A stretch of 60,802 nt of DNA, the filler included, from an uncultured bacterium (GTDB taxonomy: Bacteria; UBP4; UBA4092), in NCBI GenBank assembly GCA_964644695.1. It is 3 parts of 2 records of this genome, joined end to end, with 100 filler letters (N's around TTAATTAATTAA, not from the genome) between each part and the next. Parts side by side here need not be neighbours in the genome. Positions count along the whole stretch, not along the records: positions 26,710 to 48,647 come from CAZXWN010000007.1; 2 more parts are not named here. One strand, written 5' to 3'. A program made the position numbers and the translations under genes. Shown one piece after another: positions 1-60,802 of this stretch (within the stretch, counting starts at the first letter, position 1; each line of letters begins with the position of its first letter). The notes below the pieces were generated by a model. It made no database searches and was not told the DNA's origin. It was given only the letters and a program-made list of their open reading frames with translations.

Positions 1-41
1 TTAACATGCGGTTTCTTGCGCTCAAATTTAGCTTTCGCCAT
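1..41 (-). CDS. tuf: Elongation factor Tu, N-terminal fragment (runs off the window)
   Basis: Reverse strand reads ATG GCG AAA GCT AAA TTT GAG CGC AAG AAA CCG CAT GTT = MAKAKFERKKPHV. AGGAG RBS upstream; lies downstream of tRNA-Thr(GGT), as in thrT-tufB. Confidence 0.95.
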   Translation of the reverse strand, partial: MAKAKFERKKPHV

Positions 42-154
42 GGGTCATTTCTCCTGTGTATAATACTTTCGAAATTGAGTTTGCCTATTATAACCCGATT
101 TTCGGGTATGTTCCAATATGTCTATGGATTAGACGGATGAACTTTGGGTAAAAA

Positions 155-230
155 TGGAGCCCAGAATCAGGATTGAACTGATGACCTCACCCTTACCAAG
201 GGTGTGCTCTACCAACTGAGCTATCTGGGC
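155..230 (-). tRNA. tRNA-Thr(GGT)
   Basis: GCCCAGATAGCTCAGTTGGTAGAGCACACCCTTGGTAAGGGTGAGGTCATCAGTTCAATCCTGATTCTGGGCTCCA: cloverleaf, anticodon GGT, encoded CCA. Confidence 0.97.
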
Positions 231-379
231 TTCTATCTCATCTATCCGGTGAAGTTCAGAGGATATTTTCCCTGCCCTTCTTTATATTGCTATTCTATCG
301 TTAAAAGACCCGGCCGTCTGACCGGGACTTGGTTTTACCCAAAACTCACCCCATTAGGTGGGGTTCATTAGAGTTTTCT

Positions 380-409
380 ATTTTAATCAATTATCCCAAC
401 ATGTGTCAA
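380..409 (-). promoter_or_regulatory. Sigma70-like promoter upstream of tRNA-Thr/tuf
   Basis: Minus strand TTGACA-18 nt-TAAAAT. Confidence 0.55.
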
Positions 410-589
410 CCTGTTAATAAAAATATACTTATTAAAGGCCTTCCATAGACACACTAATCACTGATTAATCCGCAAAACACTTCAAAACATCACCCGCATC
501 CATACAGTGAACTATCGATTTTATAGAATCTTACGAAAAACATAGTTATCATATTGTAGTCAAAATATTATCAACGAGATGGAGTTATT

Positions 590-1231
590 ATGAAAAAAGA
601 GTACTCAAAGATACCTGAGTTATTTAAAGAGTCCTGGCCGGGTGAATTTGAAGGCTTTTCATGGCAGGATTTTTTGACAGCCATTCCCTCACCCCTTTTT
701 CTGGTAACCTCCTATAAATCAAATGGAAAAGAAAACGCCTGTATGCAATCATGGGCCACTTTTGTGGGTGATAAGGGTGAATTTATCTGCATATTAGGTT
801 CGGTGTCAAAAAGAGGGCATCTATACCAAACAATTAAGGAAAAAATGTGTTGTGTCCTGAATTTTCCCTCAAGAGATGTTTTTGATAAGTGCATGAAAAC
901 AGTCGAAAACAATGATTTTGAGGATCAGGAAATAACTAAATCAGGCCTGACGGCTGAAAAAGCTATTGCTGTAAATGCTCCAAGAGTGAAGGAATGTTTT
1001 CTTAACATTGAATGTGAATTCCTGTGGGAACATGAACATTTCGAAAACAGCCGCGATGTCGTCATTGCTTTAAAGGCTAAACATATTTGTATGGATGTAA
1101 ACAAAGCCGATGAAAGCGGGATGGGGCGATATGGGAAAACAGGCTATATGTACAACATACACAGCCCGCGAAATCCAGAAACAGGTGACGTTTTGCCCGA
1201 TTGTTTTGGCGCTATTGAAAAGTACAAATAA
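590..1231 (+). CDS. Flavin reductase-like FMN-binding protein
   Basis: IPSPLFLVTSYKSNGKENAC, VLNFPS, AVNAPRVKECFLNIEC motifs; GGAG RBS. Confidence 0.85.
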   Translation: MKKEYSKIPELFKESWPGEFEGFSWQDFLTAIPSPLFLVTSYKSNGKENACMQSWATFVGDKGEFICILGSVSKRGHLYQTIKEKMCCVLNFPSRDVFDKCMKTVENNDFEDQEITKSGLTAEKAIAVNAPRVKECFLNIECEFLWEHEHFENSRDVVIALKAKHICMDVNKADESGMGRYGKTGYMYNIHSPRNPETGDVLPDCFGAIEKYK

Positions 1232-1256
1232 TCTGGTAAGAAAGACCTTGATGCCG

Positions 1257-1305
1257 AACGAATCACTCACGGACCTGGTCCGAGCAGCTCCGTGAATGAT
1301 TCGTT
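1257..1305. repeat. Intergenic palindromic repeat, copy 1
   Basis: AACGAATCACTCACGGACCTGGTCCGAGCAGCTCCGTGAATGATTCGTT; similar to four other copies in the window. Confidence 0.85.
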
Positions 1306-1357
1306 TCGCTTAATGAATGCCATTTGTTGTAAAAAAGATGTTTTTGAAAACCTGCCT

Positions 1358-2962
1358 CTAGTTAATATGAAATAATTCCAAATACCGTTCATGGGTCATA
1401 TATGTCGGAGACATCTTTTCTTTGATTTTTTCATATTCTGTATTCAGAGGACTGATTCGAGACCAACGGGATGTCTGCGGCAGAGAACTGTTTGGGATGA
1501 AATATAGACCCTGTGATTCCAGTACGGCCGCTGCACTCGTTTTTCTGACTCCCTCCAACTTAGAACACAGACCTGACAATCTAAAAATGGATTCTTTATC
1601 CCCTTGCGAACAACGGATGAGTAATGAGTTAAAGTCTTCATTCGACAGATATCCACTGTCTGCTGATTCAATGACATTATTCTCAATCAACTCCTTGATT
1701 CGTGCATCCAAAAATCCAAAAAACTCCTTTCGCTGAATCCAATTACCGTCTTTTAGATTATTGACGTTATCCCGGATTATCAGAAATTGCTTTTCCAATT
1801 CATAGATATCTACATCTGGTAACCTTAATACCTGCGCGCTTTTCAACAATAACAGGCTTTGAAAATATAGCTTATCCATAGAGGTCTGGCGGGAAAGATT
1901 CAAATAAAGTTGTTTCCAGATAGTTTGATAATATCCTGTATGAACAGAGGTGACACTGGATTCTTGAAAGCCTCTTAATTCCGGAAGCACAACGTTTCGG
2001 TAATCATTTTCCGACTGGATGGGTACTGCAGTTAAATATAGAAACAGCCGATAAGATTGGTCTTCATAAGCTGGATTATCAAATTCTCTTAACACCCTTT
2101 TAAATAGAGAGGATGAACCTTTTTCTGTCCAAATAATTCGTCGCAGCAGACCATCGGCACCCGGGGACTGCTTGCGCCATGTTTGGTCGAATAATTCCTG
2201 CGCATATAAGTCTGCGGTTTTACCCCCCAGCCTGAGTTGAACAATCTTCTCATATTCATCCAGACGGTTTCTTACTTCTACATAACGTTCTTTCGCCCTG
2301 CACTTTTGAATAAAAGCAAGCTGTTTTTGCGGGTTATCCACATACATCCCCATATAAGCATTGATTTGCTTGATACGGATAGAAGGGTCTTCGGAATTCA
2401 GTAATATTTCTAAATCAGGCTCTGGCTTTGAGGACAAGCTAGATTCCAGTAAATATTTGGCCTGGTACTCTATTTCACGTCTGTCAGGATGATTCTGGTA
2501 TTGGGCTTGTTTCAGCAGTTGAACCAGGCGGTAATGGATTGTCAGTGACATTTTATAGTCCCCCAACCTGTAATAAACCTGTCCCAGTTTCACTAAGGCA
2601 TTTAGATACCACCGGGTTTTTGAATAACTCTCCGTCATTTTTTCCAAATAAGGTAACGCTTCCCGGTCCATATTCTGGTATATGTATCCCCAGCCAATTA
2701 CATGAAGTAATTCCCCTTTTTGATAATAATCCGGTTGAGAACCCTTCTCCAATAGAGACACTCCCAAACTCGTACACTTCTCAATCCATTCTTTCTGATT
2801 AGGAATAGCCGAAGTATCTGCATCATGAGTCAGCACCCTCTGGTATAAATCAAACTCCGCTGTACATCGGCTAAACTGTTGGGTCCAATCCTCTGCCCAG
2901 ACACTCTGGAATCCTATCAATAGGACTCCAGTCATGATAACCCTCTTGATCCATAATCCCAT
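1358..2962 (-). CDS. Secreted TPR-containing hypothetical protein
   Basis: Start MGLWIKRV with GGAGG RBS; signal peptide ending ...SVWA; TPR-like helices (ALVKLGQVYYRLGDY). Confidence 0.65.
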   Translation of the reverse strand: MGLWIKRVIMTGVLLIGFQSVWAEDWTQQFSRCTAEFDLYQRVLTHDADTSAIPNQKEWIEKCTSLGVSLLEKGSQPDYYQKGELLHVIGWGYIYQNMDREALPYLEKMTESYSKTRWYLNALVKLGQVYYRLGDYKMSLTIHYRLVQLLKQAQYQNHPDRREIEYQAKYLLESSLSSKPEPDLEILLNSEDPSIRIKQINAYMGMYVDNPQKQLAFIQKCRAKERYVEVRNRLDEYEKIVQLRLGGKTADLYAQELFDQTWRKQSPGADGLLRRIIWTEKGSSSLFKRVLREFDNPAYEDQSYRLFLYLTAVPIQSENDYRNVVLPELRGFQESSVTSVHTGYYQTIWKQLYLNLSRQTSMDKLYFQSLLLLKSAQVLRLPDVDIYELEKQFLIIRDNVNNLKDGNWIQRKEFFGFLDARIKELIENNVIESADSGYLSNEDFNSLLIRCSQGDKESIFRLSGLCSKLEGVRKTSAAAVLESQGLYFIPNSSLPQTSRWSRISPLNTEYEKIKEKMSPTYMTHERYLELFHIN

Positions 2963-3147
2963 GTGCCTATCCTCCCAGTGATTCTTGGGGAATAATACCA
3001 CAATACCCACCCCACATTCCCTAATACCTGCCCTCTCCGAAAAAGGTTACATCTGGATTTTATCCATAATGGAGCCATTGGATACTCGAGCCTCTGATTC
3101 CATAAAAGTTCACGATATAATGATGATGTAAAGGAGATTAAAACATT

Positions 3148-3429
3148 ATGGTATCTGCATTTGTTTTACTCAAGGTGGAACGTCATAAAATTGACGGAGT
3201 GGCCGGACAATTGGCTGAGATGCCCAACATTTCTGAAGTTTATTCCGTTGCCGGTCAACATGATTTAATTGCCGTTATTCGTGCCAAAAACAATGAGGAA
3301 CTTGCTGAACTGGTCACAGGAAAACTCCTGCAGGTGGATGGGATTCTGTCTTCTGAAACCAATATCGCCTTCCGGGTTTATTCTCGATACGATTTGGATC
3401 GGGTTTTCTCCCTCGGAACTGAAGGATAA
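3148..3429 (+). CDS. Lrp/AsnC ligand-binding (RAM) domain protein
   Basis: AFVLLKV...EVYSVAGQHDLIA...VDGILSSETNI; AAGGAG RBS. Confidence 0.9.
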   Translation: MVSAFVLLKVERHKIDGVAGQLAEMPNISEVYSVAGQHDLIAVIRAKNNEELAELVTGKLLQVDGILSSETNIAFRVYSRYDLDRVFSLGTEG

Positions 3430-3441
3430 TCCTAAGCCAGT

Positions 3442-4374
3442 ATGGGTTGGCGATGGATTCGAAAAAAACGCCGCCAGGCGTTATGGCTGACGGTATTTGT
3501 GATTATTTGTATAACAGGTCTGTTTTACTGGCTGGCAGGCATTGCCAGACAGGACACAGACCATTTTGTTGTTATCCGTAAAAATCTCCAGGTAAAAAAC
3601 CTCCCCCCTGAATTTGAAGGATACCGGATTCTGCATATTTCGGATATTCATGGAAAACAATTCGGTTCCCACCAGTCTGAGATAATCACCACACTAAGCC
3701 GTGAGTCCATAGATATAGTCTGTCTGACAGGTGACTATGTGTTTAAGCAAAATCGGCAAGAACCCCAGGGTGTTGATGCGACAGCGGATTTAATCACAGG
3801 ATTAAAGCAAACCCATTCAGACTGTCCGGTATTTTTTATTTTAGGGAACTGGGACATGCTCCACAAAAATATCATTATTGATGAACTGACACTTGCCGGG
3901 GCTGTTTTTCCTAAAACACCGAGAAGTATTACCCGTGGGAAATCAAAAATCCTTATCGGACCCGCCACCTTGTCCATACCTCAGGCAAAAAAGAATCCAA
4001 TCCCCAACAGACAGTTTTATATCGGTCTGATTCATTACCCATGGGATTCTAATTATGTAAAAAAGGCCGGAAATAAACCCCGGATTAAAGGTAAATATTT
4101 ACTCCGACAAAACGGTAAAAATCCAAAAGCTTTTATCAGAGCAGATTTGTTTTTAGCGGGGCATACACACGGAGGGCAAATCCGATTGCCCCTGATGGAA
4201 AAAATTGTTCCAATGATTTATACAAAAGGTGAATATCGCCGGGGGGACACTGTTCTCTATGTATCGGGAGGCATCGGTACAGGAAATATCTCACTCTTGA
4301 GATATCGGTTATTTAATCCGGCAGAAATTAGTATTTTGGAACTTCACCGAGATAATACTAAAAAGCCTTTATAA
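3442..4374 (+). CDS. Membrane-anchored calcineurin-like metallophosphoesterase (YkuE-like)
   Basis: Motifs DIH, GD, GNWD, GHTHGGQ; N-terminal TM helix. Confidence 0.9.
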   Translation: MGWRWIRKKRRQALWLTVFVIICITGLFYWLAGIARQDTDHFVVIRKNLQVKNLPPEFEGYRILHISDIHGKQFGSHQSEIITTLSRESIDIVCLTGDYVFKQNRQEPQGVDATADLITGLKQTHSDCPVFFILGNWDMLHKNIIIDELTLAGAVFPKTPRSITRGKSKILIGPATLSIPQAKKNPIPNRQFYIGLIHYPWDSNYVKKAGNKPRIKGKYLLRQNGKNPKAFIRADLFLAGHTHGGQIRLPLMEKIVPMIYTKGEYRRGDTVLYVSGGIGTGNISLLRYRLFNPAEISILELHRDNTKKPL

Positions 4375-5046
4375 CGCCATGATTGTAATAACAAATCCGG
4401 CACCCACTCTCCATCGGCCGGAATATTCTTTTCCCTTTACACCCAAACCTTCAATATCCTGCGTCAGAACAATCCGAAACTCTCCAATCGAAGGTCCTGT
4501 TTCAACCTCCACATCTGTCCAGTTTAATCGAGATCGGGTCAAAGGATATTGGGCCTTATAAAAACATTCTTTAGCAGAAAAGACTAAAGGGATATGGTTA
4601 ATTTTCATCCTGGGGGGCAGGTTTTCTGTTTCTTTCTGTTCACGCGCTGTCATGACCCGATGAGAAACCTTGTCTGGAAACCCGTGAACCCGTTCCACAT
4701 CTAAACCAACCGATCTTTGTTTCCCCTGTTTCATAACAACGGCGGCGGCCAGATGTTCTTTATGTGAAATACATCCGGCATATCCCGCTGGCCATCGAGG
4801 CAAACCATCAACATCCCGCAGCACAGGAATTGGAGTCAGACCTGCTTGCACCAGGGCCTGATGTGCAGCACATCGACCTGCAGCAAATCCTATCCTCCGG
4901 GTCTCAGTCCAATCAGCGGCAATGGCCGCCTCTTCAGGAAAGATGTTCGATTCAGTTTCCATCATATCCAGTAATACCAGAACAGCTCCTTTGGGAGATA
5001 GTCCTGCCGTATCCGGATATCGGTGGTTCACTCGCTCTTCATCCAT
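4369..5046 (-). CDS. 4'-phosphopantetheinyl transferase (EntD-like)
   Basis: FAAGRCAA, PRWPAGYAGCISH, VGLDVE and FSAKECFYKA motifs. Confidence 0.9.
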   Translation of the reverse strand: MDEERVNHRYPDTAGLSPKGAVLVLLDMMETESNIFPEEAAIAADWTETRRIGFAAGRCAAHQALVQAGLTPIPVLRDVDGLPRWPAGYAGCISHKEHLAAAVVMKQGKQRSVGLDVERVHGFPDKVSHRVMTAREQKETENLPPRMKINHIPLVFSAKECFYKAQYPLTRSRLNWTDVEVETGPSIGEFRIVLTQDIEGLGVKGKEYSGRWRVGAGFVITIMAL

Positions 5047-5058
5047 ACAAACACCTGT

Positions 5059-6384
5059 TTATTCTTCCTGGTTATTTCGGGTAATCCGAACTTTGCTCAC
5101 CCGGTGGTCAACCATTTCAAGAACAGTAAACTCCAGATTCTCCCACTGAAAGGACTCGCCCGCGACAGGCAATCTTCCTAAATAAGTGGTGATGAATCCC
5201 CCTAACGTCGTAAAAAGACCTGACTTATCCTGAGGAAGGCTGATGATGCCCAGAGCCTCTTTCAATTCTTCCGTAGAGACCAATCCTTCCATGACCCAGG
5301 TTGCCTCGTCCACCTGTTCTTTTCGGTATTCACGGGCCGAACCTGCCGTAAATACCTGTCCAGTCAAGGCAAGCATGAGATTGTTCAGACTGACTAATCC
5401 TCTCACACTTCCGTTTCCATCAACAACCACCGCCACATGCATCCGGGTATCTCTAAACTGTTCCAGAATTGAAAATGCTGGAATAGACCCCGGAACATAA
5501 AGAGGGACTTGTAACATTCGCCTCAAGGCTTGGCGGAACATGAATCCTTCAGCATTCATATCCAGATTCAAAACATCTTTGATATAAAGTACCCCAATGA
5601 TTTTATCGAGGGCACCATCACACACCAGAAACCGGATGAAGGTACTGTCTTTGATTTTTCGTAAAAAGACTCCCGGAGGATCATTGATGTCCAGCCAGTA
5701 GATGTCTGTTCGAGGTGTCATGATGGCTTCCACTTGCTGATTCCCCACCCTTAACACTCGCTTCATTAAATCTTCTTCCACCGGCGGAAATAATCCTTCC
5801 TTGACCCCTTCTTCCACTAAAATCTTGATTTCCTCCGAAGAAACAGTTGTCTCTTTCCGAGGTTTCATTCCCAGTAATGAGGCGAAAGTTTCTGTAGAAA
5901 TAGACAAGAGGTTTACAATGGGATGAACAATAACCGATATCGTTTGAACAGGTCCCGTCACCCAGAGAGCAATCTTCTCAGGACTGTTCAATGCCATACG
6001 CTTAGGGACTAATTCACCAAAAATCAGCGTTAAAAAAGTAATAATCAAAACGATAAGAGACAGCCCAATAGTCTTCCCTGTAAGAGGGTCCATACCAAAA
6101 CTTTGGAACAACCAGACAGCCAGTTCTTCGGCAATGGTTACTCCACCAAATGCACCACTTAAAATACCTACCAGGGTAATGGCGACTTGAACTGTTGATA
6201 GAAATCGGTTCGGAGATTGGGTGAGATTTAAGGTTCGTCGGGCCTGACGATTCCCCTGGTTGGCCCATTGTTGTAGAAGGGTTTTCCGAGCTGAAACCAA
6301 CGCCATCTCGGACATGGAAAAAAATCCATTAATCAGGATGAGTATCAGGATAATAACTATTTCAAAAATCACAGACTCCGTCAT
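5059..6384 (-). CDS. CNNM/HlyC-CorC family transporter (DUF21, CBS pair, CorC_HlyC)
   Basis: NGFFSMSEMALVSARK, GELVPK, IMTPRTDI and TTLGGF motifs. Confidence 0.93.
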   Translation of the reverse strand: MTESVIFEIVIILILILINGFFSMSEMALVSARKTLLQQWANQGNRQARRTLNLTQSPNRFLSTVQVAITLVGILSGAFGGVTIAEELAVWLFQSFGMDPLTGKTIGLSLIVLIITFLTLIFGELVPKRMALNSPEKIALWVTGPVQTISVIVHPIVNLLSISTETFASLLGMKPRKETTVSSEEIKILVEEGVKEGLFPPVEEDLMKRVLRVGNQQVEAIMTPRTDIYWLDINDPPGVFLRKIKDSTFIRFLVCDGALDKIIGVLYIKDVLNLDMNAEGFMFRQALRRMLQVPLYVPGSIPAFSILEQFRDTRMHVAVVVDGNGSVRGLVSLNNLMLALTGQVFTAGSAREYRKEQVDEATWVMEGLVSTEELKEALGIISLPQDKSGLFTTLGGFITTYLGRLPVAGESFQWENLEFTVLEMVDHRVSKVRITRNNQEE

Positions 6385-6470
6385 GAAGTTCCTTCCAACA
6401 GCAGGTTATCTTCCATAGTTTCATTATATAAGAATACATCACTGAAGATGCAGGTCGATGACTTATAAAT

Positions 6471-6507
6471 AAAAAACTCCTGCCACTGATATTCCGGGCA
6501 GGAGTTT
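6471..6507 (-). terminator. Intrinsic terminator
   Basis: AAACTCCTGCC...GGCAGGAGTTT stem with a minus-strand U tract after the DUF4434 gene. Confidence 0.65.
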
Positions 6508-6528
6508 ATAATTATTTAATGACATACC

Positions 6529-7599
6529 CTAACGTGGATTCGAGAAATACTGTTTTCTATATTTCTGGTAATCGGTATATAACTTCCGGGCTTCTGGTTT
6601 AGGTGAACTTTTCGCCATGTAATGGATATATTCAAATGTAACGATTTTATCCGCATGACGGGCTGCCACCTGAAGAGAATCCTCCAACTGGTCCATAGTG
6701 AAAGGGAAGTATCCGATATTCCCCATCACAGCATTTTCCACATCCGTCCAGTATTCTTTCTTTGCCGATTTAGCAACGTCCTGACACCAGGCTTGCGCCA
6801 TATCCGTGTGTTTGATATCCGACAAATAAGTTCCCACACCATCAATCACCATCCAGGTATCAATCTCAGCAATCCCTGTGATCCACGGACGCCAGAACTG
6901 GTCTAGATACTGACGGGAAGGAGGCATCGGCACGAGTTTTCCTTCCTTATTTTTCTGCCATTCAGCATATAAACCTACGGAATGAATAACCTTCAGATTA
7001 GGATTATACCGTTTAATGGTTTGAGCCACAGTGCGCGTGGAATTGATCCAAAGTGCACGAGTATTGGTTTTATCGACATCTGTTGGAGAAGGCTCATTGG
7101 TAATATAAACCCCGTAGAAACTGGGATGTTTCGAATATCGGGTGATATATTCTTTTCGGAACTGTTCAGATTTCCCCGTGGTCCAGACTTTCATCCACTG
7201 ACTGGGATTTTCCTGCCAACAGTCCGGGGCCAGGAAATCTCCCAGAATAACTTTCATCCCGTATTTATCAGCCGCCTGTAATATAGATTCCATGGGGTCA
7301 CGATTTTCAAGCAATGAATCTTCCCGAAAGACAGAACTTTTAAGAAAGGTTTGGTAGTCCCGTTTATCATTATCCCACCAGGCTCCATGATGAATAATGA
7401 TAATATCCATCCCGGCCTCTTTCATGGCTTTCACTTCATCGGCAAACTTCTGATCACTCCAGTCCTTAAAAAGCCAGCTTCCCAATTGCCAAAACGCACC
7501 ATCCAAAATGGGCTGACGGGCACTTACCATTCCACTGAGCATCATCACCGCAACTCCTATGGTTATAAACCGAATGACACTATTCAGATATCGTTTCAT
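6529..7599 (-). CDS. Secreted DUF4434-like putative glycoside hydrolase (TIM barrel)
   Basis: Signal peptide; GAFWQ, MKEAGMDIIII, AADKYGMKVILG, YSKHPSFYGVYITNEP and WTDVE motifs. Confidence 0.75.
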   Translation of the reverse strand: MKRYLNSVIRFITIGVAVMMLSGMVSARQPILDGAFWQLGSWLFKDWSDQKFADEVKAMKEAGMDIIIIHHGAWWDNDKRDYQTFLKSSVFREDSLLENRDPMESILQAADKYGMKVILGDFLAPDCWQENPSQWMKVWTTGKSEQFRKEYITRYSKHPSFYGVYITNEPSPTDVDKTNTRALWINSTRTVAQTIKRYNPNLKVIHSVGLYAEWQKNKEGKLVPMPPSRQYLDQFWRPWITGIAEIDTWMVIDGVGTYLSDIKHTDMAQAWCQDVAKSAKKEYWTDVENAVMGNIGYFPFTMDQLEDSLQVAARHADKIVTFEYIHYMAKSSPKPEARKLYTDYQKYRKQYFSNPR

Positions 7600-7651
7600 A
7601 TTCCATAACTCCTTCTAAGATAGACCCTTCAAAGTTTCCTTATATTTCATA

Positions 7652-8902
7652 CTAAAGTTTTAAACGAATGGATAGACGAGATAACAATGCGGTTACACCT
7701 ACAATAAAGAAGGCGAAAATCAACGACCGTAAAATCCCCAACGAACCTGACTTAAGATGAGTTGATAACCAGGTAATTCCGACTATCCCCAAAAATGAAA
7801 GGACCAGATTAGGAAGAATGTATGCCAGCAGGGGATTACTTCCAGCAGGTCGGATTGGAGCAGCCCAGCCTCTAAACTGACAAACATCCGCAATCCAGTA
7901 AATAAAAGCATACACTACCGTACAAATTGCCGCACTGTATAAAGTCCACGAGGGCGTCGCATTGTTCTTTGAAATCCCGAAGAGTCGCGCCGGCTCCAGC
8001 GGATCAAAAAAGTAACCTAAGACTGCCAATACTGCCGCAAATCCCAACATCCAGCCAATCCTGCGGGAAGGCGTTGGAGCGGGCGTGGTTTCCATAAACA
8101 ATAATCCCAGAATAACACCCGCCTGAGTCAGGGTTGTGTGGCCGCCGATCTGCCCCGCCATCCAGATGTAATCATTGATTGGACCCAGCGGAATTGAGGC
8201 TCCACAACGATCTCCAATATTGATTGCAACTAAAACAAATAAAGCTAACAGGTGAAAAGAAAAACATTTCCGTATGATCAGGTATATCAGACTGGCGGTC
8301 AGGTAAGACCATCCAATCAAACCCAGGATTCCCCACCAACTGGTACGCATCCAAACGGTCCCTTCGGACAAAGTACCTCTGTAACTCCAAGCCAAAAACC
8401 CCAACAAGATAAAACCGAGACTGCGAAAGACCCAACCTAAAACATATCCCTTACCTTGGCGGGGATAACGGTTCCATACCAGAATAACTGAACTGAAGAA
8501 AAGGAATATCCATGAGGATCGAGATAATATGGCCGTTGTTGCATCATAACGTCCCATATTCACCATAAACACACCTATAGTCAGAAGACCCAAAGTCCGA
8601 AGTAAGATATGCCCCAACTGGTTAAGCAGCCCTACTCCGGAAGATAACCTTCTATCAAAAGCAAAGGGAATGGACATCCCCACAATAAATAAAAAGGCGG
8701 GGAAGACTAAATCCACCAAAGTCATTCCATCCGTACTCAGCCATGAGACTTCATCAGCATGTTTTAACCACCAGGGTACACCCGAGATTCCCGCTACATC
8801 ATTCACAAAAATCATTAACAGAATGGTCAATCCCCTGAAGATATCAATGGAAACCACCCTTTCTTCAGGTAATAACATACTCGGATGAAATGGCTTATTC
8901 AT
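7652..8902 (-). CDS. DUF5009 / HGSNAT-like (NagX-like) membrane protein
   Basis: RVVSIDIFRGLTILLMIFVND, TLVDLVFPAFLFIVGMSIP, WWGILGLIGW, ISKNNATPSW, GSNPLLAY motifs. Confidence 0.85.
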   Translation of the reverse strand: MNKPFHPSMLLPEERVVSIDIFRGLTILLMIFVNDVAGISGVPWWLKHADEVSWLSTDGMTLVDLVFPAFLFIVGMSIPFAFDRRLSSGVGLLNQLGHILLRTLGLLTIGVFMVNMGRYDATTAILSRSSWIFLFFSSVILVWNRYPRQGKGYVLGWVFRSLGFILLGFLAWSYRGTLSEGTVWMRTSWWGILGLIGWSYLTASLIYLIIRKCFSFHLLALFVLVAINIGDRCGASIPLGPINDYIWMAGQIGGHTTLTQAGVILGLLFMETTPAPTPSRRIGWMLGFAAVLAVLGYFFDPLEPARLFGISKNNATPSWTLYSAAICTVVYAFIYWIADVCQFRGWAAPIRPAGSNPLLAYILPNLVLSFLGIVGITWLSTHLKSGSLGILRSLIFAFFIVGVTALLSRLSIRLKL

Positions 8903-9095
8903 AAATTTCTAGCCTCCCATTTAACTAGTATTCGACTCTAATCAACAGATACTTTATCCTCAACAATAAACTCCATTATTTTAACTCTGTTTATTAATAA
9001 AACAATATCCACAGTCATAAACCATGGATATTGTTTATCTGTCACCAGTTAAAGAAGGTTTGCTGGAAATAATTACCGGGAGATATAAAAGCCTT

Positions 9096-11678
9096 TCATC
9101 CTCTGTTTTTATTCAAGATAGCCTTATAATCCACCTTCTGAATAAGCCGACCCATGCTTCTGTAAAAATATCCATCAACCGGGTCTATCAGAGTTTGAGA
9201 TTCATAGAAATAATTATTCTTACGAAGAGTTATCGGACCACCTTTAACAACAGGCTTTTCTGGATTCTTTACATCAATAACCTGGACCGCATTATCCCAA
9301 CACACAACAACAGCTTTTCTTTTGGAATCATAATAAATCATTGACTGCGGGTACGAAATCCCTCGTTGATACCAGGGATAGGGAATGTTTGCAATCTTCT
9401 TAATGTTTGAAGCGTCACGGGCATCCAACACCATCAGCATAGATTTAGAGTTGACAATATAGATATAGCCTCTGGAATCACTTACCACATTATATATTTC
9501 AGGAGACAAATCATTGATATGGCGCGCAACCTTATCAGAGGAAATAGCAAAGACAGTCCAGGAAGGGCGCATTTCCAGAGATCCGATATAGTGATTATTA
9601 TCAAGCCTAATCACTTCGCAGATAGGAAAGAGTTTTTCTCGGTTTTCGCCCTTTACACTATAAACAATATTCATATCCGGAATATCCAGATAAGCACAGT
9701 CTTGTTGATATATCTTGCGGAGTTCCTTTACCAGAAAACCCTGACTATCTTTACTCCATGTAGTTTCAATAGCAGTTGTACTGAATATTTTATTCACATT
9801 CATAATAGAATCTGTTCGATAGATCTTTTCCGAAGAAATATCATTTATAGCAAAAGGTTTCATAAAATCACCCGCATTAAGATATGTCTCCATATTTGTA
9901 ATACCCTTTACAACATCAACAAAAACATCTTTTTCTTTAACAGGCTCTAAAACACGGAAAGTCGTATAAAAACAGCTCTGATTGTTATCACTTGAAGCAC
10001 ACATCATTCGCAGAGTTGTCACGGTTGAGTGACTCATATCAAACCGACTTATTCGAAGACCACCCGGTTCTGATAAAGCAACATAAGCCTTATCCTCAAT
10101 CATAAAACTGTATTGAATATCTGATAATTTATCGCCTTTTATTCCACCAAAATAATAAGGTATGCATTCTGTCTCACCCTGCGCATTTTCTTTGATTTCA
10201 TAAATACTTGTCCTAAATGACTTCGTGCCTGTGTTGTATTTCTGGTTATTCGAATAAATAACATTTTCATAGCAAAGATACATTTTTCCATGGCTGATAT
10301 GCAATGAATTACCTTGAGAATTTGTGCGCGGAATGTTTCCTGATAACAACATATGTTTTTGCGATACCGAATCAATAACAAAGCCTAAAGGTAAAGCAAT
10401 CGTAATAATACCAGCAATCAATACACCTATCATGCTCTTATTAAAAGACCATTTCATATAAACTTGTCGAATAAATGAAAAATATAGAACACTGATAGTT
10501 ACTAAAATTAAACCCACCAAAAAACCGGCACTGTATATCAAATGAATACTATTTACAAATTTGACATTATATAAATCTGCCAGACAAAACATAGGAATAA
10601 ACGATATGTTGGCGATAATCACAACAACTACAGAACAGAATGCCCATAGGATCAGACTCTTGATACGATCTCGAAATATCAAGGACGATAATGCTGAAAG
10701 AAAATAAAAAATTACCCCTAGAGTTAAAAGTTTGGCTGCATAAAGACTGCTTAGTGGTAACTCTTTGCTGGTAAGTGGATAAAGACACATACACAATGAA
10801 AACAGAACGGAAAAGAAACCTAAAAGCATTCGAATCCAGAATATTTGATGCCGCATAAAAGGACGCGTCATTAAATAAGGAAATGTCCGCGCGTTGGAGT
10901 CTGCTCCCAAAAGACGGGTACCACTTATCCCTAAATAAAACAAAAATAAGTAAGGTAATACCTCATAAAATCCGGGAAGAATAAACAGTAACATAAACCC
11001 CAGAAGTGTCCATCGTTGTTCACGCCATTCTTTCCAATATAACCATTGTACGGAAGTCGATAACATCCCTCGAATTGCCAACATTATTCCAGAAGCAATA
11101 AATAAGGCTGGAACCCAATAGGAAAAACTATACATGTATCGTTGAATTTCTGTGGCAGATATTGGATAACTCTTTCCACTCGGAATAAAGTAATATAACC
11201 GAACCCAAAGTATCCCAAAGAATATGGCCCAAAATAAAAGAGGCATTACCCATCGTTGCCAGGGCTGTTTTTTGAAAGGATACCAACGGCTTAACCCCAT
11301 CATTGCCAGACCAGACAGCCCGCTCAAAAGACAATATTCATAGTTAACAATCCCATTCCAAACAAAATATCCAGGGGACCCCATATCGTTAGCTACCACA
11401 TTTAGAGCGGATGACACCAAGTATGGCCATAAAAAGAGAAGCGGAAGCGCCAGCGATTCAATAGCCATGAGAATAAATGCGTTTCGGAATATCTTTGGAG
11501 AGACTTCCTCTCCCAAATATAAACTGGTGACAGTTCCCAGTATCAGCATCAATGCCGTGAATATCATTACCCAGTTCTCTACTGAAAACTGGGATATCCC
11601 CCCATATGAAAGAGCATATATCACAGCAATAAATAAAACATGAATACCCAATAAGCCCCAATGTTTCAAATCCGACAT
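9096..11678 (-). CDS. Multi-pass membrane protein with an ABC-2-permease-like segment and a C-terminal soluble (LVIVD/propeller-like) domain
   Basis: Many TM helices; LYWKEWREQRW and RTFPYLMTRPFMRHQIFW typical of ABC-2 permeases; VLDARDASN and VIDVKNPEKP repeats; AGGAGG RBS. Confidence 0.6.
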   Translation of the reverse strand: MSDLKHWGLLGIHVLFIAVIYALSYGGISQFSVENWVMIFTALMLILGTVTSLYLGEEVSPKIFRNAFILMAIESLALPLLFLWPYLVSSALNVVANDMGSPGYFVWNGIVNYEYCLLSGLSGLAMMGLSRWYPFKKQPWQRWVMPLLFWAIFFGILWVRLYYFIPSGKSYPISATEIQRYMYSFSYWVPALFIASGIMLAIRGMLSTSVQWLYWKEWREQRWTLLGFMLLFILPGFYEVLPYLFLFYLGISGTRLLGADSNARTFPYLMTRPFMRHQIFWIRMLLGFFSVLFSLCMCLYPLTSKELPLSSLYAAKLLTLGVIFYFLSALSSLIFRDRIKSLILWAFCSVVVVIIANISFIPMFCLADLYNVKFVNSIHLIYSAGFLVGLILVTISVLYFSFIRQVYMKWSFNKSMIGVLIAGIITIALPLGFVIDSVSQKHMLLSGNIPRTNSQGNSLHISHGKMYLCYENVIYSNNQKYNTGTKSFRTSIYEIKENAQGETECIPYYFGGIKGDKLSDIQYSFMIEDKAYVALSEPGGLRISRFDMSHSTVTTLRMMCASSDNNQSCFYTTFRVLEPVKEKDVFVDVVKGITNMETYLNAGDFMKPFAINDISSEKIYRTDSIMNVNKIFSTTAIETTWSKDSQGFLVKELRKIYQQDCAYLDIPDMNIVYSVKGENREKLFPICEVIRLDNNHYIGSLEMRPSWTVFAISSDKVARHINDLSPEIYNVVSDSRGYIYIVNSKSMLMVLDARDASNIKKIANIPYPWYQRGISYPQSMIYYDSKRKAVVVCWDNAVQVIDVKNPEKPVVKGGPITLRKNNYFYESQTLIDPVDGYFYRSMGRLIQKVDYKAILNKNRG

Positions 11679-11885
11679 TTTATTCCTCCTGCAAATAAAT
11701 ACGTTTCATAGAAAGGTTTGCTTCCTCGCTCAAACACCCATCCCTTCCGGACATCATCTTACAAACCCATCATCCACCTGTCAACTATAAACCGGGTGGA
11801 TAACATATTATCCCCATCCAAACAATAATTTCATCCCCGAACCATATTATGACTATTCTCATTACGCTGTTCTGACGAGGAAGGT

Positions 11886-11920
11886 ACGGAGAGGGTCGGA
11901 GCAAGTCCGTGACTGATTCG
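11886..11920. repeat. Intergenic palindromic repeat, copy 2 (degenerate, reverse orientation)
   Basis: ACGGAGAGGGTCGGAGCAAGTCCGTGACTGATTCG; reverse complement CGAATCAGTCACGGACTTGCTCCGA matches the consensus. Confidence 0.7.
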
Positions 11921-12136
11921 AAAACGCAACAAACCATCCTCATATCTCCGAACCAAAATGGTAATCCCCTGTTTCCATCATTTGTGGTTTATTGTCTGTC
12001 GATTTCCAGTTATATTATTAATAGTGGTTTGTTACAAAACCGAAACAATACGGGATTGGCAGGAAAGTACCTGACCTGTCGGTCTTTTTATTTTCACCTA
12101 AATCTAATAATCAACTAGAAGTAAGGAGTACTACGG

Positions 12137-13153
12137 ATGAAAGGGTTCTTGCTAATGACAGGTCTATTATCACTCTCCCTGGTGGTATCAGGGATAACCC
12201 AAACGGCTGATAAAATGACGGAACGGCCATTAAAATCACCGCTGAAATTCAAGGAAGATGGTACTTTCAAAATTCTGACGTTTGGGGATGTTCATTGGGA
12301 TAAGTTTAATGATAAAGACAAAAAAACACTGGCGGCAATGGATGCCGTGTTGGAAGCCGAACAGCCGGATTTGGTCATCTACACCGGAGATAATTGCCTC
12401 AGTGATAAGGTGGCTGATGTCAAAAAAGGCTACATCCAACTCACTGAACCTGTCGTCCGTCGTGGGATTCCCTGGGCAACCACCCTCGGTAATCATGATG
12501 CGGAATATGGCGGAATCGCCCGCAAGGATGTCTATTGTTCCATGTTGGGGCTGCCGGGAAATTTATCTCGACTGGGGCCTAAACAAATCCATGGGTATGG
12601 CAATTATATTCTTCCTGTCATGAGTCATTCTGGACGGAAACCTGCCGCCCTGTTTTATATTCTGGATTCCAATGCTTACAATTCAAACACGACGATTAAG
12701 GGATACGACTGGATCCGTCACAATCAAATCCAGTGGTATCAAGATGCGTCCAACTATTATAAAAAATACAACAAAGGCGTTTCCCTGCCATCCTATGCCT
12801 TCTTCCATATTCCGCCTCAGGAATTCAACCTGTTCTACAGTAAAGGAACTGTCGTCGGTGTTAAACAGGAAGATGTCTGTGCATCACTCATCAATAGTGG
12901 AATCATGGCGGCCTTCATGGAACAGGGTGATGTGAAAGCTGTGTTCTGTGGCCATGACCATATCAATGATTACATCGCTGGATTGGGTGGTATGTGGGTG
13001 GGATATACCCGGGGAATCAGTTACAACACCTACGGAAAAGAAGGATACCTGAAAGGTTCCAGAGTGATTGTCCTCAAAGAAGGGACACCTTCATTTGATA
13101 CCTGGCTCCGGCTGGAAGATAAATCCACCACCAATAAACTCCACTGCAAATAA
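12137..13153 (+). CDS. Secreted metallophosphoesterase (Dcr2/PAP29-like)
   Basis: Signal peptide; GTFKILTFGDVH, TGDN, GNHDAE, FFHIP and FCGHDHINDY motifs. Confidence 0.9.
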   Translation: MKGFLLMTGLLSLSLVVSGITQTADKMTERPLKSPLKFKEDGTFKILTFGDVHWDKFNDKDKKTLAAMDAVLEAEQPDLVIYTGDNCLSDKVADVKKGYIQLTEPVVRRGIPWATTLGNHDAEYGGIARKDVYCSMLGLPGNLSRLGPKQIHGYGNYILPVMSHSGRKPAALFYILDSNAYNSNTTIKGYDWIRHNQIQWYQDASNYYKKYNKGVSLPSYAFFHIPPQEFNLFYSKGTVVGVKQEDVCASLINSGIMAAFMEQGDVKAVFCGHDHINDYIAGLGGMWVGYTRGISYNTYGKEGYLKGSRVIVLKEGTPSFDTWLRLEDKSTTNKLHCK

Positions 13154-13174
13154 TTCAATAAATCTCCGAAAAAC

Positions 13175-13210
13175 AACCCGGGGTCTTTCTTCAGACTCCG
13201 GGTTTTATTT
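13175..13210 (+). terminator. Intrinsic terminator
   Basis: AACCCGGGGTCT-loop-AGACTCCGGGTT followed by a T-rich tract. Confidence 0.7.
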
Positions 13211-13277
13211 ATCCTGATGTCTGAATCCATTTTCCATCTATCGACTCATTTTCAAATATCGTAGGATAATGTTAATT

Positions 13278-13829
13278 ATGCTTTTTTCAAATCGGCTCAA
13301 AATAAGAAGATTCAACTCTGTTGATTGGAAACGCCTCCACGAAATCATCCTTGATAAAGAAGCCTCTCCTTATGCTATTTATGACCATGAGTTTCCAACC
13401 GATGAAAAGGCCGCAAAAGAATTAACCATATACTTTATGAACAGTAAAGATTTCTATGCCATCTGCATAAAGGACACCGGAGAATTAATAGGGTATATTG
13501 CACTGAATTATTGTAATGAGCACCAAAGAAATCTTGGGTATTGCTTACATTCTGCCCATCAGGGGAAAGGTTATGCCTCTGAGGCTTGCCGTACCCTTCT
13601 GGAACATGCGTTTAACCATTTAAACATTGAGGAAGTCATTGCCGGTACCGCAAACGAAAACCATCCCTCATGTAAACTTTTATTATCATTAAACTTCAAG
13701 AAAATCTCTGAGAGTACACACTCCTTCCGCAAATCATCTGACGGCACCCCTATTGAATTTACAGGCGGTGAATATCTTCTCAAAAAACAGGACTTCATCA
13801 AAACATCCCAGGTAAACAAGAATCTATAA
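13278..13829 (+). CDS. GNAT N-acetyltransferase (RimJ/RimL family)
   Basis: RLKIRRF, LGYCLHSAHQGKGYASEA and NHPSCKLL motifs; start could instead be 13269. Confidence 0.88.
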   Translation: MLFSNRLKIRRFNSVDWKRLHEIILDKEASPYAIYDHEFPTDEKAAKELTIYFMNSKDFYAICIKDTGELIGYIALNYCNEHQRNLGYCLHSAHQGKGYASEACRTLLEHAFNHLNIEEVIAGTANENHPSCKLLLSLNFKKISESTHSFRKSSDGTPIEFTGGEYLLKKQDFIKTSQVNKNL

Positions 13830-14007
13830 GAAATCCGGAACCATCCAACAAACATTGAGCTTTTGATTTTGCTACAGAGAAAAAGTATCCAATATACCCA
13901 CTACAATATATTCTCGATAGCAGCCATGGGGTTTGTTGAATAACAATCAATGTAAATTCTCCCCAAAAACTCTCCTTTACCAAAGTTGAAACAATTGTAA
14001 ATTGTGA

Positions 14008-14036
14008 TTGACAAAGCCCCCCTTGAACCCTATAGT
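14008..14036 (+). promoter_or_regulatory. Sigma70 promoter
   Basis: TTGACA-17 nt-TATAGT. Confidence 0.65.
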
Positions 14037-14290
14037 CAAAAGTAGAGCGAAACATCAATAAATGGGATTGAGTTTCAAGTATCGAACTGATTTACACAAC
14101 GGACATCCTCACCAAACAAACAACCTTGCCCGCTGCATAGACCAGCGACTGATTATCGTCAGAGGTAAAGTTATTAACCCTTCAGGATTAGATTATGGTG
14201 TCGTTAATTGAGCAGGTTGATCCTTCCCCGTTAATCCTTCTGTAGTCTTTTCTCGGAATCACTACTCTATTTAGAGAGGAGGTGTATTCA

Positions 14291-15127
14291 ATGAGAAAGA
14301 TAAGAATCAAATTCGTGATTATCCTGTGCTTAGGTCTGGGATTATTAGCAACATTGCTAGTTCCGGTCAAAGCCCTGGATATATCAATTCAATTCGGAAC
14401 TCCCCCACCCCGGATGCCCCGTACAAGGTTCCATGCTGCACCAGAACCCGTATATGTGGACTATTATCGTGATGCGGTCTTGAATTTGGGAAGTGGTTAT
14501 TTCAGCCTCGATTATCCTGTTGTTTATGGATATTCCCGAGATTACGATTTAACCCCGGAAGAGGTTCTCTATATCCTCTACTTATCCCACTATTCACATC
14601 ATTCACCAACCTATGTAATTCGAATTTACAGAGAGTATCATAGGCGTGGTTGGACTGTTATGTCGCGGCATTTGACATTAGACAGAAACTATCCCCGATG
14701 GATGCGTAACCAGGATGCTCCGTCCATCTCTGTACTCTATGCAACATCCTCCTATTACGATGTGCCTTATACACAGGTCCAACGTATCTATACCAGAGGA
14801 TATCGGCCAGCAGAGATAGTGGTTGCAATCAATGTTGCCAACCGTTCCGGCAAACCTGTTAGTGGAATATTGTCTGAACGGAATAGAGGTCGGAAATGGG
14901 AAGATATTACCAAAGAACATAAAATGTCCTTGGGTGATATTAAAGCACCTGCACGAAAAGGAAGATCGGTTAAATTCGGTGCTCCTTTAGTGGAAAAAGA
15001 ATCACCACCACCAGTTATTAAGGGGAAAAAGATTCAAACAGGACATGAAAATATGCCTAACATGCCCAACAAATCAAACCTTAGAGACAACCGACAAAAG
15101 AACGAAAAAGATAGAGGTTGGAAATAA
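14291..15127 (+). CDS. Secreted hypothetical protein (Tyr-rich helical repeats, basic tail)
   Basis: GAGGAGG RBS; signal peptide; two similar repeats ending in RRGW/GRKW. Confidence 0.65.
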   Translation: MRKIRIKFVIILCLGLGLLATLLVPVKALDISIQFGTPPPRMPRTRFHAAPEPVYVDYYRDAVLNLGSGYFSLDYPVVYGYSRDYDLTPEEVLYILYLSHYSHHSPTYVIRIYREYHRRGWTVMSRHLTLDRNYPRWMRNQDAPSISVLYATSSYYDVPYTQVQRIYTRGYRPAEIVVAINVANRSGKPVSGILSERNRGRKWEDITKEHKMSLGDIKAPARKGRSVKFGAPLVEKESPPPVIKGKKIQTGHENMPNMPNKSNLRDNRQKNEKDRGWK

Positions 15128-15192
15128 AAGGTTCGTTATATACTCAGTCCAACTTCTGGTTGGACTGAGTATATCCCCATGGAGGGGATTTT

Positions 15193-15408
15193 ATGAAAGC
15201 AACAGCGATTATTGGGATTCTGCTCATTGTCATAGGAGTTATTGCACTTGGATATGGTGGAATATCTTATGTCAGCCGGGACAAAGTCATTGATATGGGC
15301 CCCATTCAAGTCACAAAAGAACAAACACATTCTATTCCAATTGCTCCAATTGCTGGAGTGATTGTCTTGTTTGCAGGAGTTGTTTTCTTAGTGACAAGTA
15401 AAGACTAA
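15193..15408 (+). CDS. Small two-TM protein (DUF3185-like)
   Basis: IGILLIVIGVIALGYGGISY...DMGPIQVTKE...IPIAPIAG; GGAGG RBS. Confidence 0.75.
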   Translation: MKATAIIGILLIVIGVIALGYGGISYVSRDKVIDMGPIQVTKEQTHSIPIAPIAGVIVLFAGVVFLVTSKD

Positions 15409-15507
15409 TATCTATATTTTGAAGAAAAGTACTCGCCACTAAAGGTTCACAGTGAGTATTGGTGGATACAAAATCATTTTGTGAGTAAAGAAAGGTAAGC
15501 AACCATT

Positions 15508-15645
15508 ATGTTCTGGATGATTATTATTATTCTTTTTATTCTCTGGCTTTTGGGATGGAGATTTAAAACCGGAGGAAACTTAATACACACACTATTGGCT
15601 ATAATACTCATTATTATCATTCTTCGATTGATTGGATTTATGTAA
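15508..15645 (+). CDS. lmo0937-family small membrane protein (45 aa; absent from the ORF track)
   Basis: MFWMIIIILFILWLLGWRFKTGGNLIHTLLAIILIIIILRLIGFM; LWLLG...GGNLIH signature; AAGG RBS. Confidence 0.8.
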   Translation: MFWMIIIILFILWLLGWRFKTGGNLIHTLLAIILIIIILRLIGFM

Positions 15646-15882
15646 TGAGCTGGAGGTTCCCGTTTTCCAGATTATTCTTTATTTGATCTGGGTTGATTAA
15701 AGGTAATTATCTTTCGGGTAAAACCTGCAATTTTGACAGCGCGTTCAATATCCTGCCCCTTACAAACATCCATTATTTTTCCCATCGAATGAATGTAACA
15801 TTATCTCTGTCCACCTGTCAGGCAAAAGAGTGGACACTCCCCTCTCCCCTTTTCTGGGATGATAAATTTCAGAAAGGAGAAC

Positions 15883-16146
15883 ATGATGTCTAAGAGAAAA
15901 TGGCAAAATTATAGTATCAATGGATTATTACCCTCGGCAGAAAACATCGCACAGATGAACCGGTGGCACAAGTCGTCTCCAGGATATTTACGATTATTGA
16001 TGACCAGTTCCGGAGTCAACCGTGATTGGGAACAGGTAAAAGATGAATCACCGGCCCATCTTGATCCAGAACTAATGAGTCGTTTGTCGGAAGAGTTATT
16101 CATCTTACAGCAGCATCTGAACGATTATTTCAAGCAGACAACTTAA
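15883..16146 (+). CDS. Small hypothetical protein
   Basis: AAGGAG RBS before ATGATG; 87-aa ORF. Confidence 0.5.
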   Translation: MMSKRKWQNYSINGLLPSAENIAQMNRWHKSSPGYLRLLMTSSGVNRDWEQVKDESPAHLDPELMSRLSEELFILQQHLNDYFKQTT

Positions 16147-16177
16147 GCGGATTGATTCCTAACGGATGCCGCATAAA

Positions 16178-16209
16178 TAAAAACGGGTGGGAGTGTATCC
16201 TCCCACCCG
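16178..16209 (-). terminator. Intrinsic terminator
   Basis: CGGGTGGGAG/CTCCCACCCG stem with a minus-strand U tract. Confidence 0.75.
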
Positions 16210-16229
16210 GCAATGGATATCAAATTAAA

Positions 16230-19200
16230 TCAGGGAAACAGGAGATAATCCCCAAAGTTCGGATTATCCGTGTCCCGATAAAAATCAAAGTTATCTATTT
16301 CCAGAACACCGGTCTTATCATTTTGTACCATGAACTGGAATTGATGATACGGGTTCCGAACAGGCAATGCCAGGTAATGAGTCCCATTGGTAAGGTAGCC
16401 AAATTGGGCTGCCGCTCCAATCTGTCCGTGGGTGGGATTGAATATTTCATACTGGCCTGGCGACTGAACGCCCATCAGGTTCATTTGGTAGAGTCCAGTG
16501 TAACTGTTGAACTGGCCTCCAGTCTGTACAATGTCCGACTTCAATCCTACTTCATATCCGGGATTTCCCTGCGGCGTATTGAGTTGACCGGGGGACTTGA
16601 TTGCTGTCACCTTGACACCCTGATACTGATTAGACAACGAGACGGCTAATCGTCCGCTGGATGTCACTGATAATTCCGGCATACTGGAGGGATCTACACC
16701 CAGGCGTTCTGCCCCCCAGCCTTGAGTGAACTGGCTGTAAGAATCAAACTGACCCGACTCAAGATTCATGGATTTCAGAGCACGGGTCCCCTGGAAGAGC
16801 TCCGGTGTTGCTTGAATGACCTGCAGGTCTGCCAGGTACAAAGTCGCCAGTGGGTCGTTCCCCTTGATGACGAATTGAGGATAACCATAAGAAGTCGTAT
16901 ATGTATATAGGGGAGCTTCTATCCATGTCCATTGATTGGGAACCCCCAGGTAAATATTCCCGACCAGGCTAACCCTCGATGCAGCGGGAATATAGCCCTG
17001 ATAATAGAACAATCCACATTCAAAAGTATTGGAGGTCTGTGGCGAATAGACCTTCATTCGGGCAATATACCATTCCCCGGGAGTATTGAAAAGCCATTTG
17101 TTGAGCTCGCCTGTTGCTTTGATGGCTTGAGTCATCCCACTGAAAGTAAAGCGTAATACATTATTTACAGTTTCGCCGGCACTGTCAGTGGCGGAAGTGA
17201 CCCATGAAATTACAGGTAGTTCCGGGCGCTCAGCCAGTTTTTGGACTCCAAACTGAGTGAACAAATTAGATACAGAGGAGAAAGTTCCTCCATCGAACAC
17301 ATTAGGGTAAACAGAGATTCGTTCTCTATCCACGTCCACAGCATTAGCAGGATTATCGTTGGGTGAAGCCAGAACATCAACATAACCTGGGGCACTGAAA
17401 GTGGAATCTGCCGTCAATTTGACCCAACTGTTCCCTGTTTGGAACGCGGCAGAAAGACCCGGGCCCGAAGCTTGGACAGCACTGCTGTTTCCATAACTAT
17501 TCGGAAGCGCTATACCGGTTGAGTCATAAGTATATTTAGATACCTCGATAGATTCGCTTTGTCCAGGCCTTAGCCCCACATGTGGAAGTTTTCGAATCTT
17601 ATATGTCGAGTATTTGATTTTCTGTTTCCCAAAACAACCGTCACTGGAATTTTGAGCGAAATACCAGATTTGTCCCGTAGTCGCGAAAGCCAATGAACCG
17701 TAACTGGCTGAATCACCGGACAAATTAGCTAAAGTAAAAAAGTTTTGATATACCATGAAGGGATAGGCAGAATCCAACTTCCATTGCTGGCGCAAATCCA
17801 TCAGGTTGGAGAATGATTGACCGGTGAACGCTTTCACTGCCAACAGGTCTGTCATTGAGCTAACAGCCTGATTTATTCGAACAGTGGTAGAGTTGCCCTG
17901 AGCATTTGATACAGTGAGTGATATCCAGTAATGTTGTGTCGTGTATGTACTATTCATCGGTGCAACCCATTGGGTTGTGGATCGAGTTGCATTGATAAAT
18001 CTTCCTGTTAATGAAGACCACTGGTAGAATAGCGGATCAGCACCAGAAACCACAGCATAGACCATTGTGGTTTCCTGGGACATCATAGGATTGGATAAAG
18101 AACTCAACTCATCGAAAGTGGTGATTTGATATTGTTTAGCCCTTGCAGCATAAACCTCCCAGTTCCCGGAATCCGTTCGGTCAGTCCAGGCAAGGATTCC
18201 ACCCTTTTCTGCATCTCGCGTAACAACAATATTGGTTTGAACATTGCTGGAATTGGAAAAGACAGGGAATCCATTTTCAATCCACTGGAGAGCACCTGTG
18301 GAGCTGATTTTTTGGATATAGGCTTTTGCCTGCGGCTCTCGGTAATCTGACCAGGAAATTAAAAGACCGCCATCTGTAAGTGGATATGCAGATGGCATCA
18401 TATCGAAAGAAGTCGTCGTCACAGTGATACCGTTCCAAAGATATTCCCCCCAAAGATATCTCCCTGATGAGTTGAACCGTTGAGATTTCAGGATATTTTG
18501 GTATGGGAATCCTTGGGTCCAAGTAACCGTCAGTCCCTGGTTCTCATCGGATAGGAGAAGGAACGAACCCGAATAGACGAAGTCATGGCTTACCCAAACA
18601 CCCCCAGGGTTCCAGAGTGTAGATCCTGCGGAATTAACTCGTTGCAAAAGCAGTCCAGGAGTGTTAGAAACAAGTCCGGGTTCCAACCATGCGGCATAAA
18701 AACCACCTGTTCCATCCGGAACTATTTCAACTTGGGTTTGGCTCTTCGGCGAGGTAGAAATAGATATCCCATTCGCCCCCCATTGATTTACACCATTGGA
18801 ATCCAGTCGTTGCGCATAAACATGATTAGTCCCACTGCGAGAATCTACCCAGGATATATAGGTCCCGTTTGCACTGTCATACACCGGTGTTGCAATAGAT
18901 TGAGGATTACCCACCATACCCACAGCAACTCCGGAAAGAGTCCATTGCGAAACAGCATCGCCATTGATTCGTTGCGCCATAACACTTTTCTGGTTCGTGG
19001 AATCATGCGATATCCATGCAATAACGGCTCCGCCGTTACCATCTCCGGCTAATCGAGGCATTTCCTGATAATCACTTTCCGTGACAATTTCTGTTCCCTG
19101 GGGACCCCAAAGGGTAGTGCCGTCTGAAGTAATGCGCTGTGCCATGATATCAGTGTAAGATGAAGACCCTCGGTCTTCCTGCCATACGACTATCATGCCG

Positions 19201-19538
19201 CCATTACCATCGGATACGCCCCGTTTGTGAGCTTTTGGATTTGTATCATTCCCCAGAGGAACTCCATTCACAGCCCATTGCGGAGACCCTTCTGAATTGA
19301 CTCGCTGAGCATACAGGTTAAAACAATCTGCAACATGTGCCCGGTTATCTTCCCATACGAACATGGCCCCACCAGAACCAGAAGGCATAATAAAAGGGTT
19401 TGCCTGATAATCTGTTTCCGCTGCAATGGGAACGGGGTGGGTTGTCCAATCCTGACTAAAACTGAGGGCAATAAAGAAAGTAAAGAACAGAAAACAGTTC
19501 GTGAACCGATACAGGTTTTTCATATTATTTAACCTCAA
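16230..19538 (-). CDS. Large secreted protein with an ~8-bladed beta-propeller, an Ig/PKD-like linker and C-terminal beta-rich domains
   Basis: Signal peptide; eight ~58-aa repeats of the form DGxGGxxxxWxDxR...YAQRxxxxGxxxW. Confidence 0.75.
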   Translation of the reverse strand: MRLNNMKNLYRFTNCFLFFTFFIALSFSQDWTTHPVPIAAETDYQANPFIMPSGSGGAMFVWEDNRAHVADCFNLYAQRVNSEGSPQWAVNGVPLGNDTNPKAHKRGVSDGNGGMIVVWQEDRGSSSYTDIMAQRITSDGTTLWGPQGTEIVTESDYQEMPRLAGDGNGGAVIAWISHDSTNQKSVMAQRINGDAVSQWTLSGVAVGMVGNPQSIATPVYDSANGTYISWVDSRSGTNHVYAQRLDSNGVNQWGANGISISTSPKSQTQVEIVPDGTGGFYAAWLEPGLVSNTPGLLLQRVNSAGSTLWNPGGVWVSHDFVYSGSFLLLSDENQGLTVTWTQGFPYQNILKSQRFNSSGRYLWGEYLWNGITVTTTSFDMMPSAYPLTDGGLLISWSDYREPQAKAYIQKISSTGALQWIENGFPVFSNSSNVQTNIVVTRDAEKGGILAWTDRTDSGNWEVYAARAKQYQITTFDELSSLSNPMMSQETTMVYAVVSGADPLFYQWSSLTGRFINATRSTTQWVAPMNSTYTTQHYWISLTVSNAQGNSTTVRINQAVSSMTDLLAVKAFTGQSFSNLMDLRQQWKLDSAYPFMVYQNFFTLANLSGDSASYGSLAFATTGQIWYFAQNSSDGCFGKQKIKYSTYKIRKLPHVGLRPGQSESIEVSKYTYDSTGIALPNSYGNSSAVQASGPGLSAAFQTGNSWVKLTADSTFSAPGYVDVLASPNDNPANAVDVDRERISVYPNVFDGGTFSSVSNLFTQFGVQKLAERPELPVISWVTSATDSAGETVNNVLRFTFSGMTQAIKATGELNKWLFNTPGEWYIARMKVYSPQTSNTFECGLFYYQGYIPAASRVSLVGNIYLGVPNQWTWIEAPLYTYTTSYGYPQFVIKGNDPLATLYLADLQVIQATPELFQGTRALKSMNLESGQFDSYSQFTQGWGAERLGVDPSSMPELSVTSSGRLAVSLSNQYQGVKVTAIKSPGQLNTPQGNPGYEVGLKSDIVQTGGQFNSYTGLYQMNLMGVQSPGQYEIFNPTHGQIGAAAQFGYLTNGTHYLALPVRNPYHQFQFMVQNDKTGVLEIDNFDFYRDTDNPNFGDYLLFP

Positions 19539-19696
19539 TCAAAAGAGTAACTACCCCCATCATAAAGAAAACATAGGTGAATTGTATAGTCTCCCATCAA
19601 AAAAAATAATTCAAGGTTAAAAAGATAGAACCCAAAAGGCAGTTAGGATTATAATCAACCTGTGTAAACACACTGATAACTTTGGGGTTAACCAGT

Positions 19697-20329
19697 ATGA
19701 TTGGAAAACGGATTAAGTTCAAAATTCTGGATGGAGAAAAACGGCCAGAATACTTAAGAGAGTCTGCAAAGCAGGACCTGGGGGCTGTTATCTTCCTTTT
19801 TATTGTAACGATTATATTGGCGTGGCAGGGATATTATGAACCCTATCGGGAATACCATAATGATTATGTCGTTACGCCGTGCAAGGTCATTAATAGCCAG
19901 GCACTCGTATATACGATGAGAGGGAGATACGGAGGAGAAAATCATTATTATGTACCCATCATAGAATTTTCATATACTTGGCAGGGGACAAATTATATTT
20001 CCAATTATTACCGGTTGGTAAGAAATTCCTCCAGTTTCAAAAGCTGGGCCCAAAATGTCGTCAATCAATACCCCGCGGGAAAAGAAACCGCCTGTTTTGT
20101 GAACAAGAACAAACCCACTGAGGCAATGATTGAATGGCAGGTATCGTATTGGTCCATCTTCATGGGGATTCTGTGCCCAATCATGGGTTTAATGGCACTG
20201 GTTGTGTTGTATAAAACTATACAGAAGTTTCGATTGGCAGCCGTAGGAGGATTACCGGAAACTGTTATTGAATTCGATGCTGTATCGAATCCCGAAGCAG
20301 AGAATACAGAATCCGAAAAGAAGGATTAG
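19697..20329 (+). CDS. DUF3592-like membrane protein
   Basis: TM, then YYVPIIEFSYTWQG...YPAGKETACFVNKNKPTEA, then TM. Confidence 0.75.
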   Translation: MIGKRIKFKILDGEKRPEYLRESAKQDLGAVIFLFIVTIILAWQGYYEPYREYHNDYVVTPCKVINSQALVYTMRGRYGGENHYYVPIIEFSYTWQGTNYISNYYRLVRNSSSFKSWAQNVVNQYPAGKETACFVNKNKPTEAMIEWQVSYWSIFMGILCPIMGLMALVVLYKTIQKFRLAAVGGLPETVIEFDAVSNPEAENTESEKKD

Positions 20330-21006
20330 TCGTCGAGAACCATTCCTTCAAAGACTCGTACTCGACGGTCAGCTCTGGCAGCAAGTTCCGGGTCGTGAGT
20401 CACAATAATGACTGTCTGTTCCCGTTCTTCCTTAAGTTGCCAGAACAAGTCTAACACCTGATTTCCTGTTTTCCGGTCCAAGTTACCTGTAGGCTCATCA
20501 GCAAGGAGAATCGGCGGAGCATTGACCAGTGCGCGTGCAAGGGCCACACGCTGCTGTTCCCCACCTGACAGTTCTCCCGGGCGATGATGAAGCCTGTCTT
20601 GTAGTCCCAGTTTCACAAGGAGTTCTTCCGCTTTCTGATGACATTCCGAAATCGGTCTCCGGAGCATTCGACGGGGAATCCCCACATTTTCGAGAGCCGT
20701 AAACTCCGGTAACAAATGATGGAACTGAAAGAGAAACCCGACTTTCGTATTACGGATTTTGGCTAACTCAATGTCCGAATAAGAAAAAATGTCCGTGTTA
20801 TCCAACATCACTTTACCCGATGTAGGCCGATCCAGTCCCCCCAGCAAATGCAGAAGGGTCGATTTCCCTGCGCCAGAGGGTCCGATGATAGAGACAATCG
20901 TTCCCTGCTCTATCTCCAGATTGAGTCCCTTCAAAACCTCCAGCGTTCCAGTGCCCCAGGGATAACTTTTGCGTAATTCATGGGCTGATAAGACTATCTT
21001 ACTCAT
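20326..21006 (-). CDS. lolD: Lipoprotein-releasing ABC transporter ATP-binding protein
   Basis: [33 protein letters not shown] and ADEPTGNLD; adjacent to lolC/E. Confidence 0.92.
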
Positions 21007-22213
21007 ACCGCAATCCCTCCACCGGATCCGTCTTACCCGCCTGCCATGACGGATAAACCGCCGCTAATAAACAAAGCCCCAGAGCACACACCGCAATCAA
21101 AGCAACAGACAAAGGCTCCACCAACACGGGCAATTTCTGTATGTAATAAATATCAGAGGGAAGCGAGATTAATTTGTAACGGTCCAGAAGGAAACAAATG
21201 AAAAGACCAAAGGCGGTCCCTGTGACCGTTCCAACAACGCCGATAATAAAACCCTGGAATAGAAATATTAGGGAGATTGACTGACGGGTTGCACCCATTG
21301 CTTTTAAGATGGCGATATCTCTGGCTTTCTCCATAGTCATCATGATCAATGTAGAGATAATATTAAAAGCGGCGACAACGACAATCAGCAGCAGAATAAT
21401 GAACATGACGGTTTTCTCAAGCTGCAACGCAGAGAACAATTCCCGGTTAAGGGTTTCCCACGATTTGACACTGAAGCTGTCACCCAGGTCTTTCTGAATA
21501 ACTTCGGCGAGAGCTTTTGCATTATCCGGATCATCTAATTTACAGTTGATGCCCGTCACTATCGATGAATCGAGGTCGTATAACCGCTGTGCCCCATCCA
21601 GTGAAGTGTAGGCCAGACTGGCATCATATTCATACATCCCTGAATCAAAAATCCCAACCACTTCAGATACCGAAGTCTTCGGAACCAATCCCATGGGAGT
21701 ACGGGCGACTTTGGAGAGAACAAACACTTTCGACCCGATCCCAATACCCAGCTTCTTAGCCAATTCTTTACCCAGGACCACTTCATCTTTCCCAACTCGT
21801 GGCAAATGGCCCTGAATCAGATTCTGTTTTAACTTGGAGACTTTCGGTTCCAGTTCCGGGTCAATACCCAACAGCATCACACCCTGTAAATAATCGGAGG
21901 ATTGCAGCATTCCCTGCACTCCGATAAAGGGAGCGGCACCGGTTATATTCTTTTCTTGTTTCAGGCGAGTCAGGACTGACTGGTAATCGGCGATGCCGGC
22001 GTCATCAGGTCCGCTAATCGTAATGTGGGCACGAGTCCCGAGAATCTTTTGTTTGAGGTCGCGGTCAAAGCCATTCATCACGGAAATAACAATAATGAGA
22101 GCCGCCACACCCACAGCAACGCCCATCATGGAAATAATCGTAATAATGGAAATGAAGGATTGTTTTCGTTTAGCCTTCATATAACGGAGGCTGACAAACC
22201 ATTCGTAGCTCAA
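20999..22213 (-). CDS. Lipoprotein-releasing ABC transporter permease LolC/E
   Basis: FISIITIISMMGVAVGVAALIIVISVMNGF, AAFNIISTL and IAILKAMGA motifs; TTG start. Confidence 0.92.
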   Translation of the reverse strand: MSYEWFVSLRYMKAKRKQSFISIITIISMMGVAVGVAALIIVISVMNGFDRDLKQKILGTRAHITISGPDDAGIADYQSVLTRLKQEKNITGAAPFIGVQGMLQSSDYLQGVMLLGIDPELEPKVSKLKQNLIQGHLPRVGKDEVVLGKELAKKLGIGIGSKVFVLSKVARTPMGLVPKTSVSEVVGIFDSGMYEYDASLAYTSLDGAQRLYDLDSSIVTGINCKLDDPDNAKALAEVIQKDLGDSFSVKSWETLNRELFSALQLEKTVMFIILLLIVVVAAFNIISTLIMMTMEKARDIAILKAMGATRQSISLIFLFQGFIIGVVGTVTGTAFGLFICFLLDRYKLISLPSDIYYIQKLPVLVEPLSVALIAVCALGLCLLAAVYPSWQAGKTDPVEGLRYE

Positions 22214-22219
22214 AAGAAC

Positions 22220-23782
22220 CTACCTTCTTCGCAGCCAGGCCCACAAGCCGGCGACGATAATCAAACCAGGAATCAGAATAACACAGACGAATCCTATCAA
22301 CTGCATCTGCCCCGGTGTGAGAGATAATTGACGCTCATCCGATGCCTGCGCACGGATACCTAAAACATTTGTATTATCGGACAACCAGGCAATACAATTC
22401 AGAAACAAATCACGATTTCCATAAGACCCACCCACTCGGGATGCCAATATCTGATTAGACGCAAAGAAAACATTCCCGAGAGCAATCACCCGTAACTCTG
22501 ATTTTATCGAATCTGTTGAATCATTGGACAAAATTGGTTTGAGATAGGTAGCACCCAAAATCAGAGGCGGTGCCACATCCTTACCTTCATCATATTGCAA
22601 AGCATCTCGTTTGATTTCAGTCTCACCCCAGGCATAGGGAAGGTCTGTCGCCACTATCAACAGAGGCTCCATGACTCCAATATCAGGAGGCTCCTGAGGA
22701 AGAACCACCGTCCGAGAATAAGGGAACACACAGACAGAGAGATTCCGGGTAATATCGGTTTTAGGATAAACAGTCAGTAAGGGAACAAGGCTGTCCTGCC
22801 CCAGATGACTGGCATGGTCAATAACCAGATCGTGATTGAACTGTAATTGATAAGGGGCCAGGAGTCCATTGAAAGGATTTGTCTTTCCGGGGCCGACCAT
22901 AACCAGTATCCTGCCGCCTTTATTGAGCCAGGACTGAAGCAGGGTTTGTTCCTCAGGCAGTAAATCAGTTTTAGGGCCGGGGACAACCAGGACAGATAAA
23001 TCATCAGGGAGTGTGGACCGACCGGATAAGGTCAGCTGACTGACAGAATAATTTTCTTCTTCCAAGGCCGTCTTAATCAGAGAAAGTCCAGTTTCTTCCG
23101 TATCTTCGATAGATAACTCTCCATGACCTTCCAGAAAATATACCTTCCGCTGATTCGGGTTCACCAAACGATTGATGGCATTCGAAATGTCCCGTTCTTC
23201 AAATCCGGTGATGACACTTCGCCGGCCCTGATAAAGTAAAATCACTTTCCCATCAGAAGCTCCGTACTGCATTGCCATGGCGGGATTTTGTTCAGGGTCC
23301 AGATATTGCAGCTTGAACTTGGGTGTCTGGGCGGCAAATTCATTCAGCATATTACGAGCCTGGGAATATAACGGATTGGCCGGTGTATAAACAGCCATCA
23401 CCTGAACAGGCTCTTTCAGTTGTCCCATGAGTTTTCGAGTTTGGTCCGAGAGCGTATATTTCCGGGTTTGAGTGGTATCAAATCGGAAGTGATGACGAGA
23501 CGACAAGAAATTGACTGCAACCAAAATTCCCAGGATAACGAGAATAAAGGCCAGTGAATGAGTCCCGGAAAAGAATCGACGGGACGTAAAATAATCCTTG
23601 ATGACCTGCCAGCGAAGCACACACCACAAACCTGACAGAAGAATCCCGACACTCCCCATAATCTTGATCCACATCGGAAGATATCCAAGAAACACCCGAC
23701 CCAGACCCGTTGTCACCAGTAACGCCAGCCCCACAACTCCGGACAGGTCAATGAGAATGTCTATGTTTTTTTTATTCATCAT
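22220..23782 (-). CDS. GldG-like ABC transporter auxiliary component
   Basis: RFDTTQTRKYTLSDQT, KVYFLEGHGE, GNRDLFLNCIAWL; C-terminal TM. Confidence 0.85.
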   Translation of the reverse strand: MMNKKNIDILIDLSGVVGLALLVTTGLGRVFLGYLPMWIKIMGSVGILLSGLWCVLRWQVIKDYFTSRRFFSGTHSLAFILVILGILVAVNFLSSRHHFRFDTTQTRKYTLSDQTRKLMGQLKEPVQVMAVYTPANPLYSQARNMLNEFAAQTPKFKLQYLDPEQNPAMAMQYGASDGKVILLYQGRRSVITGFEERDISNAINRLVNPNQRKVYFLEGHGELSIEDTEETGLSLIKTALEEENYSVSQLTLSGRSTLPDDLSVLVVPGPKTDLLPEEQTLLQSWLNKGGRILVMVGPGKTNPFNGLLAPYQLQFNHDLVIDHASHLGQDSLVPLLTVYPKTDITRNLSVCVFPYSRTVVLPQEPPDIGVMEPLLIVATDLPYAWGETEIKRDALQYDEGKDVAPPLILGATYLKPILSNDSTDSIKSELRVIALGNVFFASNQILASRVGGSYGNRDLFLNCIAWLSDNTNVLGIRAQASDERQLSLTPGQMQLIGFVCVILIPGLIIVAGLWAWLRRR

Positions 23783-23786
23783 CTGA

Positions 23787-24500
23787 TTATTTCCATTTCC
23801 GGGTTCGAAGTGCCAGGGCTGACAGATAAAGAACAAATCCAATGAAACTCAAGAAATAAATGATTTGTTGCGTATCAATAACACCTCGGGACATTTCATC
23901 ATAATGGTGGGGAAGATTCAGAAAATTCAAGATATCGGATAAGGGGGCGGAAACATAATTAGGCACCAGTCCGGTGATAATACCCAACCCCAGAATAAAA
24001 CCAAAGGCTAATAAGGCGGCGACAATTTGGTTCTTTGAAAGAACTGAGGCCAGAATCCCCAGAGCCGAAAAACAGGCACTCATCAACATCAGCCCCAGAT
24101 AACTTACAACAATGGGCCAGATATCAATAGGGCCAAATAGAGATAGTAGTAAGGGGAAAATCCAGGACAAGCCAACCATACATCCAATGAGAGCCATGGC
24201 ACCCAGAAATTTCCCGACAATCACTTCTATCTCACTGACAGGTGCGGTGAGCAGGACTTCCAGTGTGCCCGTACGCCGCTCTTCGGCCACCAGACGCATG
24301 GTAATCAAAGGACACAGGAACTGCAGCATGGCCATCATCATCATAAACACCTGCTGCATATCATCTGACCGGGTCAGGCCGATTAAAAGGACAAAGACCA
24401 CACCGGAAATTAATGAGAATAACGCCGCTAATACATAGGCTATCGGCGAATTAAAATAATGCCTTAATTCTTTACGGATGAGTGCCCCCAAATTATTCAT
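23787..24500 (-). CDS. ABC-2 permease (GldF-like)
   Basis: KELRHYFNSPIAY, PLITMRLVAEERRTGTLEVLLTAPV. Confidence 0.9.
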   Translation of the reverse strand: MNNLGALIRKELRHYFNSPIAYVLAALFSLISGVVFVLLIGLTRSDDMQQVFMMMMAMLQFLCPLITMRLVAEERRTGTLEVLLTAPVSEIEVIVGKFLGAMALIGCMVGLSWIFPLLLSLFGPIDIWPIVVSYLGLMLMSACFSALGILASVLSKNQIVAALLAFGFILGLGIITGLVPNYVSAPLSDILNFLNLPHHYDEMSRGVIDTQQIIYFLSFIGFVLYLSALALRTRKWK

Positions 24501-25452
24501 GGGAGACCTCCTCATCTTTGGTGGTTAACTGCACAAACACATCTTCTAAACTCACCTGATGGGTCTGCAGGGACAATATCCTGCCCCCTTTAGCAATGAC
24601 CAGACCGGCCACATCGGCTCTCAAATCCATGTCCGGTTTCACTTCAATACTATAATGGTTTGTCTCCCGACAATTCACCGAAACAACTCCGTCAAGGGCA
24701 GAGAGCTCCTTCAGTAAATCGGGAGAACCTTTTTCTAACTCAAGCAGAATATTGGGCGTTTTATTGATGCGTGAAGACAGATTCTCCGGAGTATCCTCGG
24801 CAACCGTAACCCCCTCATGAATAATCACGACTCGCTGGCACGTCATAGAGACTTCCGGCAAGATGTGGGTGGACAGGAGAACCGTATGTTCACCCCCCAG
24901 AGATTTAATTAATTCACGGGTTTCACGAATCGCCACCGGATCAAGTCCGACCGTGGGTTCATCAAGAATGATGACATCCGGCTTATGAATAATGGCCATG
25001 GCAAGTCCTACCCGCTGCCGATATCCTTTAGACAGTTTCCCAATCAGTTGATTCGACACATCGGTAATCATGCACCGTTCCAGAGTCTCGTTCACACGAC
25101 TTTCACGAAGTTTCCGCGCGACACCCTTAATATCGGCATGAAATCGAAGATAATCCCGAACAGAAAAATCCGGATATAACGGAACATTCTCAGGAAGATA
25201 TCCGATATAACGACGCGCATCCACCGGATGTTCTGTCACATCAATACCGGCTACGACAACAGAACCACTTTCCAGTGGCAGAAAACCGGTCAGGACTTTC
25301 ATGGTCGTGGATTTACCCGCCGCATTAGGTCCCAGAAATCCGAGGATTTCACCTTTGCGTACAGAAAAACTGACATCCCGAACAGCAAGTTTGGTTCCAT
25401 AACTCCGGGACAGGTTTTTGACTTCAATCATTAATTGAGTATTTTCAGACAT
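24493..25452 (-). CDS. ABC transporter ATP-binding protein (GldA-like)
   Basis: GFLGPNAAGKSTT, LSKGYRQR, LDEPTVGLDP and STHILPEV motifs. Confidence 0.92.
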   Translation of the reverse strand: MSENTQLMIEVKNLSRSYGTKLAVRDVSFSVRKGEILGFLGPNAAGKSTTMKVLTGFLPLESGSVVVAGIDVTEHPVDARRYIGYLPENVPLYPDFSVRDYLRFHADIKGVARKLRESRVNETLERCMITDVSNQLIGKLSKGYRQRVGLAMAIIHKPDVIILDEPTVGLDPVAIRETRELIKSLGGEHTVLLSTHILPEVSMTCQRVVIIHEGVTVAEDTPENLSSRINKTPNILLELEKGSPDLLKELSALDGVVSVNCRETNHYSIEVKPDMDLRADVAGLVIAKGGRILSLQTHQVSLEDVFVQLTTKDEEVSHE

Positions 25453-25568
25453 AAGTAAGTTCTTATTTTAGGAGGATTATCCTTTTGTTTCAAATAAATA
25501 CCCTGTTTACAGGTTTCAAGATGACTTTACCTTAAATCAATACCCTGACACTGCCAGAATAACACACT

Positions 25569-25619
25569 AAACGAACCAGCCACGGACCTGCTCCGAGCAA
25601 GTCCGTGGCTGATTCGTTT
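25569..25619. repeat. Intergenic palindromic repeat, copy 3 (best conserved)
   Basis: AAACGAACCAGCCACGGACCTGCTC-C-GAGCAAGTCCGTGGCTGATTCGTTT; near-perfect palindrome. Confidence 0.9.
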
Positions 25620-25641
25620 TAAGTCGATTTTTTCAAGGGTT

Positions 25642-26609
25642 TTAGAGCGGGTCTCGGACATCCTGAGCAAAGGTTGCCTTTGGATTCATGGCCTTTAATC
25701 TCATGGCAAACCGGATAGAATCATCGTCTTCTGTATGTCTCAGAGTGATATAGGCTTCCCAACAATGTAAATCACGGATAATGTCGGTACGAACCTCTTC
25801 CAGACGACCCCGGCTGATGTTGTAATTCACTCGGGTATCGACTTTCCATTTCTTGCCTACATAGAACGCCACACCAGGATATAAACTGGCTTCATCATAA
25901 TTTCCACCGGCAAAATCCGGCGTTTGATTCAATTTGTAATAAAGGACCATATACCCAGACCATCTGTCAGAAGGATGATAGATTGCCGAGGCCAGGAAAG
26001 ACTGGTAACTATGGAAGTAATTTCCATTGAGGGTATCAAACCGTTTACCCCGCGCCAGAATGTTGGTTAAACCCAAATCCAGGGTTGTAGTTGCCTTCCA
26101 GGTCATTTCAAGACGGCTGTAATATTGACGGTCATCCGTCCGAATATCATCTTCCGGAAGAACACTTAATTCAGAACGCCACCGGACATTCAGACGATTA
26201 TTTGGATGACGATAACGGATTCTGGCACCAATCAGGTGGTTATACAGGTTATCGCCGCCTTCTTCTTCATTACTGTCGATTTGTTTCTCCGCCACATAAT
26301 ACAGGTCTAAACGGGTAAACCGATTGATTCTATTTTGTAACCGGAGTTTTGCTTCCAGGAAAGTATCAAAATCACTGTCATCCACAATCACGGAAGTTTT
26401 ATCTGACCATGTATTATAGAGGCTCAAAGATGGAACAAAGGTCATTTTTTCAGTCAGCGGATAGGATGCAGTCAGGGTCTGGTCCCAATCGAGTTGGGAG
26501 GTATTCACCATCGGAGAACTGTCAGAGGGGAATCCATTTTCCGGATATCGAACATGGGAAATGCTGCCCTGGGTCGTATAGTAGAAGGGTAGTCCTCCCA
26601 CCTGCTGAT
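25642..26609 (-). CDS. lptD: LptD-like outer-membrane beta-barrel, C-terminal part (5' truncated by contig end)
   Basis: Alternating beta-strand pattern; C-terminal RDLHCWE motif seen in LptD-type proteins; frame open up to the N gap. Confidence 0.65.
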
Positions 26610-26709
26610 NNNNNNNNNNNNNNNNNNNNNNNNNNNNNNNNNNNNNNNNNNNNTTAATTAATTAANNNNNNNNNNNNNNNNNNNNNNNNNNNNNNNNNNN
26701 NNNNNNNNN
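26610..26709. other. Artificial contig linker
   Basis: 100 bp of N with a central TTAATTAATTAA (stop in all six frames). Confidence 0.98.
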
Positions 26710-26799
26710 ATAAGTCACCGATTGTTTTACTACTTTTTACAAATATTTTTTCAAATAGCGTAATATGAAGTTTTCTCCATGGGAAACTGACGATAGAGT

Positions 26800-26832
26800 C
26801 ACGGAGCAGCTCGGAGCAGGTCCGTGGATGAT
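26800..26832. repeat. Intergenic palindromic repeat, copy 4 (reverse orientation)
   Basis: CACGGAGCAGCTCGGAGCAGGTCCGTGGATGAT; reverse complement ATCATCCACGGACCTGCTCCGAGCTGCTCCGTG. Confidence 0.8.
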
Positions 26833-26955
26833 ACAGTGGGGGAGTGGATGGAAAAAGGCGGCAAGAGGGTGGGTCAAGGTGGGAAAAAGGCCTGTGATAA
26901 AATACCGCTGATTATTTAATGTGGATATATTATCGAGGTAACTGGAGGATCAGAA

Positions 26956-28608
26956 ATGAAAAAGACATCGGGACTTCTTTTATTTTTTGCCTGGGTATTA
27001 ATGGCCAGTATGGCCTGTGGAGTAGAACTTCCGGGCGTGAAGTATGGTGATAAAGAGCCCGTCAGTCCCGGAGTCTGGTATCAACATGCCCGGGATACCA
27101 GTGTTCCATGGGACATCAATATTCTGGAAATCGATACCCGGAATCGGAATGTGGGGTTAATTCCTGTCTATGTTCAGCCGCGGATGACTCCCAGCGGGAT
27201 CGCGCGGCGGGAGGATGCGGTCGCCTGCATCAATGGCGGATATTTCAATACCAGTTCCTTCACGACTTTAAGTTATTTTGAGAAAGATAACCTGGTAGAA
27301 CATTCAGGAAATGGAAGCAGTTTCTTTGGAATTTCTCCGGGAATAAAACCGAAAATGGTCATGACTCGGTTACAAAAGGGAGGGACCCCCTTCGTTTCTC
27401 CTTCGTTCTGGAATGATATTACCGACGGAATCGGGGGCGGCCCGAAATTAGTTGACAACGGGATTCTGGATGTTGGGACAACGGAGCCTTACAATCTGGC
27501 TGGACATATCAATGCCCGCCATCCCCGGAGTGCGGTGGGATTCAATACTACTAACAACAGACTTTATTTTGTGGTTGTTGATGGCCGACAAAAGGGGTGG
27601 AGTGCCGGCATGAGTTGTACCGAGTTAGGTAAACTGATGTTGGACCTGGGTTGTCATTATGCACTTAATTATGACGGGGGAGGTTCCTCGGGTATGGTGG
27701 TCAGGGGATCCGTTAAAAACAGGCCTTCGGATGGGACAGAACGGAAAGTCCCTACGGCCTGGGTGATTGTTCAGGGGGTTACTATGGATAATCTGGATCC
27801 GGAATGCCACATCAGCGGACGGTGGAATCGTCTGACGGGAGAGGGAGTCTATTTCCGAAACGGATTATCTATCAATGGTGGAGATACCCGGGCGGCGGTG
27901 ACATGGATCCCGACATTGGAGTCCTCCGGTCAATATAAACTGTATGCTTGGTGGGGAAAAGATTCGACCCAGTCCAATCGTGTCCCGGTCATTGTCTGGG
28001 ATACTGTTTCGGCTCAGACGGTCTTTGTGGACCAGTCGGTTCAGGGTGGGACATGGAATCTGGTCGGGACCTTCAACCTTAAAACGGGTGGACAGAATAC
28101 CATCAAGATACAAAATGTGGCGGACAAAAAATCAAAGGTCAGTGCGGATGCGGTTCGTCTGGTCTATCTGGGGCCAGTTCGGGATGAAGTGATTATTGAT
28201 AATCAGGATCCTAAAACATCTCGACAGGGAGAATGGCTCTCCGGTGCCTATGGTGCGCCGGTGAATAAGGATTATGTCTCGACAGTTACGGGAACGGGGT
28301 CAAGCCAGTTCAACTGGGAGACAATTCTCTCGAAACCCGGACGGTATGAAGTGTCTGCCTGGTGGGTGAATGGAACAAACAGAAACACGGAAGCTAAATA
28401 TGAGATTTACCATTCACAGGGAACGGAAACGGTCACCGTGGATCAGACACAGAATGGAAATAAATGGAATGTTTTGGGTCAATTTGAGTTTGATTCCATA
28501 ACACCGGCGAAAGTTACCCTCAATAATAATGGACCGGAGGGGAAAGTCGTCATAGCCGATGCGGTGAGGTTTGAATATCTGGGACCAGTCACTTCCGCCA
28601 CGAAATAA
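26956..28608 (+). CDS. Secreted phosphodiester glycosidase (NAGPA family) with two golvesin/Xly-CBD-like domains
   Basis: INGGYF, GGGPKLV, RHPRSAVG, VVVDGRQ and NYDGGGSS motifs; two repeats ending VDQ...WNxxGxF...ADAVR. Confidence 0.88.
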   Translation: MKKTSGLLLFFAWVLMASMACGVELPGVKYGDKEPVSPGVWYQHARDTSVPWDINILEIDTRNRNVGLIPVYVQPRMTPSGIARREDAVACINGGYFNTSSFTTLSYFEKDNLVEHSGNGSSFFGISPGIKPKMVMTRLQKGGTPFVSPSFWNDITDGIGGGPKLVDNGILDVGTTEPYNLAGHINARHPRSAVGFNTTNNRLYFVVVDGRQKGWSAGMSCTELGKLMLDLGCHYALNYDGGGSSGMVVRGSVKNRPSDGTERKVPTAWVIVQGVTMDNLDPECHISGRWNRLTGEGVYFRNGLSINGGDTRAAVTWIPTLESSGQYKLYAWWGKDSTQSNRVPVIVWDTVSAQTVFVDQSVQGGTWNLVGTFNLKTGGQNTIKIQNVADKKSKVSADAVRLVYLGPVRDEVIIDNQDPKTSRQGEWLSGAYGAPVNKDYVSTVTGTGSSQFNWETILSKPGRYEVSAWWVNGTNRNTEAKYEIYHSQGTETVTVDQTQNGNKWNVLGQFEFDSITPAKVTLNNNGPEGKVVIADAVRFEYLGPVTSATK

Positions 28609-28630
28609 TCTGATATTTTGAATACATTTG

Positions 28631-28664
28631 AACGGGGTGAGTCAAAAACTCATCCCGTTTTTTT
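28631..28664 (+). terminator. Intrinsic terminator
   Basis: AACGGGGTGAGT/ACTCATCCCGTT stem followed by a T tract. Confidence 0.75.
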
Positions 28665-28724
28665 ATTGATATCGTAATAGAGGGTATAAAGATGGGATGG
28701 GGTCGGGAGAAAGAGAAAAGAAAA

Positions 28725-28800
<76 letters not shown>

Positions 28801-28813
28801 ATCACCAACGTTT

Positions 28814-29866
28814 TCAGATAGTTACATCTATCTTATTATCTATATTTTTAGGGCGGTGTCTATATGGTGTCCATGTACTATCCAGTTTATTAACCGCCTC
28901 TTGAACATGAACCGGGGACAAATGGGAATAACGGATAGTCATTTTAATATCTTTATGTCCCAGTAATTGCTGAACTGTCCGCAAATCTACTCCGCTCATA
29001 ACTAATTGTGATCCAAAGGTATGGCGAAGATCATGGAAATGAAAGTTTTCGATTTCAGCTCTTCTTAAAGCTGAATGAAAAGCTGTTTTTATATCCTTAT
29101 ACGGCATTCCATTACTACCTTCAAAAACATAGGCTCCATGACGTTGTTTATAAAGTTCATTAAGCTCTTGATACAACCTATTATTTATCGGAATAACCCG
29201 TAATTGGTTGTTTTTCGAGTTAATAATTTGAATCTTGCGGTATTCAATATTAACGTTTTCCCACTTTAAACGCAATATCTCGTTTCTTCGCATCCCCGTA
29301 TTTAAAGCCATAACTACAATAGGACGAAGATGCAAAGAACACTTTGAAATTAGTAATTCAGCTTCCCTAGGCTCCAAGTATCTAAGCCTTCCTGGAGGCT
29401 CTTTTAAAAGCTTGATTCCCTTTGTGGGGTTAATTCTTGCATATCCCCATTCTAAAGCCTTTGTATACATATGTTTAAGGCAAGCTAATTCCCGATTAAC
29501 CGTTGCAGGTTGGACGGTGTTAAGTCGCATAACTTTGTATCGCTCAATCATCTGGGGTGTAATTCCACAAAGAAAGTAGCCTTTAAAAAAGGGGGTGAGT
29601 TGGTTCAAGCTGACCTTATCTCGCCGTTCATACATTGAGTGAGACTTGTTGGCCTTAGAGTATTCAAGATATTCTTTTGCATAGTCTTCAAATAATATCT
29701 TCTTTTCATCAGATATGTTCAAGAATTCTCTCTTTGCGATTTTTACTTGGATATCCTTTAGTACTTGGTCAGCCAGTTTTTTGGAAGGACCGATCTTTTT
29801 CCGTTTTCGATGACCTTGAACATAATAGTCAACATACCAGTTAGCACCTTTTTGGTATATACCCAT
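28814..29866 (-). CDS. Tyrosine recombinase / phage-type integrase
   Basis: N-terminal arm-binding WYVDYY; TGMRRNE (R), KNN (K), FHDLRHTF (HxxR), LLGH, TIRYSH (Y); GGAGGTG RBS. Confidence 0.96.
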   Translation of the reverse strand: MGIYQKGANWYVDYYVQGHRKRKKIGPSKKLADQVLKDIQVKIAKREFLNISDEKKILFEDYAKEYLEYSKANKSHSMYERRDKVSLNQLTPFFKGYFLCGITPQMIERYKVMRLNTVQPATVNRELACLKHMYTKALEWGYARINPTKGIKLLKEPPGRLRYLEPREAELLISKCSLHLRPIVVMALNTGMRRNEILRLKWENVNIEYRKIQIINSKNNQLRVIPINNRLYQELNELYKQRHGAYVFEGSNGMPYKDIKTAFHSALRRAEIENFHFHDLRHTFGSQLVMSGVDLRTVQQLLGHKDIKMTIRYSHLSPVHVQEAVNKLDSTWTPYRHRPKNIDNKIDVTI

Positions 29867-29914
29867 CTTTATTCACCTCCTTTCAATAAAACCGTCAGTC
29901 GCCAATTAGGTATA

Positions 29915-32900
29915 TTATACAAAATCTTGTTTTTGCTCCTGAGAAGTTCTTCTTTCTAACCATTGGTCTAAATCTTTTTTACGAAACTTGTTTAATCGCC
30001 CAACTTTAACAAAGGGAATTTTCTTTTGAATAACCCAAGTGTAAAGAGTAGTAGCGCTTACTCCTAAATAGCTGGAAGCCTCTTTCATATCCAGTAATTG
30101 TTTCTGAGAGGTAATTTCCTCCGAAACATTAGAAGTCTCAGAAACTATAGCTATTGAATCTATCTTTTTTAAAAGGTCTTTTACCTGATGGGGACAACAA
30201 ACCTTAATTTGATGACGTTCTTTGATAGAAAAATGTTTTCGGATATTGCTATTTATAGCTTGAGCCCCATTTTCATCTGACCCAACGCAAAGAATATAAT
30301 CATAGCCGGCATCAAGGCATTTACGAATGTTGCCCATCTCATGTTCTGTATGCGTGGTCACAGAAATTTCAACGGCGATCTTAACATCTTCTTTGGATAA
30401 CCCTACATCTACACTGCCTAAAGTATGAGAAATCCTTTCCTCAATTTTTGCTTTCCAACCAAACAATATGGCTTGCTCTTTGATCATTAATTGGAACTGT
30501 TTATGAAGGTCGCCACCTTTGCCCGGGGAAGATATTCTATTAACTACTTCTAGACCCTTAGTGGTTAATTTGAGAACTTTCGCTAACCGCCCTTTCCCTC
30601 CTTGACGGGTTTCTTCTTGAGTAAGGTAACCTATTTTGATGAGATTAGTCTTCATCCGATCCCCTCTATATCCACTTAACTGGAGACTCTCATAAACCTT
30701 GGTAACAAATAGAGTCGGGTTTTGATGAATAAATCTTAAAAACATTGTCTCATCGGAGGAAAGGTTAGAATCCATATTTAACCCTATGCTCTCAATAGCC
30801 GTTTCCTCTAATACTTTTTCATCATTAGGGACTGGCGCATAAATGGTATTAGATCCCTTGTTATAGGATTGCTCCATATTAGAAGCATCATTCAAAGGCA
30901 GTAATTTATTAGAATACTTTTGTCTGGATAATTTAATTACGGTTTCTTTGTTTTTAGCTTTCATCTCGGTCGGTAGCTGGATTAATTGAGGAACAGTAAG
31001 ATTAAAATCTTGATCCGACTTTTCAACCCGAACAATAGCCTCCCCGACCCCCAAATTCTGAAAATCTTTAGATTCAAAATAGGTGAAACCATCAGCCAGT
31101 TTCTGCGCATCAGCATCCCCCAATCTAAAACATATTCTTGTTCCTGGATTAGAAAGAACTGAACTAGCTATTTCCACATCACGGCTTAAGATTTGCTTCA
31201 ACTCTTGATGAGCCAAGATAAGTCCCAAGTTATATTTGCGAGAGCCAGATAGAATAGAGGCCATTGAGGGAGTAATAAAGTTTTGAAATTCATCAATATA
31301 TAGATAATAAGGTTCTCTTTCTTCTGGACGTAACAATTGTCGGGCCATGGCAACTTGATGTATTTTAGACACAATCAGTGTTCCCAAGAGATAGGCATTC
31401 TCTTCCCCAATCAAACCCTGAGACAGCTTTGCTAAAAGAATCTTTCGATTGTTAAGGATATTGACAAAATCTAAGCCCTGTTTTTGCGCCATCATATTTC
31501 GGATAAGTTTGGGGCGAAGGAAAGAATCAAGCCGAGTAAGGACTGATGCCTGAGGCTTACCAGAAAGCAGTGGAAATTCTTTCTGCCAATAATAAACCAC
31601 TTCAGGATCTGTAACCGTCTGAAGAAAAGTATTCCTATAACCAGCTTCCACTAAAAATCTGCGTAGATCCAGTAAAGTACCTCCCTCTGGACTTTCTAAA
31701 AAAGCCAAGATGGAATTACTGAAAACAGATGTCATTTGGTCTCCCCAACTAGTAGATAATCTTTTAAAGACAGCTACCAAGTCTGAGGATAATACATTTT
31801 TTTCAATTTCAGAATGGGCGGATAATATATTCAGTCCAATAGGATACTCACTATCCGCTGGATCAAGAAGAACCACATCTTCATATCTATGCTCAGGAAT
31901 ACTCTCCGTAATTCGATCAATCAAATCTCCATGAGGGTCCAAAACAGTTACTCCCAATCCATTATTTATATCCTGAGTAATTAAGTTAAGAAGTAAGGTA
32001 GATTTCCCGGTCCCCGTAGCACCAATTACGTGTATATGTCTAAGGCGTTGGCTAGTATCCAGAGTAACGGGAAAAGACTCTCCTTGGTAGAGATTAGTAC
32101 CCAAGACCAGCTTATGCCCACGGGTAATCATAGGAGCCAACTTTGTTTTCTTAAGATCTCTGATCAATCTTGAAGAATGAACGCTGGCATCTGGAGGATG
32201 GACAAGAGAAATCAATTCCTGGCTATTAAGAATCATTCCTGAGCGATGTGTTTGGCGTAAAAGCACATCTTCTATATGTAAGGAATTATCGTAGTCTTCG
32301 TTGTTAAGTGGAATTAGTTCATTACTATTTGCATAAGAGGTATGTTTGAGTCCAGCAGCTAGGCTTCGAGCAATATCTAAGGTTCTGGACATATCGTTAC
32401 TTTGAACAATAAAGCGAATAATTACAGCATAGAGAGGCTTCTTAACCTTCTCCTCAGCTAAGGGGAGCATTTCCGGTGCATCAATATAAAAAGATTTTCC
32501 TTCGTAATCCGTAACTGATCTTAAAATATCTTCCCGCCAAGGATTGCAACAAGGTTGATAAATAACTTGAAACGCCCCCAACTCATTAGACCTCAATCCT
32601 TCCAATGCTCCAATGATACCAATCAGAGGATCTGTTAATAAATCATGGTACCGGCAAAGGGGACGCATGAATTCTTGAGACAACCCAAAATCTACTATGA
32701 GTGTTTCCTTTTGATCGTTCCACAGGGTTTTAAGATAATGGAAATTATCTTGCAGTACTGCTTCTGGGAAATAAGCTTTTAGTTGTAGGGCTAAAGACGC
32801 AGAATCGTTTTGGTGACAAACAAATTGAGTCAAGATTGAATCCCCTGACCCAATTATTTCAAAGCTTATAGGTCGGGAACCATAGGGCTGATTTAAAAGA

Positions 32901-33277
32901 CAGGCTTCCGCACTTTGCAGATTATATTTAATCTTAGGTGGTAGAGAAATAGCTATTTCATGTAAATCAGAAGGGCATCTAGGAACTATTTTGGCCGGCA
33001 ATATATTGTAATCTTCATAATACGAAGGACCCATCAACTCGTTTGATTTCTTATCAGCGCTTAATCCAGATATCTTGTCTACAAAACTACTAAGGAAAGT
33101 ATGTCTTTTGCCATCGTCTACACAAACCGGTCCTACTTGCTGAGCCCGATGATAGAAAGGAATATATGGAGGCTCTGCGGTAACCGGATAGCCCCAGACT
33201 TGCCACCCTCGCCCACGCCTTTCCCAAAGATTAAAGTTGAGAGTAAGCTGTTCGATTAAAGTTTGTGGATAACACAT
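29915..33277 (-). CDS. VirD4/TrwB-like (HerA/FtsK superfamily) ATPase fused to wHTH, PD-(D/E)XK-like and C-terminal HTH_17 excisionase domains
   Basis: Walker A GATGTGKST, LDPHGDL, Walker B YIDEFQNF, RKYNLGLILAHQ; VDVGLSKEDVKIAVEIS; LLDMKEASSYLGVSATTLYTWVIQKKIPFVKVGRLNKFRKKDLDQW. Confidence 0.85.
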   Translation of the reverse strand: MCYPQTLIEQLTLNFNLWERRGRGWQVWGYPVTAEPPYIPFYHRAQQVGPVCVDDGKRHTFLSSFVDKISGLSADKKSNELMGPSYYEDYNILPAKIVPRCPSDLHEIAISLPPKIKYNLQSAEACLLNQPYGSRPISFEIIGSGDSILTQFVCHQNDSASLALQLKAYFPEAVLQDNFHYLKTLWNDQKETLIVDFGLSQEFMRPLCRYHDLLTDPLIGIIGALEGLRSNELGAFQVIYQPCCNPWREDILRSVTDYEGKSFYIDAPEMLPLAEEKVKKPLYAVIIRFIVQSNDMSRTLDIARSLAAGLKHTSYANSNELIPLNNEDYDNSLHIEDVLLRQTHRSGMILNSQELISLVHPPDASVHSSRLIRDLKKTKLAPMITRGHKLVLGTNLYQGESFPVTLDTSQRLRHIHVIGATGTGKSTLLLNLITQDINNGLGVTVLDPHGDLIDRITESIPEHRYEDVVLLDPADSEYPIGLNILSAHSEIEKNVLSSDLVAVFKRLSTSWGDQMTSVFSNSILAFLESPEGGTLLDLRRFLVEAGYRNTFLQTVTDPEVVYYWQKEFPLLSGKPQASVLTRLDSFLRPKLIRNMMAQKQGLDFVNILNNRKILLAKLSQGLIGEENAYLLGTLIVSKIHQVAMARQLLRPEEREPYYLYIDEFQNFITPSMASILSGSRKYNLGLILAHQELKQILSRDVEIASSVLSNPGTRICFRLGDADAQKLADGFTYFESKDFQNLGVGEAIVRVEKSDQDFNLTVPQLIQLPTEMKAKNKETVIKLSRQKYSNKLLPLNDASNMEQSYNKGSNTIYAPVPNDEKVLEETAIESIGLNMDSNLSSDETMFLRFIHQNPTLFVTKVYESLQLSGYRGDRMKTNLIKIGYLTQEETRQGGKGRLAKVLKLTTKGLEVVNRISSPGKGGDLHKQFQLMIKEQAILFGWKAKIEERISHTLGSVDVGLSKEDVKIAVEISVTTHTEHEMGNIRKCLDAGYDYILCVGSDENGAQAINSNIRKHFSIKERHQIKVCCPHQVKDLLKKIDSIAIVSETSNVSEEITSQKQLLDMKEASSYLGVSATTLYTWVIQKKIPFVKVGRLNKFRKKDLDQWLERRTSQEQKQDFV

Positions 33278-33281
33278 CTCG

Positions 33282-33797
33282 TTATCCAGAGATATTATTA
33301 CTTGAGAACATCTGTGACATGACGGGTTTTCGCTCTAGCTCTGTTAAAGCTCGAAGACCATGACTATTTGTTATTTCATCCACCACATCTATCACCGCAC
33401 TGTGAACAATGTTTTGAAACATTAAAGTCGTATCCAAATGATAATAAGTTGCTGGCTTAAAAAGTCGGTGCATAAGACCACCCAACAATGGGATACTTGT
33501 TACAAGACTCCAAAATATTCCTAAAGACTCGCCTAACCACCAAGACACAAAATATCCATCCCCAAAAGGAGCCGCACAGATATCAAAGATAAGTTCTTTT
33601 CTCTGGACCCGGAAATACTCTCGCTTGGCAGAGAATATTCCTCCTTCACTATACACAATTCGACTAACTTTGGTATCCGGAACTTCCCGTAATTGGATTA
33701 CTCTTTCCAAGGATTGATAAAACTGTAAAGGAGTCCCTTGATATCCATCTAACATATGGTGCCAATGAGACAAAACCGCTGCGACTTTGCGAGACAT
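33282..33797 (-). CDS. Hypothetical protein coupled to the VirD4-like ATPase
   Basis: GGAGG RBS; ends 4 bp before the ATPase start; EGGIFSAKREY...FDICAAPFG..YFVSWWL followed by a hydrophobic helix. Confidence 0.75.
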   Translation of the reverse strand: MSRKVAAVLSHWHHMLDGYQGTPLQFYQSLERVIQLREVPDTKVSRIVYSEGGIFSAKREYFRVQRKELIFDICAAPFGDGYFVSWWLGESLGIFWSLVTSIPLLGGLMHRLFKPATYYHLDTTLMFQNIVHSAVIDVVDEITNSHGLRALTELERKPVMSQMFSSNNISG

Positions 33798-33871
33798 AAG
33801 GCTAACCTCCAAAATTAAGGTGACATCGTACAATTAAAGATCATGTTTAATTGTTCTACTACAAAAAACGA

Positions 33872-34951
33872 CTAATCTTCACAAATAATCCGCAAGTGGG
33901 TCATTCCATGAATAACCTGGCGAGGAGTTCCCTGGTATTGGTAATACCGGATTAACCCCGATGGAGTAAAAGCATCCTCCACCTTGCCAGTTATCTCCGG
34001 TAGATCTTCCCACTCCCCATCATCTATTCTCATCTGGACTTTCATCCCCGGTGTAAATAATCCCGAAAAGAGAGGGTATTGTCCTTCTAAAGACTTATCT
34101 TTAATATTCAAAGGCCCTACAACCATCCATTGAGTTCTTGTCAGAGTATCTTTGATCATTTCGTCGTCCATGGCATGTACTGAGGGTATTATCTGAAATC
34201 CTCCTCGAGTTTCCAGAGCATTCTTTCGTTCATTTTCATCCTTTGGAGCAGTTGAAATACATATCACTCCTGGATGATTAGCTCTGACTTTGGACCCGGG
34301 CATATATTGTGACCCCTCAAATCGGCCAGTCCCCATGACAGGTCTTAATACACGGGCAAGTATACGTTTTTGCCCTCTTGAATTCATACCCACAACCCTG
34401 CCATCATACCGGTTTTCAAACCATATTTGCTTGTATTCTCGAGTTCTTCTAGAACCTTTTATAATCCATTCATCGCCTAATTGAGGTGTATAATCTTGCG
34501 AAATTAATTGGGGCGTATTATTTTTTCGAGAAACAAACACCTTATCTCCTACCTTGGGAGACAATTCTCCAAATATCCCCAAACCTCCAGAAATATCTGT
34601 TTGAATTGCCCCTGTCATGTCCCGAAGATAAATATTCTCATTTGTTTCTGACTCCTTGGGAGCTAGAGTCAGAATACTCGTTTTTTCTGAGCGTTCCGAT
34701 TTTCTGACCAATATGTGTAGAGCATTAGAAGAAACACCTACTGCCGATCCCGGAACGCCCCATTTAGTTGCCCGGTAGCCATCAGAAACACCTATTTCTG
34801 CAGGTTTAATTACTCGGCCAATAGTTTGTTTCCCCCAAGCATCCTCTGTCCAAATAAATCCTCCGGACTGATTCTCAATATGCAGATCAAAGGAATGGGC
34901 AAAAGAAAGCCCCATGATAAATATCATGAGGCTGCATAAGCTGTATTTCAT
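33872..34951 (-). CDS. Secreted hypothetical protein
   Basis: Signal peptide MKYSLCSLMIFIMGLSFAHS; motif-rich body (GRFEGSQY, RANHPGVICIST, GGFQIIP, QWMVVGP). Confidence 0.7.
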   Translation of the reverse strand: MKYSLCSLMIFIMGLSFAHSFDLHIENQSGGFIWTEDAWGKQTIGRVIKPAEIGVSDGYRATKWGVPGSAVGVSSNALHILVRKSERSEKTSILTLAPKESETNENIYLRDMTGAIQTDISGGLGIFGELSPKVGDKVFVSRKNNTPQLISQDYTPQLGDEWIIKGSRRTREYKQIWFENRYDGRVVGMNSRGQKRILARVLRPVMGTGRFEGSQYMPGSKVRANHPGVICISTAPKDENERKNALETRGGFQIIPSVHAMDDEMIKDTLTRTQWMVVGPLNIKDKSLEGQYPLFSGLFTPGMKVQMRIDDGEWEDLPEITGKVEDAFTPSGLIRYYQYQGTPRQVIHGMTHLRIICED

Positions 34952-34967
34952 ATACGATCCACGCACT

Positions 34968-35933
34968 CTATTCTTTTATCTTTTGAATATTCTTTAGACT
35001 TTTCAAAGCAAGATCTCTAATGGGGTATTCAATGACCGTTTCTTTGCGAAGTTCTCTTTCTGGATTCGCACGGCTCTCACGGACAATGGATATATGATAT
35101 TCATCTTTAGATAGTCTCTCTAAATACTTAAGCGCCTCTACCTTGCCTCGATTATAGAAAACTTCCAGAGAACCAATACAATCTCTTCTCTTACTCATGT
35201 CATCACTTAATGCACATTTCACTAATGCCTGGTAAGCCTCATCAGAATCCTTGTCATTGAAATACTTTATACAACCCAATACGGATGGCATCTCGGTCAA
35301 ATCCCCATTCTTCAGATGGCTCTTTAGATGATTAAAGGATTTCTCTGAGCCACACACACTCATATCAGCAAGTAAAATCCCACTCAATAATGGCGTTTCT
35401 TTGATTACGATATGGTCCTCGTATTTTTCCAAAACCTCAAAAGATTCAGGCCCACACCCCTGGATACTGGCAAGAATAAAAGCGATATCACTCCTTCGAT
35501 AAGAGTCATTGTGATTCTTGCGAGTATTATTTTTGATCTCTTCCCAAATCTGGATTTCCTTATCTAATCTTGCCTTAAGTATCTTCTCCAACGGCTTCAT
35601 TAGGGTGGGATTTTTGTGGATGCCTCCAATAGCCTCGTCAAGAACATCACCCTCCTTTTCATTATCCAACATCCACAAAAAGGCTTCTTGGGTTTGAGGG
35701 GCATTCTTTTTTACAATTCTCAAGGTTGCAGCGGCATCCGAACGCTTCCACGGGTCTGGATCATGTTTCATCTCCTCAATAAATTTCAGGTGGAGCTCAC
35801 CCCCATCCGGACAATTTATCAGCTGCTCCACAATGTCCATCTTCTCCTCAACTTCTGCTGCTTGAGACTTTGGCAAAAAAGAACTACCCAAAACAACTAT
35901 TACGACCATACATAATATTCTAAACTTTTTCAT
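34968..35933 (-). CDS. Secreted HEAT-repeat-like protein
   Basis: Signal peptide; HDPDPWKRSDAAATL, SDDMSKRRDCIGSL and YPIRDLALKSL HEAT-like segments. Confidence 0.7.
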   Translation of the reverse strand: MKKFRILCMVVIVVLGSSFLPKSQAAEVEEKMDIVEQLINCPDGGELHLKFIEEMKHDPDPWKRSDAAATLRIVKKNAPQTQEAFLWMLDNEKEGDVLDEAIGGIHKNPTLMKPLEKILKARLDKEIQIWEEIKNNTRKNHNDSYRRSDIAFILASIQGCGPESFEVLEKYEDHIVIKETPLLSGILLADMSVCGSEKSFNHLKSHLKNGDLTEMPSVLGCIKYFNDKDSDEAYQALVKCALSDDMSKRRDCIGSLEVFYNRGKVEALKYLERLSKDEYHISIVRESRANPERELRKETVIEYPIRDLALKSLKNIQKIKE

Positions 35934-37406
35934 TTAAAAATCCCTCTCAATACTATCCCAGTTTGTTGTATTTGGATTATATATCCAAAATGTCCCAGAC
36001 CAATTTGGTCCACCATTATCTCGCAAATAAGTTCCGTCATCTACCTTTTGCATCTCTCTTTGTAAATTACTCTCGACTTTATTTACTTTCTGTTCAGCTC
36101 TTGCAAGGACAGTATTTCTAGACTCTGCAACTATTCTTTCAAGACACTTATAAATATCATATAATCTGTCAGTATCACTTTCTGTATAATCATGGTCATA
36201 AAGCATCCTATATTCCATTATTCCCATATGTCCGATAAATGCATTTAGCCCATATCCTTCGTGAAGTATAAGGGCATCCAATAACGCATCTGAATTCATA
36301 TTAAAGGGTGTCGTTTCCATATGTTCATGCCATCTAACATTAGGTGGATTGGGAAGAGTAAGACTACAATTAGCATATAGCCAAGGATTTATCCATGACT
36401 GCCTGCTTAGGCTAAAGTGTACATTTGATATATACCATCTTCCTCGGTTAGGGCCATAATCATCTACCATTTCAATGTCATAACCACCATCCGTTTCATC
36501 AGTAATATTGTACGGCACTATTATCAGTTTTTTGTTTTGATACTCAACAGCGGTAAACATAGAATATAACCAACCTGTTGGAAGATTCTCACCAAACAAA
36601 TATCTACGTCCGTTATCCATAGGATACTTAACCCATTCAGGAGCAACAACAGCACTACTATCGAAATACTTAGGGCAAGTCCAGTTTCTCGGAACAATTT
36701 TTGTAGTCATTGCCTCATAAATAGTAATAGTGCTATTTGAATCAAAAGGACTAACAAACTTTACATACAAATACATCTGAGTGGGTTCAACTATTTTCCC
36801 CTCCCATCTTTCAGTTAAAGTTGTTAAATTTCTATCAGTACTCCACTTTTGATAGGTTGGAGTGAAACCTCTTTGTTGATATGAATATTTGCCAATCTCT
36901 CCTCGTACTTTGCTTTCTGGCCCAATTATTGATGTTAGTGAATAAGTCATAAATCGATAGGTTGTTGATCCTGTTCCACCATTATAAGAACAAGGGGTAC
37001 ATCCATTCGGGTGATTACTCCATCCACACCCACAGTCACAATCTTTAATTCCACCAACACTAAGAGTGATATAATGTTCACCCCTACTACTTGTTCGATA
37101 GGTTATCTCGCAAACACTAACCACTTCGCCGTTGAAGGTTGTGCTTCTAGAAAAGTCAACTGCATCAATAATTACATTAGCAGAAGAATTAATAGAAACT
37201 GTTTCCTCACAATGATATTGATTACATTGAGCGGGGTTTTTCAACACATAAAACTCAACTTTTCCTATATCGGTGGTCATAACACCCCAATTTATTGTGG
37301 TGATTTCACTTGATCGATCCAATAATACTTCAGGATATGCCTGACATCCTTCCCAAGATATAATTGTCATCAAGCAAATAATAAGAATCTTGGTTATAAG
37401 CTTCAT
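35934..37406 (-). CDS. Secreted hypothetical protein with a Cys-rich loop and a possible C-terminal metal-binding motif
   Basis: Signal peptide; CDCGCGWSNHPNGCTPC; LILHEGYG...GHMG; stop abuts the next ATG. Confidence 0.65.
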   Translation of the reverse strand: MKLITKILIICLMTIISWEGCQAYPEVLLDRSSEITTINWGVMTTDIGKVEFYVLKNPAQCNQYHCEETVSINSSANVIIDAVDFSRSTTFNGEVVSVCEITYRTSSRGEHYITLSVGGIKDCDCGCGWSNHPNGCTPCSYNGGTGSTTYRFMTYSLTSIIGPESKVRGEIGKYSYQQRGFTPTYQKWSTDRNLTTLTERWEGKIVEPTQMYLYVKFVSPFDSNSTITIYEAMTTKIVPRNWTCPKYFDSSAVVAPEWVKYPMDNGRRYLFGENLPTGWLYSMFTAVEYQNKKLIIVPYNITDETDGGYDIEMVDDYGPNRGRWYISNVHFSLSRQSWINPWLYANCSLTLPNPPNVRWHEHMETTPFNMNSDALLDALILHEGYGLNAFIGHMGIMEYRMLYDHDYTESDTDRLYDIYKCLERIVAESRNTVLARAEQKVNKVESNLQREMQKVDDGTYLRDNGGPNWSGTFWIYNPNTTNWDSIERDF

Positions 37407-37417
37407 AAATCCCCCCC

Positions 37418-38752
37418 CTATTCGACTTTCCTGCTCTTTACCTCTAACACAGCTAAATAATTCTTATATTCCTGCTCATATGCTGGATTAGGATGGTTCT
37501 CTATTTCGTTTTTCAACCATTGATAGGCTAACTCTGGCTTGCTTTCAGTTAAATAAGATCGGGTAATGGCATTCATCGCCCTAAACCTTCCTTTGGGATA
37601 AGGGTATTGATTCAAAAGTTCTGCTTCTTTACGTAGCTCACTTCCCATCTTCTCTTGATTAATTAAAATATCTACTATCTCTTCCTGAGCCTCATTACAA
37701 TGATTATTCGTGGGAAAAGCTGTTAATATAGTTCTGAATTTATCAATAGAGGTGGGATAGTCTTTCAACTTCTTATAGCACCGACCTAACATCATTACGC
37801 AATCATCCGCCATTTTATAATCTCGGAAAGAATCAAATACTTCCTGGTAATACATAGCCGCTTTCCTGTAATCAGATTGTTTATAATAAGTAGCCTCTCC
37901 TGCCACCTTTAAAGCTTCTGGTAGTATATTCCGCACACCGGCATCTGCAATCATCTGATTGGAAGTCTCCGGATTTGTAGTTTTGCTGGAGAGGTAATAA
38001 TCAGCCAGGTCTTTACGCGCCTCAAAAGATAACTCCTCAGTTGGCCACGTTTTAATAATCTTTCCATACAGCTGAGCAGAAGCCAGTCCCTGATTCTTTT
38101 GACCGAGGATTTTAGCTTTATATAGCAAAGCTCCGGGGTATGACTTAGAGTCAGAATATTGACTGATCAGTTCATTTGCACAAATTAATGCCTTATCATA
38201 ATCCTGTTTTTTATATGCCAAAGTAGCCGAGAACATCAAGCTTTCTGGAGCCACAGCTTTCACTTCACTATCACTCACTATTTTATTAAATAATTCTGGC
38301 TGATTAGATTTCAGTGAGAAGTAAAGGTTTGATAATTCTTTCCGAGCTTCAGAAGACCGGTTCTCGTTAGGATACGTCTTGATTACTAAAGAATATGTTC
38401 CAATGGCAGAAACAGAATCGCTTAACTCTTTCTGGCAGTTTGCCATCATCATCATTGAGCTACCACGGTACTTACAGTCTGGATAGTTTTCTACAATATT
38501 CCTAAATTCTGATAAAGCCTGCTGGTAATTCTTTTGCTTGTAGTAACTGTGTCCCAAAATATTCAGAGCTTGATCCCTTACTTCTATTGGTACAGTCTTG
38601 GCAGCTAACATTGTCCTTGCTTGTGTTGCCGCTTCATCATATTTCCCCTGGTTAAACAAACTTTGAGCGGGTACGGCTGTTTCCTGTGCCCACAATACTG
38701 AACACATTAATACGGTGGGAATAATTAGTACAAAGGGCAATTTCAATTGCAT
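37418..38752 (-). CDS. Secreted TPR protein (BamD/YbgF-like repeats)
   Basis: Signal peptide ending ...VLWA; repeated LGHSYY...IVENYP, VIKTYP, LISQYS, IIKTWP, ILTAFP; AGGAGGAG RBS. Confidence 0.85.
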   Translation of the reverse strand: MQLKLPFVLIIPTVLMCSVLWAQETAVPAQSLFNQGKYDEAATQARTMLAAKTVPIEVRDQALNILGHSYYKQKNYQQALSEFRNIVENYPDCKYRGSSMMMMANCQKELSDSVSAIGTYSLVIKTYPNENRSSEARKELSNLYFSLKSNQPELFNKIVSDSEVKAVAPESLMFSATLAYKKQDYDKALICANELISQYSDSKSYPGALLYKAKILGQKNQGLASAQLYGKIIKTWPTEELSFEARKDLADYYLSSKTTNPETSNQMIADAGVRNILPEALKVAGEATYYKQSDYRKAAMYYQEVFDSFRDYKMADDCVMMLGRCYKKLKDYPTSIDKFRTILTAFPTNNHCNEAQEEIVDILINQEKMGSELRKEAELLNQYPYPKGRFRAMNAITRSYLTESKPELAYQWLKNEIENHPNPAYEQEYKNYLAVLEVKSRKVE

Positions 38753-38780
38753 TCGTCTCCTCCTGTTTTATTATGCCCCG

Positions 38781-38810
38781 ATTATAGGAAAACGAAATAC
38801 AAATTGTCAA
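38781..38810 (-). promoter_or_regulatory. Consensus sigma70 promoter of the island's leftward operon
   Basis: Minus strand TTGACA-18 nt-TATAAT, ~28 bp upstream of the TPR gene start. Confidence 0.75.
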
Positions 38811-39029
38811 CATTTATTATTCTCAAAAATTATTCTGTTATCTTAAAATAAACAACAAAATACTTTTACCAACTAAAAACCACATAGACCAACATATTAG
38901 ATAAATAAATCACTGAATAACAGTAAATAAAAATTATTAATTCATTATAATATCCAGAATTTTGAAGTATAATGAGGGGCAAAAGATTAATATAGATACT
39001 TACTATTTGAACGAGAAGGAGATCAAAAG

Positions 39030-40166
39030 ATGCCAGCCAATATTGCTCATATGTTAATTTGCCAGAATGCCTTTAAGCGGGCTTGCGATATTCTTAAACC
39101 TAAATATTTTTCTGTCCTCAGGGTTATCAAACAAGATCAAGATTACCAATGTTGTAATTGTCGTACTTATCTAAATCTGGGTAGCATGGGACCAGACATA
39201 TTCTTATATACCTCAGGATTATTACGTTCTTATCTGGCGATTTCCAAAGATAAAAGCAAGTCGGCAACAGGTGTTGAACCCTGGAGCTACTATCTGCATT
39301 CCTGCGATGCCAGGCTATTTCCAACCGCAATGATTAGTATTTTATTTAAAGATTCTGACTTGCAAAACAACTCGACACATTTTCCTTCCGACGATTACAA
39401 AAAAATGGCATTTATTATCGGTTACCTTACACATATTGCCGCTGATCAAATAATCCATCCTGAAGTAAATAAGTTGACGGGACCATATTATCTAGAAGGT
39501 GGAAATCGGGAAGAACATCGGGATATTGAAATTAGTCAGGATTATTTTCTCTATCGTTCACTATATCCCTATAAAAGCAATACAAATAGTCCCAATGACT
39601 TTTTTAAACAAGATTTTAAATCATGGGCTAATGTCTTAAGCCCGGGGAAAAATGAATGTGAAGATGCTTTTATATATTTTTTACAACGCTCTTTTTCAGA
39701 ATCCATGTATTCTTGCCCATCTGACGAGGTAATAACAAAATCTGTTGAAAACTTGCTAGGGAAAGTCCTTAATTTATGCAACAACCAATTTATAAGTCCA
39801 TACAAAGACACTGCTGATAATTTTATTGACAATGAGAATTCCTTGTTTAAATCAGCTTTTTTGGATTTTAAATATGCTTATTATTATCGAATGGCAGTCG
39901 AGTTAGCAACCATCTACATTATTGCTTTTGTTGAAGGATTTGAATTACTGAAAAAGAAAGACCAGAAAGGTTTTCTAGATCGTTTTAATTCCATCATTAA
40001 TTCTGCAGATTTAGGTTCTCCATTAGTAGACAACATCCTTAACGATTCAGCTGAGGCCCTGTTAAGAAATCCAGATATTAATAACGATTGGTTTAACCCT
40101 GGTAAATTTATTTTAAAGATAGAAGATATCAAAAAAATCAAATACCAAGATTTGTTTATTTCTTAA
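39030..40166 (+). CDS. Zinc-dependent phospholipase C family protein
   Basis: MPANIAH, LGSMGPD, LH, GYLTHIAADQIIHP and HRDIE Zn-ligand pattern; AAGGAG RBS. Confidence 0.8.
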   Translation: MPANIAHMLICQNAFKRACDILKPKYFSVLRVIKQDQDYQCCNCRTYLNLGSMGPDIFLYTSGLLRSYLAISKDKSKSATGVEPWSYYLHSCDARLFPTAMISILFKDSDLQNNSTHFPSDDYKKMAFIIGYLTHIAADQIIHPEVNKLTGPYYLEGGNREEHRDIEISQDYFLYRSLYPYKSNTNSPNDFFKQDFKSWANVLSPGKNECEDAFIYFLQRSFSESMYSCPSDEVITKSVENLLGKVLNLCNNQFISPYKDTADNFIDNENSLFKSAFLDFKYAYYYRMAVELATIYIIAFVEGFELLKKKDQKGFLDRFNSIINSADLGSPLVDNILNDSAEALLRNPDINNDWFNPGKFILKIEDIKKIKYQDLFIS

Positions 40167-40341
40167 TGATTTTTATTAGAGTCAATTCAAAGCAATAGCC
40201 TCCACAAATCTGGCATATGGGAAAATGTGAACGGTAATAAAGTTCTTTTTTCATATTAGCAGTTCACATTTTTTAATAATAATCATGTAAATAAAAATCA
40301 GAAGACGAATATTCAATCTTCTGATTTATGACATAGTGTCA

Positions 40342-41325
40342 TTAATTTTGATCATACTGCTTAAACTCATGTACAGGTAGCGTAACCAATCTACCCCCTA
40401 GTCGCTCCATCTCAATACGGTTTTCCCAGACAATCTCACTTTGAGCTGCTCTGGTAATAGCGTTCGCAATCCCATACTGGTCTGCATCCGGTTCTGCTCC
40501 AAAAGCCATAAGGATACTGTCTCTTTGAATTTCTGTAAGCTTGTAATGTTCCACCACATGGTGAATAACTTTCTGGGGATTGGAAATTTTCACTTCCGTA
40601 CTTTCACGTAGGGACTGGGTTATTTCTCCAAACCGACCAAAGAGTTCCGTTATAGATCTCCGGATGGATAGATAGATGGTATCATCGGAATCCTCATGCC
40701 CATTGCCTAGATGGATTTGTCGGGTAAGAAATTCCTCCATGACCATGCCATTGGAACAAAGTACTCGAAAGATTCTGGGCTCTACTTTTAAGGCTTTATG
40801 CCCTGTCTCTGAATTGGTGAGGAGTAATCCTCCCATAATTCGATCATCCCGATGACGGACAAAGTCTCTAAGCTGGTTACTTTTGACTTTGACGTTCATT
40901 TCCGTTTCAGATAGGTAAGTGTCCTCAATCTCGGAATCATGGGCTTGTAGCTCATTTAAAGCACAATAGAGGACATCTAGGTGATCAATAACCCGGTAAC
41001 GGTCACTAAGGAAAGCTCTGACCGAATCTCCCAAACCTCTGACAAACACATCCCGATTGAACTTTCTTAACCAGGTATTAGTGTTTTCAATCAAGAGACT
41101 CGGTTCTTCTTCCCTCATACGGTGATAATACTTCAGAGGGATTTCCAATCGTTCAGCTATCTGGGCATGACAGGATGAAGCAATCTGGTATGACTTTCCA
41201 CCTTCCATGGATAGCTGAGGAGAAGTCCCTTCCATTACCATAGAGATGCTCCCCACAGGTAAAGATTGATCCCACTTCAAAGGTTTTTGACGTTCTAGCT
41301 CCTTCAATAATTCTTGTATATTCAC
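40342..41325 (-). CDS. DUF932/DUF945-family mobile-element protein
   Basis: HAQIAERLEIP..YY, VRAFLSDRYRVIDH, LTNSETG and RVLCSNGM motifs; GTG start with AAGGGGTG RBS (alternative start 41343). Confidence 0.8.
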   Translation of the reverse strand: MNIQELLKELERQKPLKWDQSLPVGSISMVMEGTSPQLSMEGGKSYQIASSCHAQIAERLEIPLKYYHRMREEEPSLLIENTNTWLRKFNRDVFVRGLGDSVRAFLSDRYRVIDHLDVLYCALNELQAHDSEIEDTYLSETEMNVKVKSNQLRDFVRHRDDRIMGGLLLTNSETGHKALKVEPRIFRVLCSNGMVMEEFLTRQIHLGNGHEDSDDTIYLSIRRSITELFGRFGEITQSLRESTEVKISNPQKVIHHVVEHYKLTEIQRDSILMAFGAEPDADQYGIANAITRAAQSEIVWENRIEMERLGGRLVTLPVHEFKQYDQN

Positions 41326-41553
41326 GGTTTTCACCCCTTTCATTTTTAAGTTTTAAAGAGCCATACCACTACTGTAGAGAACTTTCAACGACATGAAAAG
41401 GAGGGTGTTTTTGCCGAGAAAGGCAAATTCAGAAATTAGTATGATATTGAGAGCTGTTAGGCTGTTTCAGCTAAGGTCGGCAATATATCCCCTCTTATCC
41501 GCAGACAAACAAATAGATATTCTAGTAATAGAAGCCTCTATCCAAATCTCCCT

Positions 41554-41727
41554 ATGCTTACTTTGCAACAATGTCGAAAAACAGATCCTCGTCTTCAAAA
41601 GTACTCGGATGAAGAACTAACCCACATTCGGGATGATTTGTATCAATTGGTTCAAATAATCTTCACCATAATCCAGAAAGAGCATAGTTCCAAAAGTCCG
41701 AGTAGGGCCTTGGCAAAATCTGAATAA
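41554..41727 (+). CDS. Small 57-aa protein upstream of the serine recombinase (absent from the ORF track)
   Basis: MLTLQQCRKTDPRLQKYSDEELTHIRDDLYQLVQIIFTIIQKEHSSKSPSRALAKSE; ends 18 bp before the recombinase ATG. Confidence 0.6.
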   Translation: MLTLQQCRKTDPRLQKYSDEELTHIRDDLYQLVQIIFTIIQKEHSSKSPSRALAKSE

Positions 41728-41745
41728 GCCTTAAAATGAGGGCAT

Positions 41746-43434
41746 ATGGATCAAGTCATCTCTAGTAAAACTGGAATTATCTATTGTCGAGTTTCTTCCA
41801 AAGAACAGGTGGAAGGAACCAGTTTAGAGTCCCAAGAAAAGGTTTGCCGGGAATATGCAGAAAAACAGAATATTCAGATTTTAAATATATTTATAGAAAA
41901 GGGAGAATCTGCCAAAACTACCGACCGCGCCCAATTCACCAAGGCGATTGCCATGTGCAGTCACAAAAGACCTAAAGTGGACTATTTCATTGTGTATAAA
42001 CTTGATAGGTTTGCTCGGAATCAGGATGACCATGTGATTGTAAGACAGATGCTTAGTAAATATGGTACCGAGTTGAAATCTGCCACCGAGCCTATCAACA
42101 GCACGCCGGTCGGAAGAGCCATGGAAGGTATGATTTCTGTCTTTGCTGAATTCGACAACAATGTTCGTCGAGAACGTTGTGTTTCTGGAATGAAGGAACG
42201 GGTCAGACAAGGTATTTGGTGTTGGCCGGCACCCTTCGGCTATTACCGCAAGGAACGAGGCGGCAATATAATCCCCAATGATAAAATCTCCCCATATATC
42301 CGGTTGGCCTTTGAGGAATATGCCAGAGGGATCCATACTTATGACTCTTTAGCCAAATATCTATGTGATTTAGGAGTCAGAATGCCTTCAGGACATAGAC
42401 CAGTTAAGCAATTTGTGGAACGTATATTAAAAAACCCGATATATACCGGACACATGGAAGTCTGGGGAGAAAGGTATAAGGGTACGTTTGAGCCGATAAT
42501 TAATGAAGCCTTATTTAGAAAATGCCAGGGCTGTTATCGGCACTCACAAAGCCACCGGATGCCTAGGCTTCAGAAAAACCCATATTTTCCACTCCGGAGA
42601 TTGGTCATCTGTTCACAATGCCATGCGTCCTTAACTGGTAGCATTTCCAAAGGAGGCAGCGGTAATAAATATGCCTATTATCATCACCATCATCAAGGAT
42701 GTCCCTATGCGATGTTTCTGCCAAAACAGATTTTAGAAGATAAGTTCGCAGCTTATCTTAAGGAAATGTCACCAAAAGATGAGTGTGAAAAAGTTTTCCA
42801 AGAAACTGTTCTAGATTTCTGGAAGGGAAATACTAATAGCCTATCAGAAAAACAAAAATCATTGCGCAGGGAAATATCCATACTAGAACAGGACAAGCTA
42901 AAAGCTTTTGAAAGTCATCGCAAAGGTATATATACCGATGATGAATTCATAGTCCAAAAAAGAATCTTAAATTCCCAACTCGAACAAAAACAATCGTTAT
43001 TGGAATCCACTACTATTCCAGAAATTGATATAAAAGAAGCGTTGGAAACATATCTTTACTATGCTCGGAATGCAGCAGAAATATGGAAGAAAGCGGATTA
43101 TCCCATTAAGATGCAATTTCAGAAACTCATCTTTGCTGGTGGAAAAGTAAGTTTTGATGGTGAAAAATTTGGAACGACTAAATATTCGCTTATTTACGGG
43201 GATAATTGGGGGAACCCTGCTGATCATGGTGGATTACCAACTGATGTCGAAGAACAAGCTAGTGGAACAGATAATATGTCCCTTGTTTACGCCATAAATC
43301 AGTCTTTTGCTGGCAATAAATCTGTTTTGGTGGACCACTTTAGACGAAATTGGAATAGATGGGTCAGTGAGATGCGGGAGTGGGCAAAGTTTCATCAATT
43401 CAGGAAAGAATGTGGTAAATCTGAACTAATCTAA
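41746..43434 (+). CDS. Large serine recombinase (resolvase, recombinase, Zn-ribbon and coiled-coil domains)
   Basis: YCRVSSKEQ catalytic Ser, KLDRFARN, APFGY, NPIYTG, CSQC; coiled coil. Confidence 0.95.
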   Translation: MDQVISSKTGIIYCRVSSKEQVEGTSLESQEKVCREYAEKQNIQILNIFIEKGESAKTTDRAQFTKAIAMCSHKRPKVDYFIVYKLDRFARNQDDHVIVRQMLSKYGTELKSATEPINSTPVGRAMEGMISVFAEFDNNVRRERCVSGMKERVRQGIWCWPAPFGYYRKERGGNIIPNDKISPYIRLAFEEYARGIHTYDSLAKYLCDLGVRMPSGHRPVKQFVERILKNPIYTGHMEVWGERYKGTFEPIINEALFRKCQGCYRHSQSHRMPRLQKNPYFPLRRLVICSQCHASLTGSISKGGSGNKYAYYHHHHQGCPYAMFLPKQILEDKFAAYLKEMSPKDECEKVFQETVLDFWKGNTNSLSEKQKSLRREISILEQDKLKAFESHRKGIYTDDEFIVQKRILNSQLEQKQSLLESTTIPEIDIKEALETYLYYARNAAEIWKKADYPIKMQFQKLIFAGGKVSFDGEKFGTTKYSLIYGDNWGNPADHGGLPTDVEEQASGTDNMSLVYAINQSFAGNKSVLVDHFRRNWNRWVSEMREWAKFHQFRKECGKSELI

Positions 43435-43491
43435 ATATATTAGAAAATTGTAAACAGGTAAAGGAGGGCAAAATTGCCATATATGACATTT

Positions 43492-44331
43492 CTAAGATAA
43501 TTTGCTTCGAGATGCTTGTATATCATCATGATGAAAACTGAAGAACCAATTAGGTATTGGAATTCCACCTGATACAATACAATTATATTCGGATACAAGT
43601 CTCATTACTTCTGCTATATCAGGATCATTTTGCTGACAAATTGTTTCAAGACTTTTTTCGATATCAAATAAAGACTGTATATTTCTACTCAGTTTTAGCA
43701 CTAGCCCTGTCAAATCAATTGAAAGCATAACTGGAATAATAAGATATATAGCATTAATTAAAATAATCTGTAAATTAACATTTATATGTGTGATGGGTAG
43801 AATAGATAAAACACATATCAACATCCCAACAGATACAACTAAAATAATAATAAAATAGTTTCTTAGTTTCCTGTATAGACACTTTGTCCAATAGGCTGAT
43901 TCAAATGTCATTTCAGCCAATTTTTTCGGCCCAGGTACCTGCTGAGACTCATAATAACTACTTGAGCGACTTTGCAACGAAAACTTTTTAAGAATCTTAC
44001 TACCTGCTTTATTTTTCCAATCATTAAATTGTGAAACTGCAATAGCCCAATTTAACCCTTCGCTTAACACAGACTGCCGACGCATTGTTTCGGCATCTTC
44101 ATATATAATTTCGAATCTGTATCTCTTATATAGAGATATCGCTAAAACCAAAACAATAGTTATTGATACAGCAGTATCAACCTCTAGCGTTAGTTGTACT
44201 AATGAACAAATTACCCCAATAAATCCAGCTATAATCTCTAAGACTATAGACCATTGCCATAGCGTAGCAGCTTCATTAAAGAGTACTCTTGATAATTGAT
44301 TTAGTTCCGCTCCCTGTTGTTTATTATCCAT
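43492..44331 (-). CDS. CBASS S-4TM family pore-forming effector
   Basis: Two pairs of TM helices, ESAYWTKCLY and PIPNWFF motifs; start overlaps the CD-NTase stop (ATGGATAA). Confidence 0.8.
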   Translation of the reverse strand: MDNKQQGAELNQLSRVLFNEAATLWQWSIVLEIIAGFIGVICSLVQLTLEVDTAVSITIVLVLAISLYKRYRFEIIYEDAETMRRQSVLSEGLNWAIAVSQFNDWKNKAGSKILKKFSLQSRSSSYYESQQVPGPKKLAEMTFESAYWTKCLYRKLRNYFIIILVVSVGMLICVLSILPITHINVNLQIILINAIYLIIPVMLSIDLTGLVLKLSRNIQSLFDIEKSLETICQQNDPDIAEVMRLVSEYNCIVSGGIPIPNWFFSFHHDDIQASRSKLS

Positions 44332-45214
44332 ATGTTGGGAAAAATTCTCCTAACAATTCTTTCCATTTAGCTATTGCTACAGAAGGATCTTTCTCACTGA
44401 CACTGTATGCTTCTTGTGCTATGCTTGCAGCTTTATTAGCCCTATTAACAAATAACTCTCGCTTATTCCCAAGAGAGTTATTATCTAAATATAAATCTAC
44501 TCTATCTCCTGAAATGGGATCATATGTAGGGGAATCTAAATATGTTGGTAACTTTGAAAAGAATATATTCACCATAGAATCGAGAGTATATGTTTGACTA
44601 TAGTTTTTGTAGTTATTTAACAATATGCATTCTATGTGAAATCCCCTGAGCTTTTGAGTGAAATTTCTATTCCACCCTTTAATCATTTTTATGAGGGGGA
44701 CGAAATCGCCATCCATATTCTTATTAATACGAGTAACTTCCTCTGCAAATTTAACGGGGTCTGTTTTAAGCCATTCGCCTCGATATGTATCGGGAATAGT
44801 ATAGTAGCCTTGTTTATAATAAAATGCAGGAATTACATCTAATCGAAACTCTGTTAATTTCATAGTGACACAATTTCTATCGATATGACATGCGGTTTTA
44901 GGATAAGCATCTTGCAATATCTTTTTGAATCGATTTAATGAGTTTGCAACCCCCTCCTTACTATCCCACTCCTTATTATTACCATAATGTAATATAACCA
45001 TCAGATCAACATCACCTTCACTTAAATATTTTGTAAGTGTATCGCGGTCATAAGAACCAATTAATTTAGAAGGCTTATCTGAATATAGTGAAAGCGACTC
45101 TTTTAGTTTTGCTACCACATTAGTATGACAATTTGATACTATTGATTCTTGTCTATCGGTTATATTTAGATTACTCGCAAATTGTTTAAAAGATTCTTTA
45201 ACTGTTGTTGCCAT
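44324..45214 (-). CDS. CBASS cGAS/DncV-like nucleotidyltransferase (CD-NTase, SMODS)
   Basis: LIGSYDRDT, DVDL (DxD), LDVIPAF, WLKTDP, LIKMIKGWN and WKELLGEFFP motifs; AGGAG RBS. Confidence 0.92.
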   Translation of the reverse strand: MATTVKESFKQFASNLNITDRQESIVSNCHTNVVAKLKESLSLYSDKPSKLIGSYDRDTLTKYLSEGDVDLMVILHYGNNKEWDSKEGVANSLNRFKKILQDAYPKTACHIDRNCVTMKLTEFRLDVIPAFYYKQGYYTIPDTYRGEWLKTDPVKFAEEVTRINKNMDGDFVPLIKMIKGWNRNFTQKLRGFHIECILLNNYKNYSQTYTLDSMVNIFFSKLPTYLDSPTYDPISGDRVDLYLDNNSLGNKRELFVNRANKAASIAQEAYSVSEKDPSVAIAKWKELLGEFFPTYG

Positions 45215-45338
45215 AAATATCTCCTGACCTTAATCTTGATTGAATGTTAACAATAAAAAAAATATACCAATTACTTTGTCATTTATTTAACCCATCGTCT
45301 CTATATTGATTAATACTGTCGACATTTGAAAAAATATC

Positions 45339-46598
45339 TTAATCGGTAATGTTAATATTTTGAAATACTCGCACTTGACGTAAAACGAAATATCCTAAAA
45401 TAAAAAATACTAATAATGATAATACGCCTACCCTTTGATTGCCAGATATTGTCGCTATAATTCCGAATAAAATCGGGCCAAACACTGAAGATATCCTGCT
45501 AGAAAATGCATTAAATCCAAAGATCTCAGCTGATTGTGTTTTTTCTATCATCTGTGATAACAATGCTCGAGATATCGCTGGCGTCGAACCAAGGACAGTA
45601 CCTACCAATATTGATAAAATGTAGTAATGACCCTTAGTTTGAGCTGAATAATAACCAATTACAATAAAAATCCATATTACAATAGTCCATAATAAAACTC
45701 GTTTATATCCGAAACGTTCAGCAAGATAACCAAAAATAATAGTGCAAGGAATGGCTACAATTTGAACAATAATGAAGGCGTACATTATTTCATTTAAACT
45801 CATCTTGACAGTCTCGGACGCAAATATAGTAGTAAAGTAAGTCATTGTAGCCAAGCCATCATTTATCAGATAATTACCCAAAAGAAACTTAAATATTTCT
45901 TTATTTTCTCTCCATCTTTTAATTGTCGAAATTACTTGTATAATTCCACCGTATGTAAGATTATGAGTTTTTTTTGACCTTGGACTAATGCGTCCTGCAG
46001 ATTCTTTCAAATAAAAAATAGTAGGTAATGAAAAAAATAAATAATACAACGCAATAAAAACAAAGGCACTTTGATATGTTTTAATAGCTGCAGGTAATTC
46101 AGCATGCTTAATAAGTGGATATAACAATCCTAAGCATATTATTCCACCAAGATATCCAATTCCCCACCCTAAACATGATAGAACAGCTGTATTTTTATTA
46201 TCTTCCACTTCAATAGGCAAGAAAGCATCATACAAAAATAGTGATGCATTGAAAGTAAGCATAGAAAACATGAAAACTAAACTTACCCAGATATGATTAT
46301 TGCTATTTATGAATCCCAACATAGCTGATAAAAAGACTGTAGTGCAAAAACTGATGATTAATAACAATTTTCTCTTTTTTGCCAGGTCTGCAATAGCACC
46401 TAATATAGGAGAAAGAATGCCCATAATGATAATCGGGACAGAAACAGCCAGGCTCCAAGAAATATCCGGTGATAAAAAGCTAATTGCAATAACTTTTCTG
46501 AAATATAAGGGAAACAGTATTGTAGGTATCATTAAATAATAGGCAGAATTAGCAAAATCATATAATACCCACGCAACTTGAGATTTGTTTAATGCCAT
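45339..46598 (-). CDS. MFS transporter, UMF1/Atg22 (YxiO-like) family
   Basis: AWVLYDFANSAY, SPILGAIAD, YDAFLP, GWGIGYLGG, INDGL, ISRALLS and FFILG motifs; 12 TM. Confidence 0.88.
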   Translation of the reverse strand: MALNKSQVAWVLYDFANSAYYLMIPTILFPLYFRKVIAISFLSPDISWSLAVSVPIIIMGILSPILGAIADLAKKRKLLLIISFCTTVFLSAMLGFINSNNHIWVSLVFMFSMLTFNASLFLYDAFLPIEVEDNKNTAVLSCLGWGIGYLGGIICLGLLYPLIKHAELPAAIKTYQSAFVFIALYYLFFSLPTIFYLKESAGRISPRSKKTHNLTYGGIIQVISTIKRWRENKEIFKFLLGNYLINDGLATMTYFTTIFASETVKMSLNEIMYAFIIVQIVAIPCTIIFGYLAERFGYKRVLLWTIVIWIFIVIGYYSAQTKGHYYILSILVGTVLGSTPAISRALLSQMIEKTQSAEIFGFNAFSSRISSVFGPILFGIIATISGNQRVGVLSLLVFFILGYFVLRQVRVFQNINITD

Positions 46599-46608
46599 AT
46601 TATTAAAT

Positions 46609-47235
46609 CTAAACATTGGTAGAAATTGATTTTTCATAAGTTACATTATCTCGCTCAACCCATCCTTCTATGAATAAATATATAAAAACCTGTATTAGAA
46701 ATAGCCCATAAAAAACTCCCTTATATGTATCACTCAATGCAATACTCTGCCACTCGGAAAACCCAATATAACTACAAGACAAATTTAAGTAAAAAAGGAC
46801 TGATGAAAAAACTGAAACAACCGCCAATGAAAACCAACCCCTAAAAAAATTACCTTTATAAATAGAACAAGGAAAGACTAATGCGGTTACAACGGGTATA
46901 AATAAATAATATGAAGAAAAATAACTTTGTAACGCCCCTCCAGTAGATTTAACAAACAGATGAATTGAGAACAATGCAACAATCCCGCCGATCCACAAAC
47001 ATACTCTAGCCATTACTGGTTTTTCTTCATAGGTAAAACTTGCTATTATAAAAATACTAACGATAAAAAGACAAAAGATGCCAAATCTATATGTATTAAT
47101 ACTATCATTGGGTATTATATTAATAATTTTGAATTCATCTAAAAGCCAAAGAATAGTGCTTGGCAGAACCCCACCAAAAGCATAGCAAAGCCATGAAAAT
47201 AGTTTAATTTTTTCCATTATTGTATGCGTCTTCAA
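46609..47235 (-). CDS. Six-TM hypothetical membrane protein
   Basis: AGGAG RBS, TTG start; hydrophobic helices; TGGALQSYFSSYY motif; tightly packed between the synthase and the MFS. Confidence 0.7.
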   Translation of the reverse strand: MKTHTIMEKIKLFSWLCYAFGGVLPSTILWLLDEFKIINIIPNDSINTYRFGIFCLFIVSIFIIASFTYEEKPVMARVCLWIGGIVALFSIHLFVKSTGGALQSYFSSYYLFIPVVTALVFPCSIYKGNFFRGWFSLAVVSVFSSVLFYLNLSCSYIGFSEWQSIALSDTYKGVFYGLFLIQVFIYLFIEGWVERDNVTYEKSISTNV

Positions 47236-47251
47236 TCTTGTTTTTCTCCTG

Positions 47252-48265
47252 TCATTTTAAGTTTTCTAATACATCTTTGTTACGGTTTAACAAACAATAA
47301 ACCAAATCTTCTAAAATAGTCTTCCCACGCAATGAAACATCTGTTAAATCATTTAATTTATTTAACACCTCCTGATTTGCCCGTAATCTTATATCGTTTA
47401 TATTATTTATAATCGACTCCTCACATATGAGATTTCTATACATATCTTTCTGGATTATTGCACTGGTGGCATTAAAGTTATGCTGTTCTGTAATGATGAA
47501 ATTTAAAAAATTTCCAGGATCAATAGGTTGAGCATCATTCTTCATAAATAGAATTATATCTTCTATATCGTCCTCAATTTGATGTGCAACCCCCAACGAT
47601 AGTCCAAAATCATAATACTCACGCGCTTTCTCTTGCGACAGCCTGCTTAGTGAACCAATTTCACATGCAATTCCGAGAAGAACTCCGGTTTTTAAACCAA
47701 CAACTTTATAATAATAATCCAATCCCTCTCTCCAAAGTTGAGACGCATTTAAATCCAACGTCTGACCTTCCCCAATTAAGATAATGCCCTTTATAAGTTT
47801 CTCTAGTACAATCCTATAATAAAAATTCTCTGATTTTTGGTTTAACAATGTTAGCTCTGCGCATGATTTCAAGATCCATGCCACATTGATTGCTTGGCTG
47901 ATCCCACTCTTTTTCCACAAAGAATCTCTGTTGCACCGTGTTTCTGATGCATCTTCTATATCATCAATAATTAACGTGGCGTTATGATATAACTCAATAG
48001 CACATGCTACGGGCATCACACGACTTATATCTACACCTAAGATATCCGCAATTAACAAACATAAATGCCCCCGTAGTCTTTTACTATGTGAAATTACAGA
48101 ATCAGAGGGGGCACTATCTAATCGTAAATGATAAAAAATCTCTTTAATTAAAGAATGCCCGGCAAGACTTGTTTCCAGCAACGATTTTAACTCATTATTA
48201 ATTTTTTGCCGATAAGGTGAATTAATAATTGAGTTCTCTTTTGAAAGTAACGATTTTTCACACAT
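47252..48265 (-). CDS. Divergent polyprenyl synthetase family (class I isoprenoid synthase fold) protein
   Basis: KRLR, IELYHNATLIIDDIED (FARM), GQTLDL, KTG and QIEDDIED (SARM). Confidence 0.88.
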   Translation of the reverse strand: MCEKSLLSKENSIINSPYRQKINNELKSLLETSLAGHSLIKEIFYHLRLDSAPSDSVISHSKRLRGHLCLLIADILGVDISRVMPVACAIELYHNATLIIDDIEDASETRCNRDSLWKKSGISQAINVAWILKSCAELTLLNQKSENFYYRIVLEKLIKGIILIGEGQTLDLNASQLWREGLDYYYKVVGLKTGVLLGIACEIGSLSRLSQEKAREYYDFGLSLGVAHQIEDDIEDIILFMKNDAQPIDPGNFLNFIITEQHNFNATSAIIQKDMYRNLICEESIINNINDIRLRANQEVLNKLNDLTDVSLRGKTILEDLVYCLLNRNKDVLENLK

Positions 48266-48518
48266 ATATTTTTTCTAATTTACTCCTAAACATTCGGTAT
48301 TTTCCAAAATTGATTTGAAATTTATATTTTGGATATTATCATAAATAATTACATAATGCACATCATGCAATGCTACCATCGCTCTATCAATATTAAAAAC
48401 TGTCCAATATTATTACTGTAAGTTATATTTGGAACTCTTTAAAACACAATCCACCAGCACCTGTTTTATTGTAACCCACTTACAATTTTTTGCAATAATC
48501 TGAAATTTCATACACATT

Positions 48519-48545
48519 AAAAAGGGAAGCAGGTTACTGCTTCCC
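48519..48545 (-). terminator. Intrinsic terminator
   Basis: GGGAAGCAG/CTGCTTCCC stem with a minus-strand U tract after the nuclease fragment. Confidence 0.75.
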
Positions 48546-48558
48546 ATGATTCAATCCT

Positions 48559-48647
48559 TTAGTGATTCCACATCGGACAGAGTCTCTGATACTCACACTC
48601 CTTACACATAAATCCCGGTCGTGGAAGAAAAGACTCATTACAAATAG
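48559..48647 (-). CDS. C-terminal end of a RecB/Cas4-like PD-(D/E)XK nuclease (truncated by contig end)
   Basis: Minus strand ICNESFLPRPGFMCKECEYQRLCPMWNH*; FxPxPG..CxxCxYxxxCP Fe-S Cys cluster. Confidence 0.7.
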
Positions 48648-48747
48648 NNNNNNNNNNNNNNNNNNNNNNNNNNNNNNNNNNNNNNNNNNNNTTAATTAAT
48701 TAANNNNNNNNNNNNNNNNNNNNNNNNNNNNNNNNNNNNNNNNNNNN
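48648..48747. other. Artificial contig linker
   Basis: 100 bp of N with a central TTAATTAATTAA. Confidence 0.98.
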
Positions 48748-48795
48748 CGAAGTTATCAATACTAAAACTAACAAACAAAGTAATAGTTTCATCAT
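48748..48795 (-). CDS. N-terminal signal peptide of a gene truncated by the contig end
   Basis: MMKLLLCLLVLVLITS...; TTGACA-17-TAGATT upstream (~48839-48868). Confidence 0.4.
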
Positions 48796-48920
48796 CCTCA
48801 TAGGTTGTTGAATCCCCTTTTTCAGTCGTCATTGTCACCAATCTATACCCTTTATCATAGACTGTCAACAATTGTTTTTAACTCAGGCTACCTAATAGGA
48901 AATATTTCACTAATCCAAGC

Positions 48921-49007
48921 TGTCATTCCTGCGAAAGCAGGAATCCAGAATCTTGATTTAAGACATAAGCCCTTATGGATTCCTGCTTAGGTCATGCAGG
49001 AATGACA
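48921..49007. repeat. GTCATTCC-type composite palindromic element (CGTC-REP/dRS3/RPE-like)
   Basis: TGTCATTCCTGCGAAAGCAGGAATCCA...TGGATTCCTGC-TTAGGTCAT-GCAGGAATGACA: two hairpins in inverted arrangement. Confidence 0.8.
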
Positions 49008-49143
49008 AACCAGGGGAACAGGGTGAATGATTACCCATTAAAATGGTGGTTTATGAACCACTCAGACCTTTAACAAGGCAAATCATCTTCTTAAAAACTT
49101 ATCCTGTTCATCGTTTCCCCTTCGTTTCTGCTTCGTCAGTCAG

Positions 49144-49190
49144 AACGAAGAATCCACGGACTTGGTCCGAGATGGTCCGTGGATGATTCG
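49144..49190. repeat. Intergenic palindromic repeat, copy 5
   Basis: AACGAAGAATCCACGGACTTGGTCCGAGATGGTCCGTGGATGATTCG. Confidence 0.8.
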
Positions 49191-49449
49191 AGAGAAGGAA
49201 ACATACAATTCGGGAATTATGGGAGAAAACTTTTTATTTGAAGTAGTGGCGAAATGAAGGGGTTTTAATAGTTCAAACTGTTTATTATCAGAGTGTTAGA
49301 TGTATTCCCACCCTACCCCCACAGGACCTGCCATCCCTTACCGATGGAAATTTATTTCCTATTGTGTAATTAATATCTTGACATGAAATAGAGAAGAGAT
49401 TTAAGATTCAGGCAGAAACGCATCTTGGGATAAAGTATGGAGGGTCATC

Positions 49450-51483
49450 ATGAAATATGACCGGCAGGAAGAATTAACCCCATTGGGAGATTTTGAGACA
49501 TTACGACCCATTTTGGAAGAGTCGGCCTCGTACATCCGGCGAACCCTGGTAGAAATGATATATCACGCTAATCTGGACGCCCCCCGCCGCGGACATTATG
49601 GTTCATCTTCCTCATCCGTTGAAATAATGTTGACGGAGATAGTCCGGTTGATCAATCCTTACAATGATTTTGTTGCCTGGAAACCCCATGCCAGCCCTGG
49701 AGTCTATGTCCTGTTGTATCTTCTGGGTGAATTAACTCTGGATGACTTGAAGACACTTCGCCAACGGAACAGCCCCTGTCAGGCCTATTTCAATCAATGG
49801 TTGACTCCATTGATTCAAGTCTCTACGGGATGTATGGGATTTCCACTTCCCTTCTGTTGCGGCCGTGCCATGGGAGATAAGATTGAAAACCGTGACCGCC
49901 GGGTTTTTGTCAATCTCGGAGACGCTGAATTTACCATGCCGATGGGTGTCGAAACCATGCGCTTCGGAGAAATCCAACGGCTTCATAATTTCGGAGTGAT
50001 TGTGGATGATAACCGTCAATCCATGTCCGGCCTTACTTCTCATTTAATGGGAGACAGGCCTATCGAAGATTATTTCCGGTTCTTTGGATGGAATACTCTG
50101 GTGACTGATGGACATGATTTGGATCGGTTATGGGAAGCCTTCGCCGACATGGAACGCGAGATGCAAATCAACCGCCGACCTACCGCCCTGGTATGTAAAA
50201 CCAACAAGTGGGAAGGTCTTCCCCACCCGGAATCCATCGGGAATCATGCCCACATGGCCGGGTTTGATGAATCTACTTTACGGGAATATCGAGACAGTCT
50301 GGGAGTGGGGAACAAACCCCTGTTAATTCCACCCTCTTCTGAAATACAGGATTTCTTCAGAGAATTGTCCTCCCTGTTAAAAAAGAAAGCCGACACCCTG
50401 AAAAAGGATTCCAAATCCTTTATCACTCCTCCTATCCCCTCACTGGAACCCGTCACTTCCCGCAGTACTCTGGGAGCGGTCCAGGAATCCTTCAGTCATC
50501 TCCGTGAATCGGGCTTTGCCCGGGACCATATTTTATATGTGGACCCTGATTTAGGTAAGTTCCCCGGACTCCTTCCTAATGTGTCCGGTCCGGATTCTGT
50601 GGAAGGGGAAATGACTTCTCCTAAAAATCCGAAAGGGTTTGTAGTCCGTACTGGATTATCTGACCCCTTTGCTGTCGCCATTGCCGCCGGCCTGGGCCGG
50701 GACAGTCAACGCTATCCCATCATTCCATTGCTGGATGGGTTTGGGCTGCTGATATCAGAATCCCTTCGACAAGGGTCTCTGTCCGCATCTCATTTCATGG
50801 TTTTGGGAATCGAAACAAATGCCTGGGAGGGACTGACTCACCAACCTACCGGTGCCGCCAATACAGCCATCAGAGATTTACCGGACCGCCCCCGTGACAC
50901 ATGGGGAAGTGAATGGGAATATGGTGTTTACCATTATTATCCCTGCCACCCTCGTGAATCAGCCCTGATTTTTGAAGATTGTATTCAGTCCAAGAAACTG
51001 GCCTACCTGAAACTGAACAGCCAGACCGTTCCTTCTCTGGCGGGGACGGATTGGGAACAAGTCAGTGATAAAGATTACCTGAAGGGTGGATATATCGTAG
51101 GACCGGCATGGGAACATCCAGACTTGGTTATTGCAGCTACGGGCCGGGAAGTCTGGACCTCCTGGAAAGCGGTGAATCAGCTCAGAACTTCATACCCAGA
51201 TTTGAAAATACAATTTTCTGTCATCACCCTTTTGAATTTGCCCGTATCTCATCATCCCGAAGACCGGAAGTTATTACAAAGACTGATCCCCAATGGAGCG
51301 GCAGTGTTACGCGTGGCGGGACTTCCCCCGGATGCTTTGGGTACTGCTCGCGGTACTCGTGAAATCACTTTGAGTACCCGGTACCTCACCCAGAGTGAAA
51401 CTCAGGAAGAAGTAGCAACCGACCAGGGTTATTCATTAGAGGATATTCTTAAAGCATCCAGAGAACTACTCGGTACCGTGTAA
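49450..51483 (+). CDS. Divergent transketolase / 2-oxoacid dehydrogenase E1-like ThDP enzyme
   Basis: GHYGSSSS, KPHASP, STGCMG, GDAE...DDN ThDP motif, DGHD, EGLTHQP and VIAATG; GGAGG RBS. Confidence 0.82.
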   Translation: MKYDRQEELTPLGDFETLRPILEESASYIRRTLVEMIYHANLDAPRRGHYGSSSSSVEIMLTEIVRLINPYNDFVAWKPHASPGVYVLLYLLGELTLDDLKTLRQRNSPCQAYFNQWLTPLIQVSTGCMGFPLPFCCGRAMGDKIENRDRRVFVNLGDAEFTMPMGVETMRFGEIQRLHNFGVIVDDNRQSMSGLTSHLMGDRPIEDYFRFFGWNTLVTDGHDLDRLWEAFADMEREMQINRRPTALVCKTNKWEGLPHPESIGNHAHMAGFDESTLREYRDSLGVGNKPLLIPPSSEIQDFFRELSSLLKKKADTLKKDSKSFITPPIPSLEPVTSRSTLGAVQESFSHLRESGFARDHILYVDPDLGKFPGLLPNVSGPDSVEGEMTSPKNPKGFVVRTGLSDPFAVAIAAGLGRDSQRYPIIPLLDGFGLLISESLRQGSLSASHFMVLGIETNAWEGLTHQPTGAANTAIRDLPDRPRDTWGSEWEYGVYHYYPCHPRESALIFEDCIQSKKLAYLKLNSQTVPSLAGTDWEQVSDKDYLKGGYIVGPAWEHPDLVIAATGREVWTSWKAVNQLRTSYPDLKIQFSVITLLNLPVSHHPEDRKLLQRLIPNGAAVLRVAGLPPDALGTARGTREITLSTRYLTQSETQEEVATDQGYSLEDILKASRELLGTV

Positions 51484-51484
51484 A

Positions 51485-53047
51485 TTATCTCTGAGCTGTC
51501 CGCAGGATTTTAGCGAATCCCATCGGTTTGAGGAGGCAACTGGCGGTAGAGACTCCCCCCATTAATGCTCCAGCAATTCCATGGCTGGCAGCATCTACGC
51601 CCGTAATGTATAAATTCTGGATGGGAGATTCCGCCTGTAACCACTTAGCCCGATACCGTTGAGGGGTTCCGGGAATCCCAAAGATATTCCCATTCCGATG
51701 ACCGGTGTAATGTTCCATGGTCAGAGGGGTTGCCAGTTCGTGATACTCTATCAAGTCCGCAAATCCAGGCAGTCGTTTATCGACAAACTTTATCAGAGAT
51801 TTACTGATAGTTTCTTTTAACTTTGAAAAGTCTTCTTCCGTACTGTTTTTCTTCCAATCAATAACTGATCGGTAATCCAATGGGGCCATAATTTCAGCGG
51901 TTGGAGTCCGAGCTGCCGGGTTTTTCAATGACGGAAAAGACAAATAACATAAACAAGGTTTTCCCTCTATTAATTGATTATGTCGGGCATAGATGTCCTC
52001 ATGGTCATAACTATCAAAGAACCAGTGATTTTCTCCCCGAACTTTCAATACAGAGGGTGACTGAGTCAGTCCCAAATACAACTGCACTACAGAAAATCCT
52101 TGGTGCAAAGCTTCCAGTTCATCTCTAAACTCAATGTCCACTTTTTCGGGTAACAATCGAATGTAGGTATTATAGGCTCCTGCGGCAGATACAATGACCG
52201 GAGCAAAGAACTCTTTTTCAACATAACTCCTGCCTTCATGAGCACGCACCCTTACTCCAACGGCTTCCCCTTTTCGTATAATAATTTCACGAGCCTCATG
52301 ATGGAGCAGACATTCTCCCCCTGCCCTCTGGATGACAGGAAGTATTCCTTCCGCAATTTGACCGGCACCTCCAACGGGATAATAGGCACCTTCGAGATAG
52401 TGATACACTACCTGGGCATGGGTAGCAAAAGCACTCTGAGATGGGGGTAATCCATAGGTCCCCCACTGGGAGGCTAAAACGGCTTTTAATTTTTGATTTT
52501 TAAAATGGGAGTTCAGATAATGTTGAGTCGTCTGCAGGGCAAAATCTTCTGTTTTTTGCTCGAAACTTTCCAGATGTTCTTTAACAAAAGAAGGCGTGGA
52601 CTTTAATGACCGATGACAAGCCAACCATCCAGCCACCAGTTTTACATCTTTGAAATATTGGCGAATGGCTCTTGCCTCTGATGGGAATTTATGAAGTAAC
52701 TCCGCCCGATAGACTTTCTCTTTGGCCGGGACCTCAAACGATAAGTCTGGATAAACAAACTTCTCAAAAGGATCAGGTAAGGCAACCCACTCCACCTGGT
52801 CCTCCGTAATATAATCCATTATTTTTCGGAGCGGAGAATCTACTCCCATTTGGCCGACATAGTGAAGACCCACATCCCAACTTCTTCCCCCCGGCCGGAA
52901 ATATGATTGAGAGAATCCACCGACAGCATGGTGTCTTTCAAGAAGCAATACTTTTGAGCCCCTCATTCGGCTCATTAAACCTGCGAAGGCCAAAGCTCCT
53001 ACCCCGGAGCCGATGACGATGATGTCATATCCCTGTGATTTAGTCAT
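51485..53047 (-). CDS. Phytoene desaturase / retinol saturase-like FAD oxidoreductase
   Basis: YDIIVIGSGVGAL, WDVGLHYVG, GAYYPVGG, ATPLTMEHY and NLYITGVD motifs. Confidence 0.88.
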   Translation of the reverse strand: MTKSQGYDIIVIGSGVGALAFAGLMSRMRGSKVLLLERHHAVGGFSQSYFRPGGRSWDVGLHYVGQMGVDSPLRKIMDYITEDQVEWVALPDPFEKFVYPDLSFEVPAKEKVYRAELLHKFPSEARAIRQYFKDVKLVAGWLACHRSLKSTPSFVKEHLESFEQKTEDFALQTTQHYLNSHFKNQKLKAVLASQWGTYGLPPSQSAFATHAQVVYHYLEGAYYPVGGAGQIAEGILPVIQRAGGECLLHHEAREIIIRKGEAVGVRVRAHEGRSYVEKEFFAPVIVSAAGAYNTYIRLLPEKVDIEFRDELEALHQGFSVVQLYLGLTQSPSVLKVRGENHWFFDSYDHEDIYARHNQLIEGKPCLCYLSFPSLKNPAARTPTAEIMAPLDYRSVIDWKKNSTEEDFSKLKETISKSLIKFVDKRLPGFADLIEYHELATPLTMEHYTGHRNGNIFGIPGTPQRYRAKWLQAESPIQNLYITGVDAASHGIAGALMGGVSTASCLLKPMGFAKILRTAQR

Positions 53048-53146
53048 GCTCGCACATCCGATACCTCGTTCTTTTTTCATGCTAGCACGATTCAATTCTA
53101 TCAGGTTAGGAATTTATTCCGAGTTATCCAGTTTTGATTATCAATG

Positions 53147-53177
53147 AAAAAGGCGGAAATCCCTGAGGATTTCCGCC
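53147..53177 (-). terminator. Intrinsic terminator
   Basis: GGCGGAAATCC/GGATTTCCGCC stem with a U tract. Confidence 0.8.
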
Positions 53178-53198
53178 CTGGTAACAATCTGACTTGGT

Positions 53199-56066
53199 TT
53201 ATTTTACGCCTGTGACCGCCAGCACAATCGGACAGGCTACCGTATTGGCAGATTCCACGACAATGGACTGGATTGTCTTCGTCGGTGAAGGATTGGTCCA
53301 GATGATATCACGGACCGAAACATATTCACCCGATGGGGTTTTCTTTTTCCAGGCAACCCTGCCATTAGTCAGGCTTTCCTTGGTATTCGTGATTCGGGTG
53401 TCATTAAACGCCCAGGCATTTTTACCATATATCAACGGAAGTGTATGACTTGTTCCATCAGTATATTTCACAACAATGTTTCCGGTGAGGGTATTGTCAT
53501 TTTCCCGGAATCCGGAAGTCATCAGGAAGTGAATTTCACTGGCCTGTTGATTTTTCACATCCAAGGTGACGGAGGTAGGATATTTCCCGGAAGGATTCAT
53601 CCGACCGGCCAACATGACCGCAGAATCACCTTTACCATTGGGTTTCACATTAAACCGAGTTTCTTCCAATATCAGCTGGCCTTTCGGGAAACCGGATAAA
53701 TCCAGGCTGTTCCCAAATCCAATCCATCCTGAACCTGTCTTCGTGTCAACCAAAGGCCGGTTATAAACAGGACTCAAATCAACCATAAACCCTGATTTTG
53801 GATTTAATACAGGCTGTTTTCCAAACCATGTATCTATGAATAATTGTGGAGCATCAAAGGGTAAATCTTCCGGTAAAGTCGTATCACCAGACCAGAAATA
53901 ATGATCCGCCCAGAGGTAGGCCCAGTATTGCATCCAGTTTTTCGGGTCATCCGTAATCTTCATATCAAATCCAGCCCATGTAGTCTGGAGCATTCCCATT
54001 GACTTGGTACTGACAGCGGTCAGAGTGAAATTCCGAATATTGGCAGGAAGATACCAGGTACATCCTATGGCCTTCTTCCCCGCCTGTCTAAAGAGGTCGA
54101 GTGATTTGAAGGACTCAGGGGCACCGATTCCGTAATGCCAGTCATTCACAACATAACTGTCCGATAGATGTTCACGAGCCCATTTTGCAATGGCAGTATC
54201 ACGGGCATTTGTCGCATCTGGATCATCACCGACAGACAGGAACATATCTCCCCATAGCATAGGAGTTTTACCCCGTTTACCTAACCATTCAGCGATATAG
54301 TTCTGGTCATCAACCATCACTTCCCAGGGGTCTTTTCCGGTCCGTTTTTCAATATGGGCGCAGATGGGATTTCCCTGGACATTGATTTCACACTCAGCAA
54401 TATGGAAGTACTTGGAATCAAACATTCCCATGGCTTCATCATAAATATCAAACAGAAGTTCATAACTCTTCGGATTATCCGCACAATAACTGTCTTTTCG
54501 AGTTGTATCTTCACAGATATCCAGATGGGCACCGGTTTGGAATAACCATCGTGACTGACCCAAGGCAGCGATACAGGGAATCACATCAATAAAATACTTT
54601 TTCCCAGTATCCAGGACTTTCTGAGCATCCGCTTTTTCCATACCAATGTTCGGATTATGCAGTTCAGGGTGTCTGTCCCACTTAATATATTCACAACTCC
54701 ATAAGAGACTGTTTGTTTTAAATCGGGCCTGTAAATCACGCACAGCCTTCGACTGTTCATCACCCCGGTTTTTCCCGGTGTACATGTGGATTCCACGGAA
54801 GTCCAGTGTTGGATAGTCATTAATACGGCCGGATTTCAGTGAAACACCCTTTTCATCTACTTTGACCATCTGAATCAATGAGGTTAAGGCATAGAAAATC
54901 CCCTGGTCAGAATGGGCAGACACCTGGACCGTTTTAGGAGTTACGGAAAGACTGTATCCTTCAGGATGAACAGGTAATTTGAGTTTTGCATTCAGATTAA
55001 TCCCAGCATCCTTAGAACCTGCGGTTTGTTTCACAACAACAGGAGTGACTTTATAATTTTTCTGTAATTCATCCGTGAAGAACTGAACGGCATTTAATAA
55101 GGCGGGACTGGGGTTCTCACCCACATATATCTTGGTTGTGTTAGATAAGGGATAACCACCTTTACCCCATTTCAAGGACTTTGGTTGCGGAATGATGATG
55201 GAAGGATCACAATGGGGGATCCGAGCATCTCCGATTGCGTTCACTGTCGGTGTGAAGGTCATTCCGGCCGAGGTCTTGGCAATTTTGTCAGTCGTTTTAG
55301 GGAAATTCAGAGTGAGTCCATAATGATGTTGTTTCCCGTTCACAACCTTTTCACCCAGGAACCCCATCCAGAACATGGGTGCTGCACCCGGCAATACCCA
55401 ATCAACCCGACGATAATCCAACCAATGAAATCCCTCTTCGGGAGTGGTGTCCATCACCATCTCAACAGGTCCAAAAGTGGTTTCCCATTGTACGGACTTG
55501 AATTTTCGCCCCATGACAGCATCACTGGAAGTCACGCCTGTCTCACCCGCACCCAAGGCATATACACCATTCACTTTTTTCCCATCAGGATAAGTGATTG
55601 TATAAGGTTTGCCGGCAAAGGGTGTAGAGTAAAACATTCCTGGATTCCAGTCGAAAAAAGCGGCCTGGGTAGGATTACTGAAAGTGAATTCCAGGTCATT
55701 GGAATAGACATTGTCTTTGGTCAGAGTGAAGGTTTCTACTCCCGAAATGGGCCATTTATTATTTTTGGCGGTTTGATGATATATCTTGATAATAACTTTA
55801 TCGGCACTGCGTTCTATTTTTGCAGTTTCAATAATATCTTTTTTGAATGACGGGTCATAAAATACACCCGCCCACCGGGGCCAGATGATAAACAGCCGGC
55901 TTCCATTTATTACAGGAACACCATAGGCACTGACACGAGCACCATCTTCAGCCGTGTATTGAAACTCCAAATCCCCCATCTTTTCGGAGATCGTTGGGAC
56001 CGACCAGACTGAAGCTATCAAAGCAACGCTGGCCAACAAAACACCTAACACCTTACTTTTTCTCAT
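53199..56066 (-). CDS. Secreted GH20-like multidomain protein (hexosaminidase fold, atypical catalytic motif)
   Basis: Signal peptide; IIPQPKSL, PEGYSLSV, GIFYALTSLIQM, INDYPTLDFRGIH, PMLWGDM, DWHY and QTTWAG motifs. Confidence 0.82.
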   Translation of the reverse strand: MRKSKVLGVLLASVALIASVWSVPTISEKMGDLEFQYTAEDGARVSAYGVPVINGSRLFIIWPRWAGVFYDPSFKKDIIETAKIERSADKVIIKIYHQTAKNNKWPISGVETFTLTKDNVYSNDLEFTFSNPTQAAFFDWNPGMFYSTPFAGKPYTITYPDGKKVNGVYALGAGETGVTSSDAVMGRKFKSVQWETTFGPVEMVMDTTPEEGFHWLDYRRVDWVLPGAAPMFWMGFLGEKVVNGKQHHYGLTLNFPKTTDKIAKTSAGMTFTPTVNAIGDARIPHCDPSIIIPQPKSLKWGKGGYPLSNTTKIYVGENPSPALLNAVQFFTDELQKNYKVTPVVVKQTAGSKDAGINLNAKLKLPVHPEGYSLSVTPKTVQVSAHSDQGIFYALTSLIQMVKVDEKGVSLKSGRINDYPTLDFRGIHMYTGKNRGDEQSKAVRDLQARFKTNSLLWSCEYIKWDRHPELHNPNIGMEKADAQKVLDTGKKYFIDVIPCIAALGQSRWLFQTGAHLDICEDTTRKDSYCADNPKSYELLFDIYDEAMGMFDSKYFHIAECEINVQGNPICAHIEKRTGKDPWEVMVDDQNYIAEWLGKRGKTPMLWGDMFLSVGDDPDATNARDTAIAKWAREHLSDSYVVNDWHYGIGAPESFKSLDLFRQAGKKAIGCTWYLPANIRNFTLTAVSTKSMGMLQTTWAGFDMKITDDPKNWMQYWAYLWADHYFWSGDTTLPEDLPFDAPQLFIDTWFGKQPVLNPKSGFMVDLSPVYNRPLVDTKTGSGWIGFGNSLDLSGFPKGQLILEETRFNVKPNGKGDSAVMLAGRMNPSGKYPTSVTLDVKNQQASEIHFLMTSGFRENDNTLTGNIVVKYTDGTSHTLPLIYGKNAWAFNDTRITNTKESLTNGRVAWKKKTPSGEYVSVRDIIWTNPSPTKTIQSIVVESANTVACPIVLAVTGVK

Positions 56067-56138
56067 AACAATTCACCTTTTCCCTAAAATACAAAATATT
56101 CATTATTCTAATGGATTATGGTTGATATGTGGAGTGTC

Positions 56139-56624
56139 TTAATGGGATGAATATAATCGGCAGGCCAATTCAGCCATCCGCCGAGCATAATTCCGGCAAC
56201 AATTCAAGGACCTTTCATCCGGGGTCTTAATTCCCACAGGCCCATAATGGTCACCCTGATGCATCCCCAGAACCACCATTCCATGAATCAACCAGGCATG
56301 ATGAATATTGAGAAGCGTTGTTTCATTCCCGCCGCCAATATTGGCAGAACTGGTAAAAGCGCCTCCCAGTTTTCCAGCCAGTTCCCCATGATATTTCACA
56401 GAATCATCAATCAACTTCTTACATTCCCAGGGCATACTGCCATAATAAGTCGGAGCACCCATTATCAAAACATCGTAATTTTTCAATTCAGAAGGCTCTA
56501 CTTCCACCACAGGTTTCAAATCCACTTCAATCCCGGAAACTTGCTTCATACTTTCGGAAATTTCCTGGGCCATCACCTGGGTATTACCCGTCCGGGTATA
56601 GTACATTACCAATACTTTCGGCAT
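56139..56624 (-). CDS. Flavodoxin / WrbA-like NAD(P)H-dependent oxidoreductase
   Basis: YYTRTGNT, GAPTYYGSM and GKLGGAFTSSANIGGGNET motifs; GAGGA RBS. Confidence 0.9.
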   Translation of the reverse strand: MPKVLVMYYTRTGNTQVMAQEISESMKQVSGIEVDLKPVVEVEPSELKNYDVLIMGAPTYYGSMPWECKKLIDDSVKYHGELAGKLGGAFTSSANIGGGNETTLLNIHHAWLIHGMVVLGMHQGDHYGPVGIKTPDERSLNCCRNYARRMAELACRLYSSH

Positions 56625-56698
56625 AGTCAATCCTCACTCTTTATTTACGTAATATTTTAATAATAAACGATTCTCAGTGCCGCATGAAACGAATAAAT

Positions 56699-56726
56699 AA
56701 AAAGGGACGGCATTAACTGCCGTCCC
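56699..56726 (-). terminator. Intrinsic terminator
   Basis: GGGACGGCA/TGCCGTCCC stem with a U tract. Confidence 0.75.
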
Positions 56727-56753
56727 GTGTAAAACATAACTCTCTGGAATACA

Positions 56754-58091
56754 TTAGGGCTTCAGATAGGTCTTGAACCAATCCGCATTTTCCTGCCGCA
56801 TAATGGGAGAGATTTCATGATCTGCCATCGGATCCATCACCAATTTGCGAGTCACACCCGCGGGAATCCGGTTATGGGCAACAATACCGCCCAACGGAGG
56901 ACAGACGCGATCTGTTAATCCAACGGTAATCTGAACAGGACATTTGATGGATTCGGCCAGGTTAACAGGGTCACAATACATCAGTGATTTCTGTGCCATC
57001 TTTCCAATTTTCGGATCCAGCATCTTATCTAAAATAGGCTGACCGAATGAGTAGAACTTCGAATAATCCCATAAATTACATATATAGGGCACATTAGCAC
57101 AGGCGGCTTTCACTCGGGAATCCAAACCTGCTGCCGCAAGAGCAAAGGCACCACCCTGACTCCCACCTTCCTGACCTAATCTGTTTGCATCCACTTCAGG
57201 ACGGGAAGACAAGAAATCCAAACCCCGAACAATGTCCATGTAGGCCCCAGTGTAATAATATTCATCAGGATTTTCGACTTTATAGAGATGGTGTCCTGCG
57301 GGTAAAGGCCAGAATTCCTTACTGGGTCCGTGTCCACGGGGGTTCATGGATAAGGTAATGTATCCATCCGCAGTTCGGTCAATCGGTGTTTCTTCCGCAC
57401 CATATCCCGGAGCAATCTGGATGGCAGGATATTTCTTTCCATTAGGGGTAGGACTCAGAGGGTCCACATCATTGGGAACAAAATACCAGGCCGCAATTGT
57501 CATTCCACCATAGGATTGCATCACTATTTTGTAGCAGTTTCCAGTAGCGGACTTCTTCTCAGGAACAGGCGTGATTACCGCATTCATCGGAACCGCGGCT
57601 AATTTGGCCTTTTTGTCTGCCCAGAATTGTTCAAAATCTTTGGGCCGTTTAGTCTTGGCGTTGCCTTTATAATCCATGACAGATTTGGTCATATCAAATT
57701 TCGCACGCCAGTTCCCGACAAAATCGGGTTTTTCAGGATTGACCAGTTTTTCGACTCGGACACCCAAAATATCAGGTTGCCCACGAGTCGGTAATACGAA
57801 AGAAACCGTTTCTGTGGCCATGGCTTCACGAACCATCAGGCAAGTTTCTACCAGAGTAGCTCCTTTAGGATTATCCAGAGCATAAGCTGTAAACCGAAGC
57901 CGAATCGTAGAATCTTCGGCATTTCCGTTGGGGACAGCCTCCATGGAAGGATACCCTCCCTCAACAGCCGGGTGAAATCGGAAGTCCATTGGTCGCATCA
58001 CCCGGGTGGGTGCGATCGTTGTGGTTAATGTGGCCATCAGTACTAAAAATCCTTTCAGTACGAATCGGGGGAAAAGTTGTGTTTTCATCAT
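56754..58091 (-). CDS. Secreted acetyl xylan esterase / cephalosporin-C deacetylase-like (CE7), paralog 1
   Basis: RPKDFEQFW, NPRGHG, GGSQGG nucleophile, DRVCPP and ADHE motifs. Confidence 0.88.
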   Translation of the reverse strand: MMKTQLFPRFVLKGFLVLMATLTTTIAPTRVMRPMDFRFHPAVEGGYPSMEAVPNGNAEDSTIRLRFTAYALDNPKGATLVETCLMVREAMATETVSFVLPTRGQPDILGVRVEKLVNPEKPDFVGNWRAKFDMTKSVMDYKGNAKTKRPKDFEQFWADKKAKLAAVPMNAVITPVPEKKSATGNCYKIVMQSYGGMTIAAWYFVPNDVDPLSPTPNGKKYPAIQIAPGYGAEETPIDRTADGYITLSMNPRGHGPSKEFWPLPAGHHLYKVENPDEYYYTGAYMDIVRGLDFLSSRPEVDANRLGQEGGSQGGAFALAAAGLDSRVKAACANVPYICNLWDYSKFYSFGQPILDKMLDPKIGKMAQKSLMYCDPVNLAESIKCPVQITVGLTDRVCPPLGGIVAHNRIPAGVTRKLVMDPMADHEISPIMRQENADWFKTYLKP

Positions 58092-58135
58092 GGAGAAAAT
58101 TATAACATTCCTTATTAAGGTGTAAAAAATATAAT

Positions 58136-58172
58136 AAAAAAAGCCCGAAGAACCAAGAGGTCCTTCGGGCTT
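58136..58172 (-). terminator. Intrinsic terminator
   Basis: AAGCCCGAAG...CTTCGGGCTT stem with a U tract. Confidence 0.8.
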
Positions 58173-58188
58173 ATCCAGTTAGTTTCTA

Positions 58189-59499
58189 TTATTTTTTTAG
58201 CCAAGTATTCTGCCAAATGACTTTTTCATGTCCAAATAGTGGGGCAATTTCGTGATCTGCCATCGGGTCCGTGACCAGGGCACGCGGCACACCAGCCGGA
58301 ACGCGATTCAAAGCAACCACACCATTGAGTGGGGGACAAACCTGGTCTTGCAGTCCCACAGTAACCATAATTGGACACTGGATGCTTTCCGCAATGTTAG
58401 CAGGGTCATGATACATCAGGGTCTGTTGAACCTTCTTACCGATTTTGGGGTCTTCCATCAGGGTTTGGAATTTGCGAGATACCATTGGCCCAAAATCTCT
58501 AAGATTAACAATGAACGGCACATAAGCCACACCACACCGAATCCGATGGTCTAATCCACAAAGGGCTATTGTAAAAGCACCCCCCTGGCTGGATCCTTCC
58601 ACTCCCACTCGAGTCGTATCCACTTCCGGACGGGAGAACAGGAAATCCAATCCCCGAATACAATCCAGATATGCACCATGGTAATAATATTCTTTGGGGT
58701 CTTCTACCCGATAATACTGATGGTCCCCAGGTAACGGCCAATATTCATTGCTGGCACCGTGTCCTCTGGGATTCATGGACAGTGTAATATATCCCTCGTC
58801 CGTCCGGTCATAGGGCCCCTGTGGACAGGCATATCCAGGTTGGGCTTGAATGGCAGGATACTTCTTGGTAGTTTTTTCCGGATGGAATAAATCAACTTCC
58901 TTGGGAGTCATCACCCAGGAAACAACGGTCACATTTCCATAGGAGGCCAATAAAACCTTATATAACCGACCCGTGGGTGACGATGTCTTTTCCTCAGTAA
59001 TAATGGGTTTCAAAGGAATAGCATCCAAATCTTTACGAGCCTGGGCCCAGAATTGATCAAAATCTTTGGGCCGCTTGGTCAAAGGATTACCATTGTAAGT
59101 TAAGTTGGACTGGCCATTACGATAGAGAGCTGCCCAAAATCCAATTTTCTTCGTTGTCTGAGTATCCAGAACTTCTTCCACCCGAACACCGATATAATCC
59201 TGATGTCCTCGGGTTGGCAGTATAAAAGATACTGTTTCAGTTGCTTTGGCATCACGGACACTTAAAACATGTTCCACAGTATCCCAAGCCACACAAGTAA
59301 ACCGGATTGTCTTGACTGCATCATCCGCTCGGCCGGTCGGATAGGCCGTCATCGAAGGTGTCCCGCCTCCCATCGCCGGGTCAAATCGAATATCCATGGG
59401 TCGAGTCACCTTGGCGTAAGTATAGTCAATTAATGAGGTTGCTAACATGAGGAGAGGTAACCCTTTCCTAATTAAAAAAGAAATAAGTGAAGTTTTCAT
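58189..59499 (-). CDS. Secreted CE7-like esterase, paralog 2
   Basis: RPKDFDQFW, NPRGHG, GSSQGG, DQVCPP and ADHE motifs. Confidence 0.88.
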   Translation of the reverse strand: MKTSLISFLIRKGLPLLMLATSLIDYTYAKVTRPMDIRFDPAMGGGTPSMTAYPTGRADDAVKTIRFTCVAWDTVEHVLSVRDAKATETVSFILPTRGHQDYIGVRVEEVLDTQTTKKIGFWAALYRNGQSNLTYNGNPLTKRPKDFDQFWAQARKDLDAIPLKPIITEEKTSSPTGRLYKVLLASYGNVTVVSWVMTPKEVDLFHPEKTTKKYPAIQAQPGYACPQGPYDRTDEGYITLSMNPRGHGASNEYWPLPGDHQYYRVEDPKEYYYHGAYLDCIRGLDFLFSRPEVDTTRVGVEGSSQGGAFTIALCGLDHRIRCGVAYVPFIVNLRDFGPMVSRKFQTLMEDPKIGKKVQQTLMYHDPANIAESIQCPIMVTVGLQDQVCPPLNGVVALNRVPAGVPRALVTDPMADHEIAPLFGHEKVIWQNTWLKK

Positions 59500-59560
59500 A
59501 ATGGATAAATTATACCATTCATAGAACCCTGTAAAAAATCTGAGGAAATATCATCCTTTA

Positions 59561-60802
59561 TCACTTCTTCAACCAGGTATCCTGCCAAATTTTCTTTTCT
59601 TTTATAAATAGGGGAGAGATTTCATGGTCAGCATTTGGATCAATAACCAGTGATTTAGGTACCCCCGGTGGGATTCTGTTATATGAGGCGACACCGTTAC
59701 CCGCCGGACAAATCTGGTCCTGTAATCCAGAAGTTATCATAATCGGACACTGCACACCCTGTGCCATATTCATCGCGTCAAGGTACATCAGTGTTATATA
59801 TATCACATCTTTATCTTTCGCTTCTCGAACTATTGAAAGGAGTTTGCGGGATAGAGAGCGGTCACTGGCCATTAAGTTTGAGAATCCAGGAACAAATGCC
59901 ACACCACATCGAAGTCGGTGGTCCAGTGCACACATCGCCAACGTACAGGCTCCTCCCTGACTACTTCCTTCTACTCCAACCCTCGTAGCATCGACTTCCG
60001 GACGCGAAAACAAGAAGTCCAAGCCACGAAGAGAGTCCATATAAATCCCAAAGTAGTAATAGTTCTTTGGGTTATCTAATGATTCATACATACACCCATC
60101 AGTCAACTTCCAATACTGATTTGTTGGACCATGTCCCCTGGAATTCATGCTTAAAGTAATATAGCCTTCAGCAGTCCGATCATAAGGCTCTTGATTGGCA
60201 CCGGCCCCAGGATGAATCTGGATAGCTGGATACTTTTCTGTTGTTTTGTTCGGATGCAACAGATCCACTTCTTTGGGAGTCATACACCAAGTAACTAATG
60301 TAATATTTCCATACGATGGCAATAGCACTTTATATAGTCTGCCAGTAGTTGAACTTGTTTTCTCTTCAGTGATAACAGGTTTAAGAGGAATAGCATTCAG
60401 CTCTTTACGTGCCTGGTCCCAAAATTTATCAAAATCTTTGGGCCGCTGGGTCAACGGATGTCCAGGGTAATCCATATTTGACTGCCCATTCCGATACAAA
60501 GCCGGCCATACTCCAATATCCTTAGTAGATTGGTTATCCAAAACTTCTTCCACCCGGACACCGATATAATCCTCCTGACCACGAGTTGGCAAAACAAAGG
60601 AGACACTCTCAGATGATTTAGACTCATGTACACATAAGATATGTTCCGCAGTATCCCAGGCTACGCAAGTAAATCGTATTGTCTTATTTGCATCATCCTC
60701 TCGGCCACTGGGATATGCCGTCATTGTGGGGAATCCACCATCCAGAGCCGGATTGAATTGGATATCCATGGGTCGAGTCACCTTGGCGTAAGTATAGTCA
60801 AT
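59561..60802 (-). CDS. CE7-like esterase, paralog 3 (5' end beyond the window)
   Basis: RPKDFDKFW, NSRGHG, GSSQGG, DQICP and ADHE; frame open to the window end (IDYTYAKVTRPMDI). Confidence 0.87.
   Translation of the reverse strand: MDYTYAKVTRPMDIQFNPALDGGFPTMTAYPSGREDDANKTIRFTCVAWDTAEHILCVHESKSSESVSFVLPTRGQEDYIGVRVEEVLDNQSTKDIGVWPALYRNGQSNMDYPGHPLTQRPKDFDKFWDQARKELNAIPLKPVITEEKTSSTTGRLYKVLLPSYGNITLVTWCMTPKEVDLLHPNKTTEKYPAIQIHPGAGANQEPYDRTAEGYITLSMNSRGHGPTNQYWKLTDGCMYESLDNPKNYYYFGIYMDSLRGLDFLFSRPEVDATRVGVEGSSQGGACTLAMCALDHRLRCGVAFVPGFSNLMASDRSLSRKLLSIVREAKDKDVIYITLMYLDAMNMAQGVQCPIMITSGLQDQICPAGNGVASYNRIPPGVPKSLVIDPNADHEISPLFIKEKKIWQDTWLKK

Follow-up and report, generated by a model that had tools for sequence, protein, structure and literature searches.

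A mobile three-gene cassette combining a divergent prenyl diphosphate synthase, a six-helix membrane protein and an Atg22/UMF1-type transporter: a candidate prenyl-lipid operon

Genes, spacing and composition of the cassette

The window, the whole 60,802-nt stretch of DNA analysed here, contains three co-oriented minus-strand genes that span 48265 to 45339 and are followed, 124 nt downstream, by a type I CBASS. The three genes (the trio) and the elements preceding them are:

47252..48265, minus strand: synthase gene, encoding a divergent trans-prenyl diphosphate synthase of 337 aa; first in the cassette
46609..47235, minus strand: gene for a protein with six transmembrane helices (6TM), 208 aa; TTG start
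45339..46598, minus strand: gene for an Atg22/UMF1-type MFS transporter, 419 aa from the ATG at 46598
48266..48523, minus strand: AT-rich leader of 258 nt that runs from the terminator to the start codon (ATG) of the synthase gene; putative promoter region for the cassette
48524..48545, minus strand: intrinsic-terminator-like hairpin (9 pairs, 6 GC, T-run) that ends the preceding gene and bounds the cassette on its 5' side

The synthase and 6TM genes are separated by 16 nt if the TTG at 47235, which has an AGGAG 10 nt 5' of it, is the start. The gap between the 6TM and MFS genes is 10 nt if the ATG at 46598 is the start, a choice backed by alignment with the homolog on the metagenome contig L082, in which both proteins begin at the same residue. 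Such spacing suggests co-translation of the three genes. The distance from the MFS stop (45339) to the start of the CBASS CD-NTase gene (45214) is 124 nt. GC content in 1-kb windows reaches its minimum for the whole window (0.30-0.33) at 45 to 49 kb, and the cassette has 32.5% GC vs 42.1% for the genome. The co-orientation, both gaps, the distance to the CD-NTase and the AT-richness, together with the two DDxxD motifs, the TRCN sequence and the missing GK of the synthase, had been reported in an earlier note on this DNA and are confirmed here.

The hairpin lies 259 nt 5' of the synthase gene and argues for a cassette transcribed as its own unit. The 258-nt leader has no match in Rfam and contains no riboswitch; it folds no better than its shuffles (z 0.67), with no unusual structure.

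The cassette lies in a tRNA-Thr island

The window is a concatenate, and the apparent right flank of the cassette belongs to another contig. The end of the cassette's own contig (C7) and the start of contig C8 overlap by 55 identical nt. When the two are joined, the true upstream neighbour of the cassette is a 258-aa Cas4-like nuclease (PF12705, 2.4e-26) whose gene starts on C8. The true context of the cassette is a tRNA-Thr island of 35.4 kb, with 35.9% GC vs 42.1% for the genome. The features that define this context are:

26610-26709: second artificial linker
28725..28801, minus strand: tRNA-Thr(CGT) with the 39-nt left attachment repeat at 28763-28801 (ARAGORN)
28814..29866, minus strand: tyrosine integrase of the island (PF00589, 9.6e-36)
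41746..43434, plus strand: large serine recombinase within the island (PF00239, 3.5e-33; PF07508, 2e-11)
43492..44331, minus strand: CBASS 4TM effector, a neighbour of the cassette (PADLOC Effector 4TM PDLC00724, 1e-20)
44324..45214, minus strand: CBASS CD-NTase, a neighbour and not a member of the cassette (PADLOC Cyclase PDLC00823, 7.5e-66; PF18144, 3.1e-25)
48559..48647, minus strand: 3' end of the PD-(D/E)XK (Cas4-like) nuclease gene, whose stop codon starts at 48559
48648..48747, no strand: artificial contig linker of 100 nt (44 N + TTAATTAATTAA + 44 N)

An identical copy of the 39-nt repeat is found at G000:C8:15647-15685. The island also carries a bSEFIR-like TIR-ATPase (9.4e-15) and Olokun-like OloA/OloB (about 1e-15), and Shango SngB/SngC (5.3e-182 and 9.3e-255) are encoded just outside it. 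The type I CBASS adjoins the trio, is co-oriented with it and has nearly the same composition (32.8% vs 32.5% GC), but it is a complete two-gene system by itself and has no sequence relationship to the trio.

A divergent synthase that retains its metal-binding motifs

The synthase matches PF00348 well above the cut-off (1.8e-34; 119.5 bits, cut-off 27), over profile positions 7-192 of 251 only. Its AF2 model (pLDDT 89.6, pTM 0.90) is confident through the C-terminal third, and Foldseek matches the model over its full length to GGPP and long-chain synthases (TMq 0.73-0.75), with alignments to solved synthases of 330-350 columns at E about 1e-10. The protein is thus predicted to have the all-helical trans-prenyl synthase fold over its full length. 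None of the NCBIfam equivalogs (GGPP, FPP, octaprenyl and others) is reached, the best being NF041169 (111.8 bits vs a cut-off of 450); GGPP_syn scores 87.5 bits vs a cut-off of 500. Identity as an encapsulin cargo prenyl transferase was considered and rejected, with an NCBIfam score far under the cut-off.

Archaeal-type (type I) GGPP synthases give the best sequence matches among solved structures (PDB 1WY0, 6KD7, 5JFQ; 2.5e-26 to 5e-25) as well as the best fold matches (TMq 0.69-0.75). As in these enzymes, the cassette synthase has a FARM without insertion and two DDxxD motifs, and keeps the K and R of the GKxxR type, the H, the KT and the Q. The first DDxxD is D101-D102-I-E-D105 and the second D232-D233-I-E-D236; D101, D102, D105, D232 and D233 do not vary among 38 aligned sequences, nor does D236 in the alignment of the 7 family members. 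These five aspartates and K62, R65, H94, R110, K192, T193 and Q229 form the invariant or nearly invariant set, in which we take the conserved K, R and H positions to be IPP-binding.

Several features set the cassette family apart from type I GGPP synthases: the residue at -5 relative to the first motif is Ala instead of aromatic, R-R-G after that motif is replaced by R-C-(G/N/D)-R, F-Q before the second motif becomes H-Q, and the GK..G.D..GK that would follow it is missing. In the cassette synthase, the sequence at the relatives' RRG position is TRCN (R-C-N-R). R-C for R-R, the missing GK and H-Q for F-Q are each found in all eight family rows, the window included; outside the family, R-R is retained in 28 of 32 rows and GK in 23. 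In ordinary synthases, the R-R-G that follows the first motif and the G-K that follows the second supply basic residues at the allylic diphosphate. With these positions altered, the enzyme may do something other than simply elongate a chain. The replacements would also suit a synthase-like protein that does not elongate but senses or hydrolyses diphosphates, prenyl or other, and in this way controls the membrane pair, as R-C, H-Q and the lost GK fall at the usual allylic diphosphate contacts. However, both Mg-binding DDxxD motifs and the K, R and H are invariant in the 7-member alignment, which is the pattern of an active catalyst, and we regard this explanation as highly improbable.

The residues before the first motif bear on chain length. 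Position -5 is Ala and position -4 Thr or Ser in 8/8 family rows, a combination also present in the long-chain paralog of the host and in a JGI-named octaprenyl synthase group. The sister group, named GGPPS type I, has Phe at -5 in four of its five rows. Because Ala occupies the position at which C20 enzymes carry an aromatic residue, the product is probably a chain longer than C20. Small residues at -5/-4 (A-T or A-S) are likewise a feature of long-chain trans-polyprenyl synthases (IspB/HepT type), whose fold scores against the cassette synthase are similar (3MZV, TMq 0.75; 9KP1, TMq 0.73). These enzymes serve quinone synthesis and are encoded by chromosomal core genes. They keep R-R, F-Q and GK, and group apart from the cassette family in a quick tree.

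The cassette synthase belongs to a very small family, with six relatives among 5.8 billion proteins and a clade of seven clusters. In the quick tree this clade is separate and long-branched (SH-aLRT 96). No member of the clade was found in a scan of genome contigs from 185,579 species, a collection that may exclude the host's own genome; the best match was 35% identical over residues 61-238. A scan of viral contigs with the synthase family returned no relative. The host genome (98.7% complete) encodes two other paralogs, one grouping with long-chain and one with short-chain synthases, so the cassette synthase is a third copy alongside two ordinary ones. The earlier view that it is not a housekeeping enzyme is borne out by these paralogs, by its own clade and by its location in a low-GC integrative island. 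Unlike type I GGPP synthases, it is a mobile-island gene with two membrane partners.

The six-helix protein founds an undescribed family

The 6TM protein matches no family in Pfam, NCBIfam or PADLOC. A word-indexed search returned the protein alone, and a protein atlas search gave unnamed clusters only, with scores <0.9. An exhaustive profile search recovers 59 representatives at E<=1e-3, with about 57 clusters plausible. The protein is the founder of an undescribed family. Its invariant or nearly invariant columns are G93, G94 and S98, with M1, G15, P19, V89, P108 and Q176. This set contains no acidic residue, and a role as a membrane terpene cyclase or UbiA-type enzyme was rejected.

The AF2 model of the 6TM protein (pLDDT 89.5) finds nothing in the PDB by Foldseek at E<=0.001. 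VIA aligns it to the six-helix domains of AC5, AC9 and ImcA with Z of 11.3, 11.0 and 10.9 (rmsd 3.0-3.4 over 165-170 of 202 residues), values that for a helical bundle can reflect a common arrangement, as they lie under about 13; the rows that follow have Z <=9 and rmsd >5. At this level (Z <13 for a helical bundle), the model is similar to the membrane domains, likewise of six helices, found in nucleotide cyclases. The likeness to PilS-like, cyclase and ImcA sensor domains consists, in the model, of six long helices in the same arrangement, and the 6TM protein and the PilS-like/cyclase domains have in common a G-G-x-x-S-x-F..Y-L-Y stretch where the chain turns from helix 3 into helix 4.

Profile comparisons reach the same domains at low scores. 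The window protein has no match to PF25323 (PilS-like 6TM) at E<=1, and its L082 ortholog scores 17.6 bits (0.0033), below the gathering cut-off of 27 bits. Sub-threshold matches occur in 3 of 45 family members (best 6.1e-4). One GGDEF protein, whose N-terminus matches PF25323 at 6.5e-6, matches the 6TM profile at 4.8e-6, and hhalign of the 6TM family against the PilS-like N-terminus of a GGDEF protein gives a probability of only 39%. Unlike the sensor domains, members of the 6TM family have no cytoplasmic output domain and stand alone or are fused to a transporter. Cyclase six-helix membrane domains have been reported as lipid receptors (PMC4821796, PMC11606603, PMC12505454). The earlier description of the 6TM protein as receptor-like fits the fold match to these domains (Z 10.9-11.3, <13).

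The transporter is genetically linked to the six-helix protein

The MFS protein matches the Atg22-like family PF11700 over positions 76-473 of the 482-position profile (3.6e-48; 164.9 bits, cut-off 24.1) and PF07690 at 3.5e-20. Ordinary Atg22/UMF1 members stand alone, whereas in the sub-branch of the cassette MFS the transporter comes after a prenyl synthase and has an additional six-helix domain, either as a separate partner or fused to it. A yeast Atg22 member reportedly exports amino acids. We know of no bacterial Atg22/UMF1 member with a known substrate, and a literature search on such substrates found nothing; nor, to our knowledge, has any UMF1/Atg22-type MFS been found to move lipids.

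Two relatives are natural fusions in which a 6TM domain precedes the MFS: P0073 (627 aa, 6TM domain at residues 15-191) and P0088 (632 aa, residues 22-212). In addition, for the 6TM protein P0070 and the MFS protein P0130 (60% identical), the reported source is in each case a 3264-nt contig. Fifteen further MFS loci (L147-L161, eight of them with long open frames) were scanned for a 6TM domain hidden at the N-terminus, and none matched even at E<=10. The linkage is plain in the genes, the pair being conserved and encoded as one polypeptide in the same order in two relatives. Since two family members are fused N-terminally to an Atg22/UMF1-type MFS, the 6TM protein and the transporter appear to work together, and we infer physical contact between them.

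The trio recurs outside the host

The same three genes occur in the same order (synthase, 6TM, MFS) on one unrelated metagenome contig, L082, with identities to the window proteins of 42%, 35% and 60% (the last over 417 aa). Complete synteny was seen only in these two places: when the ORFs of 142 loci (138 around prenyl-synthase relatives and four from the genome search) were searched with the 6TM profile, matches were confined to L082 and the window's own locus. This recurrence is more than chance. The earlier proposal that the three genes form a unit is upheld by the order kept in L082 and by the natural 6TM-MFS fusions.

The association with CBASS fared differently. The CD-NTase adjoins the trio in one of the two contexts and is absent from the 10.5 kb around the L082 trio, so the CBASS link suggested by the window is not conserved. 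The L082 trio instead adjoins a TIR gene, encoding a TIR_2 protein (2.9e-14) 700 nt downstream, and mobile-element genes flank all three synthase contexts.

The synthase could in principle be a hitch-hiking extra GGPP/FPP synthase beside a 6TM-MFS transporter for an unrelated solute (an amino acid, Atg22-like). UMF1/Atg22-type transporters often occur where the other two genes do not (they are present in 136 of the 401 genomes sampled, vs one of 401 with a stand-alone 6TM protein), and the fusions unite the 6TM and MFS parts only, never the synthase. Against this, the synthase clade equals the close 6TM and MFS clades in rarity; the position, orientation and short spacing of the synthase gene are kept in two unrelated contexts; and the 16-nt and 10-nt gaps suggest that it is translated with its partners. 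We consider hitch-hiking very unlikely.

A possible role in defence

An anti-phage or signalling role is possible, and the evidence for it is the gene neighbourhood in two defence-rich contexts. If the trio were a new system against phages or mobile elements, its lipid or its membrane machine might block adsorption, DNA entry or assembly, or trigger abortive infection. Defence genes abound in both informative contexts: the island in the window has the type I CBASS, the Cas4-like nuclease directly upstream and the bSEFIR-like and Olokun-like genes, with the Shango genes just beyond its edge, and L082 has the TIR_2 gene close by. The mobile-element genes around all three synthase contexts are in keeping with such a role. 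However, only two contexts are available, both in mobile DNA, where many kinds of cargo accumulate. PADLOC-DB 2.0.0 (5027 models) matches none of the three window proteins (E<=0.01) and none of the three L082 orthologs (E<=0.001). The synthase family is extremely rare, at seven clusters among 5.8 billion proteins, and the trio lacks a nuclease, NTPase, protease or other usual sensor or effector domain. A literature search found no paper combining 'polyprenyl synthetase' with 'defense island'. On balance, we judge a defence function unlikely.

A more specific form, in which the trio would be bacterial immunity of an entirely new category, borne by defence islands, is a long shot. Here, a receptor-like six-helix/MFS machine would place a long prenyl lipid, the product of the dedicated synthase, in the outer leaflet or envelope, blocking phage DNA entry or receptor use, or the lipid would itself serve as a membrane-borne alarm signal. 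We know of no described defence system that uses lipid-based phage exclusion, and a literature search for this principle found none. As the trio sits in two defence-rich mobile contexts, it is a candidate for such exclusion that would be cheap to test.

Proposed function

Our preferred reading, held tentatively and at somewhat less than an even chance, is that the trio is a self-contained mobile operon that makes and translocates a prenyl lipid independently of CBASS. The soluble synthase would condense IPP with an allylic primer, as its motifs and model suggest. The six-helix protein and the Atg22/UMF1-type MFS would form one membrane machine, in which the six-helix part, by analogy with the cyclase domains, may be a lipid-binding or gating module. 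The MFS would then carry the lipid, as prenyl phosphate, prenol or a derivative, across the inner membrane to its outer face, by flipping or export. For the host, the pay-off would most likely be an altered cell envelope, in which phage exclusion could speculatively be included.

Against this reading, the cassette has no phosphatase, prenyltransferase or cyclase. With neither of the last two nor any tailoring gene present, the unusual terpenoid product suggested earlier is not indicated. A related possibility is that the trio is a small biosynthetic cluster whose product, a signal or an antibiotic, is a terpenoid able to diffuse; the MFS would export it, and the six-helix protein would provide immunity or play an accessory part. 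In favour are the mobile, accessory nature of the cassette and the frequency with which natural-product clusters combine a synthase with an MFS. Yet in neither the window nor L082 does the conserved unit include a terpene cyclase, a P450, a methyltransferase or any other gene for tailoring. A prenyl diphosphate by itself does not diffuse, and Ala at -5 suggests a long chain bound to the membrane; a terpenoid cluster is distinctly improbable.

If the prenyl-lipid reading is true, the trio would be a compact mobile operon dedicated to producing and transporting such a lipid. Through it, the bacterial Atg22/UMF1 transporters, present in roughly one third of the genomes sampled, would gain their first functional handle. 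It would also define a new protein family whose six-helix domain, of sensor type, works with a transporter instead of a kinase or cyclase.

Organization and true neighbourhood of the cassette

The cassette consists of three ORFs arranged head to tail:

48265..47252, minus strand: prenyl synthase, 337 aa (PF00348, 1.8e-34)
47235..46609, minus strand: six-helix (6TM) protein, 208 aa, without a Pfam, NCBIfam or PADLOC family
46598..45339, minus strand: Atg22/UMF1-type MFS protein, 419 aa (PF11700, 3.6e-48)

The tight, co-oriented packing with 16- and 10-nt gaps described in an earlier note is borne out by these coordinates. The first gap requires a TTG start of the 6TM gene at 47235, with AGGAG 10 nt ahead of it, and the second requires the MFS ATG at 46598, where the closest MFS homolog also starts. 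The AT-richness reported for this region holds as well, the GC content of 0.30-0.33 in the 45-49 kb windows being the lowest of the whole window. The synthase covers only positions 7-192 of the 251 in the PF00348 profile. A Cas4-like PD-(D/E)XK nuclease gene, ending at 48559, lies directly upstream of the synthase; since a strong hairpin terminator (48545-48524) separates the two, the trio has its own 258-nt leader, in which an Rfam search and folding revealed neither an Rfam match nor unusual structure.

Genome mapping assigns window positions 1-26609 to C7:1-26609 (C7, CAZXWN010000007.1), 26710-48647 to C7:90610-112547, the end of this 112.5-kb contig, and 48748-60802 to contig C25 (CAZXWN010000025.1; C25:1-12055). 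Two 100-nt linkers (26610-26709 and 48648-48747) join the pieces, each made of 44 N, TTAATTAATTAA and 44 N, the central element presumably being a six-frame-stop spacer for joining contigs. The stitching leaves out 64 kb of C7, and adjacency across the linkers is artificial; because the right-hand piece is C25, the cassette and the transketolase-like gene on its right are not true neighbours. C7 ends with 55 nt that reappear unchanged as the start of C8, a further contig of the same genome, and a public contig from sequencing run X1 extends 482 nt past window position 48640; C7 probably runs on into C8. Public runs labelled as sludge or activated-sludge metagenomes contain DNA near-identical to window 39000-48640: run X1 contains 99% of the sampled words of this interval and may be its origin, X2 belongs to the same study, and X3, which comes from a second study, has short stretches (90-100% identity) that cover the CBASS effector and the MFS gene in part.

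The cassette lies in an integrative island

Direct repeats of 39 nt, a tRNA-Thr(CGT) gene and an integrase together define an integrative island of ~35.4 kb, spanning window 28725-48647 and positions 1-15685 of locus L145 on C8 (G000:C8). The repeat, which duplicates the 5' half of the tRNA gene, occurs at window 28763-28801 and C8:15647-15685, and the tyrosine integrase adjoins the tRNA gene. GC content is 35.9% in the island vs 42.1% in the genome. Besides the CBASS, the trio and the Cas4-like nuclease gene, the island contains genes for a large serine recombinase and a DUF932 protein, and the following:

Window 29915-33277 and L145 1199-2572: two TraD/HerA-like ATPases (PADLOC mad8, 1.1e-23 and 8.5e-19)
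Window 39030-40166: Zn-dependent phospholipase C-domain protein, 378 aa (PF00882, 7e-12)
L145 5347-7650: bSEFIR-like TIR-ATPase (9.4e-15)
L145 9326-13359: Olokun-like OloA/OloB pair (2.7e-15 and 1.1e-14, weak)

Shango SngC/SngB (L145 15805-19369; 9.3e-255 and 5.3e-182) are encoded just past the right attachment repeat, outside the island. The larger ATPase (1120 aa) carries a C-terminal HTH_17 domain; the two ATPases may act either in island transfer or in defence. Five co-oriented genes at 33282-38752 (183, 364, 321, 490 and 444 aa) are almost without family matches, the sole ones being a sub-threshold HEAT hit and, in the last gene, TPR repeats, and may form an unknown island module. The phospholipase C-domain protein sits between this run and the DUF932 protein.

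The synthase forms a rare, distinct family

Among 5.8 billion clustered proteins, six relatives of the synthase were found at 40-53% identity (E 2.4e-79 to 6.9e-65), followed by one outlier at 7e-29 and by ordinary synthases at 3.4e-24 or weaker. No clade member was found in a one-genome-per-species set covering 185,579 species (35% identity at best, residues 61-238), in IMG/VR, or in 30 other genomes, which include four from the window's family or class (best 1.8e-19). Sampling of the host lineage is thin, its relatives comprising two same-family and two same-class genomes, with 'same domain' as the next step. In a quick maximum-likelihood tree (62 rows, SH-aLRT support only), the seven members of the family group together (support 96) at the end of a long stem; their sister is the outlier P0008, and the next sister is a group named GGPPS type I by JGI. 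Two further synthase paralogs in the host genome (98.7% complete) group with long-chain and short-chain synthases. This placement agrees with the proposal that the synthase is not a housekeeping FPP/GGPP synthase.

Motifs were tabulated for 40 aligned rows, the family and P0008 (8 rows) against 32 others. Lys and Arg of the first conserved motif are retained in 8/8 family rows, and so are the His, KT and both DDxxD motifs; 8/8 also have Ala at -5 before the first DDxxD. All eight rows carry R-C at a site that reads R-R in 28/32 others, and H-Q where 32/32 others have F-Q; the G-K after the second DDxxD, found in 23/32 others, occurs in 0/8. The table confirms that both DDxxD motifs are kept, that TRCN stands in place of RRG and that the GK segment is missing, and these are traits of the family. 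AF2 gives a model of high confidence from end to end (pLDDT 89.6, pTM 0.90), which aligns along its entire length with GGPP and long-chain synthases of known structure (TMq 0.73-0.75), so the divergent C-terminal third keeps the fold.

In mutagenesis of archaeal GGPP synthases, an aromatic residue at -5 reportedly halts elongation at C20, and small residues there give longer chains. From this rule and the A-T/S pattern before the first DDxxD, which is the same in the host's long-chain paralog, we infer a product longer than C20. The altered basic residues of the diphosphate site, along with the absence of a prenyl diphosphate-processing enzyme, could indicate a different chemistry.

An undescribed membrane-protein family paired with an MFS protein

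The cassette contains an undescribed membrane-protein family. A word-indexed search with the 6TM protein gave no match besides itself. The three genes recur in identical order on L082, an unrelated metagenome contig (synthase 3428-4492; 6TM 4565-5170; MFS 5217-6473), with 42%, 35% (E 2e-20) and 60% identity to the window's synthase, 6TM and MFS proteins, respectively. A profile built from the two 6TM proteins (window and L082) matches 59 of 1.84 billion representatives at E<=1e-3; 17 of them reach <=1e-10 and 3 reach <=1e-30. The majority are stand-alone proteins of ~200 aa, and the common motif L-H-x-x-V-x-x-T-G-G-x-x-Q/x-S-x-F-x-x-x-Y-L-Y-I-P lies in the turn between helices 3 and 4. Two of the 59, long repeat proteins, are probably spurious.

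The best argument for joint action of the second and third genes comes from the database proteins P0073 and P0088, single polypeptides in which an N-terminal 6TM domain is followed by an Atg22-type MFS, matching the window gene order. P0070 (6TM) and P0130 (MFS, 60% identical to the window's) are each reported from a contig of 3264 nt and are probably a third 6TM-MFS pair. Atg22-type MFS genes occur in 136/401 sampled genomes at E<=1e-20; in that set the 6TM profile finds nothing beyond the window's own genome and, at its N-terminus, a single GGDEF protein. A 6TM gene is found at only L082 and the cassette's own locus among 142 loci (138 around prenyl-synthase relatives and 4 from genome searches), and 0/15 other MFS loci examined conceal a 6TM domain. 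The 6TM-MFS pair is set apart from ordinary Atg22-type MFS genes by this distribution.

Structurally, the 6TM protein is modelled by AF2 as six long helices and one short one (pLDDT 89.5, pTM 0.84), for which Foldseek returned nothing significant. An exhaustive VIA structure search, in which by the tool's own warning Z under ~13 is not decisive for helical bundles, ranked first the membrane domains of human adenylyl cyclase 5 (8SL3; Z 11.3, rmsd 3.0 Å, 165 residues aligned) and adenylyl cyclase 9 (6R3Q; Z 11.0, 3.1 Å, 167 residues), then diguanylate cyclase ImcA (8WCN; Z 10.9, 3.4 Å, 170 residues); later rows, designed helical repeats, do not exceed Z 9 and have rmsd values over 5. The PilS-like 6TM family PF25323 matches the L082 ortholog at 0.0033 and, weakly, 3/45 family members. 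The 6TM profile matches the GGDEF protein at 4.8e-6, and the N-terminus of that protein scores 6.5e-6 against PF25323; hhalign of the 6TM family with this N-terminus gives only 39% probability. These sequence links point, weakly, in the same direction as the fold likeness to cyclase membrane domains. The GGDEF protein, a diguanylate cyclase at L144 (G302:C1) 337-2073, has an N-terminal PilS-like 6TM domain at 26.4 bits vs a cut-off of 27, and shares a G-G-x-x-S-P-F..Y-Y-Y stretch with the cassette family. Six-helix cyclase anchors are reported as lipid receptors in three papers (PMC4821796, PMC11606603, PMC12505454). The nearly invariant 6TM residues are G, G, S, P and Q, and a conserved acidic residue is absent, a pattern more in keeping with ligand binding or helix packing than with a catalytic role.

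Defence neighbourhood and function

Anti-phage function was proposed from the position of the trio 124 nt upstream of a type I CBASS. That position is real, with PADLOC matches to the CD-NTase (7.5e-66) and the 4TM effector (1e-20), but the arrangement is not conserved: no CD-NTase lies in the 10.5 kb covered around the L082 trio. Ahead of the trio there, a DruA-domain protein overlaps an IS66-type transposase, and 700 nt past the trio lies a TIR_2 protein that has a promoter-like site of its own. On L081, another contig, the synthase relative follows an rve-type transposase, and the contig stops 55 nt beyond the gene. Both informative contexts, the window and L082, are defence-rich mobile DNA, and a defence role is a lead from these two neighbourhoods, not a demonstration. 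PADLOC models match none of the three window proteins or their three L082 orthologs, and a limited set of papers yielded no described system of this kind. Anti-phage function is an unlikely role for the cassette, and its fully novel version, a lipid-based immunity, is more doubtful still.

In sum, this is a genuine and conserved cassette, mobile and very rare. The best-supported mechanism, put forward tentatively at somewhat under even odds, is that the module would make and move a prenyl lipid, and that the six-helix protein would bind this lipid as the partner of the MFS protein.
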